A DNA stretch of 64,000 nt from Malacoraja senta. Lineage: Eukaryota. Position numbers and translations under genes: made by a program. Shown in pieces: positions 1-64,000 of this stretch; the first letter of the stretch is position 1, and every line of letters starts with the position of its first letter. Where the stretch lies: assembly GCA_038087875.1 (NCBI GenBank), contig CM075991.1:10170001-10234000 (forward strand), given 5' to 3'. The notes under the pieces were generated by a model that was not told the DNA's origin, did not search any database, and saw only the letters and a list, made by a program, of their open reading frames with translations.

Positions 1-78
1 GAGAAACTCAGCGGGTGCGGCAGCATCTGTGGAGCGAAGGAAATTGGCAACGTTCCGGGCCGAAACCCTTCTTCAGAC
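1..78 (-). mobile_element. Penelope-like pseudo-LTR fragment with a degenerate hammerhead motif (cut by the window start)
   Basis: Matches the repeat GAGAAACTCAGCGGGTGCAGCAGCATCT...AACGTTTCGGGCCGAAACCCTTCTTCAGAC seen at 15329-15421. The GAAA box is mutated. Confidence 0.7.
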
Positions 79-270
79 AATATTTCCTCGGTTGAAGGCA
101 CTCTGGGTGACCTGGAGATTATTAAAGATACTGTAAAAATATAAATCTCTCATTTGGAGGGGAATTGTGGACCACTACTGCAAAGTAAGATTCAAGGGTG
201 TTAAAGTGGCGCAAACTTTCCCTTCTTCAGATTGAATTAGTGTGAAGAAGGGTTCCGACCCAAAACGCCT

Positions 271-641
271 CAATAGACAATAGACAATAGGTGCAGGAGT
301 AGGCCATTTGGCCCTTTGAGCCAGCACCGCCATTCAATGTGATCATGGCTGATCATCCCCAATCAGTACCCCGTTCCTGCCTTCTCCCCATATCCCCTGA
401 CTCCGCTATTTTTGAGAGCCCTATCTAGCTCTCTCTTGAAAGCATCCAGAGAACCTGCCTCCACCGCCCTCTGATGCAGAGAATTCCACAGACTCACCAC
501 TCTCTGTGAGAAAAAGTGTTTCCTCATCTCCGTTCTAAATGGCTTACCCCTTATTCTTAACCTGTGGCCCCTGGTTCTGGTCTCCCCCAACATCGGGAAC
601 ATGTTTCCTGCCTCTAGTGTGTCCAAGCCCTTAACAATCTT
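271..641 (-). mobile_element. CR1-clade LINE, 5'-truncated 3' end, (TATTGTC)n-tail subfamily
   Basis: ORF 363..920 ends KIVKGLDTLEAGNMFPMLGETRTRGHRLRIRGKPFRTEMRKHFFSQRVVSLWNSL...FKRELD, the typical CR1 ORF2 C-terminus. Microsatellite tail at 271-290. Confidence 0.9.
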
Positions 642-1182
642 AAGGGCCAAAACGCTTCCTGTCCATTCCCTCCACGGATGCTGCCTGACCAAAGCATAGT
701 GTTTTGCTGAAGATGACGGCGTGTACTGCAATTCCTTCCTACACACGGCATGTATATTGTTCCACGAGCCTGTGCTGTTATCCACCATCGTTCTGCCTAA
801 ATGCAGAAGTGGAGGCGCTCCAAAACTCTGTACTACTAAAATGTTAACTTCCCCATTAGATTCCTGGCCGCTGCCTCTAGCCCTCGTCTTACTTCTGAGA
901 TCATCCTCTCCAACTTTCACCGTTTCTCAGAGTTCAAATCAAAGTAATTGGCAAATTTGATACATTGTCAATAGAAGCTTTTTCCGAGAAAAAGTATTTC
1001 AGATTTCAAAGAACATAGAAATGTTCAGGAAATTCCAGTTACAATGTTACAGGCAGGGTCATAGGCGCTATCCAGATATCACAAAGATAAAGGAACAGAG
1101 GAATAAGACAACAGATTAGTTTAGTTTACTGATACAGCGTGGAATCAGCCTATCAATAGCTCAGTCAAATATTCATACGAAA

Positions 1183-1636
1183 CAAAAATAAGCCCTTTGG
1201 CCCAACTTGCCCATGCGAACCAAGACACCCCATCTACACCCAGTCCCACCTGCCCCGTGTTTGGCCCATATCCCTCCAAACCTTTCCTAATCATGTATTT
1301 GTCCAAATGTCTTTTAAATGTTATAACAGTACCTGCTTCAACTATCTACTCTGGCAGCTCATTCCATATGCCCACCAGCCTCTGCGTGGAAAAAGTTGCC
1401 CCTCAGTGTCCTATTAAATCTTTCCCTCTGAGCCATCCTTCATCCCAAGTCCTCCGTTTCTTGATTTCCCTGCACTTGGGAAAAGACTCTGTGATTCGCC
1501 CGATCTCTTCCCCTCGTGGTGTAAAACAGCTCTATGCGATCACCCCTCACCCCCCCTGCGCTGCAAGGAATGGAGTCCGAGCCCACCCAAGCTCTCCCGA
1601 AAGGTCAGAGTCTTGTCCTGGCTACATCCTGGTAAA
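1183..1636 (-). mobile_element. Older CR1 (HER1-like) LINE 3' fragment
   Basis: Reverse strand shows degenerate CR1 3' motifs: TGGAATGAGCTGCCAGAG, CATTTAAAAGACATTTGGACA, GGATATGGGCCAAACACGGGGCAGGTGGGAC. Confidence 0.75.
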
Positions 1637-1723
1637 GTAGCTGTGCCCCCTGTGAAAGCCTGTTTATAAACTCCACTGCCTCACAGAATGGAGGGAGCAA
1701 GTAAAGTTGTGTAAAAAATGAAA

Positions 1724-2087
1724 CAATTAAAATGTGGATTATGGAAACGTCGGAGATCTTACACCTGGAAAGAATTACACATCTTAATGGACAAACAAGA
1801 ACTTTTTGTCAGAATATGGTCTCCATTTATCGACTATTTGAAGGGGTAGAATGGTTCGGCACGGAAACTGACAGAAGCCCGAGCTCAGGATTAGATGAAA
1901 AGTTATACGTAATAATCTTCAAACCTATCTCCAAAGTTGTAGTATTATTTTCTATCTATATAAAAAAAAAATATAGAAGCAGTTATTAAATAATTGACAA
2001 ATATTTGCAATGTATGATTGATATATATGAAATTTTTTATTATTACTTGCTTCTAATAAAACAAATTGTTTTAAAAAAACATTTTTT
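1724..2087 (+). mobile_element. L1-clade LINE, 5'-truncated 3' end with TSD
   Basis: Translates as KMWIMETSEILHLERI/(frameshift)/LMDKQELFVRIWSPFIDYLKG*, resembling the fish L1 ORF2 C-terminus. AATAAA and an A-rich tail follow. Direct repeat TAAAAAATGAAA at 1712-1723 and 2088-2099. Confidence 0.7.
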
Positions 2088-2280
2088 TAAAAAATGAAAA
2101 GCAACGGATGAGTCCCACGAAAAAAATCTCAGACTCAATGTTGAAACTTCACATCATCACCATTACCTACGTATATCGCCAGTGACCCGAGAGAACAACT
2201 TTAATATCTTGATGAACTGTAGAACCATTCAGGGATCATTTCAGATGCATAATCAGATTTGGTCTCAATGCCTGCACTAC

Positions 2281-2366
2281 GGTCTCAACCCGAAACGTCA
2301 CCCAATCCTTCTCTCCAGAGATGCTGCTGTCCACGCTGAGTTAACTCCAGCTTTTTGTGTCTATCT
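2281..2366 (+). mobile_element. Penelope-like pseudo-LTR fragment (partial hammerhead)
   Basis: GGTCTCAACCCGAAACGTCACCCAATCCTTCTCTCCAGAGATGCTGC...ACTCCAGCTTTTTGTGTCTATCT. Confidence 0.7.
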
Positions 2367-3281
2367 ATGCCATCGATTCTCCTTCTATGTCACAAACAAT
2401 CGAAAACAGCCCAGTTGTTCAGGTAATATCAGGTTGATATTCAATACAGGATCAGTGGTGCTGTTCTCCAAAGCAGCTTCATTTCATCTCTACAAGGCCA
2501 CCAACGCCTTCTTTGACCAGATGGCTGCCAAATGCCACATCTGCACCTCTTTTGGTATCTCCGAATTCACCAATTCATCAGCCTGCCAGCCTCTGCTGTT
2601 CATAGAGTCCAGCTGTTCAAAACTTCAGTTGCCTCCATGTAATACTGGACACCCAGCCTGGCCCTTCTCAACACCGACACCATCCCCTCATCCACCAACC
2701 CGGCACATTTGCAAATGCTGACCACCATCTAAAATTTCAGCCAAAGGCAACTCCCTTCCTCCTTCGTCCCTCTCTCCTCGCCCCTCTTTCCTCGCCCCTC
2801 TCTCCCCTCGCCCCTCGCTCCTCTCGCCCCTCTCCCACTGAACAGGCGCACAAAAGGAACAACAGGTGGCCACCTGCCCTTAACCCTGCCCTTCCATTCA
2901 GCATGCCCTTTGCTGGTCTCCCCCAAGACTCACCCCACCTTTGTGCCAGTTCCCCTCACGCTCAAAAAACAGTACCCAGCGGCACTTTAACTACTTCCTT
3001 CACAACTCTCATTGACAGAGAACTCGGAGAGTCACCACCCTCTGTGAACACCTATGCACCTCTGTTTTTAAATAACCAGTGCCTTATCTCAAAACTATGC
3101 TCCCTCATTGAGATTCTCCCACCCAGTGAAAGCTTTGTGATAGCACACTACCTCTCACTCGGCTGACACGCCTCTTGCCAGAACTCTGAGGGTCAGGAAC
3201 TCCAATTTCTATCATCTAAGATGTTGTTAAAACCTATTTATTCACCAATAGCCTGTGTTCGCGAATAAGGCACCACTGGGC

Positions 3282-3760
3282 GCTCAAAATGTGGATTGCA
3301 AGTATGTTGGATACCGCACATTTTGAGGAAATGCGATTCCTCCTAATAGATAAATTTGACCAATTCATAACGAGTTGGTCTCCATTTGTCGTCTTTTTGG
3401 AAACATATGGTGCAACACAGGTGTAAAAGCTAATCCCGTGACTGGGTGAGGAATGGTCAAGTATATAAATACGATCTCCTTACTTCTCTTTTCTTTTTCT
3501 TCTCTTTTCTTCTTTTACTCTTTTTCTTCTATTTTCTATTTCTTAACTTTCTTCTTTCACTCTCTATTTCTCTTTTTCACACACTATATATCTCACATTT
3601 TTCTATTCTTCATTATCTAATTTCTTTTTCTTTTTCTTCTTTATTACAAAATTTAAAAAATAAGAAGCTGTACATAAAATGTATTATGAAAATATGATTG
3701 TATACAATTGTACTTACTTCTAATAAAAATAAATAATTAAAATAATAAAAAAATAAATAA
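3282..3760 (+). mobile_element. L1-clade LINE, 5'-truncated 3' end with poly(A) tail and 15-bp TSD
   Basis: Translates as LKMWIASMLDTAHFEEMRFLLIDKFDQFITSWSPFVVFLETYGATQV*. T-rich 3'UTR, then an AATAAA/A-rich tail. Perfect TSD AAGGCACCACTGGGC at 3267-3281 and 3761-3775. Confidence 0.85.
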
Positions 3761-3919
3761 AAGGCACCACTGGGCTTCATTCACACTGCTGACTGCATGA
3801 CATGAAGCCCTTGGTGACTTCAATTCCCTCGTCTCATCGCTTAATAACTGGGAAGGCTATGGGCTTTGGTCCAATTCTTCTCCAATTAAGACCAAAACTT
3901 GCACAAATCGTTCCTTGGT

Positions 3920-4057
3920 CATGTATCTGTACACTGTAAATGGCTCGATAGTAATCACGTATTGTCTTTCCGCTGACTGGTTAGCACGCAACAAAAGCTT
4001 TTCACTGTCCCTCGGTACACGTGACAATAAACTAAACTAAACTAAACTAAAACTAAA
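3920..4057 (+). mobile_element. Rex1/Babar-type non-LTR 3' tail
   Basis: AAAAGCTTTTCACTGT.CCTCGGTACACGTGACAATAAA(CTAAA)n. The same tail recurs in reverse at about 7500, 36680 and 43740. Confidence 0.55.
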
Positions 4058-4226
4058 CACATCTGAAAAGTCAGCCCTTCCTCCGATGATAATTCCTTGC
4101 CCCAGTGTTCAGTTTAGTTTAGAGATACAGTGCAGAAACAGGCCCTTCAGCCCACCGAGTCTGCACCGACCAGCGATCCCCGCACATTAACACTACCCTA
4201 CACACACTAGGGACAATTTACACTTA

Positions 4227-5841
4227 CAGTGGCTTGCAAAAGTTTTCATACCCCTTGAACTTTTCCACATTTTGTCACGTTACAACCACAAACGTAAATG
4301 TATTTTATTGGGATTTTATGTGATAGACCAACACAAAGTGGTGCATAATTGTGAAGTGGAAGGAAAATGATACATGGTTTTCAAATTGTTTTACAATAAA
4401 AAACTGAAAAGTGTGGCGTGCAAAAGTATTCAGCCCCCCTGAGTCAATACTTTGTAGAACCACCTTTCGCTGCAATTACAGCTGCAAGTCTTTTGGGGTA
4501 TGTCTCTACCAGCTTTGCACATCTAGAGACTGAAATGTTTGCCCATTCTTCTTTGCAAAATAGCTCAAGCTCAGTCATGGATGGAGAGCGTCTGTGAACA
4601 GCAATTTTCAAGTCTTGCCAGAGATTCTCAATTGGATTTAGGTCTGGACTTTGACTGGGCCATTCTAACACATGAATATGCTTTGATCTAAACCATTCCA
4701 TTGTAGCTCTGGCTGTATGTTTAGGGCCGTTGTCCTGCTGGAAGGTGAACCTCCGCCCCAGTCTCAAGTCTTTTGCAGACTCTAACAGGTTTTCTTCCAT
4801 GATTGCCCTGTATTTGGCTCCATCCATCTTCCCATCAACTCTGACCAGCTTCCCTGTCCCTGCTGAAGAAAAGCATCCCCACAGCATGATGCTGCCACCA
4901 CCATGTTTCACAGTGGGGATGGTGTGTTCAGGGTGATGTGCAGTGTTAGTTTTCCACCACACATAGCGTTTTGCATTTAGGCCAAAAACTTCAATTTTGG
5001 TCTCACCTAACCAGAGCACCTTCCTCCACATGTTTGCTGTGTCCCCCACATTGGCTTGTGGCAAACTGCAAACGGGACTTCGTATGGCTTTTTTTCAACA
5101 ATGGCTTTCTTCTTGCCACTCTTCCATAAAGGCCCGATTTGTGGAGTGCACGACTAATAGTTGTCCTGTGGACAGATTCTCCCACCTGAGCTGTGGATCT
5201 CTGCAGCTCCTCCAGAGTTACCATGGGCCTCTTGGCTGCTTCTCTGATCAATGCTCTCCTTGCCCGGCCTGTCAGTTTAGGTGGACGGCCATGTCTTGGT
5301 AGGTTTGCAGTTGTGCCATACTCTTTCCATTTTCGGATGATGGATTGAACAGTGCTCCGTGAGATGTTCAAAGCTTGGGATATTTTTTTATAACCTAACC
5401 CTGCTTTAAACTTCTCCACAACTTTATCCCTGACCTGTCTGGTGTGTTCCTTGGGCTTCATGATGCTGTTTGTTCACTAATGTTCTCTAACAAACCTCTG
5501 AGGCCTTCACAGAACAGCTGTATTTATACTGAGATTAGATTACACACATAGAGGACTCTATTTACTAATTAGGTGACTTCTGAAGGCAATTGGTTGCACT
5601 GGATTTTATTTAGGGGTATCAGAGTAAAGGGGGCTGAATACTTTTGCACGCGACACTTTTCAGTTTTTTATTTGTAAAAAAAATTGAAAACCATGTATCA
5701 TTTTCCTTCCACTTCACAATTATGCGCCACTTTCTGTTGGTCTATCACATAAAATCCCAATAAAATACATTTACGTTTGTGGTTGTAACGTGACAAAATG
5801 TGGAAAAGTTCAAGGGGTATGAATACTTTTGCAAGCCACTG
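4227..5841 (-). mobile_element. Full-length Tc1/mariner DNA transposon, Passport-like IR/DR family (copy 1)
   Basis: About 213-bp TIRs starting CAGTGGCTTGCAAAAG (4227-4439 and 5628-5841), each with an inner direct repeat GTGCAAAAGTATTCAGCCCCC. TA TSDs at 4225-4226 and 5842-5843. Internal transposase. Confidence 0.97.
4444..5461 (-). pseudogene. Tc1 DD34E transposase pseudogene (copy 1)
   Basis: ORF 5003..5461 (MKPKEHTRQVRDKVV...GRPPKL...ARRKPLL) plus ORF 4444..5064 (...FQQDNGPKH...SPDLNPIENLW...KGGSTKY). Lesions: +1 frameshift at about 5051, first catalytic D changed to G (WSDE to WLGE, 5005-5007), 3-nt deletion at about 4577. Confidence 0.95.
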
Positions 5842-5963
5842 TATACCAAGTATACAAACCCAAGCCAGTTAACCTACAAACCTGTTCGTCTTTGGAGAGT
5901 GGGAGGAGACCGAAGATCTTGGAGGAAACCCACGTGGTCACGGGAGAACGTATAGACTCCGCA

Positions 5964-6330
5964 CAGACAATAGACAACAGGTGCAGGAGTAGGCCATTTG
6001 GCCCTTCGAGCCAGCACCACCATTCAATGTGATCATGGCTGATCATCCCCAATCAGTACCCCGTTCCTGCCTTCTCCCCATATACCCTGACTCCGCTATC
6101 TTTAAGAGCCCTATCTAGCTCTCTCTTGAAAGCATCCAGAGAACCTGCCTCCACCGCCCTCTGAGGCAGAGAATTCCACAGACTCGCCACTCTCTGTGAG
6201 AAAAAGTGTTTCCTCGTCTCCGTTCTAAATGGCCGACCCCTTATTCTTAAACTGTGGCCCCTGGTTCTGGACTCCCCCAACATCGGGAACATGTTTCCTG
6301 CCTCTAGCGTATCCAAGCCCTTAACAATCC
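5964..6330 (-). mobile_element. CR1 LINE 3' end inserted in a SINE
   Basis: ORF 6053..6316 DTLEAGNMFPMLGESRTRGHSLRIRGRPFRTETRKHFFSQRV...; (TATTGTC) tail. Confidence 0.9.
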
Positions 6331-6419
6331 TATACAGTACCCATAGTCGGGACCGAACCTGGGTCCCTGGCGCTGCAAGGCAGCAACTCTACCGCTGTGC
6401 CACCATGCCGCCAGATCTA

Positions 6420-6680
<261 letters not shown>

Positions 6681-6689
6681 TCAAGATAG

Positions 6690-7414
6690 TTGTGGACTTC
6701 AGGAGGGGGAGGAGGAAGACTCAAGCTACACCAATCACCATTAAGGGCACTGAGGTGGAGGTGGTCGCTAACCACAGGTACCTTGGTGTGCAGCTTGACA
6801 GGGAGCTGGACTGGAAGTGTCATATGGAGGCGGTGTACAGGAAGGACAAAGCCGACTGTATTTTTTTAAGGAGGCTGAGGGCATTTAACATCTGCCAACC
6901 CCTACTGTGCAGTGTCTACCATTCAGTGGTGGCCAGTGCTCTGTTTTTTGCGGTGGCCTGTTGGGGAGATGGCGCTCGCATAGCGGACAAAAACAGACTG
7001 GACAAACTGATCAGGAAGGCCGGCTCAGTGGTCGGGGCTGAGCAACGAACGGTCCAGCAGGTGGCAGAGGCCAGATCACTGAAAAAACTGGTTTCTATAA
7101 TGACCAACCCCACTCACCCACTCCATGCCCTGAAGGTGATCAAGAGCAGCAGCTTCAGTCAGAGACTGATTGCACCAATGTGCAAAACGGAGAGACATAG
7201 GAAGTCCTGCTTACCAGCTGCGATAAGATTATACAATGCGCATAAATAACTGCACTTTTTTTTTTTTTTTAAATTAATTGTATTTTAACTTGTATTTTAA
7301 CTTGTATTTTAACTTTTAAGTATGGAAGCTATTTGTGGTGTTATGTATGTCTTGAAGCTGTCGTGGCATTGTAATTTCCTGCAAAGGATTATTAAAGGTA
7401 TATCTATCTATCTA
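6690..7414 (+). mobile_element. Rex1/Babar-clade non-LTR retrotransposon, 5'-truncated (RT thumb and C-terminus)
   Basis: ORF 6692..7249 DFRR...VEVVANHRYLGVQLDRELDW...FLRRLRAFNI...VYHSVVASALFFAVACWG...HPLH...TERHRKSCLPAAIRLYN. (CTAT)n tail. Confidence 0.85.
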
Positions 7415-7551
7415 ACTCAATCTTCTGGTTAGAGACGGATGGGGGCAGTTTCACTTGGTTCAGCCCAGTGGTGTGACAAGTACGCTGTTCATTTCAGTTC
7501 AGTTTATTGCCACGGGTACCGAGGTACAGTGAAAAGCTTTTGTTTGCGTGC

Positions 7552-8038
7552 TGCATCACAGTCTGGTACGGGAACTGTTCTGCCCATAGCCGCAAATCAC
7601 CACAGGGAGTGGTGAAGGCGGCACAGCACATCATTGGCAACCGTCTCCTGGCCATTCAGGACATTTTCCACCGGCGGTGCCCTGCGGAAGGCACACAGCA
7701 TCATCAAGGACCACAACCACCCAGCACCCAGACTGTCCTCCTTGTTACCGTCAGGCAGACGATACAGGAGCATGGCTGTACGTACCACCAGACTTAAGAA
7801 CAGTTTTTATCATCATGCCATTAGGCTTCTGAACTCATAAACACATCATATATGTTGATTATTTTATTTATTATTGTCTTCTACCGACTAATGTCACTTT
7901 TATCGTATCTTCTTTTTACCTTAATTTTATCCTTGTAATATCATTGCTGAGGTGACCCGTTGTCTTGTCTAACACATCTCATTGTACCGTTGACCCTGTG
8001 TTAACCAACATATGACAAATAAAACTGAACTGAACTGA
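7552..8038 (+). mobile_element. Rex1/Babar-clade 3' fragment (second subfamily)
   Basis: CITVWYGNCS...VVKAAQHIIG.../LRKAHSIIKDHNHP...LLPSGRRYRSM...RLKNSFYHHAIRLLNS*. Tail AATAAAA(CTGAA)n. Confidence 0.85.
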
Positions 8039-8069
8039 TCCAGTCAGCGGAAAGACAATACTTTGTATT

Positions 8070-8860
8070 TCCGCATCACAGCTTGGTTAGGGAACAGCTC
8101 TGTCCAAGACCGCAAGAAATTGCAGAGTGTTGTAGACGTAGCCCCAGTCCACCACACACAGACCAAACTCCACAACATTGACTCAATTTACACTTCATGC
8201 TTAGTTTAGTTTAGTTTAGTATAGCGATACATCACGGAAACAGGCCCTTCGGCCCACCGGGTCCGCGCCGACCAGCGATCCCCGCACATGTACACTATCC
8301 TACACCCACTAGGGACAATTTTTACATTTACCAAGCCAATTAACCTACAAACCTCTACGTCTTTGGAATGCGGGAGGAAACCGAAGATCTCGGAGAAAAC
8401 CCACGCAGGTCACCGTACAAACTCCGCACAGACATCACCCGCAGTCGGAATCGAACCCGGGTCTCCGGCGCTGCATTCCATGTAAGGCAATAACTCTACC
8501 GCTGTGCCACCATGACCTGCTCGGAAAAACCAGCCAACATAATCAAAGACTGGTCCCACCCTGGTCATTCCTCCTGCTCTCTGTTCCCGTCCAGCAGAAG
8601 GCACAGAAGCTTGAAAGCACGCACCACCAGACTCAGGAAAGAGCTCCTTCCCTTCTATTATACGACTACGGGACAGTCCTTCCATAAGCTAGGAAGCTGT
8701 CCAATTAACCTCAAGCTATTGAGGACATTAGACTATGGAACTGATACATTACAATGTGCTACAATGCTGAGAGCTATATTCTGCATTCTGTATTTTCCCC
8801 CTTGGCTCTATCTATTGTACTTGAGTTTGAACTGATTGTATCTATGGACGATATATCTGA
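8070..8860 (+). mobile_element. Degenerate Rex1/Babar fragment interrupted by the SINE at 8201-8513
   Basis: ITAWLGNSSVQDRKKLQSVV before the SINE; ANIIKDWSHPGHSS...PSSRRHRSLKARTTRLR after it. Confidence 0.7.
8201..8513 (-). mobile_element. tRNA-derived SINE (HE1/V-SINE-like)
   Basis: Pol III A box TGGCACAGCGG and B box GGTTCGATTCC on the minus strand; (CTAAA)n tail. Confidence 0.85.
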
Positions 8861-8861
8861 T

Positions 8862-9185
8862 TAGTTTAGTTTTGTTTAGAGATACAGCGTGGAAACAGGC
8901 CCTTCGGCACACTGAGTCCACACCGACCAGCGATCCACGCACATTAACGCTCTCCTACACACACGAGGGACAATTTTGCATTTTATACCAAGCCAATTAA
9001 CCTACAAACCTGTACATCTTTGGCGTGTGGGAGGAAACCAGAGATCTCGGAGAAAACCCACGCGGTCACGGGGAGAATGTACAAACTCCGTACAGATAAC
9101 ACCCATACTCGGGATGGAGCCTGGGGTCTCTGGCGCTGTAAGCGCTGCAAGGCAGCAACTCTACAGCTGCGCCATCGTGACGCCC
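8862..9185 (-). mobile_element. tRNA-derived SINE
   Basis: Same consensus as the other copies. Confidence 0.85.
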
Positions 9186-9386
9186 ACGTTTGGAAATGAA
9201 GCTTTTCACTGCACCTTGATACATGTGACAATAATAAACCTAATCCAAAAATCGTTGAGGTTTCTCAATGACAAAAGCACCCATAGACTTCACACCCACG
9301 AGAATGAAATGCAGCAGAAACAGAAGTGGGGCGGGAAGACTCAGCACAGTTTAAGACTATTTGCGTAACAGAAGCACTTTTAGCTG

Positions 9387-9571
9387 ATAGACACATAAAG
9401 CTGGAGTAACTTACTCAGCGGGTCAGACAGCATCTCTGGAGGAAAGGATTAGGTGACGTTTCGGGTCGAGACCCTTCGTCAGATTGAAGAGCGCTCTCTG
9501 ACCCGCTGAGTTACTCCAGTTTTTGTGTCAATCTTCGGATTAAACCAGCATCTGCAGTTCCTTCCTACACA
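9387..9571. mobile_element. Fold-back Penelope pseudo-LTR module with an intact hammerhead core on the minus strand
   Basis: Inverted arms (GACACATAAAGCTGGAGTAAC...GTTACTCCAGTTTTTGTGTC). 9455-9482 reverse complement is CTGACGAAGGGTCTCGACCCGAAACGTC. Confidence 0.75.
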
Positions 9572-9909
9572 TCTTTAGTTGCTCATAGCAGTCATCTGAA
9601 AACTCGTTCCAAACTCAATTGAACCCATTTTGTTTACTTTGACTGCATTCCCAGTCAGAGGAAGCAGCTAATCTGAACTACCCAAATCCCTTCTCTGCAA
9701 AGCACCATCTCTTGCACCTCTGTGGATGTTTTCTAAATGCGCATTTTGTAGACTAATGTTTTGTCTTTTTTTAGTCTCTCTGTAGTCTTTTTGTCCTTTT
9801 CTCTGCATCGTGTCATTTGTGTACACATATTTTAGCGTGCTGTCTACGCCTACGCGCCCAACACGCTTCTGTGAGCATCATTTCACCACACTTGTGTATG
9901 CGACAATAC

Positions 9910-10215
9910 GGGCGGCACGGTGGCACAGCGGTAGAGTTGCTGCCTCACAGCGCCAGAGACCCGGGTTCGATCCTGACCACGGGCGCTGTCTGGGCGGAGT
10001 TTGCACGTTCTCCAAGTGCCCGCATGGCTTTTCTCCAGGATCTCCAGTTTACTCCCACACTCCAAAGATGTACAGGCTTGTAGGTTAATTGGCTCGATAC
10101 AAATGTGAATTGGAATCTAGTGTGCGAAGGATAGCATTAATGTGCGGGGATTCGCTGATCGGTGCGAATGGCCTGTTCCCGAAGGATAAGCTGTATCCCT
10201 AAACTAAAACAAACT
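9910..10215 (+). mobile_element. tRNA-derived SINE
   Basis: GGGCGGCACGGTGGCACAGCGGTAGAG...GGTTCGATCC (A and B boxes), conserved body, CTAAA tail. Confidence 0.85.
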
Positions 10216-10751
10216 AATAAACAGGACTTGACTTGGTAACCAGTAACTCCAGTTTCTGAGGTCACTCAGTCTCACCGGGAACTGTATCATCATTGCTGCA
10301 AGGTTTTTCCCCTCCCCAAGCAATGACCTAGATGATTATCACACATACCGACCTAGGGGCAAGGAATCAGTCAGTGTAAACAATATGCATCATGTACGTC
10401 AGACATGCTCAGCTATCAATAGCTAGGATTACCACCTAGAATCAAGCAGAGCTGTGAACACCACTGGAGTGAGTGATTCAGCTTTCTTCAACCTGCCACA
10501 AGACTAGAACCCACTTGCACGGAAACAAGAATGCTCACCTTCAAAGTAACGTCTTGACATTGTTCCTGCAAGGCCAAGTCAGCCAGTTCCTAATTAACCA
10601 AGTCTGAAGACCTGAAACGTCACCTGCCCGTTCCCTTTAAAAAATATCGTCTGACTTGCATTGTGTGCAAGTAAGATCCTCAGTAAGATGGAGACACAAG
10701 ACACTGCAGCCTGCTGGAACCTGGCGCAAAAAAGCATCTCAGTGGGTCGAG

Positions 10752-11327
<576 letters not shown>

Positions 11328-12079
11328 GAGAGTGAGATAGGGGGTGGGGCCTATCCTACCACTGATTGCTGTGCTCACCAAGTCATTGGGTATTTTTAAA
11401 GCAGAGGTCATCAGTTTCTTGATTAGTAAGGGTGTCAAAGGTTATGGGGAGAAGTCGAGAGAATGGCGTTGAGAGGGAAAGATACATCAGCCATGGCTGA
11501 ATGGCGGAGTAGACTTGAATGGCCAAGTGGCCTAATTCTGCTCCAATGACATGAGTAAACGGCAATCAGAAGCCAACACGGAGGCCGTTTCCTCATTCTA
11601 AACCTACAAAACTGGGACAGATTGGAAGGCGGAGACATGAGGAACTGCAGATGCTGGAATCTTGTGCAATAGACAAAGTGCTGGAATTAGTTCTGGAAGG
11701 ATTGGACAGGTGACGTTTCAGGTCGGGACCCTTCGTTACGCTGACTGTAAGATGCTGGCCGACAGATGGTTTGGGAAGTTGGGGGATTAAATAGAAGTCT
11801 ACCCGGGAAAGGAATAGAGACTTTATCTTATGGTTCTCTCGTAAACTGTGATGCAAGTGATAAGCTCTCCAGACTTTGTTCCTAAGGGCTGTGGGATCAC
11901 ACAATATCCCGCTCCTGAGGCAAACACTTTAATCTTGGCTGACACAATTGAATTGTTGAGGGTATGCTGTGCTGTCAGAGATGACATCTTTTGTGGTCAA
12001 ACCGACCATGACTGATGAGTTGGCCCCAAGTTGGCTTCCCCCACCTAATCTCCTCCACATACTGAATGATTGGGTGGTC

Positions 12080-12450
12080 ATAGGTGCAGCAGTAAAGTTG
12101 CTGCCTCACAGCGCCATAGACCCGGTTTGATCCTGACCACGGGCTCTGTCTGTACGGAGTTTGTACGTTCACCCTGTCCCCACAAGGGCTTTCTCCAGGT
12201 GCCCCGGTTTCCTCCCAACATAGAGGAATGAATGAATGAATAAGTTTATTGGCCAAGTATATTCACATACAAGGAATTTGCCTTGGTGCTCCGCCCGCAA
12301 GTGACAACGTGACATACAGTGACAGTTAGAGGTTAATTGGCTTCTGTAAATTGTCCCCAGTGGGTAGGACAGCACCACTGCACGGGGTGATCGCTGGTCA
12401 GCGCGGACCCGATGGGTTGAAGGGCCTGTTTCCGTGATGTATCTCTAAAA
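12080..12450 (+). mobile_element. tRNA-derived SINE with an inverted Rex-type tail inserted at about 12226-12330
   Basis: SINE consensus on both sides. The insert (GAAT)n AAGTTTATTGGCCAAGTAT...GCCTTGGTGCTCCGCCC also occurs at 60300-60365. Confidence 0.7.
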
Positions 12451-12609
12451 GTCTACAAAAAGTTAAAAGAATTGGCACCCACAGCACCAAAGTTTTACAT
12501 AAGAAGTAGTAACAGAGGTAGGCCAACCCATCACCACTCAAGTCTGTTCCACAAGACTATTGCTCACTCATTCTGGATCACACTTTCCCATTCTCCTTCC
12601 ATGACCACT

Positions 12610-12909
12610 AAGTTTAGGTTAGAGCAACAGCATGGACACAGGCCCTTCGGCCCACCACGTCCGTGCCAACCAGTGATCTCCACACACTGGCTCTATCCAG
12701 CACGGACTAGGGACAATTTACAATTTTACCAAGCCAATTAGCGTACAAATCTGTACGTGTTTGGAGTGCGGGAGGAAACCGGAGTACCCGGCGAAAACAC
12801 ACGCAGGTCAGGGGGAGAACGTACAAACTCCGTACAGACAGCACCTGCAGTCAGGATTGAGCCTAGCTCTCTGGCGCTGTAAGGCAGCAACTCTACCGGT
12901 GTGCCACCA
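12610..12909 (-). mobile_element. tRNA-derived SINE
   Basis: Consensus match. Confidence 0.8.
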
Positions 12910-13203
12910 TTCTTCTTCTCCTGCCTTGTACTTCTTTGTAGTTTAAATGTCTGCAAACCCTCTACACGAGATAATTCCTCATCTCAATCATCAATGGAGA
13001 CCCCGTCATATTGGACCTGTGCGCGACGAGCAAAATTGGGTCAGAATCTCTAGGCATTTCGTCAAGAGTCCTGTCTCAGTGATGCCTCCTCTTGTTCTTC
13101 CAACCTCTCATGAATATGGGCCAATCTTACTCACCCTCTCCAAGGCCACACTCACTCCCTCGGAATCAAATCAGTGAATCAGACAACTAATTGCAAAGGA
13201 TAC

Positions 13204-13752
13204 ATAGATACATAGAAAATAGGTGCAGGAGTAGGCCATTCGGCCTTTCGAGCCTGCACCGCCATTCAATATGATCATGGCTGATCATCCAACTCAGTAT
13301 CCCGTACCTGCTTCTCTCCATACCCCCTGATCCCCTTAGCCACAAGGGCCACATCTAACTCCCTCTTAAATATAGCCAATGAACTGGCCTCAACTACCCT
13401 CTGTGGCAGAGAGTTCCAGAGATTCACCACTCTCTGTGTGAAAAAGTTTTTCCTCATCTCGGTCCTAAAGGATTTCCCCCTTATCCTTAAGCTGTGACCC
13501 CTTGTCCTGGACTTCCCCAACATCGGGAACAATCTTCCTGCATCTAGCCTGTCCAACCCCATAAGAATTTTGTACGTTTCTATAAGATCCCCTCTCAATC
13601 TCCTAAATTCTAGCGAGTATAAGCCAAGTCTATCCAGTCTTTCTTCATATGAAAGTCCTGACATCCCAGGAATCAGTCTGGTGAACCTTCTCTGCACTCC
13701 CTCTATGGCTATAATGTCCTTCCTCAGATTCGGAGACCAAAACTGTACGCAA
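13204..13752 (-). mobile_element. CR1 LINE 3' end, (TTTCTATG)-tail subfamily
   Basis: ORF 13275..13697 QRRFTRLIPGMSGLSYEERLDRLGLYSLEFRRLRGDLIETYKI...FFTQRVVNLWNSLP. Confidence 0.92.
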
Positions 13753-14470
13753 TTCAGCTGGGCACAAGGTCACGAGAGGAACTTAGAGTTGCAAAGCCTC
13801 ATTAACTTCTTGGTGTTGTTGGTTCCAGAGACTCCCAAACAGAATCGGCCCACGTGAGAGTCAACAAAAGCCATTACTCAGTGAGAGGACATTGATCAAA
13901 AAAGTTGTCTAGTCCGGGCTCCTTGTTTAAACCAGGAAACCACAATACTCCGCAATTAATAGCAGGCACACATTTACTTTGCAACCGGCTTCCCTTTCTT
14001 ACATCATCTCAATCACTTCCTGTACATTTCCACATGAGAGCTGCTACAATTGTTGTGACATTACTGGTAAGTCAACGGACTGTTGCAAAAGCATTTCACA
14101 GCAGGTCGGAATGTTTCAGAAGGAACTTCAGATGCTGGAAAATGGGAGGTAGACAAAAATGCTGGATAAACTCAGCGGGTGAGGCAGCGGTCTATGGAGC
14201 GAAGGAAATAGGTGACGTTTTTTGTCTACCTTCACTGCAGGATAGACGTAGTTAGGGCAGGTTTACACTCAAGCCCAAAGCAAGATGGGTTTCTTATGCA
14301 ATCGTCCATCAGGAGGAATCAAAAAGAACAATTTGAGTTGTGTTCTTTGCAGTTTAAAAGAATGAGGGGATCAACTTTTGAGATACATCGAGTAAACAGG
14401 CCACTGAGTCATCACCAACCACCAATCATCCCGTACACCTTGAGGAGATTTCCCAGTGGAGCTGTCAAAA

Positions 14471-14790
14471 TGTGTAGGAAGGAACTGCAGGAGTCTGAAG
14501 AAGGGTCTCGACCCGAAACGTCACCCATTTCCTTCTCTCCAGAGATGCTGCCTGTCCCGCTGAGTTACTCCAGCATTTTGTGTCTACCTTCGATTTAAAC
14601 CAGCATCTGCAGTTCTCTCCTCCACAAGGAACTGCAGATGCTGGTTTATACCGGATAGACACAAATGCTGGAGTAACTCAGTTGGCCAGGCAACATCTCT
14701 GGAGAAAAATAAGTGGTGATGTCTGACCAGAAACATCACCTATTCATTTTCTCCAAAGATACTGCCTGACCCGCTGAGTTACTCCAGCAT
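14471..14790. mobile_element. Two adjacent Penelope pseudo-LTR modules; intact hammerhead core at 14495-14522 (+)
   Basis: CTGAAGAAGGGTCTCGACCCGAAACGTC at 14495-14522. Fold-back second module at 14627-14790. Confidence 0.75.
14495..14522 (+). ncRNA. Minimal type-I hammerhead ribozyme core (predicted)
   Basis: CUGAAGA box, helix II GGGU-CUCG-ACCC, GAAA box, palindromic ACGU in place of helix III, GUC cleavage triplet. Confidence 0.65.
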
Positions 14791-15127
14791 TGGGGAAGTC
14801 CAGGACAAGGGGTTACAGCTTAAGGATAAGGGGGAAATCCTTTAAGACCGAGATGAGGAAAAACTTTTCACACAGAGAGTGGTGAATCTCTGGAACTCTC
14901 TGCCACAGAGGGTAGTTGAGGCCAGTTCATTGGCTATATTTAAGAGGGAGTTAGATGTGGCCCTTGTGGCTAAAGGGATCAGGGGGTATGGAAAGAAGGC
15001 AGGTACGGGATACTGAGTTGGATGATCAGCCATGATCATATTGAATGGCGGTGCAGGCTCGAAGGCCGAATGGCCTACTCCTGCACCTATTTTTCTATGT
15101 TTCTATGTTTCTATGTTTCTATGTCTC
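14790..15127 (+). mobile_element. CR1 LINE 3' end
   Basis: GGGAAGTCCAGGACAAGGGG...GTGGTGAATCTCTGGAACTCTCTGCC...(TTTCTATG)n. Confidence 0.9.
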
Positions 15128-15328
15128 TATCTTCAGTAGAAACCAGCATCCGGAGTTCCTCTGGTGATTTGCACATAGTTCCAGCTCCTGCAGTTCCTTG
15201 TTCCTAGATTTTAATGCAGAGACCTAACGAGTCCCAAATCTGCTTGGGTGTAGATGATTCAAGCTGTCTATATTGATCATCTGATGGATGGAATAAAATC
15301 AGTGGCCGTGCAATACAGGTAAGTGCAA

Positions 15329-15421
15329 GGTAGACAAAAGTGCTGGAGAAACTCAGCGGGTGCAGCAGCATCTATGGAGCGAAGGAAATAGGCAACGTTT
15401 CGGGCCGAAACCCTTCTTCAG
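15329..15421 (-). mobile_element. 93-bp Penelope pseudo-LTR module with an intact hammerhead core and 14-bp TSD
   Basis: 15394-15421 reverse complement is CTGAAGAAGGGTTTCGGCCCGAAACGTT. TSD ACAGGTAAGTGCAA at 15315-15328 and 15422-15435. Confidence 0.8.
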
Positions 15422-15631
15422 ACAGGTAAGTGCAATCTCAGTCAGTCAAAGTCTCTCCCCTGTCAGGGAGTTTGCAGGTTAAAGTACCAACTCCAGGTAT
15501 TTCAGAACAAAATGCGCGGTAGACACATGTACCAGTGTGGTACTGAGGTGATGTTTGTGGAATCCATTTTAAAATGGGTACTGTTTACTCTTCAAGGCAA
15601 ACAAAAAATTCCATGCAGTGATTCTCGTCAA

Positions 15632-15930
15632 CATGGTGGCGCAGCGGTAGAGTTGCTGCTTTACAGCGCTTGCACCAACAGAGACCCGGGTTCGATCCCG
15701 ACTACGGATGCTGTCTGTACGGAGTTTGTATGTTCTACCCGTGACCTGCATGGGTTTCCTCCGAGATCTTTGGTTTCCTCCCACGTTCCAAGGGCGTACA
15801 TGTTTGTAGGTTAATTGGCTTGGTATAAGTGTAAATTGTACAGAGTGTATGTTAATCTGTGGGGGTTGTTGGTTGGTGCGGACCCGGTGGGCTGCAGGGG
15901 CCTGTTTCCGCGTGTTATCTCTAAACTAAA
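15632..15930 (+). mobile_element. tRNA-derived SINE
   Basis: A box TGGCGCAGCGG, B box GGTTCGATCCC. Confidence 0.85.
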
Positions 15931-16720
15931 ATAGTATTGTGCCGACAATTAATCCCTCTGTTCTTTCGGTCGGAACTATTCCACTGGATATTAAATCCTG
16001 TGGTTGTGAGAGGGGCTATGCAAATGCAACCTTTTGGAACATGAAGGCATTGATTGCTGACACAAAAGGCTTTAGCAATTAGAATCTGCACTGCCCCAGT
16101 AAAATTAAAATCTAATTCAACGCTAGTCAAATAAGCAACATATGCTGCAACTATGGCTGATGTAATGTAAGCATTGAAACCCAGTGCTGCTCACTGTCAG
16201 AAATAATGGGACCACAGGCATGCTTCGTGCCCTCATAACAGATCATTTCACACGCTGAAAATGAAGTAAAAATTGTCTATAACCTGATCCAGATTGTGCA
16301 AGCCATACTCTCAGTAAATCTCCACCAGCAAGCGGACAATGGGAGACAAATGCATCCTTTTTCTTAGAAATAATTCAATGATAAACACGTGTGCGGTTAT
16401 TGTTGATAGCAAAGAACATTAAGGGACTGCAGCCCAGATCTCAAAATGCTGCATTTCCCAGAAACCCCAGTTAACCTTCAGTGGGAAAAGCTACAAATAA
16501 ATATTGGCAGGAAATCCTCTTTCCCCAGGACAATTTCCGATGTATCCAGATGACCACTAGAATGGCCAAGGCATAGAAGGCTTCACGATTAGTACAGATA
16601 GATATTTGGTGGTCAGCCTGGATGCGGTGGGTGAAAGAATCCGTGTCGATGATTTTGGGAGTAAAATTATGTTTCCTTGCAAAACTTCCGTTTATTCAGC
16701 AACTCAGTTTCCACATAAAG

Positions 16721-16967
16721 CGTTCTTTTAGGAAGGAGATGAGGAGGAATTTCTTTAGAGGGTGGCGAATCTGTGGAATTCTTTGCCGCAGAAGGCTGTG
16801 GTGGCCAAGTCAATGGATATTGTTAAGGCTAGAGATAGATAGATTCTTGATTAGTACGGGTGTCAGGGGTTATGGGGAGAAGGCATGAGAATGGGGTTAG
16901 GAGGGAGAGATAGATCAGCCATGATTGATGGGCCATTTAGCCTAATTATGCTATCTCATGATCTTAT
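16721..16967 (+). mobile_element. CR1 LINE 3' end (third subfamily)
   Basis: TTTAGGAAGGAGATGAGGAGGAATTTCTTT...GGTTATGGGGAGAAGGC...GATCAGCCATGATTGA. Confidence 0.8.
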
Positions 16968-17100
16968 GGTAAAAAAAAATTATTAATTTATACAGAGTCT
17001 TCCACAATCGATGCCATCCCAATGGATGCAGCAATTGGTATGAGTTGCTTTGTCATGGGTAAGAGCGATATGCAGGCAGCATCATTGGACATTGCAACAT

Positions 17101-17390
17101 AGGGCAGCACAGTGGCACAGCAGGTGGAACTGCTGCCTCACAGTGCCAGAGTCCCGGGAACAATCCCAACTCCTGGAGCTATTTGCGTGGAGTTTGCATG
17201 TTCTCCCTGAACCGCGTGGGTTTCCTCCCACATCCCAAACCCATGCGGGTTTGCAGATGAATTGGCCTCTGTAAATTATCCCCGGTGTGCAGGGAGTGGA
17301 GGCAGAAGTGGAATAACATAGATCTTGTGTGAATGGGTGCTCGATGGTCGACTGGAGGGCCTGCTTCCATCACGTAACATCCAATCAATC
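17101..17390 (+). mobile_element. Diverged tRNA-derived SINE
   Basis: Degenerate match to the SINE consensus. Confidence 0.65.
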
Positions 17391-17812
17391 ACAAAAAACT
17401 GTTTTAGAGATGCATTTCAAGGGGAAATAAACAGTGCACCAGGGAAAACTCAAAAACGAAAATCTGTGGAGAGAAATAAAAAATCACCGACCTGAAACAT
17501 TTGCTCGGTTTCTCTCTCTACTGATGCTCTTTGAATTGCTGAGTATTCCCAGCCTCTGGTCGACCACACAATGCAACATGTTCACTTTAGTTTAGTTTAG
17601 AGATGCAGCGCGGAAACAGGCCCTTCGGCCCACTGAGTCCGTGCCGACCAGTGTTCCCCGCACACTAACACTGTCCTGCACACACTTGGGGCAAATTTGC
17701 AATTTTTACCGAAGCCAATTTGATGCGTTCAGGTAAATTGTTTTTGACATGCTGAAACATAGTCTAAGGTTATTTTATCCGAAGGAACATCGCCTCTGCT
17801 ACAAGTGTTTTA

Positions 17813-18131
17813 AACCCCTGTCACACGGTACGAGTTCATTCCAAGAGTTCTCCTGAGTTTGCCCTGATTCGAACTCGGAGATTTACGGTAATGGCCACTC
17901 GTCGGTACTCGGGGCTCTCGTGGACATTTTTCATCATGTTGAAAAATCTTCACGAGTCTTCCCGTGCTTACCTGCCGTTAGCGAGTCTTCCTGAGTACCT
18001 GCCGTTAGCGCTAAGAGACGTCCCCGAGCTCCGACGTACCCGCTACGTTCATTCTCCGTGCTTACCACGAGTTTGATTTTTTTAAACTCGGGACAGCTCT
18101 TGAAATGAACTCGCACCGTGGGACAGGGCTA
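17813..18131. mobile_element. Non-autonomous DNA transposon (PIF/Harbinger-type MITE)
   Basis: About 35-bp imperfect TIR CCCTGTCACACGGTACGAGTTCATTCCAAGAG / CTCTTGAAATGAACTCGCACCGTGGGACAGGG. TTA on both flanks. No ORF. Confidence 0.75.
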
Positions 18132-19262
18132 TTACACATTTGGACAGTGCATGTCAACATTGTAAGAGCAACCACAAAACACGCAGACTGATGCAGAGAT
18201 AGCAGGGAAGAAGATTTAATTAGCCTTGTGGTCCATTTCAACCTCGGCTGCAACTTATGTAACACACAGGCCTTCGAAAAAGCCATCTTAACAAGAGTGG
18301 AATAAACCAGTTTGGCAACTGATAAACAAGTTAAAAATATACAGAAAAAAAAAAAATTGTCATTCATTTGACTGCACATTCCATGCCAAGCCTCGTTTTG
18401 TCATCGAAGATACTGGCCAAAACTAACAGATTTATTCACTTTGATTTGAGTTACATCCAAGTAAGTGAATAGAAATTCCTTTTTAAGTACATGTTGAAAG
18501 TTTTACTGAAATAAGACTTAGCCCGGGTGTTTCCCTCTGACTGTCCCGATGCCCCCTAAAACAAACCCTTATGACTAAACACACAAGGGACAGTATTTGA
18601 CTCTCAAATAGGTTGCACACATCAGTGGTCCTTCCCCTTCTTATAATCTCGCGTCACTCCACCTCATCAACCCATCCAGTGAAAATTCCACTGCGTCTCG
18701 TTAACAAGCAACAAAAGCCATGCTGAAGCATCAAAACAAATTAAACTTTGCCAGGCAAGTCCTGACAGTCAGAGGAACCTTTAAGCGCCACGTTAGTTGA
18801 GCGGTCTGTGGAGAATTTCAATTAGTTGCATTATGTACAGAGTACAATCCCTTCAGCATTGCTGGGGAGGGCTGGCAGCCTGCCAGCTTCAAGCCGACTT
18901 AAGCGAGGCGCAAGGACATGCAACGTTTATGTCTGCACGTTGGAATAAAAAAGGGTCCAAAGTGCTTTGAAAATAAGTGCAGGATGGAGGTGGAATGCTT
19001 GGTGAGACGTCTCATTGTAAAACATCCCAAGCCGCTTCTCAGGGCTGCAGCCGAACAAACAATCTTCCAAACAGGTTTCTGGAAGTTAAGGAAGCTGAAG
19101 CAATAGGCAGATGATACATATAAAATACGATACGATAGAACGTTATTTTTCCCAGGAGGGAAATTGAGGGATGTGCAAAGATTGGGGAGGGGGGGGGGGG
19201 GGGGGGGGAGATTCAGTCTCAGTCTACCCCACGACAGAAGGGGGAGGAGATGCAAAGTTGTA

Positions 19263-19487
19263 AATGCTGGAGCAACTCAGCAGGACAGGCAGCATCTCTG
19301 GAGAGGAGGAATGGGTGACCTTTTGGGCGGAGACACTTGTTCAGACCCAGATTCAGTCTGAAGAAGGGTCTTGACTCGAAACGTCACCCATTCCTTCTCT
19401 CCGGAGATGCTGCCCGTCTCGCTGAGTTACTCCAGCATTTTGTGTCGACCTTCGGTGTAAACCAGCATCTGCACTTCCTTCCTACAC
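19263..19487. mobile_element. Fold-back Penelope pseudo-LTR module; hammerhead core at 19358-19385 (+)
   Basis: CTGAAGAAGGGTCTTGACTCGAAACGTC, with inverted arms. Confidence 0.75.
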
Positions 19488-20160
19488 AGGAAGTTATGAT
19501 ACAGCTTTATCGGACTTCTGTTAGGCCGCATTTTGTGAGGCCACACTGCGTGCAGTCCTGGTCGCCCCTTTACAGGATGGATGTGGAGACTTTGGATAGG
19601 GTGCAGAGGAGGTTTAACAGGATGATGCCTGGATTAAGAGGTATTGGCTACAGGGAGAATTGGACAAAGTTGGAATGTTTTCTCTGGAATGCTGGAAGCT
19701 GTAGGGAGAGCTGACAGAAGTGTGCACAAATTATGAGGGTCATAGGTCGGGTAGATGGGCAGAATTTTTTTTTCCCAGGATGGAAAAAATCTAATACTAG
19801 TGGGCATAATTTTTAGGTAAGATGGGGAGAATGTCAAAGGAGATGTGTGGGAGAGACTTTATACAGAGGGTTGTGAGTGCCTGGAACAAATTCCATGGGT
19901 GCTGGTTGAGGCAGATAAACGAGAATGGTGTTTAATAGACAATAGGTGCAGGAGTAGGCCATTCGGCCCTTTGAGCCAGCACCGCCATTCAATGTGATCA
20001 TGGCTGATCATCCCCATTTAAGAGACTTTTGAATAGGCACATGGTTATACAAGGAATGGAGGGATATGGATTATACGCGTGCAGATAAAATTTGATCTTG
20101 GCATTATGATCGGCACGGACATTGTGGGCCGAAGGGCCTGTTTCTGTGCCGTCATCTCTG
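19488..20160 (+). mobile_element. Older CR1 (HER1-like) 3' region with a nested inverted younger CR1 tail (about 19935-20015)
   Basis: EVMIQLYRTSVRPH...CVQSWSP.YR.DVETLDRVQRRFNRMMPGL; ends GGGCCGAAGGGCCTGTTTCTGTGC. Confidence 0.8.
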
Positions 20161-20194
20161 TTCTATGAGGAACAACTGAAAATGATTTTAAATC

Positions 20195-20294
20195 ATCAGT
20201 CTGAAGAAGGGTCTCGACCCGAAACGTCACCTATTCCTTCGCCCCACAGATGCTGCCTCACCCGCTGAGTTTCTCCAGCATTTTTGCCTGCCTT
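20195..20294 (+). mobile_element. Penelope pseudo-LTR module; intact hammerhead core at 20201-20228
   Basis: CATCAGT-CTGAAGAAGGGTCTCGACCCGAAACGTC-ACCTATTCC. Confidence 0.75.
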
Positions 20295-20799
20295 AAATAA
20301 GCCCTGATGAGTTTCGGAGTTACCTTGGGGGAGTAAGATTAGCTACATTCAAAAGCTTTCAAAACATATTCATTAGTAAATTTGCACCCAAGTGTTTAAT
20401 TACTGGAGCCTCACGAACAAGCAATTAATGGATATTCCCAATGGTGATTAATCTATCTTCAGCGTCGGTTTATTTCTGGAGCAACTATGAACCAGTGCAA
20501 GATATCAGGGGAAATTATTTGGCAACATTAACTCCAATTCAAAATTGCACACAAACAAAGATCATTAGTGAGTAATGAACAGACCCCTGGTGAATCTAAG
20601 TGGGTCAGGCAGCGTCTGAGGAGGGAAATGGATGGAAGACATTTCGGGTCAGGACCCAAAACATGTCTGGAGACACAAGGAACCGCTGATGCTGCTTTAC
20701 AAAAGGCTCAAAGTGCTGGAGTAACTCAGCAGGTCAGGCACAAGACACAGATAGGCGACGTTTTGGATTGCGACCATTCTTACAAGCATTCTTCAGACA

Positions 20800-21166
20800 G
20801 ATTGTTAAGGGCTTGGACACGCTAGAGGCAGGAAACATGTTCCCGATGTTGGGGGAGTCCAGAACCAGGGGCCACAGTTTAAGAATAAGGAGTAAGCCAT
20901 TTAGAACGGAGACGAGGAAACACTTTTTCTCACAGAGAGTGGTGAGTCTGTGGAATTCTCTGCCTCAGAGGGCGGTGGAGGCCGGTTCTCTGGATGCTTT
21001 CAAGAGAGAGCTAGATAGGGATCTTAAAAATAGCGGAGTCAGGGGATATGGGTAGAAGGCAGGAACGGGGTACTGATTGGGGATGATTAGCCATGATCAC
21101 ATTGAATGGCGGTGCTGGCTCGAAGGGCCGAATGGCCTACTCCTGCACCTATTGTCTATTGTCTAT
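20800..21166 (+). mobile_element. CR1 LINE 3' end, (TATTGTC)n tail
   Basis: ORF 20768..21055 IVKGLDTLEAGNMFPMLGESRTRGHSLRIRSKPF... Confidence 0.9.
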
Positions 21167-22216
21167 TGATTGTATTCGGGGGTGAGAGAAAGCTGGAAAG
21201 AGATAGGGGTATGGGCAAAGCCCGGCAAGTGATAGGTGGATACAGGTAAGGGTGGGTTTAATGAGCAGATGGGTGGACTTAGGCTGGAAACATTGTCTGT
21301 CCATTTCCTGCCACAGATGCAGCCTGACCCAGCGAGTTCCTCCAGCAGTCTGCCTAGAGTCATAGAGTGATACAGCGTGAAAACAGGCCCTTCGGCCCAA
21401 CTTGCCCACACTGCCCAACATGTCCCAGCTACACTAGTCCCACCTGTCCGCAGTTGGTCCATATCCCTCCAACCTGTCCTTTTTGCTCCAGATTCCAGCA
21501 TCTGCAGGCTCTTGAGACTCCATCACTAGTACATAGTCGACAACTTGAAAAAACACTTGATCAGTAAGGGTGTCAAGTGTGGAGAAGGCAGGAGAATGTG
21601 GTTGAGAGGGAAAGACAGATGAGCCATGATTGAATGGCGAGGTAGACTTGATAGGCCGAATGGCCTAATTCTGCTCCTATAATAAGGTATGAACCATGAA
21701 CTGATGAAAACCCGGTATATCTGTCACAAAGAAATGCACTTCTACTAAACTATTATATCCCTTTGTGGGTTGCTCAGAACCCGTAAACCCGCCTATTGTT
21801 ATATTGCTAGTAAACTTATGCGGTCACAGAATGTGCAAACTCTACGCAAACAGCACCCAAGATCAGGATCGAACCTGGGTCTCTGGCACATTGAACCTGC
21901 AGATCTACCAGCTGCGCCACTGTGCCCCCTCGTTGATCATTCTTACTTTGCGTATCAGCCATGGCTCAGTGGAAAGCACGCTTGTTTTTGCTGCCAAGAG
22001 TTTGGTTCCAACTCCGAGGTTCAACTTCAACAGTGGCGTGGGTTTCCTCCCACACTCCAAAGGCGGACAGGTCGGCAGACGGATTGGCTCGGTAAAAATT
22101 GTAAATTGTCCCTAGTGTGTAGGATACTGCTAATGTACAGGTATCGCTGGTCAGCGCGGGCTCGGTGGGACGAAAGGCCTGTTTCCGCGCTCTGTCTCTA
22201 AGCTCCCATTATAAGA

Positions 22217-22472
22217 AGATAGACACAAAAAGCTGGAGTAACTCAGCGGGACAGGCAGAAACTCTGGAGAGAAGCAATGGGAGATGTTTTGGGTCAGACT
22301 GAAGAAGGGTCTCGACCCGAAACGTCACCCATTCCTTCAGTCTGAAGAAGGGTCTCGACCCGAAACGTCACCTATTCCTTCTCCCCAGAGATGCTGCCTG
22401 CCCCGCTGAGTTACTCCAGCTTTTTGTGTCTATCTACGGTTTAAACCAGCATCTGCAGTTCCTTCCTGCACA
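22217..22472. mobile_element. Fold-back Penelope pseudo-LTR module with two tandem intact hammerhead cores
   Basis: Identical CTGAAGAAGGGTCTCGACCCGAAACGTC at 22299-22326 and 22342-22369. Imperfect flanking repeat CATTA(T/C)AAGA at 22207-22216 and 22477-22486. Confidence 0.8.
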
Positions 22473-23349
22473 TCCTCATTACAAGACACAGCATAAGAAT
22501 CTAGGCTGATATTTGAGTGGAGGTTGAGATTCTGACTGACTCTAAGAAAGAAGACTGGTGATGTTGGCAAGGTACAGTGCAAGCACTTTCCTTTTTATGG
22601 GACTCAGTGGGGAGTGATTGCTAGCTGGCTGCCTCATTAATGATTCAATCCCATAAAAACAATCTACCAGGAAGAGGGGAACCATCAGACGTAATGGGAA
22701 ACCACGGGAAAAGCAATCGGAGAAAGAATATTAATTTTGAAGATAAGATCATTTATTCAGTAACAGCAGCCAGTGGCACCATTGGTGCAGCAGGTAGAGC
22801 TGCTGCCTCACAGCGCTGGAGACCCTGATTCAATGCCGATCTCAGATGCTGCCTTTGTGGAGTTTGCACGTTCTCCTTGTGACCACGTGGGTTTTCGCCG
22901 AGTGCTGTCCCCTCACCCAGTCCAAAGACGTGCAAGTTTGCATGTTGAGTGGCCCTGAGAAAGTGGGATAACATTGAACAAGAGTGATCGGGGGATCAGT
23001 GGTCGGTGTGGACTCGGCCCGTTTCCTAACACTTCGGCCGTATCACTAACACTTTGTCTTGTCGAGTCCACAGACAAGTTTAGAAGTTGTTCAGCCAGCG
23101 CTGAACACACTTCTCGGCATCTGCGTACAATGGTGTCTGTCTTGTCACTTCTTGTGCGTGGTGGTGGAAACAGGGCCGTGGCGTGAACGATCTTTCCTTG
23201 ACCCCATCTTTAACACTAAACTGAATTAAATAAGCTGTTTCTTGGCCTTTTAGAAATTGGCGCAGTAGTGATTCTTTCAAGCCTTTTTATTTACAGAGGA
23301 GAAGTTCGGCACATTGGGACATTAGTAATCTGCCACAATGGCACAAGAG

Positions 23350-23668
23350 CGTGGCACAGTGGCGCAGCGGTAGAGTTGCTGCGTTACAGCGCCAGAGAAC
23401 CGGGTTCGATCCCCACCCCGGGTGCTGTCAGTACAGCGTTTGTTCGTTCTCCCTGTGACCACGTGGGTTTTCACCGGGTGCTCTGGTTTCCTCCCGCACT
23501 CCACACAAGAATTACAGGTTTGCAGGTTGATCAGCTTTGGTAAAAATTGTAAATTGTCCCTAGTGTGTGTAGGATGGTGTTAGCGTACCGGGTGATCGGC
23601 GGTCGGCGTAGACTCAGTGGGCCGAAGGGCCTGTTTCCGCGCTGTATCTCCAAAGTAAAACTAAACTC
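23350..23668 (+). mobile_element. tRNA-derived SINE
   Basis: A and B boxes, conserved body, tail GGGCCGAAGGGCCTGTTTCCGCGCTGTATCTC. Confidence 0.88.
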
Positions 23669-23789
23669 AAAAATTCATACTGCAGATAGACACAAAATGC
23701 TGGAGTAACAGCCGGTCAGGCAGTATCTCTGGAGAGAAGGAATAGGTGACGTTTTGGGTCGAGACCTTTCTTCAGACTGCTCATACTGA

Positions 23790-24650
23790 CTTGACAAAGG
23801 ACAAAGGACATTTATTGTCACGTACATGAATTGGTGCAGTGAAATTTGAGTTGCCATTGCAGCACACCAATAAAAATAAAACACAACATTAGAGAATTTA
23901 ACATAAAACATAAAAACATAAGACATCCCCCCACAATGGTTCCCACTGTGAGGGAAGGCAGCAAAGTACAGTCCTCTTCCTCTTGTTCACCCGTGGTCGG
24001 GGCCTATTGAGGCCTCCGCAGTCGCCGCGACAGCAGCCCGATGCTGCAGGCCCTCTCGCCGGATGATGGAGCTCCGGCGTCGGGAGAACACTCTTCAGCG
24101 GCTCGGAGTGTCTGGAACGGCCGCTTGCTGCCAGAGACCGCGGCTCCCGAAGTCCACAGGCCACGATGGTCAGAGCTCCAACACTGGCGATCTCGGAGAG
24201 AGAGATCCCAGGCTCCGCGGTGTTTAAACTCAGCGCCTCCCCGCAGCTGGACGCTCCGCGACCACAGCTCCGCGATGTTGGAGTCGGCGGTCTCAGCACT
24301 CCGGAGCTTACCACACGGCGACCCGGGTAAGGCATCGCCCGCTCTGCGCTGGTACTTCAGCGCTGCGCCGCCGCCGAAGCTGAAGTTCTGGCCGGTCCCG
24401 GCAGGAAACGCCGCTCCAGTCCCGATGGTAGGCCGCGAGGAAGGGGCGAAGTTGCGGCTCGGAGAAGACGCATCTCCGACCAGGTAGGGACTGAGAAAAA
24501 CGGTTTCCCCCTTCCCCCCCCCCCCCACCCCCCACATAAAAAGTCTAGACCTCCAAAACAAAAACTTATTAACACACTAAAAATAAAAAAAGGGGTGAAA
24601 GGACGAACCTGCAGGCAGGGCAGCCATACTCGACGGCGCCCCCACTCGAA
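23790..24650 (-). mobile_element. GC-rich non-coding retroelement with Rex1-like 5' and 3' ends (putative non-autonomous)
   Basis: Minus strand begins GGGGGCGCCGTCGAGTATGGCTGCC and ends TTTCACTGCACC...GTGACAATAAATG(TCCTTTG)n. CpG-rich interior with no recognisable protein. Confidence 0.5.
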
Positions 24651-24681
24651 CAGTCAACGCAGTGGGCCTGAAGCACACTAA

Positions 24682-25045
24682 AGGGGCTGTCCCACTGCGG
24701 CGACCCAATAGGCGAGTTTAGAAGAGTTTGCCCTCGACTCATACTCGCATCATGGTCGACACGTGGTCCTAGGAGGTCTTTGTAACTCTCCTTCATGCTC
24801 GAGAGTGGTCCCCGCGTACTCGAGGCATCAGCTAGGTCGCGGCGTAATTTTCAACATGCTGAAAAATGCCCGCGAGTAAAAAAAGGTCGCCATGGAAAAA
24901 AATCGGCATGTTAGTCGTAGGTAATCGAGGGTAGTCGAAGCTAGTCTTCAACATAGTCGAAGGAGGTCTTCAACATGACCCTTTTTCAAACTCTCCTAAA
25001 CTCTTCTAAACTTGCCAATTAGGTCGCCACAGTGGGACAGCCCCT
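24682..25045. mobile_element. PIF/Harbinger-type MITE
   Basis: Perfect 16-bp TIR AGGGGCTGTCCCACTG / CAGTGGGACAGCCCCT, extending imperfectly inward. TAA TSD at 24679-24681 and 25046-25048. Confidence 0.85.
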
Positions 25046-25089
25046 TAACAGAGGTGATATGATGCAGGAGTGACAGCCAGAGAGGGTTG

Positions 25090-25275
25090 TGTATGAAGAA
25101 ACTGCAGATGCTGGTTTAAACCGAAGATAGACACAAAATGCTGGAGTAACTTAGCGGGACAGGCGGCATCTCTGGAGAGAAGGAATGGGTGATGTTTCGG
25201 GTCGAGCCCCTTCTTCAGACTGAGTCAGGGGGAGAGGGAGATACAGAGGCAAGGAAGTGTGAGGTGTGAAAACGA
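25090..25275 (-). mobile_element. Penelope pseudo-LTR with adjacent 3'UTR (mutated hammerhead)
   Basis: Consensus match. Confidence 0.7.
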
Positions 25276-25295
25276 GACAACAGTTTATCTCTGTT

Positions 25296-25436
25296 CAAGA
25301 AGAAACTGCAGATGCTGGAGAATCGAAGGTAGACAAAATTGCTGGAGAAACTCAGCGGGTGCGGCAGCATCTATGGAGCGAAGGAAATATTTCCTTCGCT
25401 CCGCACCCGCTGAGTTTCTCCAGCAATTTTGTCTAC
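25296..25436. mobile_element. Short fold-back Penelope-derived module lacking the hammerhead, with an 18-bp TSD
   Basis: Palindromic centre AAGGAAATATTTCCTT. TSD CAACAGTTTATCTCTGTT at 25278-25295 and 25437-25454. Confidence 0.75.
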
Positions 25437-25639
25437 CAACAGTTTATCTCTGTTTGTTTTCTGATCTGAGTCAAGTCAAGTCAAGTTTATTCGTCACATA
25501 CACATACGAGATGTGCAGTGAAATGAAAAGTGGCTACGCTCACGGACGTTGTGCAAAAAACAAACAAACAAACAAACAAACTACAAACAGAATGGAACAG
25601 AATCACATATTCTTTCACATATTAAATATTGTATGGTAC

Positions 25640-26114
25640 GGTATGGTACGGTACAGCAGCTGCACTGTTGCGGACAGGAAGGCACTACAACGGGTGGTGA
25701 AAACCGCGCAGCACATCATCGGTGCCCCGCTCCCTGCCATGGATGCCCTCCACCGAAAACGGCGTCTGAAACGGGCTGGGAAGATCATTAAAGACCCCTC
25801 CCACCCCAACCATGGATTGTTTGCCCTCCTCCCATCAGGGAGGCGGTACAGGAGCCTCAGGTCTCGTACCAGTAGGATGAGGAACAGCTTCTACAACTAT
25901 ACCGTCGCATTGCTGAACTCGGAGTCCCGCCGATAGATTCCTCCGGTCCCTCCGTCCCCATTGTTAATTATTCTGTACTTTTGATTATTCTGTATCCTCT
26001 TTTTTTTTTAAATTTCTATATTGCACTACTACTACGGACTGACGCAAAACTGCATTTCGTTGTACCCATACTCAGTATTTGTGCAATGACATTAAAGTTG
26101 AATTGAATTGAATT
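25640..26114 (+). mobile_element. Rex1/Babar-clade 3' fragment
   Basis: YSSCTVADRKALQRVVKTAQHIIGAPLP...IIKDPSHPNHGLFALLPSGRRYRSLRSRTSRMRNSFY...; (TTGAA)n tail. Confidence 0.85.
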
Positions 26115-26749
26115 GTGGTCGGAAGGAAAAAGGGAAAGAAAACAGCAATTTAAAAAGGGTCCCAACCCGAAACGTCACCCATTCCTTCTCTCCAGAGATG
26201 CTGCCTCTCCCGCTGAGTTACTCCAGCATTGTGTTTCTATAGCCAGAGAGGGTAGCTAAGTAGCTTGGCCAATCTAACCGCCCGTTTCACTGGGAAAAAT
26301 GTTTACTCTCACGGCTTCTTGACCTTGGGTCTGTGTTCGTCATCGCCAGCCAAGGAGCCTTAAAAAGGTTTCAGCTCACAGCTCTTCAAATCCAGCGAGC
26401 CGTACGCAAGGTAGAGATTGTTTATAAACAACCCTCAGTGTCATAGAGGGGCAGTGTTTACAGGCTGCAGTGAAGAGAAAGGCTTTAGTTAAATCTCCGG
26501 TCAGGGGTACTTCACGGCTTTACAGCACCAGGTTTGGGATTTTTTCGCCTTAATTTCAAATTTCAAGATTCAACAGAGTTTATTGTCGTGTGTCCCTGAT
26601 AGGACAATGAAATTCTTGCTTTGCTTCAGCACAACAGAACATAGTAGGCATTGACTACAGAACAGATCAGTGTGTCCATATACCATTATATAAATATATA
26701 CACACATGAATAAATAAACTGATAAAGTGCAAATAACAGATAATGGGCA

Positions 26750-26990
26750 ATTTTACTTCGGAGTCACGTGAGTGATTACGTGAAGAACACCCCGTCCAGC
26801 CGCACACGCGTCAATCTTCAAAGCAGCGGAGTGAAAATCACAGACGATAATTACTGAAGTATGATAGTAAGATGCATAAAGACTAGAACTACCAGCTCGA
26901 TCCTTTTATGAGGGTGGGAGCGGAGGGCACGTAATCCCTCAACGTTACTCCTCATAAAATAAAGATGGTAAGTTCCTGCTTAATCTTACT
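26750..26990. mobile_element. Small inverted-repeat element, possibly a DIRS-type (tyrosine recombinase) terminal remnant
   Basis: ATTTTACTTCGGAGTCACGTGAGTGATTACGTG (26750-26782) is an imperfect inverse of CACGTAATCCCTCAACGTTACTCCTCATAAAAT (26928-26960). It interrupts an inverted Rex-type tail. Confidence 0.4.
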
Positions 26991-27038
26991 ATTAATGTTC
27001 AGAGCTTTGTCCGAGCCGAGTTTAATAGCCTGATGGCT

Positions 27039-27238
27039 NNNNNNNNNNNNNNNNNNNNNNNNNNNNNNNNNNNNNNNNNNNNNNNNNNNNNNNNNNNNNN
27101 NNNNNNNNNNNNNNNNNNNNNNNNNNNNNNNNNNNNNNNNNNNNNNNNNNNNNNNNNNNNNNNNNNNNNNNNNNNNNNNNNNNNNNNNNNNNNNNNNNNN
27201 NNNNNNNNNNNNNNNNNNNNNNNNNNNNNNNNNNNNNN
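27039..27238. other. Assembly gap (200 N)
   Basis: Run of N. Confidence 1.
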
Positions 27239-27334
27239 GTAAGCGCTGTAAGGCAGCAACTGTGTCGCCACTGTGTAGCCCCAGTATTATTGTCAATATG
27301 GTTCATTTCAAGTATCAATTGTTGATGCTTCTGC

Positions 27335-27680
27335 ATCGAGGGGGATGTCAGCTCCCTGCGCCGGGCGATCTGACCCCGGGTCGGGGCTTCTGCGCCGTTT
27401 AGAGCTTCCCGACATCGGTCTCTGCCCGAGACTGCGAGCTCCTCGACGGTGAAGTCCGCAGGTCGCGCGGTTGGAGCGTCGATCCCAGGCTCCGATGGTA
27501 AGTCCACGTCCCCGCGGTGGGGCTCACAGTCAGTCCCGAGCAAGGCCGCCAGCTCCACGATATTAGGCCGCAGAGCGACCGGAGATACCACCGGAAAACA
27601 ATCGCATCTCCGGCAAGGTAAGAGATTGAAAAATAGTTTCCCCCGACCCCCACCCCCACCCCCACTCTTACAGTCTTGCA
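27335..27680 (-). mobile_element. Partial relative of the GC-rich element at 23790-24650
   Basis: Shares CGCATCTCCG.CA.GGTA.G.GA.TGA.AAA..GTTTCCCCC-(C-rich) with 24470-24535. Confidence 0.5.
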
Positions 27681-28260
27681 CCCACATACACACTCACACA
27701 CACTCTCTTACACACAAACTCACTAACACACAAACAAATGTACAGACACGCACACTTTTACACACCCGCTCTTACACAGACTTACACTCACATACACACA
27801 CACACTCTCACACACACACACACTCTCACTCACACACGCACACTCTCACACACACGCTCTCACGCACGCACACTCTCACACACGCACACTCTCACACACA
27901 CGCACACGCTCACACACGCACACTCTCACACACACACTCACTCACGCACACTCTCACACACGCACACTCTCACACACGCACACTCTCTTACACACAAACT
28001 CACTAACACACAAACAAACGTACAGACATGCACACTTTTACACACCCGCTCTTACACACCTTTACACACACACATACACTGTTATGCACAATCACACACA
28101 TGCACACTCACACACACTTACACACACTTACACACAATCTCACACACACGCACACTCTCACACACACACTCACTCTCCACACACACTGTTACACACAATC
28201 TCACTCACACACACCCAATTTTACACACCCACGCTTACACACTTTTACACACACACACAC
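27680..28260. repeat. Compound (CA)n/(CACT) microsatellite with an internal duplication of about 75 bp
   Basis: Directly visible. The unit CACACTCTCTTACACACAAACTCACTAAC... occurs at about 27700 and 27980. Confidence 0.95.
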
Positions 28261-29569
28261 ATATTATTTTCATTAAAAATTCCAGGCGCTGATTTACTGA
28301 TGGAGAAGATGTCTTGGTTTTAAAATAAGAATGCGAGTTGTCGCAGATAGATTTCTTTGTTCCTGCTGTTTTGGGGCAAAGTTAAAATGCTGCTGACGTG
28401 GGTGTATTTAATGCACCACTTCAGGCTGTCGGGACCGAGGATGTCGTTTGCAAGGAGATAACTGCTGACTACGCCACATTGAAAGAGATTAGCACCTCAG
28501 ACTAAGCCCCAGCTGCAAACAGAATCAAAATCCATATTTTAAACCAGCGGAGAGTTTCCAGTCTCTGGTGATTAGTATTTTCAGGACATGGTAAATGAAG
28601 TGGACCTGAAGGAGATCGAGCTCACAGATTTATTGGCAGTGTTTCCATTTTCATCACTGTCAGCATATTTTTCCCCCTGGTTGGTCTCTGCGATAACAAG
28701 TTATCCACTGTGCCTTGCCCAAGTTCATAAGTTGTAGGTGTAGAATTAGGCCATTCGGCCCATCAAATCTTTAAGGTGAGGAAGAGAGACATGGAGCAAA
28801 TGTGGGCAGGAGGCTAGTGTAACTGGGCAAGTTGGGCCGATGAGCCTGTTTCCACACTGTATCACTCTATGACTCTATCACCATCTACATCTCAAATTTG
28901 TCTTTCCCCTGACTACCAGTCCGAAGCAGGGTCTCGACCCGAAACGTCACCTATTCCTTTCCTCCAGAGATGCTGTCTGGACCGCTGAGTTACTCCAGCT
29001 TTTCGTGTCATTCTTCCTTCTTGTTGTCTAACTCAGATAATTCTGGACAATGTGGTGTTGATGCTGCCCAGCTCACCACCAGCTCCGCTCTATGATCTAT
29101 GATCTTTGACCACCACCACCAACACCATTCTCTATCCTCCAGGGGCTCTCCTGGCTGGTTAAGAACTCCCCTACAGGTGTCCATAAAAGAGCAGCCTCGA
29201 CTACAGTTCGCAACTGCAGAAGCTTAAAGAGCAGAGCCCTCAGTAGAAGTTCAGTAGTCACCGCAGTTTCACAAGCAGCCACCCCCACAGTTTTAATTAG
29301 TTCAACCATGGCCCTTGCAAGGGACAAAGCCATTCAATGCTGGAGGAACTCAGCGGGTCAGGCAGCATCTGTGGAGGGAATGAATAGGTGACATCTTGGT
29401 CGGGTTTGTACTACTTTGTGTCTCCATTTCTAGCACCTAACATTTTCCAAAATGGTGTATTACTAAACTTTGCAAACTAATTGTTCTCTGTAACTTGTCA
29501 AAAAGGTGCAAGTGCAAACGAAAGGGTGGTGTATTTACACTAGGTGAGTGTAGGTACTGTGCGGGTGCT

Positions 29570-29934
29570 GTGTAGGTCTGTGTATGTGTGTATGTATGTG
29601 TGTATATGTGTGTGCATGTGTGTGTGTGTATGTGTGTGTGTAGGTGTATGTGTGTGTATATGTGTATGTGTGTGTGTGTATGTATGTGTATGTATGTGTG
29701 TGTGTAGGTGTGTGTATGTGTGTGTGTATGTGTATGTGTGTGTATGTGTGTGTATATGTGTGCATGTATGTGTGTGTGTAGGTGTGTGTGTGTGTATGTG
29801 TGTGTAGGTGTGTGTGTGTAGGTGTGTGTATGTGTATGTGTGTGTGTGTGTGTATGTGTATGTGTGTGTGTATATGTATGTGTGTGTGTGCATCTGTGTG
29901 TGTGTGTACATCTGTGTGTGTGTGTGTGTGTATA

Positions 29935-29977
<43 letters not shown>

Positions 29978-30040
29978 ATCTGTGTGTGTGCGTCTGTGTG
30001 TGTACGTCTGTGGGTGTGTGTCTGTGTGTGTGTGTGTATA

Positions 30041-30079
<39 letters not shown>

Positions 30080-30203
30080 ATCTGTGTGTGTGCGTCTGTG
30101 GGTGTGTGTGTACATCTGTGTGTGTGTGTGTGTGTATATGTATGTGTGTGTGTGTGTACATCTGTGTGTGTGCGTCTGTGGGTGTGTACGTTTGTGGGTG
30201 TGC

Positions 30204-30241
<38 letters not shown>

Positions 30242-30410
30242 ATCTGTGTGTGTGCGTCTGTGTGTGTACGTCTGTGTTTGTACGTCTGTGGGTGTGTGTC
30301 TGTGTGTGTGTGTCTGTGTGTGTGCGTCTGTGTGTGTGCGTTTGTGTCTGTGTGTGTGTGTGTGCGTATATCTGTGTGTATGTGCGTATATTTATGTGGG
30401 TGTGATGGTG
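29570..30410. repeat. Compound (TG)n/(TGTA) microsatellite
   Basis: Directly visible. Confidence 0.97.
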
Positions 30411-30727
30411 CGTGTACTGAGTGAGAGCGCTGTGTGAAAGAAGAGGAACCAGCACCTGTCTGACGCAGCCTTGAATACAAAATGGAAAGAGCTGCTCAGA
30501 GGGAGACCAAGTCTGATGTGTCAGGAACTTGGCAGTGAACTCCAGCGAGTGCCAGAGTCAGTGATTATTCCATGTGACAGGGATGCATTCAGGAACAGAT
30601 TGTTGCCAGTCAGTCCCCATCAATCAGCCTCCCAAAATGGAAGAAAAGTCAAACTTTGAAAGGCACGATGCGGGTGTTAGACTGAGACCACCATCACGTG
30701 ATGGAAACTGTTCTGAGGACCAGATTA

Positions 30728-31143
30728 CCAGCTCCGGCACTGACCCCTGGCCCACTTCTCCAGCTCCGGCACTGACCCCTGGCCCACTTCTCCAGCTCCA
30801 CCACTGACCCCAGGCCCACTTCTCCAGCTCTGCCACTGACCCCTGGCCCACTTCTCCAGCTCCGCCACTGACCCCAGGCCCACTTCTCCAGCTCCACCAC
30901 TGACCCCTGGTCCACTTCTCCAGCTCCGTAACTGACCCCTGGCCCACTTCTCCAGCTCCGTAACTGACCCCTGGCCCACTTCTCTAGCTCCGTAACTGAC
31001 CCCTGGCCCACTTCTCCAGCTCCATCACTGACCACAGGCCCACTTCTCCAGCTCCGTAACTGACCCCTGTCCCACTTTTCCAGCTCCGCCACTGACCCCT
31101 GGCCCACTTCTCCAGCTCCGTCACTGACCCATGTCCCACTTCT
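30728..31143. repeat. Minisatellite, 13 x 32 bp (CCAGCTCCnnnACTGACCCCTGGCCCACTTCT)
   Basis: Exact 32-bp period counted from 30728 to 31143. Confidence 0.95.
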
Positions 31144-31329
31144 CCTTATTACACCCTTCTGTGCTCCCTTGAGACCTACAATTTTTTGCTTCCACTTCGG
31201 TTTGGTGGGCGCTGAGATGAGTGACCAGGGCAATGTGGGAACAGAGACACTTGCGCAAGAGATGCCTGACTGGATGGATGGGGTTTGTGAGGTGGTACAC
31301 TCCTGCCTTCATTTAATTAGTGCGCCACT

Positions 31330-31690
31330 TTGTATGTTGTATGTGTGAACGTGAGTGTGAGTGTGTGTGGAATGTGAGTGTGAGCATGAGTGTGAGCGTG
31401 AGTGAGAGTGTGCATGAGGGTGTGTGTGAGAGAGTGTGTGTGAGAGAGTGTGAGTGTGAGCATGAGTGTGAGTGAGACTGAGTGTATGAGACTGAGTGAG
31501 TGTGTGAGTGTGTGTAAGAGTGTAAGTGAGAGTGCGAGTGCATGTGTGTGTGAGAGTGAGTGTGAATGCGTGTGTGAGTGAGAGTGTGAGTGAGTGTGCG
31601 TGTGTGTCTGCATGTGCGTGTGCGTGTGTGTGCGTGCGCGTGTGAGTGTGCATGTACTAGTGTGCGTATGCGTGTGAGTTTGCGTATGTC
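31330..31690. repeat. Degenerate (TG/AG) microsatellite
   Basis: Directly visible. Confidence 0.9.
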
Positions 31691-32685
31691 CTTTCGCCAC
31701 TTCCGCCATTTGATTAGCACGGGTGTCGGGGTAATGGGGAGAAGGCAGGAGAATAGGGTTAAGAGGGAAAGATAGAGAAAGAATGGCGGGAGTAGACTTG
31801 ATGGGCTGAATGGCCTAATTCTGCTCTCATCACATGAACTTATTTACACTTGGTTTCTTTGAGCCTCCGTGACTCAAGGACACAACGGTTCCCAGAACCA
31901 TCGCACGTGTATCTTCATGTTGAAGAGTCATGAGCCAGGAGTTGGGAGCAACATTGTAGCTTTTCCCATGGAGATTTGGAGAACATTCTTCAATCCTCAT
32001 CTCTATCCAGCAGATTTAAAAAAATGTTTTTTACTATTGTCACATCTTACTAATATTACATGAACAAACTTTTTTTTTTGCACGCTATGCAAACAGATCA
32101 GAGTAATTGGAGATAGATACAATCGTCAAACTCAAATACAATAGGTAAAGCAAAGGGGAAGCTGCAGACTACAGATCTCAGCATCGTAGCGCATCAGTTC
32201 CATAAACTTCGTCCAATTTGACCTCAATGGGGTAGAGAAGTTGTCAAACACAATTTCCCTTTCATAAAACCATGTCGCTGCTGCTTAATAGTATTATGAT
32301 TGAGTAAATCCCTGGTAGCTCTCACTAAATCGTAGACGTTTTCCCAATGTTTGATTGATACTGTCCCATTAAACGCTTCCATGTCTATTCTTTCCCCTGA
32401 AAGGTTAGCATGCAGCAAAAAGCTTTTCACTGTAGCTCGGCACACATGACGATAAACAAATTATTAATTATTATATGAATTCTTATATATTCTATCCTAT
32501 TATAATCTTTTATATAATATTAATTAAATTATATTAATTATTTAAAATGATAGTATATTATATTATGTTAATACACTAAGATAAACCAGCATCTGCAGTT
32601 ACTACTTCAACTAAACTAATGTCAGGCTAACTGCTTCCTGCTTCCCATCTCTCTCTTTTATTGCCCATAGATTTTCCAATCCACA

Positions 32686-32872
32686 GATCGACACAAAAAG
32701 CTGGAGTAACTCAGCGGGACAGGCAGCATCTCTGGAGAAAAGGAATGGGTGACGTTTCGGGTCGGGTCTCGAAACGTCACCCATTCCTTCTCTCCAGAGA
32801 TGCTGCCTGTCCGCTGAGTTACTCCAGCTTTGTGTGTCTATCTTCGGTTTAAACCAGCATCTGCAGTTCCTT
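32686..32872. mobile_element. Fold-back Penelope pseudo-LTR module (hammerhead CUGA box lost at the fold)
   Basis: Near-perfect inverted arms around GACGTTTCGGGTCGGGTCTCGAAACGTC. Confidence 0.75.
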
Positions 32873-33088
32873 CTTGCAAACTCCAACCCACAGAGAGGGC
32901 TTTCCAGAGGAATTCCAAGGAATTTTGGAAGGCCACAACCACACTCCTCTTTCACTGCCCCCCCTCCCTTTGTCCCTGTGAGTCTGAAGAAAGGCCCCCG
33001 ACCCAATCTATCTTCTCATCCATGTTCCCCAGGGACGCTGGCTGACCCGTTGAGTTACTCCATCACTCTGTGTCCATCCCTGTAACTA

Positions 33089-34686
33089 CAGTGGCTTGCA
33101 AAAGTATTCATACCCTTTGAACTTTTCCACATTTTGTCACGTTACAACCACAAACGTAAATGTATTTTATTGGGATTTTATGTGATAGACCAACACAAAG
33201 TGGCGCATAATTGTGAAGTGGAAGGAAAATGATACATGGTTTTCAAATTTTTTTACAAATAAAAGACTGAAAAGTGTCACGTGCAAAAGTATTCAGCCCC
33301 CTTTACTCTGATACCCCTAAATAAAATCCAGTGCAACCAATTGCCTTCAGAAGTCACCTAATTAGTAAATAGAGTCCACTTGTGTGTAATCTAATCTCAG
33401 TATAAATACAGCTGTTCTGTGAAGGCCTCAGAGGTTTGTTAGAGAACATTAGTGAACCAACAGCATCATGAATACCAAGGAACACACCAGACAGGTCAGG
33501 GATAAAGTTGTGGAGAAGTTTAAAGCAGGGTTAGGTTATAAATAAATAGCCCAAGCTTTGAACATCTCACGGAGCACTGTTCAATCCATCATCCGAAAAT
33601 GGAAAGAGTATGGCACAACTGCAAACCTACCAAGACATGGCCGTCCACCTAAACTGACAGGCCGGGCAAGGAGAGCATTGATCAGAGAAGCAGCCAAGAG
33701 GCCCATGGTAACTCTGGAGGAGCTGCAGAGATCCACAGCTCAGGTGGGAGAATCTGTCCACAGGACAACTATTAGTCGTGCACTCCACAAATCGGGCCTT
33801 TATGGAAGAGTGGCAAGAAGAAAGCCATTGTTGAAAAAAAGCCATAAGAAGTCCTGTTTGCAGTTTGCCACAAGCCATGTGGGGGACACAGCAAACATGT
33901 GGAGGAAGGTGCTCTGGTCAGATGAGACCAAAATTGAAGTTTCTGGCCTAAATGCAAAACGCTATGTGTGGCGGAAAACTAACACTGCACATCACCCTGA
34001 ACACACCATCCCCACTGTGAAACATGATGGTGGCAGCATCATGCTGTGGGGATGCTTTTCTTCAGCAGGGACAGGGAAGCTGGTCAGAGTTGATGGGAAG
34101 ATGGATGGAGCCAAATACAGGGCAATCTTGGAAGAAAACCTGTTAGAGTCTGCAAAAGACTCACCTTCCAGCAGGACAACGACCCTAAACATACAGCCAG
34201 AGCTACAATGGAATGGTTTAGATCAAAGCATATTCATGTGTTAGAATGGCCCAGTCAAAGTCCAGACCTAAATCCAATTGAGAATCTCTGGCAAGACTTG
34301 AAAATTGCTGTTCACAGACGCTCTCCATCCAATCTGACTGAGCTTGAGCTATTTTGCAAAGAAGAATGGGCAAACATTTCAGTCTGTAGATGTGCAAAGC
34401 TGGTAGAGACATACCCCCAAAAGACTTGCAGCTGTAATTGCAGCGAAAGGTGGTTCTACAAAGTATTGACTCAGGGGGGCTGAATACTTTTGCTAGCAAC
34501 ACTTTTCAGTTTTTTATTTGTAAAAACATTTGAAAACCATGTATCATTTTCCTTCCACTTCACGATTATGCACCACTTTGTGTTGGTCTATCACATAAAA
34601 TCCAATAAAATACATTTACGTTTGTGGTTGTAACGTGACAAAATGTGGAAAAGTTCAAGGGGTATGAAAACATTTGCAAGCCACTG
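33089..34686 (+). mobile_element. Full-length Tc1/mariner DNA transposon, Passport-like IR/DR family (copy 2)
   Basis: About 213-bp TIRs starting CAGTGGCTTGCAAA, with inner direct repeats. TA TSDs at 33087-33088 and 34687-34688. Nearly identical to copy 1. Confidence 0.97.
33468..34469 (+). pseudogene. Tc1 DD34E transposase pseudogene (copy 2)
   Basis: ATG at 33468. Nonsense TAA at 33543-33545, 19-bp deletion after 34160, +1 C at about 34416. Catalytic residues are present: WSDETK, QQDNDPKH, then NPIE 34 residues after the second D. Confidence 0.95.
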
Positions 34687-34849
34687 TACGTCTTTTAACC
34701 CCCTGGAACGAAGACTGTCAAGTGTGGACCAATAGTTTTCCCAGCACCTTTACCCTGTTGATAATGAAAGTTTTAAATTTCACCCAACCTTTTGCATCTT
34801 ATGTTTTCCATTATTAATGGGAGGCTTTTAGTGCTGTCTTGCATGAAGA

Positions 34850-35040
34850 CAAACATGAAATATTTGTTCATGGCCTCTGCCATTTTCTTATTTCCCATTA
34901 TAAATTCCTAAGTCATATCCTCTAAGGAACCAATGTTTATCTTAGATACTCCCTTCCTTTTCATATACTTGCCGGAGTTTTTATAGACTGTTTTTATATT
35001 CCGTACTAAATGGATTTTACAATGCATTTCTCCCTTTGTA
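34850..35040 (-). mobile_element. Ancient CR1 ORF2 internal fragment
   Basis: Reverse translation KYMKRKGVSKINIGSL.../IMGNKKMAEAMNKYF resembles the CR1 EN-RT linker. Confidence 0.55.
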
Positions 35041-35118
35041 CAACCACCCTTTGCTCCCTATCTTCTGGCCTGTTATTAATGTGGACTTTTCCTTTCGCTT
35101 TGGTACTGTTCTTCCCCA

Positions 35119-35577
35119 GTTTAGATTAGAGATACAGCATGGAAACAGGCCCTTCGGCCCACCGAGTCCACGCCGGCCATCGATCGCCCGTTCACACTAG
35201 TTCTATGTTATCCCACTTTCACATCCACTCCCGAACCCGTGGGGGCAATTTTGCGTTTAAGAAGGAACATGCAGATGCTGGAAAATCAAAGGTACACAAA
35301 AATGCTGGAGAAACTCAGCGGGTGCAGCAGCATCTATGGAGCGAAGGAAATGGGCAACGTTTCGGGTCGAAACCCTCCAATTTTGCGACAGGAAGAATTA
35401 ACCTACAAGCCTGCACGCCTTCGGGAGGCGGGAGGAAACCGGAGCACCCGAGGAAACTCACACGGTCACGGGGAAAACGTGCAAAAACTCCACACCGACA
35501 GTACTGGTGGTCGGGATCGAACCCGGGGTCTCCGGCGCTGTGTGGCAGCTGCTCTACCACCTGTACCACTGGGCCAC
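35119..35577 (-). mobile_element. tRNA-derived SINE interrupted by a TSD-flanked Penelope pseudo-LTR module (35256-35377)
   Basis: TSD CAATTTTGCG at 35246-35255 and 35378-35387. Confidence 0.8.
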
Positions 35578-37131
35578 CTTTAGCTCTCTATAGAATACAG
35601 TAAACCCCTCGCTATAATGGACCACCTGGGAGGGGAGGGGGGAGGGGGGGGAGGCGGAGGGGGGGGGAGGCGGAGGGGGGGGAGGCGTCTGTTAGTGCAG
35701 ATTATCCACCACTACCGAGTGAGGGGGGTAAAGTTTAACAAGGCCGGGAGGGAGAACTATTTTCCAGGCTATTTTCACCAACTTGGCCTGCATACTTATT
35801 TAATTAGAAGACAGGCATAAACGTGTCTCTCTTCGGTTTAAACCAGCATCTGCAGTTCCTTCCCACACATACCCATTTAATTACCTTTATATAAGTTTAG
35901 GAAAAGGACACCAAGTGCTGGGGTAACTCAGTGGGTCAGGCAGCATCTCTGGAGAACATGGACAGGTGACGTCCCGGGTTGGGACCCTACTTCAGACTAA
36001 TATCAGGACACTAGTTTCACAGCTAAACTATCTCACGTTCCAGTTAGATATGAAGCTTCATCATTTACGATAGCTCCTTCTCAGAGGATTCCCCAAACGC
36101 GACCACTAATTAATCAGTCCTCATTACACATGGCACATCTAAATAGTCTGTTTCTTCATCGGTTCTATGTTGGCTGAGAAATTCTCTCTGAACGATAACG
36201 CGTAGAAAGAAACCATTAATCGCCCTGGGATGGAGAGTAGAAGCAAGGAACTGCAGGCGCTGGTTTACAAATAAAAACACACACAAAGTGCTGGAGTAAC
36301 TCGGCGGTTGCAGGCAGCATCTCTGGGGAACATGGGCAGGTGAAGATTTGGGTTGGGACCCTTCTTCAGACTAAGTTGGGGGGGGGGGGAGGAAGATAAA
36401 GCTAAATGGAGGAGGGGCAGGACAAAGTGCGGCAGGTGGTAGGGGAACGCAGGTGAGGAGGTGTTTGATACGCACATGGTTGGACAAAGGACAGAGACGG
36501 AAAAAAAGAGGTGTGGGAAAAAATGATTGAAGAGTTGTGAATTGTGAAGCCAGAGGAAGGAATGAAGGTGGAAGGGGGAGGGGAGAAATTGTCGAGAGTC
36601 CGGGTGGGACACAGGAGAGGAGGATGGGGGTCGGGGGGAAGAAAGGGTGGTGGTGCCTGCAAACTGATTCATTGCTTGAGTTTAGTTTATTGTCACGTGT
36701 ATCGAGGTACAGTGAAAAGCTTTTGTTGCGTGCTAACCAGTCAGCGGAAAGACAATCCGTGATTACCATCGAGAGTGTGCAGGTACATGATACAGGGAAT
36801 AATGTGAATAATATTTAACGCAAGATAAAGTCCAGTAACGTCCGATCAAAGATAGTCCGAGGGTCTCCAATGGGGTAGATAGTAGCTCAGGACTGCTCTC
36901 TAGTTGTTGGTGGGATGGGTCAGTTGCCTGATGACAAGAACTATTGTTAGTTTTGAGTTGTAATCACTGTCGACGAGGTTCCACCCATCACCTACCAGCT
37001 TCTGTTCTATCCCCTCTTCCCTCACCTTGTTCCATCTGTCCATCCATGCTGTTACATCCCCCCCCATAACCCACGAAGATAGACGCAAAAGCTGGAGTAA
37101 CTCACAGGTCAGGAGAACTTGGGGTCGGGAC

Positions 37132-37790
37132 CACTAAGCATGCAGGTACAGCAGGCAGTGAAGAAAGCGAATGGCATGTTGGCCTTTATAAACAAGAGGA
37201 AGCGAATATAGGAGCAAAGAGGTCCTTCTGCAGTTGTACAGAGCCCTAATGAGACCACACCAGGAGTATTGTTTTGGTACCCTAATTTGAGGAAGGACAT
37301 TCTTGTTATTGAGGGAGTGCAGCGTAGGTTTACAAGGTTAATTCCCGGGATGGCTGGACTGTCATATGCTGAGAGAATGGAGCAGCTGGGCTTGTACATT
37401 GGGGGATATCTCATTGAAACATATAAGATTGTTAAGAGTTTGGACACGCTAGAGGCAGGAAACATGTTTCCGATATTGGGGAGTCCAGAACCAGGGCCAC
37501 AATTTAAAAATAAGGAGTAAGCCATTTAGAACGGAGACGAGGAAACACTTTTTTTCACAGGGAGTGGTGAGTCTGTGGAATTCTCTGCCTCAGAGGCCGG
37601 TGGAGGCAGGTTCTCGGGATGCTTTCAAGAGAGAGCTAGACAGGGCTCTTAAAAATAGCAGAGTCAGGGGATATGGGGAGAAGGCAGGAACGGGGTACTG
37701 ATTGGGGATGATCAGCCATGATCACATTGAATGGTGGTGCTGGCTCGAAGGGCCAAATGGCCTACTCCTGCACCTATTGTCTATTGTCTA
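37132..37790 (+). mobile_element. CR1 LINE 3' region with deletions
   Basis: QVQQAVKKANGMLAFI...FWYPNLRKDILVIEGVQRRFTRLIPGMAGLSYAERM...; (TATTGTC) tail. Confidence 0.9.
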
Positions 37791-37994
37791 TCTCTGGAGA
37801 ACTTCTGGTCGGGACCCTGTTCGGACTGTGGACCCACTTCAGTGAGTCTTGGAAGGAACTCATAATCACTTACTAGTTCCACCTATCGCTCACCAGCCTC
37901 TACCCTACCTCTCCTCCCCCCCTCACAACCACCACTCCCCCACCCACCCCCCCATCTCCATTCATCCCGACGTGCGTTGTTACGATTTCCGAGA

Positions 37995-38460
37995 ATGATT
38001 CCCAGGAACGGGTGGGTTAACACATGGTGAGCGTTTGACGGCTCTGGGCCTCGACTCGCTGGAGTTCAGAAGGATGAGGGGGGAACCTCATTGAAACTTA
38101 ACGAATAATGAAAGGCCTGGATTGAATGGACGTGGAGAGGATGTTTCCACCAGTGGGAGAATCTAGGACCAGAGGTCACAGCCTCAGAATTAAAAGGACA
38201 GTTCTTTAGGAAGGAGATGAGGAGGAATTTCTTTAGTCAGAGGGTGGTGAATCTGTTGAATTCATTGCCACAGAAGGCTGTGGAGGCCAAATCAATGGAC
38301 ATGTTTAAGGCAGCGATAGATAGATTCTTCATTAGTACAGGTGTCAGGGGTTATAGGGAGAAGGCAGAAGAATGGGGTTACGAGAGAAAGATAGATCAGC
38401 CATGATTGAATGGCGGAGTAGACTTGATGGGCCGAATGGCCTGATTCTTCTCCTGGAACT
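37995..38460 (+). mobile_element. CR1 LINE 3' end (third subfamily)
   Basis: MRRNFFSQRVVNLLNSLPQKAVEAKSMDMFKAAIDRF. Confidence 0.85.
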
Positions 38461-39573
38461 TCTGAACTCTCAATCTTGATCCAAGCCATCAATTGATAGC
38501 TTTTTTACCTCCACTATTGCTGATAGACCCACTGAGATCGTCCAGCACTCAGTCTCTTTGTTCTTCGAGATGTTGCTACTTTCTGGACAGATACATGCTA
38601 ACATAAAGTGTTTAAAATTAGAACACGATAGCAGGGCCTTGGTTGACCTCTTGTGTTCTGAATGAGAGGGGAAAATGCTTTATCTCTGGAAACCAAGCAG
38701 TTCTCCCCAGCTTCTCATAAACATTAATGCAATCCAATTTACCTTATACCTTGCTTCAAGAGGCATCAGCCCCAACAGCATGTACTTAGCAGTTATAAAA
38801 TTAAAGCTCCTGGCATGCAGCTATTTACATGGAAATAGGTCCCTTAGATTAAAAGCTCCTCGAAGGCAAGAAAAAGATTATTACTTGGAATCTCTGGACA
38901 AGTTATTCAGCGGGAGCCACCTGCGCTTGCCCAGAGATCGTCGGGGAGCGCAGGGGTCTGTCGGAGAGAGAGGGGGGTTGTCGGAGAGAGAGGGGGGGGC
39001 CCGCTGAGAACAAAGAGGGACCCAGTGGGGGAGGGAAGGGGGGCGCTGAGAATGAATGGGGGACCCGCCAGGGGAGGGCTGGAGGCTGTTGCCACATGCG
39101 GCGGCACCAGGCAGTAGCCAGGACTGTGTTTGGTGAACCTTTGTGACTTTGTCAACGCCAAAACCTGGCCTCACTTGTGAGCTGCCTCGGTGAGGCCCGC
39201 TGGTTCCGGAGCAAGCACGGTGAGCGGAAGGGCCTGTTTCCGTGCTGTATCTCTAAAATAAACTCCAAACCAGAACCAGGGTCCACAGTTTAAGACTAAG
39301 GGGTAAGCCATTTAGAATGGAGACGAGGAAACACTTTTTCTCACAGAGAGTGGTGAGTCTGTGGAATTCTCTGCCTCAGCCATGATCACATTAAATGGCG
39401 GTGCTGGCTCGAAGGGCCGAATGGCCTACTCCTGCACCTATTGTCTATTGTCTAAACTAATCCAGACCGTTGCTGCCTCCTTCCTCAATGACCCTCCTTG
39501 CCCCAGAAGGGTAAGAGTAGGCCAACGTTCGGCACTGATGGCACGATGTTTATTTACATCAGTCTATCTTCGA

Positions 39574-39685
39574 CAAGTGAAGCAGTCTACGCCTGCACGC
39601 AGCCATGCCCAAGTGAAGCCGTCTACGCCTGCACGCAGTCATGCCCAAGTGAAGCAGTCTACGCCTGCACGCAGCCATGCCCAAG
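39574..39685. repeat. Tandem repeat, 3 x 36 bp (CAAGTGAAGCAGTCTACGCCTGCACGCAGCCATGCC)
   Basis: Units start at 39574, 39610 and 39646. Confidence 0.95.
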
Positions 39686-39756
39686 AATGCATTCAGATCC
39701 CTTGCAGGTTACACAGTCTCAAGAACGAATTCGTCAATGACTACCACGATAATTGG

Positions 39757-40047
39757 CGGTTACGGTGGCGCAGCGGCAGAGTTGCTGCCCTACAGCGAAT
39801 GCTGCGCCGGAGACCCGGGTTCAATCCCGACTGGGGGTGCTGTCTGTACGGAGTTTGTACATTCTCCCCGTGACCTGCGTGGGTTTTCTCCGAGATCTTA
39901 GGCTTCCATCACACTCCAAAGACATACAGGTTTGTAGCTTAATTGGCTTGGTAAATGTAAAATTGTCCTTAGTGGGTGTAGGATAGTGTTAATGGTCGGC
40001 GCGGACCCGGTGGTCCGAAGGGCCTGTTTCCGCGCTGTATCTCTAAA
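39757..40047 (+). mobile_element. tRNA-derived SINE
   Basis: Consensus match. Confidence 0.85.
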
Positions 40048-40051
40048 CAAT

Positions 40052-40730
40052 TAGACAAAACATGCTGGAGTAACACAGCAGGTCAGCCAGCATCGCTGGA
40101 GAACTTGGGTTGGTGATCTGGTTGAGAGGCAGAGAGGTTGAACAAAGGCCAGAGATAAAAGCAGAAGGTATGAGATGGAAGGATTGAAGAGTTGAAAATT
40201 GTGAAGGACATTCCAGAGGAAGGAATGTCGGGAAGAAATAGGTGTGTCCAGGAGGGGCTCATGGGCAGGAGAGAAAACTGGGGCAAGGGGGGAGGTGATT
40301 GAGGTTACCTAAGAGTGGAGAATTCAACCCGTTGGGTTGTAAGCTAACCAAGTGGACTATTTGGTGTTGTTTGCATAGATAATTTGGCAATGGAGGAGAC
40401 CCAGGACAGAAAACTCAGGAAGGGAATGGGAAGGAGAGTTTAAATGGTTGGAAAGCGAAAGTTCCATTTGGCCTTCCTGGACCAAGCCCAAGTGTTCAGC
40501 CAAAAGGTTGCCAAGTCTATGCTTGGTCTCGCCGATGTACAGGAAACCATTGGGAACACCGGATGCAGCAGATGAGGTTAGAGGAGGTGCACGTGAACTT
40601 CTGACTCACCTGGAAGGAACGCTGTGGTCCCTGGATGGAAGCGAGGGAGGAGGTATTACACCTCCTGTGGTTGCCTGGGGAGGGGGGTGGTTTGGGTGGG
40701 AAGGGCTGAGTGAACCAAGGAGTACTCAGG
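40052..40730 (-). mobile_element. Degenerate Penelope-like element: GIY-YIG endonuclease remnant plus 3' end
   Basis: Minus-strand translation SIQGPQRSFQVSQKFTCTSSNLICCIRCSQ/(frameshift)/LYIGETKHRLGNLLAEHL matches the PLE GIY-YIG pattern (NxIYxIxCxxC..YIGET..RL..EH). Pseudo-LTR sequence follows at 40052-40105. Confidence 0.8.
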
Positions 40731-41469
40731 CAGAGTTAGACTGATTCTTGATCAGTTCGGGTGTCAGGGGTTATGGGGGGAAGGGGGTGGGTTCAGCCAT
40801 GATTGAATGGCGGAGTAGACTTGTGGGGCCAAATGTCCTAATTCGGCTCCTATCACATAGAATCATAGAAAATAGGTGCAGGAGGAGGCCATTCGGCCCT
40901 TCGAGCCAGCACCGCCATTCATTGTGATCATGGCTGATCGCCCCCTATCAATAACCCGTGCCTGCCTTCTCCCCATATCCCTTGATTCCCTAGAGCTCTA
41001 TCTAACTCTCTCTTAAATCCATCCAGTGGCCTCCACTGCCCTCTGTGGCAGGGAATTTATGAGTTGCGGAGGGAGTGGTCTCTGTGAAATTCTCTTCTCC
41101 ACACACAACTGTGCAGGTTCATTGATCAAATTCAAAGCTTCAAGTTGATCAATGTCTTGATGTTAGAGAAAAGACAAAAGTAATAAGCGGGTAGTGCAGG
41201 TACATAGTTGAAGTTCAGCCACGATCTTGTTACAGGTGGAGTTGTCTCCAATGGCGTACTCCTGCTTCTGATACTGACCATTCCTGCTAATTACCATCCG
41301 GCAAGGAGACATTGGGCTGGCGAACTTCCTCCTGTTCTGCAAGTTCATGAAATGCAATGAGTGAACTAATTTAATTTTCTGAAGTTAATAAAGGCAGTTA
41401 AATCGCCTACATTAACTGTATTAAATCAAGGTCTGGTAGTGTTAGTCACTGGGTATTTTCACCATTATA

Positions 41470-41782
41470 GGGCGGCACGGTGGCGCAGCGGTAGAGTTGC
41501 TGCCTCACAGCGCCAGAACCCCGGGTCCTGGGTTCGATCCTGGTTATGGGTGCTGTCAGTGCAGGGTTGGTACGTTCTCCCCGTGGGTTTTCTCCGAGAT
41601 CTTCGCTCTCCTCCCGCACTCCAAAGACGTACAGGTTTGTAGGTTAATTGGCTTGGTGTAAATGTAAAGTGTCCCCAGAGTGTGTGGGATGGTGTTCGTG
41701 TGCGGCGATCGCGGGTCGACACGGACTCGGTGGGCCGAAGGGCCTGTTTCCGCGCTGTATCTCTAAAACTAAGACTAAACCT
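41470..41782 (+). mobile_element. tRNA-derived SINE
   Basis: A and B boxes, and tail. Confidence 0.88.
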
Positions 41783-42136
41783 AAAAGTGGAATATAATGT
41801 TCTGAAGTTAATAAAGGCAGTATTGATTGTATTAAATCGAGGTCTCGTCGGGTCAGTCGCGAGGCATTCTCAACAGTTCAGTGACCTTCCTCCCACAAGT
41901 CAGATTCCCCCTCAATAACCATTGATGTAGAAGTGAGAACCTTCCCTGTTGCCACAGTTACTGGAACGTATTAATCCAATCTAGCTCCCCTCATTCGTGG
42001 CTCATAATTCATACAGCAAATTCAATCATTAAGAAACTAATTTCACTGCACTACTTAATAAAGCAGTGAACATGATCATTAGGTGCTCCTCCAATCCCTG
42101 CTACATTGCTACTAGTGAGGATAAAACCTCTACGAT

Positions 42137-42666
42137 TTTTGAGGAAAGACATTCTTGCCACAGAGGGAGTACAGAGAAGGTTCACCAGACTGATTCCTGG
42201 GTTGGCAGGGACTTTCATATGAAGAAAGACTGGATAGACTCGGCTTGTACTCGCTAGAATTTAGAAGATTGAGGGGGGATCTTATAGAAACGTACAAGAT
42301 TCTTAAGGGGTTGGACAGGCTAGATGCAGGAAGATTGTTCCCTGATGTTGGGGAAGTCCAGAACAAGGGGTCACAGTTTAAGGATAAGGGGGAAGTCTTT
42401 TAGGACCGAGATGAGAAAAACATTTTTCACATAGAGAGTGGTGAATCTGTGGAATTCTCTGCCACAGAAGGTAGTTGAGGCCAGTTCATTGGCTATATTT
42501 AAGAGGGAGTTAGATGTGGCCCTTGTGGCTAAAGGGATCAGGGGGTATGGAGAGAAGGCAGGTACAGGATACTGAGTTGGATGATCAGCCATGATCATAT
42601 TGAATGGCGGTGCTGGCTCGAAGGGCCGAATGGCCTACTCCTGCACCTATTTTCTATGTTTCTATG
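42137..42666 (+). mobile_element. CR1 LINE 3' end, (TTTCTATG) subfamily
   Basis: Near-identical to 13204-13752 and 61687-62328. Confidence 0.92.
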
Positions 42667-42977
42667 ATTTTTGTTTTAGACATTCACGTTCCCCCGACTT
42701 ACATTTGGGAATACTTAACGAAGAATTGTTTTGACCACTATGGTGTGAAGAAGCACAAATAACAATATGTTTTCCAAGGTTTGCACAATCCAAAAATAGC
42801 TGCTATAGTCATCAGATATTTATTTTAATTTTCTTCGTAGAAGGCGCATGTTTCCACAGTGGCCCAGTTTCACTGCAAGCAATCTTTTGCAAGCAATGAT
42901 CAACATTGTGTTGTGTAAGGAGGGTCTCCACCCGAAACGTCACCCATTCCTTTTCTCCAGAGATGCTCGCTGACCCA

Positions 42978-43557
42978 GAGGCGCTGGTCAGGCCGCCTGT
43001 GGAATATCGTGAGCAATTTTGGGCACCATATCCGAGGAAGGATGTGCTGCCTCTGGAGAGGGTCCAGAGGAGGTTTACAAGAATGATCCCAGGAAGAAGT
43101 AGGTTAACCTATGGTGAGGGTTTGACGGCACTGGGCCTGTGCTCGCTGGAGTTGAGAAGAATGAAGGGGACCTCATTGAAACATACAGAATAGTGAAAGG
43201 CTTGGATAGAGTGGATGCGGAGAGAATGTTTCCACTAGTGGGAGAGTCTAGGACTAGAGGGTCATAGCCTCGGAATTAAAGAACGTTATTTTAGGAAGGA
43301 GATGAGGAGCAATTTCTTTAGTCAGAGGGTGGTGAATCTGTGGAATTCTTTGCCACAGAAGGCTGTGGAGGCCAAGTCAGTGGATACATTTAAGTCAGAG
43401 ATAGATAGATTCTTGATTAGTGCAGGTGTCAGAGGTTATGGGGAGAAGGCAGGAGAATGGGGTTAGGAGGGAGAGATAGATCAGCCATGATAGGATAGCA
43501 GAGTAGACTTGATGGGCCGACTGGCCTAATTGTGCTCCGAACACTTATGATCTTATG
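42978..43557 (+). mobile_element. CR1 LINE 3' end (third subfamily)
   Basis: ALVRPPVEYREQFWAPYPRKDVLPLERVQRRFTRMIPG. Confidence 0.9.
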
Positions 43558-43837
43558 ACATTACTGTATGAACCACTGTGTTACTCCAGCATTTTGTGTC
43601 TATCTTGCATTAAGTGAATGTTGTATTTGGCCATTGTAGCGATGTTCATATTGGATTTAGAACACTTGGTGGCACATTGGCACAGCGGTAGGCTTTAGCA
43701 TAGATTAGCATAGGTTAGCATAGATTAGCATAGATTGGTTTATTATTGTCACATGTACCAGGGTGCAGTGAAAAGCTTTTTTATTCGCATGCTGTCCGCT
43801 CAGTGGAAATACTTAAACATGATTACAATCAAGCCGT

Positions 43838-44192
43838 CTTGGACACGCTAGAGGCAGGAAACATGTTCCTGATGTTGGGGGGGGAGTCCAGAACCAGGGG
43901 CCACAGTTTAAGAATAAGGAGTAAGCCATTTAGAACGGAGACGAGGAAACACTTTTTCTCACAGAGAGTGGTGAGTCTGTGGAATTCTCTGCCTCAGAGG
44001 GCGGTGGAGGCCGGTTCTCTGGATGCTTTCAAGAGAGAGCTGGATAGGGCTCTTAAAAATAGCGGAGTCAGGGGATATGGGGAGAAGGCAGGAACGGGGT
44101 ACTGATTGGGGATGATCAGCCATGATCACATTGAATGGCGGTGCTGGCTCAAAGGGCCGAATGGCCTACTCCTGCACCTATTGTCTATTGTC
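43838..44192 (+). mobile_element. CR1 LINE 3' end nested in an inverted Rex-type tail
   Basis: C-terminal part of ORF 43746..44105; (TATTGTC) tail. Confidence 0.9.
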
Positions 44193-45732
44193 TTCAGTGT
44201 ACGGATACAGGATAAAGGGAATAACGTTTGGCGCAAGATGAAGTCCAGTAACGTCCGATTAAGTGTTGTCCAAAGGTCTCCAATGAGGTAGTTGGTAGGT
44301 CAAGACCGCTCATGAGTTGGTGATAGGATGGTTCACTTGCCTGATAACAGCTGGGAAGAAACAGTCCCTGAATCGGGACAGAATCCGGTTGCTGCCTCGC
44401 AGCGGCAGAGATCCCGGTTCCATCCAGACTCCGGGCCCGTGCGGAATTTGTACGTTCTCCCTGTGACTGCGTGGGTTTTCTTCGGGTGCTCCGGTTCCCT
44501 CCCACACGGTCACAGGGAGAACGTACAAACTCTGTGCAGTCAGCACCCAAGGTCAGGATTAGTAGCTTAACCTATGATGAGGTTTTGACGGCACTGGGCC
44601 TGTGCTCGCTGGAGTTGAGAAGAATGAAGGGGACCTCGTTGAAACGTACAGAATAGTGAAAGGCCTGGATAGAGTGGATGTGGAGAGGATGTTTCCACTA
44701 ATGGAAGAGTCTAGGACTAGAGGGTTATAGCCTCGGAATTAAAGGACGTTCTTTCAGGATCGAACCCGGGACTCTGGCGCTGGGAGGCCGCAACCTCTAC
44801 CGCTGCGCCACCCGCCAACGCCGTTGTGAACCCGTGGCAATGCAGCGTGCACACGCATGTTGCATGTGGCCACTATTTGTTTGCTGTTACTATGCCAGGC
44901 CAATAGGTGTCTCTCTCAGGCTGTTTCCATGCACTTGCCAATTCATTCCTGCCTCGATACTTCTGAGCTGCGTCTCGAATTGATCAATGGTTTCAGAGAT
45001 GATGCTAAGTCAACCCTCCCATTTGGCAAGGAAATAAACAGTGTAAACCATCCCATGGTCCACATGACCTGAATGGAAATGCAAAGCACTTTGTAGTCTA
45101 ACGTAATAGTCTGATGCGACAAGAGTCAACGTGTTAGGTAGACAAAAATGCTGGAGAAACTTAGCGGGTGAGGCAGCATCTATGGAGCGAAGGAATAGGT
45201 GACGTTTTGGGTCGAGACCCTTCTTCAGACTGATGTGGGGGTGGAGGGGGGAGGGAAGAAGAAAGGAAGAAAGGAAGAGGCGGAGACAGTGGGCTGTGGG
45301 AGAGTCATTGTCTTGATCAGTAACGTTGTCAGGAGTTATGGGGCAAAGGCGGGAGAATGGGACTGGGAGGGAAAGATGAATGAATGGCGGAGTAGGCTTG
45401 ATGGGCCGAATGGCCAAATTCTGCTCCTAGAACATATCGAACTAAAACTAACAAAATGGCCTCTTTTGAGAGAACTGTGGCAACAGACTGGTTCCACCAA
45501 GATGCAGGACAGAACGCCACAGGAGATCCTTCTTCCCTGTGGCTATCAAACTGTACAACTACTCCCCCTTCTGTCGTGGGGTAGACTGACTTACCCCCCC
45601 CCCCCCCCCCCAATCTTTGAACATCCCCAATCCTTTCCACCCATCACTTTAATTTCATGTTGCAAGTATTTTGTATTTCATGACTGTAGGCAATTTCCCT
45701 CCTGGGATGAATAATGTTATATCATATCATAT

Positions 45733-46061
45733 AGTTTAGTTTAGTTTATTTAGTTTAGAGATACAGCGTGGAAACAGGCCCTTCGGCCCACCGGGTCCGT
45801 GCCGACCAGCGATCCCCGCACATTAACACCATCCTACACACACTAGGGACATTTTTTTACATTTACCAAGCCAATTAACCTACAAACCTGTACTGTACGT
45901 CTTTGGAGTGTGGGAGGAAACCGAAGATCTCGGAGAAAACCCACGCGGGTCACGGGGAGAATGTACAAACTCCGTACAGACAGCACCCGTAGTCGGGATC
46001 GAACCCGGGTCCCTGGCGCTGCATTCGCTGTAAAGCAGCAACTCTACCGCTGCCCCACCGT
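45733..46061 (-). mobile_element. tRNA-derived SINE (young copy)
   Basis: Intact A and B boxes; (CTAAA)n tail. Confidence 0.9.
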
Positions 46062-46095
46062 GAGTATAGTCTGATGCCACAATAGTCAATGTCTT

Positions 46096-46692
46096 GTCAA
46101 GTCAAGTCAAGTCACATTTATTTATATAGCACATTTGAAAAACAACTCTCGTTGGCCAAAGTGCTTTACATTTGTTATAAGAATAGCACAACAAAACAAA
46201 CTACATACATATATACATGTAGCCCTCACTCAGAGGACGTCAGGAAAGGCTTGGGAGTATAGATACGTTTTTAGTCTTGACTTAAAAGAGTCGATGGTGG
46301 GGGCAGTTCTGATGGGAAAGGGGATGCTGTTCCACAGTCTAGGGGCTGCAACCGCAAAGGCCCGGTCGCCCCTGAGCTTATGCCTAGACCGTGGGATATT
46401 CAGCAACCCCAAGTCGGACGATGTGAGGGGCCTGGAGGTGGAGTGGTGGGTGAGAAGACTCTTTATGTAGGTGGGGGCAAGCCCATTGAGGGCTTTGTAG
46501 ACATGGAGGAGGATCTTGAAGTTTATACGGAACCGCACAGGGAGCCAGTGGAGAGAGGCCAGGATCAGGGTGATGTGGTCCCTTTATCGGGTGCCCGTCA
46601 GGAGTCTCGCTGCAGCGTTTTGGACCAGTTGCAGGTGGGACAGGGAAGATTGGCTGATGCCAGTGTAAAGGGAGTTGCAGTAATCTAGGCGG
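46096..46692 (-). mobile_element. L2-clade LINE, 5'-truncated 3' end
   Basis: RLDYCNSLYTGI...LQLVQNAAARLLTG...HITLILASLHWLPVRFRINFKILLHVYKALNGLAPTYI...GDRAFAVAAPRLWNSIP...FKSRLKTYLY. (TTGAC)n tail. Confidence 0.9.
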
Positions 46693-47492
46693 ATGTGTGG
46701 ATGATCTGGTTAGTGGTCCTGATTAGTGACGTTGTCCGAAGTTATGGGGAAAAGGCAGGAGAATGGGTTTGAGAGGGAAAGATGATTGAAAAGAATAGGT
46801 GACGTTTTGGCTCAGAACCCTTCTTCGGATTCTGGTTCCGACCCGAAACGTCACCTATTCCTTTTCTCCAGAGATGTTGCCTGACTCACTGACTTCAGCT
46901 TTTTGTGTCTCTCTTGCGGGCATTTTGTCATTTGGATTAAAAGCACAGCTAAGTAGAAATGGCTGTGACTTATTTAAATGAAATTGTTGAATCCCAAACT
47001 CCCACGTATTGTCCAGACTACCCTGCTGTTTGTCTCAGCAAGTTAATTGGGCAGTCTGATGTTAGTGAGCTGAAGGGCTCCATGTTTCAATGCTGATGCG
47101 CTTTAATCCTTTATAAACAAAAGAAAATCCTGCTTGATAGAGATTCCATTTTATTCTTGGCTGCTCCATTGTCCGTCCAACCTCAGACCTCCCCCAACCA
47201 GTCAATGGTAACAGAACATGATGTCTGAACGTGTTGGAAGGAACTGCAGATGCTGGTTTACACCGAATAGCCACAAAAGACTGGAGTAACTCAGCAGGAC
47301 TCTGCCTCAGAGGGCGGTGGAGGCAGGTTCTCTGGATGCTTTCAAGAGAGAGCTAGATAGGGCTCTTAAAAATAGCGGAGTCAGGGGATATGGGGAGAAG
47401 GCAGGAACGGGGTACTGATTGGGGACGATCAGCCATGATCACATTGAATGGCGGTGCTGGCACGAAGGGCCGAATGGCCTACTCCTGCACCT

Positions 47493-47745
47493 GTGTTTAA
47501 GAAGGAACTGCAGATGCTGGAAAATCGAAGGTATACAAAAAAGCTGGAGAAACTCAGCGGGTGCAGCAGCATCTATGGAGTGAAGGAAATAGGCAACGTT
47601 TCGGGCCGAAACCCTTTCGGGTTTCGGGCCGAAACGTTGCCTATTTCCTTCAGTCTGAAGAAGGGTTTCGGCCTTAAACGTTGCCTATTTCCTTCGCTCC
47701 ATAGATGCTGCTGCACCCGCTGAGTTTCTCCAGCTTTTTTGTGTA
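47493..47745. mobile_element. Multiply folded Penelope pseudo-LTR module inserted into a CR1 tail (47300-47776) with a 15-bp TSD
   Basis: TSD CCTACTCCTGCACCT at 47478-47492 and 47746-47760. Confidence 0.8.
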
Positions 47746-48740
47746 CCTACTCCTGCACCTATTGTCTATTGTCTATTGGGACATGGAGCATCTCTAGAGA
47801 GAAGGGATGGGTGAAGTTTTGCGTCGAGACCCTTCTTCAGACTCGGGGGGGGGGGGGGGGGTAAAGGGAAACGATAGATATAGATGGTGATGTAGAGAGA
47901 TATAGAGCAAATGAATGAAAGAATGCAGGAAAGAACTGCATATGCTGGTTTAAATCGAAGGTAGACACAAAATGCTGGAGTAACTCAGCGGGACAGGCAG
48001 CATCTCTGGAGTGAAGGAATGGATCACAAATGAATGAAAGATATGCAAAAATGTAACGTGATGAAAGGGAACTGGCCATTGTTCGCAGAGGCCTAGGTGA
48101 AAATGAGTTACAGACAATGAGACTCAACAAGACGGCTTTGAAGCTGGTACAATAACTTGGGTGGGGAAGGGACGGAGAGAGAGGGGTTGCAAGGGTTACT
48201 TGAGGTTAAAGAAATCCACAGGCTAGCCGGGACGAGGTCATCACACGCTTTCATCAAGTCTGAATGCCCAGACGCCACATGCTGCTTGTAGAGCTGCTCG
48301 ATTAGCATTCGCCGTAGAGAAGCCTGCAGTAACTCTGCCATAATCATTAATCTCTCCAAGAGCCAGCCCTGGTGCAGGAAGCAATGTCTGTCATCGACAC
48401 CAGCTCGCAGATAAACATTAAGCAGGCCTGCCAGCCTGGATGGCATTGACACCGACACATTCTAACACACGCTGCCTTTCACTTTCTTAACCCTCTTCCT
48501 CAGGCCCCGACCCGAAACGTCACCTATCGATGTTGAGTCTAAAGAAGGTGTCCCAACTCAAAATATTACCTATCAACATTGAGTCTAGATAGATAGGTCT
48601 CTTAAAGATCAGGGGATATGGGGAGAAGGCAGGAATGGGGAACATCAGCCAAGATCACGTTAAATGGCGGTGCTGGCTCGAAGGGCCAAATAGCCTACTC
48701 CTGCACCTATTGTCTATTGACTATTGAGTCTAATGATGGA

Positions 48741-49028
48741 TGGCACGCTGGCGCAGCGGTAGAGTTGCTGCTTTACAGCGCTTGCAGTGCCTGAGACCCG
48801 GGTTCGATCCCGACTACGGGGGGGTGTACGTTCTCCCCCTCCAAGATCTTCGGTTTACTCCCACACACAAAAGACGTACAGGTATGTAGGTTAATTGGCT
48901 TGGTAAATGTAAAAATTATCACTAATGTGTGTGTGTGTGTCGGACAGCATTAATATGCGGGGATCGCTGTTCCGCGTGGACCTGGTGGGCCGAAAGGGCC
49001 AGTTCCCACGCTGTATCTCTAAAACTAA
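48741..49028 (+). mobile_element. tRNA-derived SINE with internal deletions
   Basis: Consensus match. Confidence 0.8.
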
Positions 49029-49774
49029 AAGGGTGCCAACCTGAAATGTCACCTATCAATGCTGAGTCTGGAGACGGGTCCAGACCCAAACTCTCTTCCC
49101 CTATCTCTCTCACTTTTATCCGGTTGACCCTAAAGTCCATTTCCACCAATTGGTTCAACCAGTGCGGGCAATATCCAAGTCCCCACCACACAAATGTTTC
49201 TCCTGGACTGCCAACTGGAATCCACAATAAGGGCGGCACGGTGGCGCAGCGGTAGAGTAGCTGCCTTGCAGCGCCAGAGACCCGGGGTCGAGAAAGCGCA
49301 GCCCCCCCGGAGAAAGCCCACTGAAGGACTGTAATATTTTCCTGGTTGTGATGTAGCATTCTGGAATGGAATCAATTGGTTCATTCATACTGAATATCTG
49401 AGAGCTAAAGTTGAATCATGGCGCTGGATGGTTTACTAAGAATGTGTAACAGCGTGGAATCTAATTATAAGGATCAGATGGTGTATGTGTAGATTTCAAA
49501 TAGTCGCAGAGTAACAGTTTGACAAGTTTAATTCATGAAACAATCGTTGCAAAAAGGAGCGATCCATAGCTCTCTCTCTCTCTCTGTGTGAAATTCAAGG
49601 TAACTTTTGGTGCGTGTGTATGGGTGTCCATCAACAATACCTGAGTTAGGAAGTTATCAGCTCCACTTTAATGGGTCTTTTCCCTTTTTGGTTCATTAAT
49701 AAAAGAGACTGACAGAACCGACATGGCCAAAAAGATTAACAAATGATTGCGCTCATATGATGGTCTCCAATGAT

Positions 49775-50656
49775 TTAGTTTAGCTTAGTTTAGAGATACA
49801 GCGGGGGAAACAGGCCCTTCGGCCCACCGAGTCCACGCCGACCAGCGATCCCCGCACACTAATGGGCCCGTCACACTTGCCGATGTTTTAGACAACTGCC
49901 GGCGACTGTCATAGTCGTAGCAGGTCGCCGAAAAAACGGCGACAACCTAGGTCATCCTGGCGACAACCTACGACAGCACCAACGTCAGGAGAAGTCAAGC
50001 TACGCTCATTGGCGTCAAACCCACTGTCGCAGAAATTTAGACAATTTTGAACATGTTGAAAATTTAGCGCCGACCGGAAAGACGCTACGACTTTTTGCGT
50101 GACTGAGGAGACGACTCCCGGGGACCACTGGCCAACATGTGGCGGCAAACTAGTCGCCTGTAGTTGCCTGAAAAATCTCCTAAGTGGGACAGGCCCATTA
50201 CACTATCCAACACACACTAGGGACTCATTAGTCAAAGGGTGGTGAATCTGTGGAGTTCTTCAAACATGGCTGTGGAGGCCAAGTCAGTGGATATTTTTAA
50301 GGCAGAAATAGATAGATTCTTGATTAGTACAGATTACAGAGGTTATGGGGAGGAGGCAGGAGAATGGGGTTAGGAGGGAGAGATAGATCAGCCATGATTG
50401 AATGGCGGAGTAGACTAGATGGGCCGAATGGCCTAATTCTACTATTCCTTATGACAATTTACAATTTTTTTTACCAAGCCAATTAACCAACAAACCTGTA
50501 TGGCTTTGGAGTGTGGGCGGAAACCGGAGCACCCGGGGAACACCTAGGCAGGTCACGGGGAGAACGTGCAAACTCCGTACAGACAGCACCCGTAGTCAGG
50601 ATTGAACCCAGGCCTCTGGAGCTGGAAGGCAGCAACTCTACCGCTGCGCCACCGTG
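49775..50656 (-). mobile_element. SINE interrupted by a MITE (49863-50197) and a CR1 tail (about 50228-50455)
   Basis: The SINE pieces resume collinearly after each insert. Confidence 0.75.
49863..50197. mobile_element. PIF/Harbinger-type MITE
   Basis: TIR TGGGCCCGTCACACTT / AAGTGGGACAGGCCCA. Flanks TAA and TTA, at a TAA site of the host SINE. Confidence 0.75.
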
Positions 50657-51147
50657 CGAGGGTTGGATAGTTCACCAGGGAACAAACATGAAGATAAAGG
50701 GTCAATGGCCCTCTTCTGTGTTATTATAAGAGATCTTCAGAGACGTTGCAATGATACTGGTCTCACCAAAGTTCCTACGAAATCCCAGCTGGACGACTTT
50801 ATATACTTGCAATAAAGGCCAATTAACACCTTCACCATAATAAAAACATATCCCAGTTGTGCAGTTAAATCCCTGTTCCCAATTGCAGAGGTGGTGGTGT
50901 TGGAGTGATGAGTTGGAAACATTAGCATTGTTAATGATAATGTGTAACAAAAGGAGAGAAGGTGCCATTATGTTCAAACTGGTGAGCTACACAGACATGT
51001 TTATGATTCTATTGCAGTGTCGGAGCTGGGCTGACTCTACATTAGTAGTTTAGTTCAGATACACAGCATGGAAACAGGCCCTTCGGCCCACCGAGTCCGT
51101 GCCGACCAGCGATCCCTGCACATTTACACCATCCTACACACCCTGGG

Positions 51148-51533
51148 ACAATAGACAATAGACAATAGACAATAGGTGCAGGAGTAGGCCATTTGGCCCT
51201 TCGAGCCAGCACCGCCATTCAATGTGATCATGGCTGATCATCCCCAATCAGTATCCCGTTCTTGCCTTCTCCCCATATCACCTGACTCCGTTATCTTTAA
51301 GAGCCCTATCTTGCTCTCTCTTGAAAGTATCCAGAGAACCGGCCTCCACTGCCCTCTGAGGCAGAGAATTCCACAGACTCACCACTCTCTGTGAGTAAAA
51401 GTGTTTCCTCGTCTCCGTTCTAAATGGATTACTCCTTATTCTTAAACTGTGGCCCCTGGTTCTGGACCCCCCCAACATCGGGAACATGTTTCCTGCCTCT
51501 AGCGTGTCCAAGCCCTTAACAATCTTATATGTT
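51148..51533 (-). mobile_element. CR1 LINE 3' end nested in a SINE (51045-51730)
   Basis: ORF 51278..51511; (TATTGTC)n tail. Confidence 0.9.
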
Positions 51534-52267
51534 TAATCTATAACGATACCAAGCCAATTAGCCTACAAACCTGCACGTCTTTGGAGCGTGGGAGGAAACC
51601 GGAGAACCCGGAGAAAACCCACACAGGTCACGGGGAGAACGTGCAAATTCCGTACCCGTGGTCAGGATTGAAACCCGGGTCTCCGGCGCTGTGAGGCAGC
51701 AAGTCTACCGCTGCGCCTCCGTGCCACACCGCCCCTATTGCACTAGATCTTCCGTAGCTTGGCCGGTGGTTGTATTGGTAAACCCAAGCTGGAAGGCCAA
51801 GCTTCTAGTGGCCTGGATGTCAGCCACTGTCCCTGCACCATTTCATAGACTGCCCAATGGGGAAACACTGGGGCAGTACAACCTACCACCCCCGGGCAAT
51901 CCTTGTCCCAATCCAGCAGTGGGACTGTGACATGGGAGAAGGATGTGTGGTGATCCCCTATTCTGCACCAGCTTGCAATCAGAGACATTTTGGAGACAGG
52001 ACGTGATGAAGTGTGCTAATCGGTGGCTGCCCCAACCCATTGATATCATTTTTTTAAATTTTTTTTTTGGTATCATTCATAACTTCACAAGTTACAGAAG
52101 GAGACTTAGGCTCTAGAGTTGCTGCCTTACAGCTCCAGAGACCCGGGTTCGATCCCAACTACGGGTGCTGCCTGTACGGAGTTTGCACGTTCTCCCTGTG
52201 ACCACGTGGCTTTTCTCCGGGTGCTCCGGTTTTCACCCCCCATCCCAAAGACGTGCAGGCTTGTAGG

Positions 52268-52595
52268 CGAGTCCAGAACCAGGGGCCACACAGTCTTAGA
52301 ATAAAGGGGAGGCCATTTAAGACTGAGGTGAGAAAAAACGTTTTCACCCAGAGAGTTGTGAATTTATGGAATTCCCTGCCACAGAGGGCAGTGGAGGCCA
52401 AGTCACTGGATGGATTTAAGAGAGAGTTAGATAGAGCTCTAGGGGCTAGTGGAGTCAAGGGATATGGGGAGAAGGCAGGCATGGGTTATTGATAGGGGAC
52501 GATCAGCCGTGATCACAATGAATGGCGGTGCTGGCTCAAAGAGGCGAATGGCCTCCTCCTGCACCTATTTTTTCTATATTTCTATGTTTCTATGT
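52268..52595 (+). mobile_element. CR1 LINE 3' end nested in a SINE (52113-52701)
   Basis: HSLRIKGRPFKTEVRKNVFTQRVVNLWNSLPQRAVEAKSLDGFKRELD. Confidence 0.9.
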
Positions 52596-53310
52596 TAAGA
52601 GGCTTCTGTAAATTGCCCCCAGTGTGTGGGATAGAACAGGTGATCACTGGTCGGCGCAGACTCAGTGGGCCGAAGGGCCTGTTTCCACTCTGTATCTCTA
52701 AATTGTTTACAGTGTAAAATGTTTACGTATTCTGTCGTGCGGCTGCAGGTAAGAATGTCATTGTTCTACCTGGGACATGGGACACTAAAACCCTCTTGAC
52801 TCTTGAACTAAACAAACGGGTCCCGTGAAGAAAATTGCTGCTACAGTACCACCACGCACCAACCACTGTGCACAGATCGTTTTAAACTGAGCAAGAGGTT
52901 GCTTTGCTACAGCTATGCAGCAGTACGCATCAGCTGTAATTAAGATCGGGAAAGCTAATCTAATGCACTACGATGAATCAAAGATGACCCACCATTCTCA
53001 CACGACCAGAGCTGATGCCAATATTCAGCATGAGAATTACCTAAATGGATTCAATTTTTTTTTCCCCTCACCAATTATTAGTAATGAGACTTAGCATGAT
53101 GAATGTAATGAATATCTACACCATTTTATGGGAGTGCTTAAAATTTCTCAGAGATGAACGTGCCATTCCACATAATTTATACATACCTAAGTTCTTGAAA
53201 TATTTAGGAGACATTTTTTGCATTATTTAGACGTATTTAGCCATTGAAGCTACCTGGAATCTTGGCCAAAAATAGTATCTGCCACGGTGGACAGTCTGAA
53301 GAAGGGTCTC

Positions 53311-53559
53311 AATAGACAATAGATGCAGGAGTAGGCCATTCGGCCCTTCGAGCCAGCATCGCCAATCAATGTTATCATGGCTGATCATCCCCAATCAGTA
53401 CCCCGTTCCTGCCTTCTCCCCATATCCCCTGACTCCGCTGTCTTTAAGAGCCCTATCTAGCTGTCTCTTGAAAGCATCCAGAGAACCTGCCTCCACCGCC
53501 CTCTGAGGCAGAGAATTCCACAGACTCACAACTCTCCGTGAGAAAAAGTGTTTCCTCGT
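53311..53559 (-). mobile_element. CR1 3' end inserted into hammerhead helix II of a Penelope module (53292-53640)
   Basis: CTGAAGAAGGGTCTC | CR1 | GTCTCGACTCGAAACGTC. GTCTC is duplicated at 53306-53310 and 53560-53564. Confidence 0.85.
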
Positions 53560-54512
53560 GTCTCGACTCGAAACGTCACCTATTCCTTCTCTCCAGAGAT
53601 GCTGCCTGAGACGCTAAGTTACTCCAGCTTTTTGTGCCTTTCGGGGATCGGATGGGTTCAGTGGGATATGGGCCAATAGTGTAGATGGGGCATGTTGGTC
53701 GGCATGGGCAAGTTGGGCCGAAGGGCCTGTTTACACGCTGTGTAACTCCGTGGCTACGGTGTCCACTTGTGGGTCCTGAGTCACACTGTCAAAACTGGAA
53801 CCCTCCTTAGGGGAACCACAACTTGTCAAGGCCATTCTAGTGGGGACACAAGAAACTGAAAGTGCTGGAATCTTGAGCAAACACAAAAGTGCTGGAGGAA
53901 CTCAGTGATTCAGACAGTATCTGTGGAGGGAATGGATAGGCGACATATTGGGTTGGGAACCCCCCGCATCTCACCATTTCCTCCAATGCGCCAAGCTTAT
54001 CTTCTGACCCTTGACCGCCCCCCCCCCCCCGCTCCTCCACATACGTTCTCCAACTCCCTCTGCACCAACCTCTCACCCCCGGACCTCCGCCCCAGTGCAG
54101 CAACCGCCCAAACCTTTTTGATCAGAGAAAACTTGCAGAAAATCTATCGAGTCTCACATCGACGCATTAGCTTGTCAGCCGAGTACAATGTGGATCTGCT
54201 GTGTCAGCAGAAACAGTGGCAGCAGGGCACAGTGTAATAGGTCTACTGCTCACGTGACCAAAGTGCAGCGTGGTTATAATGAGTGCAGCAACAGTATCTC
54301 GGCTGCATGTTTTACTGAGATTAACTGTAAATTGTCTTTTAAAATCGCATAAAGATTGCAATTGCCAGTCGCAAGGTTCACAGGTCGGTGTTATTGGGCT
54401 CCACTGCACAATGTCTCGCTGGGTTAATTTCAGCTCTTTATTGATCTATTTCAAGTTCTTGCAGCTGCCAGCATTTACTATGGTAGCTATGACCTTGGCA
54501 GCCTTCTCTTAA

Positions 54513-54922
54513 ATTATGAGCGGGTTAGACCGAGTGGACGTGGATAAGCTTTTCCCATTGAGAGTAGGGAAGATTCAAACAAGGGGACATGACTTGAGAA
54601 TTAAGGGACAGAAGTTTAGGGGGAACATTAGGGGGAACTTCTTTACTCAGAGAGTGGTAGCTGTGTGGAATGAGCTTCCAGTGGAAGTGGTGGAGGCAGG
54701 TTCGATGTTATCCTTTAAAAATAGATTGGATGGGTATATGGACAGGAAAGGAATGGAGGGTTATGGTCTGAGTGCAGGTAGATGGGACTAGGCGGAAGTA
54801 TTTATTTTTAATTAAAAAAAAAAAATTTTAAAAAAATTTAAAAAAATGTTCGGCACGGACTTGAAGGGCCGAGATGGCCTGTTTCCGTGCTGTTATGGTT
54901 ATATGGTTATATGGTTATATGG
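54513..54922 (+). mobile_element. CR1 LINE 3' end, (ATATGGTT)n-tail subfamily
   Basis: ORF 54516..54791 MSGLDRVDVDKLFPL...TRGHDLRIKGQKFRGNIRGNFFTQRVVAVWNELP. Confidence 0.9.
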
Positions 54923-56632
54923 ACATGGGCACCAGGCATGCATCTTACATCTGGGTACAACAACCTGCTCAATGAATTGATGCTGAAATGATGGGAGGAG
55001 AGTGGTGTGGGTGTTGGAGATGAGTTTAGTTTAGTTTGGAGGTACAGCATGGAAACAGGCCCTTTGGTCCACCGAGTTCAGGCCGACCAGCGATCACCCC
55101 GACACGAGTTGCATTTGTCACACCGGCAGCAATTTTACAGATGGCAACTAACCTGCAAGCCGGCAGGTCTTTGGGGATGTGGGAGGAAAGTGGAGCACCC
55201 GGAGAAAACCCATGCAGAGACTGGGAGAACATGCAGACTCAACATGGACAGTACCCGTGGTCAGGATCGAACCTGCGGGTCCCTGGCACCGTGAGGCAGC
55301 AACTCTACCGCTGTGCCGGAGGAGTTTCAGAGCTACCTGGACACGATGGAGGCAAAGCCTGGAGAAGCCACGCTTTCTCTAACCAATGTATCTCTCTTGC
55401 AGAAAGAGCCTAAGACAGGGGTAGGCCATAGAGTGGTACAGCACATAAACAGGCCCTTCAGCCCAGCAAGTCTTTGCTGTCCAGCAACCACCCATATACA
55501 CCCAGGCTACAGTGGCGCAGCGGTAGAGTTGCTGCCTTACAGTGTTCCTTGCACCTCCCAATGGATCATGTTGGATTTTGGTACACACTGCCCATATTCT
55601 CGTTAGACACACTGGCTAAATGTGAGGCGAGCCTGGTCTTTTGCTTCCCCCCACACCTATTGATAGCTTTGCCCATCTCATCATTTCTTTATTGAACTTG
55701 GCGCAATTTTGCTGACCAAGCCGTCATCCATTTTCCAACGAGTGGACTCGGCCAAAATAGAAAGTGCATCTCCCTGCTCTGCTGCGAGTGGGAGATTCAA
55801 AGCCAATTCAGTCAATGTTCTAGTCGATGGGCGAGTGCAAGGAAAGCAGTCACTTAGTGCTCGGTAATGTGGCTCAGAGCGATAAATACCATTATACCTC
55901 GCCAGAGTGGCCAACAACATATATTATCACTGCCAAGTGAAGTGGAGCAATAGTAAACTCGTTCCAGAGAGTACGTTGAAGAGTGAGGAGGATTGGAACC
56001 TCTCCTAGAAATTACTCAAGGATTTGGCCACGGTCAAAGTCCTGATTTAGCCAGAAATATACAGGAATTCAAAACAAAAATCCAACCCAACCTCATGTTT
56101 GTAGAATAATAGAAACTCACGTGCACATAGTATCGTAGAGCGTTTACTGCACGGTTCATAAGTTCATACGATACAGGAGCAGAATTCGGCCATTTGGCCC
56201 AGAGTCTACTGCGCCATTCAGTCATAGCTGATCTATCTCTCCCTCTCAACCCCATTCTCCTGCCTTCTCCCCATAACCCAGGGTAGAAGGCTGTGGAGGC
56301 CAAGTCAATGGAGATTGATTGCGGGGGTTATGGGGAGAAGGCAGGATTTAATGAGACGGTGGCCGGCTGGCGAATCACCACCTTCTGGGTGAGCTACACA
56401 CACTAACAATTGGGCCTGCAAACGCCAGGCTGACCATTTAACTTCCAAAGTCATGCTTCTGAAGGATTCGGAAAACACTCCGAGAATTGGATATGGACGG
56501 AGGGGAGCAATGGGAGAATAACCTTGCAACTGGAATGAGCGAAAGGATTAAATTCCCAGTTAGAATAAATGATGGGACTCTGCAGGGACAAGTTGAATCT
56601 CAGAGTGGCGTTGGATCTGGAAATATTTCAAT

Positions 56633-57162
56633 ATAGACAATAGACAATAGGTGCAGGAGTAGGCCACTTTGCCCTTCGAGCCAGCACCGCCATTCAATGT
56701 GATCAGGGCTCATCATCCCCAATCAGTATCCCGTTCCTGCCTTCTCCCCATATCCCCTGACTCCGCTAACTTTAAGAGGCCTATCTAGCTCTCTCTTGAA
56801 AGTATCCAGAGAACCAGCCTCCACCGCCCTTTGAGGCAGAGAATTCCACAGACTCACAACTCTCTGTGAGAAAAAGTGTTTCCTCGTCTCCGTTCTAAAT
56901 GGCTTACTCCTTATTCTTAAACATCAGGAACATGTTTCCTGCCTCTAGCGTGTCCAAACCCTTAACAATCTTATATGTTTCAATAAGATATCCTCTCATC
57001 CTTCTAAACTCCAGAGTGTACAAGCCCAGCCGCTCCATTCCCTCAGCATATGACAGTCCCGCCATCCCGGGAATTAACCTTGTAAACCTACGCTGGGCTC
57101 CCTCAATAGCAAGAATGTCCTTCCTCAAATTAGGGGACCAAAACTACACACAATACTCCAGT
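56633..57162 (-). mobile_element. CR1 LINE 3' end
   Basis: RKDILAIEGAQRRFTRLIPGMAGLSYAEGMERLGLYTLEFRRMRG. Confidence 0.9.
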
Positions 57163-57729
57163 GTTCATAAATCTGGGCCAAGGGAACACTTATCGGACAG
57201 ATTCAGAGTTCATTAGGCAGCCACTTTAACCACTTTAATGCTGTAATGGCGACATTTAGGTCGTAGCAAAATGGAAATATAATACACTGTGCGTGAAATT
57301 GTTCAGTGCCAAAGGTCAAGAATCATTTGTCATTTACAGTGATCAACTTTCACTAATGTGTTGATTCCTCCTAAGTCAGTAAGACTAGACACTAATGGTA
57401 AACATGGCACTTTCACTGCTCGACGCAGGGTGCGATGAGAGGACACGGGACACGGGATAGTTCCAGGAACCAATTCACCTCGCGCTGTAGATTCATTTAC
57501 TCATGACTTATTTACTATTTCCAACAGTTTGCTTGCGTAGGGTATTCCGGGGTGGTACTGAAATATCCTTGATGCCAAGGGAATATTTAGTAATGGGAGA
57601 TATTCAACGCCAGCACCTTCACTCTACTGCTTGCCTCGTGCGGAAGGGAGATGCCCTAGATCGTTGGCTCCTCGAGTTTTGGCTGCACTTCACCCCCGAC
57701 TCTCCTGACCTTTGGTCACCTGAACTTAG

Positions 57730-57956
57730 TTCACACCAAGGGTGGTGGTGGGTGTATGGAACGAGCTGCCAGAGGAGGTAGTTGAGGCAGGGACTATCCC
57801 AACGTTTAAGAAACAGTTAGACAGTTACATGGATAGGACAGGCTTGGAGGGATATGGGCCAAACGCGGGCAGGTGGGACCAGTGTAGCTGGGACATGTTG
57901 GCCGGTGTGGGCAAGTTGGGCTGAAGGGCCTGTTTCCATACTGTATCACTCTATGA
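57730..57956 (+). mobile_element. CR1 (HER1-like) 3' end sharing its terminus with the SINEs
   Basis: VVGVWNELPEEVVEAGTIPTFKKQLDSYMD; ends GGGCTGAAGGGCCTGTTTCCATACTGTATCACTCTATGA. Confidence 0.85.
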
Positions 57957-58353
57957 TCCAGTACGGAGGGGGTGGGGGGGGGGGATAGGCAGTTGGGAGG
58001 GGATCTATCTCCCTGTCGGTTTGCTCCTGGGCCTGGCCAAGATGGCCGTTCACGAATCCAGGTAGAGGGCCGTCGAGGGATTGAGCCCAAGTGGACTGCC
58101 GCGTGAGTGAGTGAGATGGAACAAAGTTGAACCCGGCGTGGGGGGGCCGCCGTGAGGGAGGGGGAGGGGGGGAGAACAGAGGGGGACCTGGCACGAATAC
58201 TTGGTAACATCGTCAGTGCCCTTTATGTGGCCACTATTTGCATACCTTGGGTATCCAAGCAATGAATAAAGTATTCATTCATTCAGATACAAGCTGTGCG
58301 GGTCCGCATGTGACCAGGCTTGGACACATGGCTGAGCAGGAATACAAACAGTT

Positions 58354-58770
58354 TGTTTAAGAAAGAACTGCAGATGCTGGAGAAATCAAAGGTAGACAAA
58401 AACACTGGAGAAACTCAGCGGGCGAGGCAGCATCTATGGAGCGAAGGAATAGGTGACGTTTTGGGTCGAGACCCTTCTTCAGACTGATGTGGGGGTGGGG
58501 GGGGGGCGGGAAGAAGAATGGAAGAGGCGGAGACAGTAGGCTGTGGGAGAGCTGGGAAGGGGAGGGGAAGGATGGAGAAAGCAGGGACTACCTGAAATTG
58601 GAGAAGTCAATGTTCATACCGCTGGGGTGTAAACTGCCCAAGCGAAATATGAGGCGCTGCTCCTTCAATTTGTGGTGGGACTCACTCTGGCCATGGAGGA
58701 GGCCCAGGACAGAAAGGTCAGATTGGGAATGGGAGGGGGAGTTGAAGCGCTGAGCAACCGGGAGATCAGG
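58354..58770 (-). mobile_element. Penelope-like element 3' end: GIY-YIG C-terminus, 3'UTR and pseudo-LTR
   Basis: 58764-58588 translates LPVAQRFNSPSHSQSDLSVLGLLHGQSESHHKLKEQRLIFRLGSLHPSGMNIDFSNFR*. It is contiguous with the hammerhead-bearing repeat (core at about 58455-58482, GAAA changed to AAAA). Confidence 0.85.
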
Positions 58771-59136
58771 CTGGCACTTGGCACATTGTGAGAGTGGGCA
58801 CTGTTGCCGTTGACTGAGATGTCCGAGTTGTTAACGGGATCATTAGATGCAGGGGTGGAAGTAGATGGCTGCTGCATTGGTGGGAAGCCAACATTGCTGG
58901 CTAATCCCAGTGCTGAGTGTTCGGTGTTCCTTGCAAGTTACGTTTCTGAGTGGCCTGAGCGATGCGGTGGCGAGGAAAGGGATTACTATCTGTTGGTTAC
59001 ATCTCACTCTGTGGGCTCTGAAGTTGTCGAAACAGCATGAAGCCATTTCTGTAGCTGCTCACACAGATCTCCCAGTGACAACAGTGTTTCCCTTTAGATA
59101 GTGAATGGTGCAACAAACTAACGCCACGTGCTGTGT

Positions 59137-59330
59137 AGGAAGGAACTGCTTTAAACCGAAGATAGACACAAAAGGCTGGAGTAACTCAACGGGGTCAGGC
59201 AGCATCTCTGGAGCAAAAGAATAGGTGACCTTTCGGGTCTGGAGAAGGGTCTCGACCCAAAACGTCGCCTATTCCTTCTCTCCAGAGATGCTGCCTGACC
59301 TGCTGAGTTACTCCAGCATTTTGTGTCGAA
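59137..59330. mobile_element. Fold-back Penelope pseudo-LTR module
   Basis: Inverted arms. Flanking repeat TGCTGTGT at 59129-59136 and 59331-59338. Confidence 0.7.
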
Positions 59331-60427
59331 TGCTGTGTGCTAATCCTTCTGCAATGGTCATGAAACTTTGAAAGAGAGCAGGAAACTACAGGCCAGTTAG
59401 TTCAACACCTGACATGGAGAAAATGTCAGAAGCTATTGTTAAAAGACTATAACATCAAGGGATATGGGGGGGAAATGCAGGAATGGGTACTGACTTTTGA
59501 TAATGAGCCATGATCATATTGAATGGCGGTGCTGGCTCGAAGGGCCGAATGGCCCACTCCTGCACCTATTTTTCTATGTTTCTATCTAACAATGTCCAAG
59601 GTAATCACGAAACAGCAACAGGTATGCACAAGGAACTGCAGATGCTGGTTTTCAAAAAGTTCATGTCGTAAGAGTAGAATGAGGCCATTCGGCCCTCTGA
59701 GTCTACTCCTCCATCCATTCATTCATTCATGGTCGGTAAATTTGAGTTACCTCTCCCTCTCAACCCCATTCTCCTGCCTTCTCCTCATAACCACGCGCTT
59801 CTCTGCCGTTTCTGCCACGATCGCTGCTTTTGGGGATCTTTACCGACCTCCAAACCCCTCCTCCATGGTCCGTTCTAACGTGGGTCTATGGTGTAGGAAG
59901 GAACTGCAGATGCTGGTTTACACCACAGATAGACACAAAATGCTGCAGTAACTCAGCGGGTCAGGCAGCATCTCTGGAGAGAAGGAATAGGTGACGTTTC
60001 GGGGCGAGACCTTTCTTCAGACTGAGAGTCAGGGGAGAGGGAACTCAAATTTCACTGTACCTTAATTGGTTCTGTGACAATGGACTTGAACTTGAGGCAA
60101 ACTAGAGGTAAGTTGACGGTGACCTTCAATTTATCTCTCTTGCCGTGGGACTTGTTCCTGAACCTCAAATCGAGTGCCTTTGTGAAGGGTGTAGTACGCT
60201 GGCCTACTGCTTCACATGCTTGATCAATGGTGTTTTATCATTAATGTTTTATTATTATTAATGTTTAGTGTTTTCTGAGTCATTCGTATGTCGTGTTGTT
60301 ACTTGTGGGCGGAGCACCAAGGCAAATTCCTTGTATGTGAATACTTGGCCAATAAACTTACTTACTTGCCTACCTCAGAACGTAAGCTTGTGAGCTTTCA
60401 CATTGAGCTATGGGAGAAGAAAGCTTT

Positions 60428-60718
60428 TTAGTTTTCGTTTAGTTGAGAGATACGGAGCGGAAACAGGCCCGTCGGCCCACCGAGTCCGTACCGACCAGCG
60501 ATCCCCGCACATTAACACTCTCCTCCACACACACTAGAGACAATTTAAATTTACACCAAGCCAATTAACCTACAAACCTGCACGTCTTTGGAGTGTGGGA
60601 AGAAACCGGAGATACGTCTTTGGAGTGTGGGAAGAAACCGGAGATCTCGGAGAAAACCCACGCAGGTCACGGGGAGAACGTACAAACTCCGTACAGACAA
60701 GCGCCCATTCTCAGGATC
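60428..60718 (-). mobile_element. tRNA-derived SINE, head missing, with an internal 32-bp tandem duplication
   Basis: ACGTCTTTGGAGTGTGGGAAGAAACCGGAGAT at 60582-60613 and 60614-60645. Confidence 0.8.
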
Positions 60719-61117
60719 TCAGCAAATCTCCGATGAAGGCAACTAGCTCGGTGCTTTAACCCCTCCTCAGAGTAGGGGAGGACAGGCCTCCTGCCAGCTC
60801 ACATTGTGAACCAATGTCCCCTTCAATATTTTATGAAATGGATTAATCACACTTAATGAAAAAATTCAATGTGCGCACTGCACTCGTCCGTCATCTGTAA
60901 CAGACCAACTTCAAAGTCTGCATTAGCCAGATTCCTGGGCAGTTTCAAGGAAGGAAAGTGCAGAGTGGGTTATATAAGATACAGTAATGCTTCCGACTCT
61001 GTCTTCAACTTTTCTGAATACTTTCGTATTCACTATTTTGGAACCTGCTTTGTTCATTCCATTACGTTGAAGAGAGGAGATGAATAAGAATGAATGTTAT
61101 TTCAAACAAGCCACTTA

Positions 61118-61441
61118 ATTCCCAATCTGACCTTTCTGTCCTGGGCCTCCTCCATTGTCAGAGGGAGGCCCAGCGCAAATTGGAGGAACAGCATCTCATA
61201 TTTCGCTTGGGCAGTTTACACCCCAGCGGTGTGAACATTGACTTCACTAACTTCAAATAGCCCTTGCTTTCTCTCTCCATCCCCTCCCCTTCTCCCACTA
61301 GTCTTAATCTCCCCGCCTACATTCTATCTTTGTCCCGCCCCCTCCCCTGACATCAGTCTGAAGTCTCGACCCGAAACATCGCCCATTCCTTCTCTCCAGA
61401 GATGCTGCCTCACCCGCTGAGTTACTCCAGCATTTTGTGTG
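61118..61441 (+). mobile_element. Penelope-like element 3' end: GIY-YIG C-terminus plus pseudo-LTR
   Basis: 61120-61260 translates SQSDLSVLGLLHCQREAQRKLEEQHLIFRLGSLHPSGVNIDFTNFK*. A pyrimidine-rich UTR and a partly deleted hammerhead follow. Confidence 0.85.
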
Positions 61442-61686
61442 TGCACTTAATTCTTAAGTTGGGTCGGCAGATGTGGACCGCAAGTTAATTCTTTAGTCAG
61501 AGGGTGGTGAATCTGTGGAATACATTGCACAGACGGCTGTGGAGGCCAAGTCAATGGATATTTTGTAATGCGGAGTTTGATAGATTCTTGATTAGTACGG
61601 GTGTCAGAGATTAAGCGGAGAAGGCAGGAGGATGGGGTAGAGAGGGAAAGATAGATCAAACATGATTGAATGGTGGAGTAGTTTTA

Positions 61687-62328
61687 GAAACATAGAAAAT
61701 AGGTGCAGGAGTAGGCCATTCGGCCCTTCGAGCCTGCACCGCCATTCAATATGATCATGGCTGATCATCCAACTCAGTATCCTGTACCTGCCTTCTCTCC
61801 ATACCCCCTGATCCCTTTAGCCACAAGGGCCACATCTAACTCCCTCTTAAATATAGCCAATGAACTGGCCTCAACTACCTTCTGTGGCAGAGAATTCCAC
61901 AGATTCACCACTCTCTGTGTGAAAAATGCTTTTCTCATCTCGGTCCTAAAAGACTTCCCCTTATCCTTAAAACTGTGACCCCTTGATCTGGACTTCCCCC
62001 AACATCGGGAACAATCTTCCTGCATCTAGCCTGTCCAACCCCTTAAGAATCTTATAAGTTTCTATAAGATCCCCCCTCAATCTTCTAAATACTAGCGAGT
62101 ACAAGCCGAGTCTATCCAGACTTTCTTCATATGAAAGTCCTGACATCCCAGGAATCAGTCTGGTGAACCTTCTCTGTACTCCCTCTATGGCAAGAATGTC
62201 TTTCCTCAGATTTGGTGACCAAAACTGTACGCAATACTCCAGGTGTGGTCTCACCAAGACCCTGTACAACTGCAGTAGAACCTCCCTGCTCTTATACTCA
62301 AATCCTTTTGCTATGAATGCTAACATAC
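61687..62328 (-). mobile_element. CR1 LINE 3' region
   Basis: ORF 61967..62326 MLAFIAKGFEYKSREVLLQLYRVLVRPHLEYCVQFWSPNLRKDILAIEGVQRRF..., frameshifted into ORF 61774..62025. Confidence 0.93.
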
Positions 62329-63321
62329 CATGGGGTGAATGGCCTAATCCTGTTCCTATAACGTATGAACATGAACTGTGACATGAATTGTAATTGCATT
62401 TTGTGGAGAGTGACGCACAGTGACATGAATGCCCGGATGGTCTTGCGACACGACAATGTTTGTATTACCATCATCCTTGTGCCAGGAATTCGTGAAACAT
62501 TTGCTGAAGAATTCTTAGATCAGTGCGCTTCTAGTCAATGGAGAAAGGGATCAGTATTGAGCAACGAGCGTGCAGGGTAAATGGAGTTAGTTTAGTTTAG
62601 TTTTGAGATCCATCAAAGAAACAGGCCCTTCGTCACTCCGAGCCCGCACCAACCAGCGATCACTGGTTTTATCCCACACTCTCGGGCAACTTACAGAAGC
62701 CAATATACCTACCAACCTTCGGAAAGTCGGAGGAAACCGGAGGACTCAGAGAAAACCCACACGGTCACAGAAGAACCTACAAACAGCATACAAGCACCCG
62801 TAGTCAGGATCGAACCTGGGTCTCTGGCACTGTGAGGCAGCAACTCTACCACTGTGATGTTTAATGAGGGAGTATTTGAGAGATCAATAACCCCAACAAG
62901 GTTCACAAGGATGTTACCGGGACCGGAGGGCTTCAGCTCATAACGTCATCAGTGATAGAAGCAGAATTAGGCCATTCGGCCCATCAAGTCTACTCCACCA
63001 TTCAATCGTTCTCAGTGGGCTATTTCTGTCCACTTTGCTAATTGGGGATCGAGCTTTGGTATGACAATGCTTCACTGAACACTCTGTCTCTGTGTGATTG
63101 CACCACTGACCATCCAGGGAAAAGAACATTGTAATAAATGGTAACCCAAGCTTGAGGGGCCGAATGGCCTCCTTTTAGTTTAGTTTAGAGAAACAGCGCG
63201 GAAACAGGCCCTCTGGTCCATTGAGTCCGTGCCAACCAGCAATCCCTGCACACTAACACTATCCTACACACACTAGGGACAATTTACATTTATACCAAGC
63301 CAATTTACCTACAAACCCGAA

Positions 63322-63760
63322 GATAGACTTGGCTTATACTCGCTAGAATTTAGGAGATTGAGAGGGGATCTTATAGAAACATACAAAATTCTTATGGGGG
63401 CTGGACAGGCTAGATGCAGGAAGATTGTTCCCGATGTTGGGGAAGTCCAGGACAAGGGGTCACAGCTTAAGGATAAGGGGGAAATCCTTTAAGACCGAGA
63501 TGAGAAAAAACTTTTTCACACAGAGAGTGGTGAATCTCTGGAACTCTCTGCCACAGAGGGTAGTTGAGGCCAGTTCATTGGCTATATTTAAGAGGGAGTT
63601 AGATGTGGCCCTTGTGGCTAAAGGGATCAGGGGGTATGGAGAGAAGGCAGGTACGGGATACTGAGTTGGATGATCAGCCATGATCATATTGAATGGTGGT
63701 GCAGGCTCGAAGGGCCGAATGGCCTACTCCTGCACCTATTGTCTATGTATCTATGTATCT
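63322..63760 (+). mobile_element. CR1 LINE 3' end
   Basis: ORF 63425..63664; (TATCTATG) tail. Confidence 0.92.
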
Positions 63761-63783
63761 TTAGACACAAATGGCTGGAGTAA

Positions 63784-64000
63784 AGGGCCTGTTCCACTGT
63801 ACGAGGTAATTCAAGAGTTCTCCCGAGTTTTCCCCTGATTTGAACTCGGAGAATGTCCGTAGCCGGTCCGTAGGAGTTCGTGGATGTCTCGTAGCGGCCC
63901 GTACTAGTAAAAAGTAACCATTTTTTTCATCACGAGTATTTTTTTACTCGTGGACATTTTTCAGTGTTGAAAAAACATCACGAGTTTACCGGATTTCCCG
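63784..64000. mobile_element. PIF/Harbinger-type MITE, left part (runs off the window)
   Basis: TAA followed by AGGGCCTGTTCCACTGTACGAG...CAAGAGTTCTCCCGAGTTT...GAACTCGGAGA, homologous to 17813-18131. Confidence 0.7.

Follow-up and report, generated by a model that had tools for sequence, protein, structure and literature searches.

How a retroelement piece of only 93 bp, with no open reading frame, came to sit between two perfect copies of its target, and what set its two ends, is the question raised by positions 15329..15421 (minus strand) of the 64-kb stretch of DNA analysed here, hereafter the window. This tail-less piece of a Penelope-like pseudo-LTR is flanked by identical 14-mers at 15315..15328, beside the element's 3' end, and 15422..15435, beside its 5' end; the identity can be extended on neither side, and the 14-mer has no further occurrence on either strand of the 64-kb window. 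Element numbering follows its own strand and takes the C of the CUGA box as +1 (window position 15421, minus strand), with 0 and negative numbers upstream. The insert accordingly runs from +1 to +93: its first 28 nt are a hammerhead core and the other 65 nt are downstream pseudo-LTR (15329..15393, minus strand). An earlier note on this DNA had claimed a 93-bp unit within a perfect 14-bp target site duplication, opening at the CUGA box; its coordinates were exact, and the minus-strand insert does open with CUGAAGA. Two nucleotides match the element at each junction, GT (-1, 0) on the 5' side and TT (+94, +95, the first two element-strand bases of the adjacent target copy) on the 3' side, and these microhomologies leave 93-97 nt attributable to the element and 10-14 nt to the duplicated target. 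When 150 random positions were searched for repeats in the same way, 6 of them scored at least 14 and 2 scored 7-9, in a window that holds long simple or tandem repeats (10700-11260, 27630-28300, 29440-30560 and 30610-31210, the last with a 32-bp-period array of ~19 units at 30610-31209).

Contigs of four public runs (X1, X2, X3 and X6; 24 runs were listed for 15119-16715) were aligned to positions 15125-15631. X1 and X2 come from organism A, probably the window's own species, and gave no contig over the unique flanks in a table from which a filter omits records. A 403-base contig of X3 (organism B, record 17) places its letters 234-403 on 15129-15314 and its letters 29-233 on 15422-15626, joining the flanks contiguously with a skip of 107 bases (93 + 14) and a single target copy; the two flanks are supported by 170 and 205 letters, and the right one has 11 differences in 205 bases. 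A 339-base contig of X6 (organism C, a separate study) covers 15428-15626 with 9 differences and 1 gap, and differences at equal depth imply that its left piece ends at 15320 with the same 107-base skip, the joint itself being absent from the best 15 of the 43 joint-table rows. Because the empty site holds a single target copy, this is a true insertion, and because both relatives are empty, it postdates the split of the window's lineage from these two. The earlier note's view of a short unit inserted as such, and its suggestion to look for the empty site in relatives, were thereby borne out: X3 is empty, X6 is empty by implication, and neither of the two relatives whose contigs cover the flanks has a longer Penelope-like element at the orthologous locus.

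The target itself contains a splice-donor-like 9-mer, CAG/GTAAGT, at 15316..15324 (plus strand), whose second copy, at 15423-15431, now lies 107 bases away; these are the window's only perfect occurrences on either strand. The insert supplies an antisense pyrimidine run and an AG four bases before the GT of the second copy, a layout that might resemble a recursive splice site. A 21-codon frame at 15254-15316 precedes the donor-like motif, and no solved relative of it was found; its ATG is missing from both relatives, with a 4-base gap within it in X3, and 149 long frames of unique sequence (of 222 in the window) gave no host-gene domain in Pfam. A conserved coding exon before the motif was rejected, given the lost ATG and the lack of a host-gene domain. 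Adjoining the locus at 15632-15940, and at about a dozen similar places, lies a tRNA-headed SINE-like repeat, presumably of the family HE1. Further off, two Tc1/mariner transposase copies in opposite orientation (4767-5843 and 33087-34161), with HTH_Tnp_Tc3_2 and DDE_3 domains in separate frames, are 98-99% alike over ~1.1 kb and represent a recent expansion, and a plus-strand frame at 6647-7246 matches Pfam ALKBH8_N (E 6.5e-07); we take the latter to be probably a retroelement-derived piece.

A BLAST search with three real copies as references returned 64 pieces in the window, of which 62 were kept and two excluded (24511-24537, which is a C-run, and 40385-40443, a piece of ORF end lacking pseudo-LTR). 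The longest sister copy (58353..58772, minus strand) matches the insert at 82 of 93 aligned bases and carries the 60 last codons of a GIY-YIG-type ORF (58591-58770), ~105 nt of 3' UTR, the hammerhead, the pseudo-LTR and the tail. Its 60-residue ORF-end peptide, itself without a Pfam match, shares 71-80% identity with four skate protein records, and at E up to 0.001 its relatives number 301. Among 11 longer relatives that were scanned, 8 gave GIY-YIG, mostly near or below the Pfam cut-off, and three (P0066, P0099 and P0147) also RVT_1 upstream of it, most scores again lying near or below the cut-offs; a C-x4-C-x2-C linker was recognised by eye in P0004, P0066 and P0147. Since the sister copy is collinear with an ORF end whose relatives carry GIY-YIG, the insert is, judged from sequence, the 3' pseudo-LTR end of an abundant Penelope-like (EN+) element, in agreement with the membership that the earlier note had assigned. 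A CX2-5CxxC linker between reverse transcriptase and endonuclease is given as a mark of Neptune in PMC8557442, and the clade is probably Neptune, an assignment drawn from the linker motif in homologous proteins rather than from a reverse transcriptase tree. The 64-kb window holds no full-length element, no copy bearing the reverse transcriptase and none reaching the linker. Between 34,096 and 57,474 contigs per run align to the surveyed stretch, nearly all on the 93 bases, a measure of abundance that is not a copy number. Seven window fragments, about 95-97% alike to the insert, form its subfamily. Penelope-like endonuclease ends are also annotated within skate host proteins, namely a neuromedin-U receptor, a receptor-transporting protein, a DUF4518 protein and an unnamed NYAP-domain protein (P0001-P0004, P0058), which are either gene-model errors or exonised element ends.

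The insert's minimal type I hammerhead core (15394..15421, minus strand), with predicted cleavage, was recognised from a descriptor match, from pair counts on 13 copies and from features described in PMC4209133. Its elements follow one another as CUGAAGA (15415-15421), an unpaired A, helix II (15402-15413), GAAA (15398-15401) and C-G-U-U, that is, a loopless palindromic helix III with a GUU triplet (15394-15398), all on the minus strand. The 3' strand of helix I, 2 bp long, lies at 15392..15393 (minus strand), and its partner GT at 15422-15423 is part of the target duplication and equals the element's own -1 and 0; helix I is also 2 bp in copies retaining native upstream sequence. A longer helix I through distal pairing was rejected, the registers differing by eye between subfamilies. 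The descriptor for minimal hammerheads (boxes, extra base before helix II, G10.1-C11.1, palindromic 15.2-16.2 and NUH triplet) was matched by 9 of 26 candidate starts, the insert among them. Over 13 copies, 93.4% of 106 cells were paired, compared to at most 48.6% in slid controls; the pairing did not exceed that of shuffles (310/500), giving no support from covariation, and three Watson-Crick pairs have changed to G-U pairs in the insert's subfamily. Rfam gave 0 matches at gathering in the whole window and, at E up to 10 across 14300-15700, no hammerhead among 17 matches; the insert does not fit a canonical type I hammerhead, which has a ~6-bp helix I, a looped helix III, loop 1-loop 2 contacts and an Rfam gathering score. 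The lowest-energy fold pairs +6..+11 with +36..+41 (-10.6 vs -4.3 kcal/mol for helices I and II), placing +41 at the base of an alternative hairpin, and folding showed no unusual stability (z about +0.3 to +0.5). What the earlier note called an intact hammerhead core is thus intact in its conserved nucleotides but not in its helices: helix I has only 2 bp, with its 5' strand in the duplicated target, helix III is loopless, and Rfam has no match. For minimal motifs of this kind the literature describes weak cutting, in dimers or aided by protein (PMC4209133, PMC11167929).

The predicted cut falls between 15394 and 15393 (+28/29), where neither end of the insert lies. Because the insert spans this site, a linear cleaved RNA was not the template for this copy; such a monomer is excluded as its source by the presence of +1..+28. 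The 3' ends of the 62 fragments form two groups, 22 at +88..98 and 24 at +122..132 (the latter bounded by the length of the reference copies), with 0 at +99..121 and 16 below +88. This two-ended distribution agrees with the optional 30-40 nt tail of Penelope-like elements (PMC8557442, PMC3846280), an interval reported to lie between two internal reverse-transcription start sites (PMC11167929). The insert ends at +93 to +95, the family's tail-less boundary, and its pseudo-LTR stops where the tail starts in other copies; since this is the upstream start site, the 3' end would be set by the enzyme's start and not by the ribozyme. The idea that the ribozyme defines the inserted unit was accordingly not supported: the cleavage site coincides with neither end, an ordinary family boundary forms the 3' end, and 65 of the 93 bases are non-ribozyme.

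For the 5' ends, the genome-wide breakpoint histogram proposed earlier was replaced by the 62 window fragments together with contig tables of the four runs. Ten fragments start at -8 or beyond (to -269, the reference limit), 15 at -7..0, 14 at +1..12, 7 at +13..24, 1 at +25..32, 9 at +33..60 and 6 further, with ends in +4..+24 being softer, as alignments of old copies fray. Of the 46 ends in -7..+60, 15 fall within 8 of 68 positions (binomial p = 1.6e-4, for a range chosen post hoc and with composites that are not independent), and 1 lies within 3 bases of the cut vs 4.7 expected under an even spread. In a reference-free upstream comparison (26 starts, 32981 left out), copies starting at -7..0 shared at most 7 upstream bases, except where they abut another family piece. 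Six of these 15 ends are free-standing (1-78, 15327, 20194, 23683, 53292 and, doubtfully, 32981) and 9 are composite junctions. The pile-up at the edge of the CUGA box (15/62) and the recurrence of junctions indicate that truncation was not uniform, consistent with the non-uniform breakpoints foreseen in the earlier note. Loose contig ends also cluster at 15327-15329 and 15422-15423 but were not counted as breakpoints, since true element ends are mixed there with copies that simply continue. In the insert's subfamily the seven 5' ends lie at -4, -1, -1, +7, +8, +9 and +33, so none of 7 reaches beyond -4, vs 10 of 40 others that extend further upstream, a difference that is not significant (Fisher p = 0.32).

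The insert is not singular: 5 other free-standing window copies start at -6..-1, and stubs of other lengths also carry target duplications, which bound pieces with 5' ends near -247, -3, -1, +8 and +30. One sister stub of another subfamily (23683..23779, minus strand) spans -3..+95, tail-less, with an 8-bp duplication; a second (20194..20294, plus strand) spans -6..+96, likewise tail-less, with no duplication of at least 7 bp found. Within the insert's own subfamily, 35255..35376 (minus strand) runs from +8 to +130 with tail and a 10-bp duplication, and the composite 47495..47748 sets +7..+130 head to head with +9..+41 and -4..+95 inside a 15-bp duplication. The longer tail-less copy 61118..61440 (plus strand; about -247..+89, 10-bp duplication) shows that some copies extend beyond the hammerhead as far as the ORF end. 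Three more composites have duplications, at 25293-25437 (18 bp), 32681-32875 (13 bp, 1 mismatch) and 59133-59327 (8 bp).

The junctions inside composites recur. A joint of +40/41 to -3 was found independently in two subfamilies, at 22337 and 47650, and again in runs X1 and X2, where the intervening letters differ; a joint of +41 to +8 was present in all four runs with the letters between varied; and head-to-tail repeats of the whole 95-nt module occurred in 2, 2, 4 and 7 contigs of the four runs. The hammerhead alone stands in tandem at 22294-22380 and 47619-47695 with a 34-43 nt period (+41 to -3 or +8), and such tandems could be a source of the dimer that a minimal hammerhead needs. Other arrangements were seen as well. 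A four-piece composite at 14472-14791 has head-to-head and tail-to-tail joints, and hairpins of inverted pieces give spurious microRNA matches in Rfam (14574-14784). At 47445-47790 and 53292-53560, pieces are nested with 3' ends from a LINE-like family of repeats that we take to be CR1-like; the 15-bp duplication of 47495-47748 sits inside such a 3' end, and the hammerhead start at 53310 is cut off at +15. In longer copies a pyrimidine tract ends in CAG one base 5' of CUGA, like a 3' splice site (58483-58520, 45229-45260, 60021-60045 and 25219-25245 on the minus strand; 28900-28920 on the plus strand), and the 5' side of helix I is where an intron ends in Drosophila virilis Penelope (PMC4209133). 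An origin of the stubs from spliced templates is not supported, as most keep the AG and share no first exon.

The best explanation, which we hold with moderate confidence, is that a Penelope-like element (probably Neptune) supplied the reverse transcriptase and GIY-YIG endonuclease, and that these made a very short copy from an ordinary element transcript that the hammerhead had left uncut. Staggered nicks 10-14 bp apart, presumably made by this endonuclease, would have given rise to the duplication seen against the empty site. The nicked target end, AA, would then have primed on the UU at +94/+95, the upstream one of the two internal starts, giving a tail-less copy; the 3' boundary is directly visible, and the priming is proposed by extension from PMC11167929. 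Copying would have passed through the hammerhead and ended at a preferred point just 5' of CUGA, where the ends pile up, and the cause may be a halt of the enzyme or run-off where the transcript's upstream pseudo-LTR begins. The 5' end would have been joined via the GT microhomology, whose letters are present at the junction and whose role is assumed, and the outcome would be a passive stub with a hammerhead whose cutting would require a dimer or help from protein. In other retroelements, jumps between templates favour the ends of RNAs. Several published observations are compatible with these steps: the Penelope promoter and start lie in the upstream pseudo-LTR (PMC2377424), uncut RNA is the main substrate and product length follows the template 5' end (PMC11167929), and head-to-head and tandem composites are known layouts of Penelope-like elements (PMC3846280, PMC8557442). 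The graded range of 5' ends, the two 3'-end groups and the target duplications on variously truncated pieces speak for this explanation. Against it, the 5' pile-up is sharper than plain loss of processivity predicts, and a dedicated short RNA would fit it equally; 0 of 7 subfamily fragments reach upstream of -4 (p = 0.32) and no full-length element lies in the window; and the window peptide has no Pfam match, most relatives' GIY-YIG matches being below cut-off.

A related, more tentative possibility is that a genuine RNA end, not a stall, lies a few bases 5' of CUGA. Either a ~135-nt transcript or the full transcript's 5' pseudo-LTR would start there and be copied fully from either internal start, after which the enzyme would jump (to +41 or +93) or fold back. 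If so, these genomes would hold a very abundant, ribozyme-bearing, SINE-like Penelope derivative of <140 nt, insertion ends would record the element's RNA start, and the recurrent 34-43 nt hammerhead tandems would regenerate a dimer for the minimal hammerhead.

The explanation that competes most closely with a truncated copy of an ordinary transcript, though we consider it unlikely, is a dedicated short RNA, non-autonomous and spanning about -4 to +132, that solo modules would express from an internal pseudo-LTR promoter and that would be copied in trans like a SINE; copying to the RNA 5' end would give a fixed boundary, with the enzyme jumping template position on run-off. It would account for the pile-up at -7..0, with 6 of 15 ends free-standing (one doubtful) and 9 of 15 at junctions, and for the +40/41 to -3 joint in two subfamilies, X1 and X2 as well as the whole-module head-to-tail repeats in four runs. 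It also has precedents in the internal promoter of the Penelope pseudo-LTR (PMC2377424), in pseudo-LTRs that suffice for mobilisation in trans (PMC3846280) and in the non-autonomous Chlamys elements (PMC8557442). However, a single fixed end is at odds with a second group of 5' ends at +4..+12 (14/62) and with the spread of the first over 8 positions; 10 of 62 fragments extend further upstream, the subfamily difference being not significant (p = 0.32), and a full transcript would yield the same product in cis through run-off from its upstream pseudo-LTR.

We give little credence to a retrozyme route, in which tandems are transcribed and cut as hammerhead dimers, and a ~95-nt circle is copied once from the +93 start, so that the cleavage site is hidden inside the insert and one round of copying stops near -1. 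Tandem joints of the whole module do exist in contigs of four runs, subfamilies share the fold (93% of 106 cells paired), and vertebrate retrozymes related to Penelope-like pseudo-LTRs, with monomer derivatives, have been described (bioRxiv 10.64898/2026.07.22.740005). Yet tandems are rare (2-7 contigs among 34,096-57,474 per run, though contigs collapse repeats), and no whole-module tandem occurs among the 62 window fragments; the tail-bearing copies 14492, 19353 and 22337 have the same 5' boundary, which one circle leaves unexplained; and helix I has 2 bp while the lowest-energy fold buries the core in another hairpin (-10.6 vs -4.3 kcal/mol). Animal retrozymes are moreover described with canonical hammerheads and units of 170-400 nt (PMC7229834), and 8 of 9 frog dimers were uncleaved in vitro (bioRxiv 10.64898/2026.07.22.740005).

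Equally improbable, in our view, is that a longer element or a module tandem inserted and later collapsed by recombination between direct pseudo-LTRs to leave one unit. The empty relatives are compatible with a loss inside the window's own lineage, and some solo pseudo-LTRs have been ascribed to recombination or deletion, but the solos of PMC3846280 are described without target duplications, and this insert directly adjoins two perfect ones. The site is empty, not longer, in both relatives, and recombination between 93-bp repeats would be needed at most loci, since short stubs outnumber long copies in the window. A chance repeat or assembly artefact is hardly credible, given the single-copy empty site in X3, the one implied in X6 and a 14-mer unique in the window.

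Compared with known systems, the single locus is ordinary, one of many stubs of an already described kind, because dispersed minimal hammerheads from truncated Penelope-like elements have been known since 2014: most such motifs are dispersed and single, and probably derive from truncated Penelope-like elements (Cervera and de la Pena 2014, PMC4209133). The insert's hammerhead shares with them the boxes, the unpaired A before helix II, G10.1-C11.1 and the loopless C-G helix III. Its helix I has 2 bp, as in the Drosophila virilis variant, vs 4-5 bp in the minimal hammerheads of PMC4209133, and its helix II 4-5 bp vs 7-8; the triplet is GUU in the insert's subfamily and GUC in sister subfamilies. 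As far as the available text of PMC4209133 goes, insertion ends and empty sites are unmapped and no cartilaginous fish is named. A literature search, which misses most subscription journals, found no published map of the 5' ends of Penelope-like elements relative to the hammerhead.

The family resembles the non-coding animal non-LTR retrozymes (PMC7229834; bioRxiv 10.64898/2026.07.22.740005) in lacking coding capacity in the insert, in its type I hammerhead, in its kinship with Penelope-like pseudo-LTRs and in its dispersed monomers. Retrozymes, in contrast, are defined by a hammerhead in at least two consecutive tandem units and by circular RNA, whereas this locus holds a monomer, a lone 93-bp unit with a minimal motif that is collinear with an ORF-bearing element. 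The bioRxiv preprint covers pseudo-LTR-related vertebrate monomers, one chondrichthyan included, and our family may already be within its chondrichthyan retrozyme families or within the supplementary alignments of PMC4209133.

Closer likenesses are found among the Neptune-clade elements (Craig et al. 2021, PMC8557442; Arkhipova et al. 2013, PMC3846280), which are described with direct and inverted pseudo-LTRs, strong 5' truncation, partial tandems, head-to-head pieces, an optional tail, 5'-junction microhomology and GIY-YIG at the C terminus; target duplications are 7-18 bp here vs 8-10 bp there, and the insert has no ORF. In the Poseidon element PAc of Anolis carolinensis (Frangieh et al. 2024, PMC11167929), two 3' ends likewise lie 30-40 nt apart downstream of the hammerhead, and the use of uncut RNA as template and priming without long homology, reported there, are proposed here from the letters of the insertions. 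PAc belongs to another clade, while the relatives of our family have a Neptune-type cysteine linker, and a 5' pile-up at the hammerhead is not among the PAc features given in the available text of that study. The value of the locus is that of a clean record of mechanism, combining a dated insertion, its empty site, 3' ends in two sharp groups and piled-up 5' ends. That the pile-up stands at the edge of the hammerhead and not at its cut suggests in vivo copying of uncut RNA, with the ribozyme's 5' edge as a preferred end, which bears on how insertion is completed, where the pseudo-LTR comes from and what the hammerhead is for, questions raised in PMC11167929 and PMC8557442.
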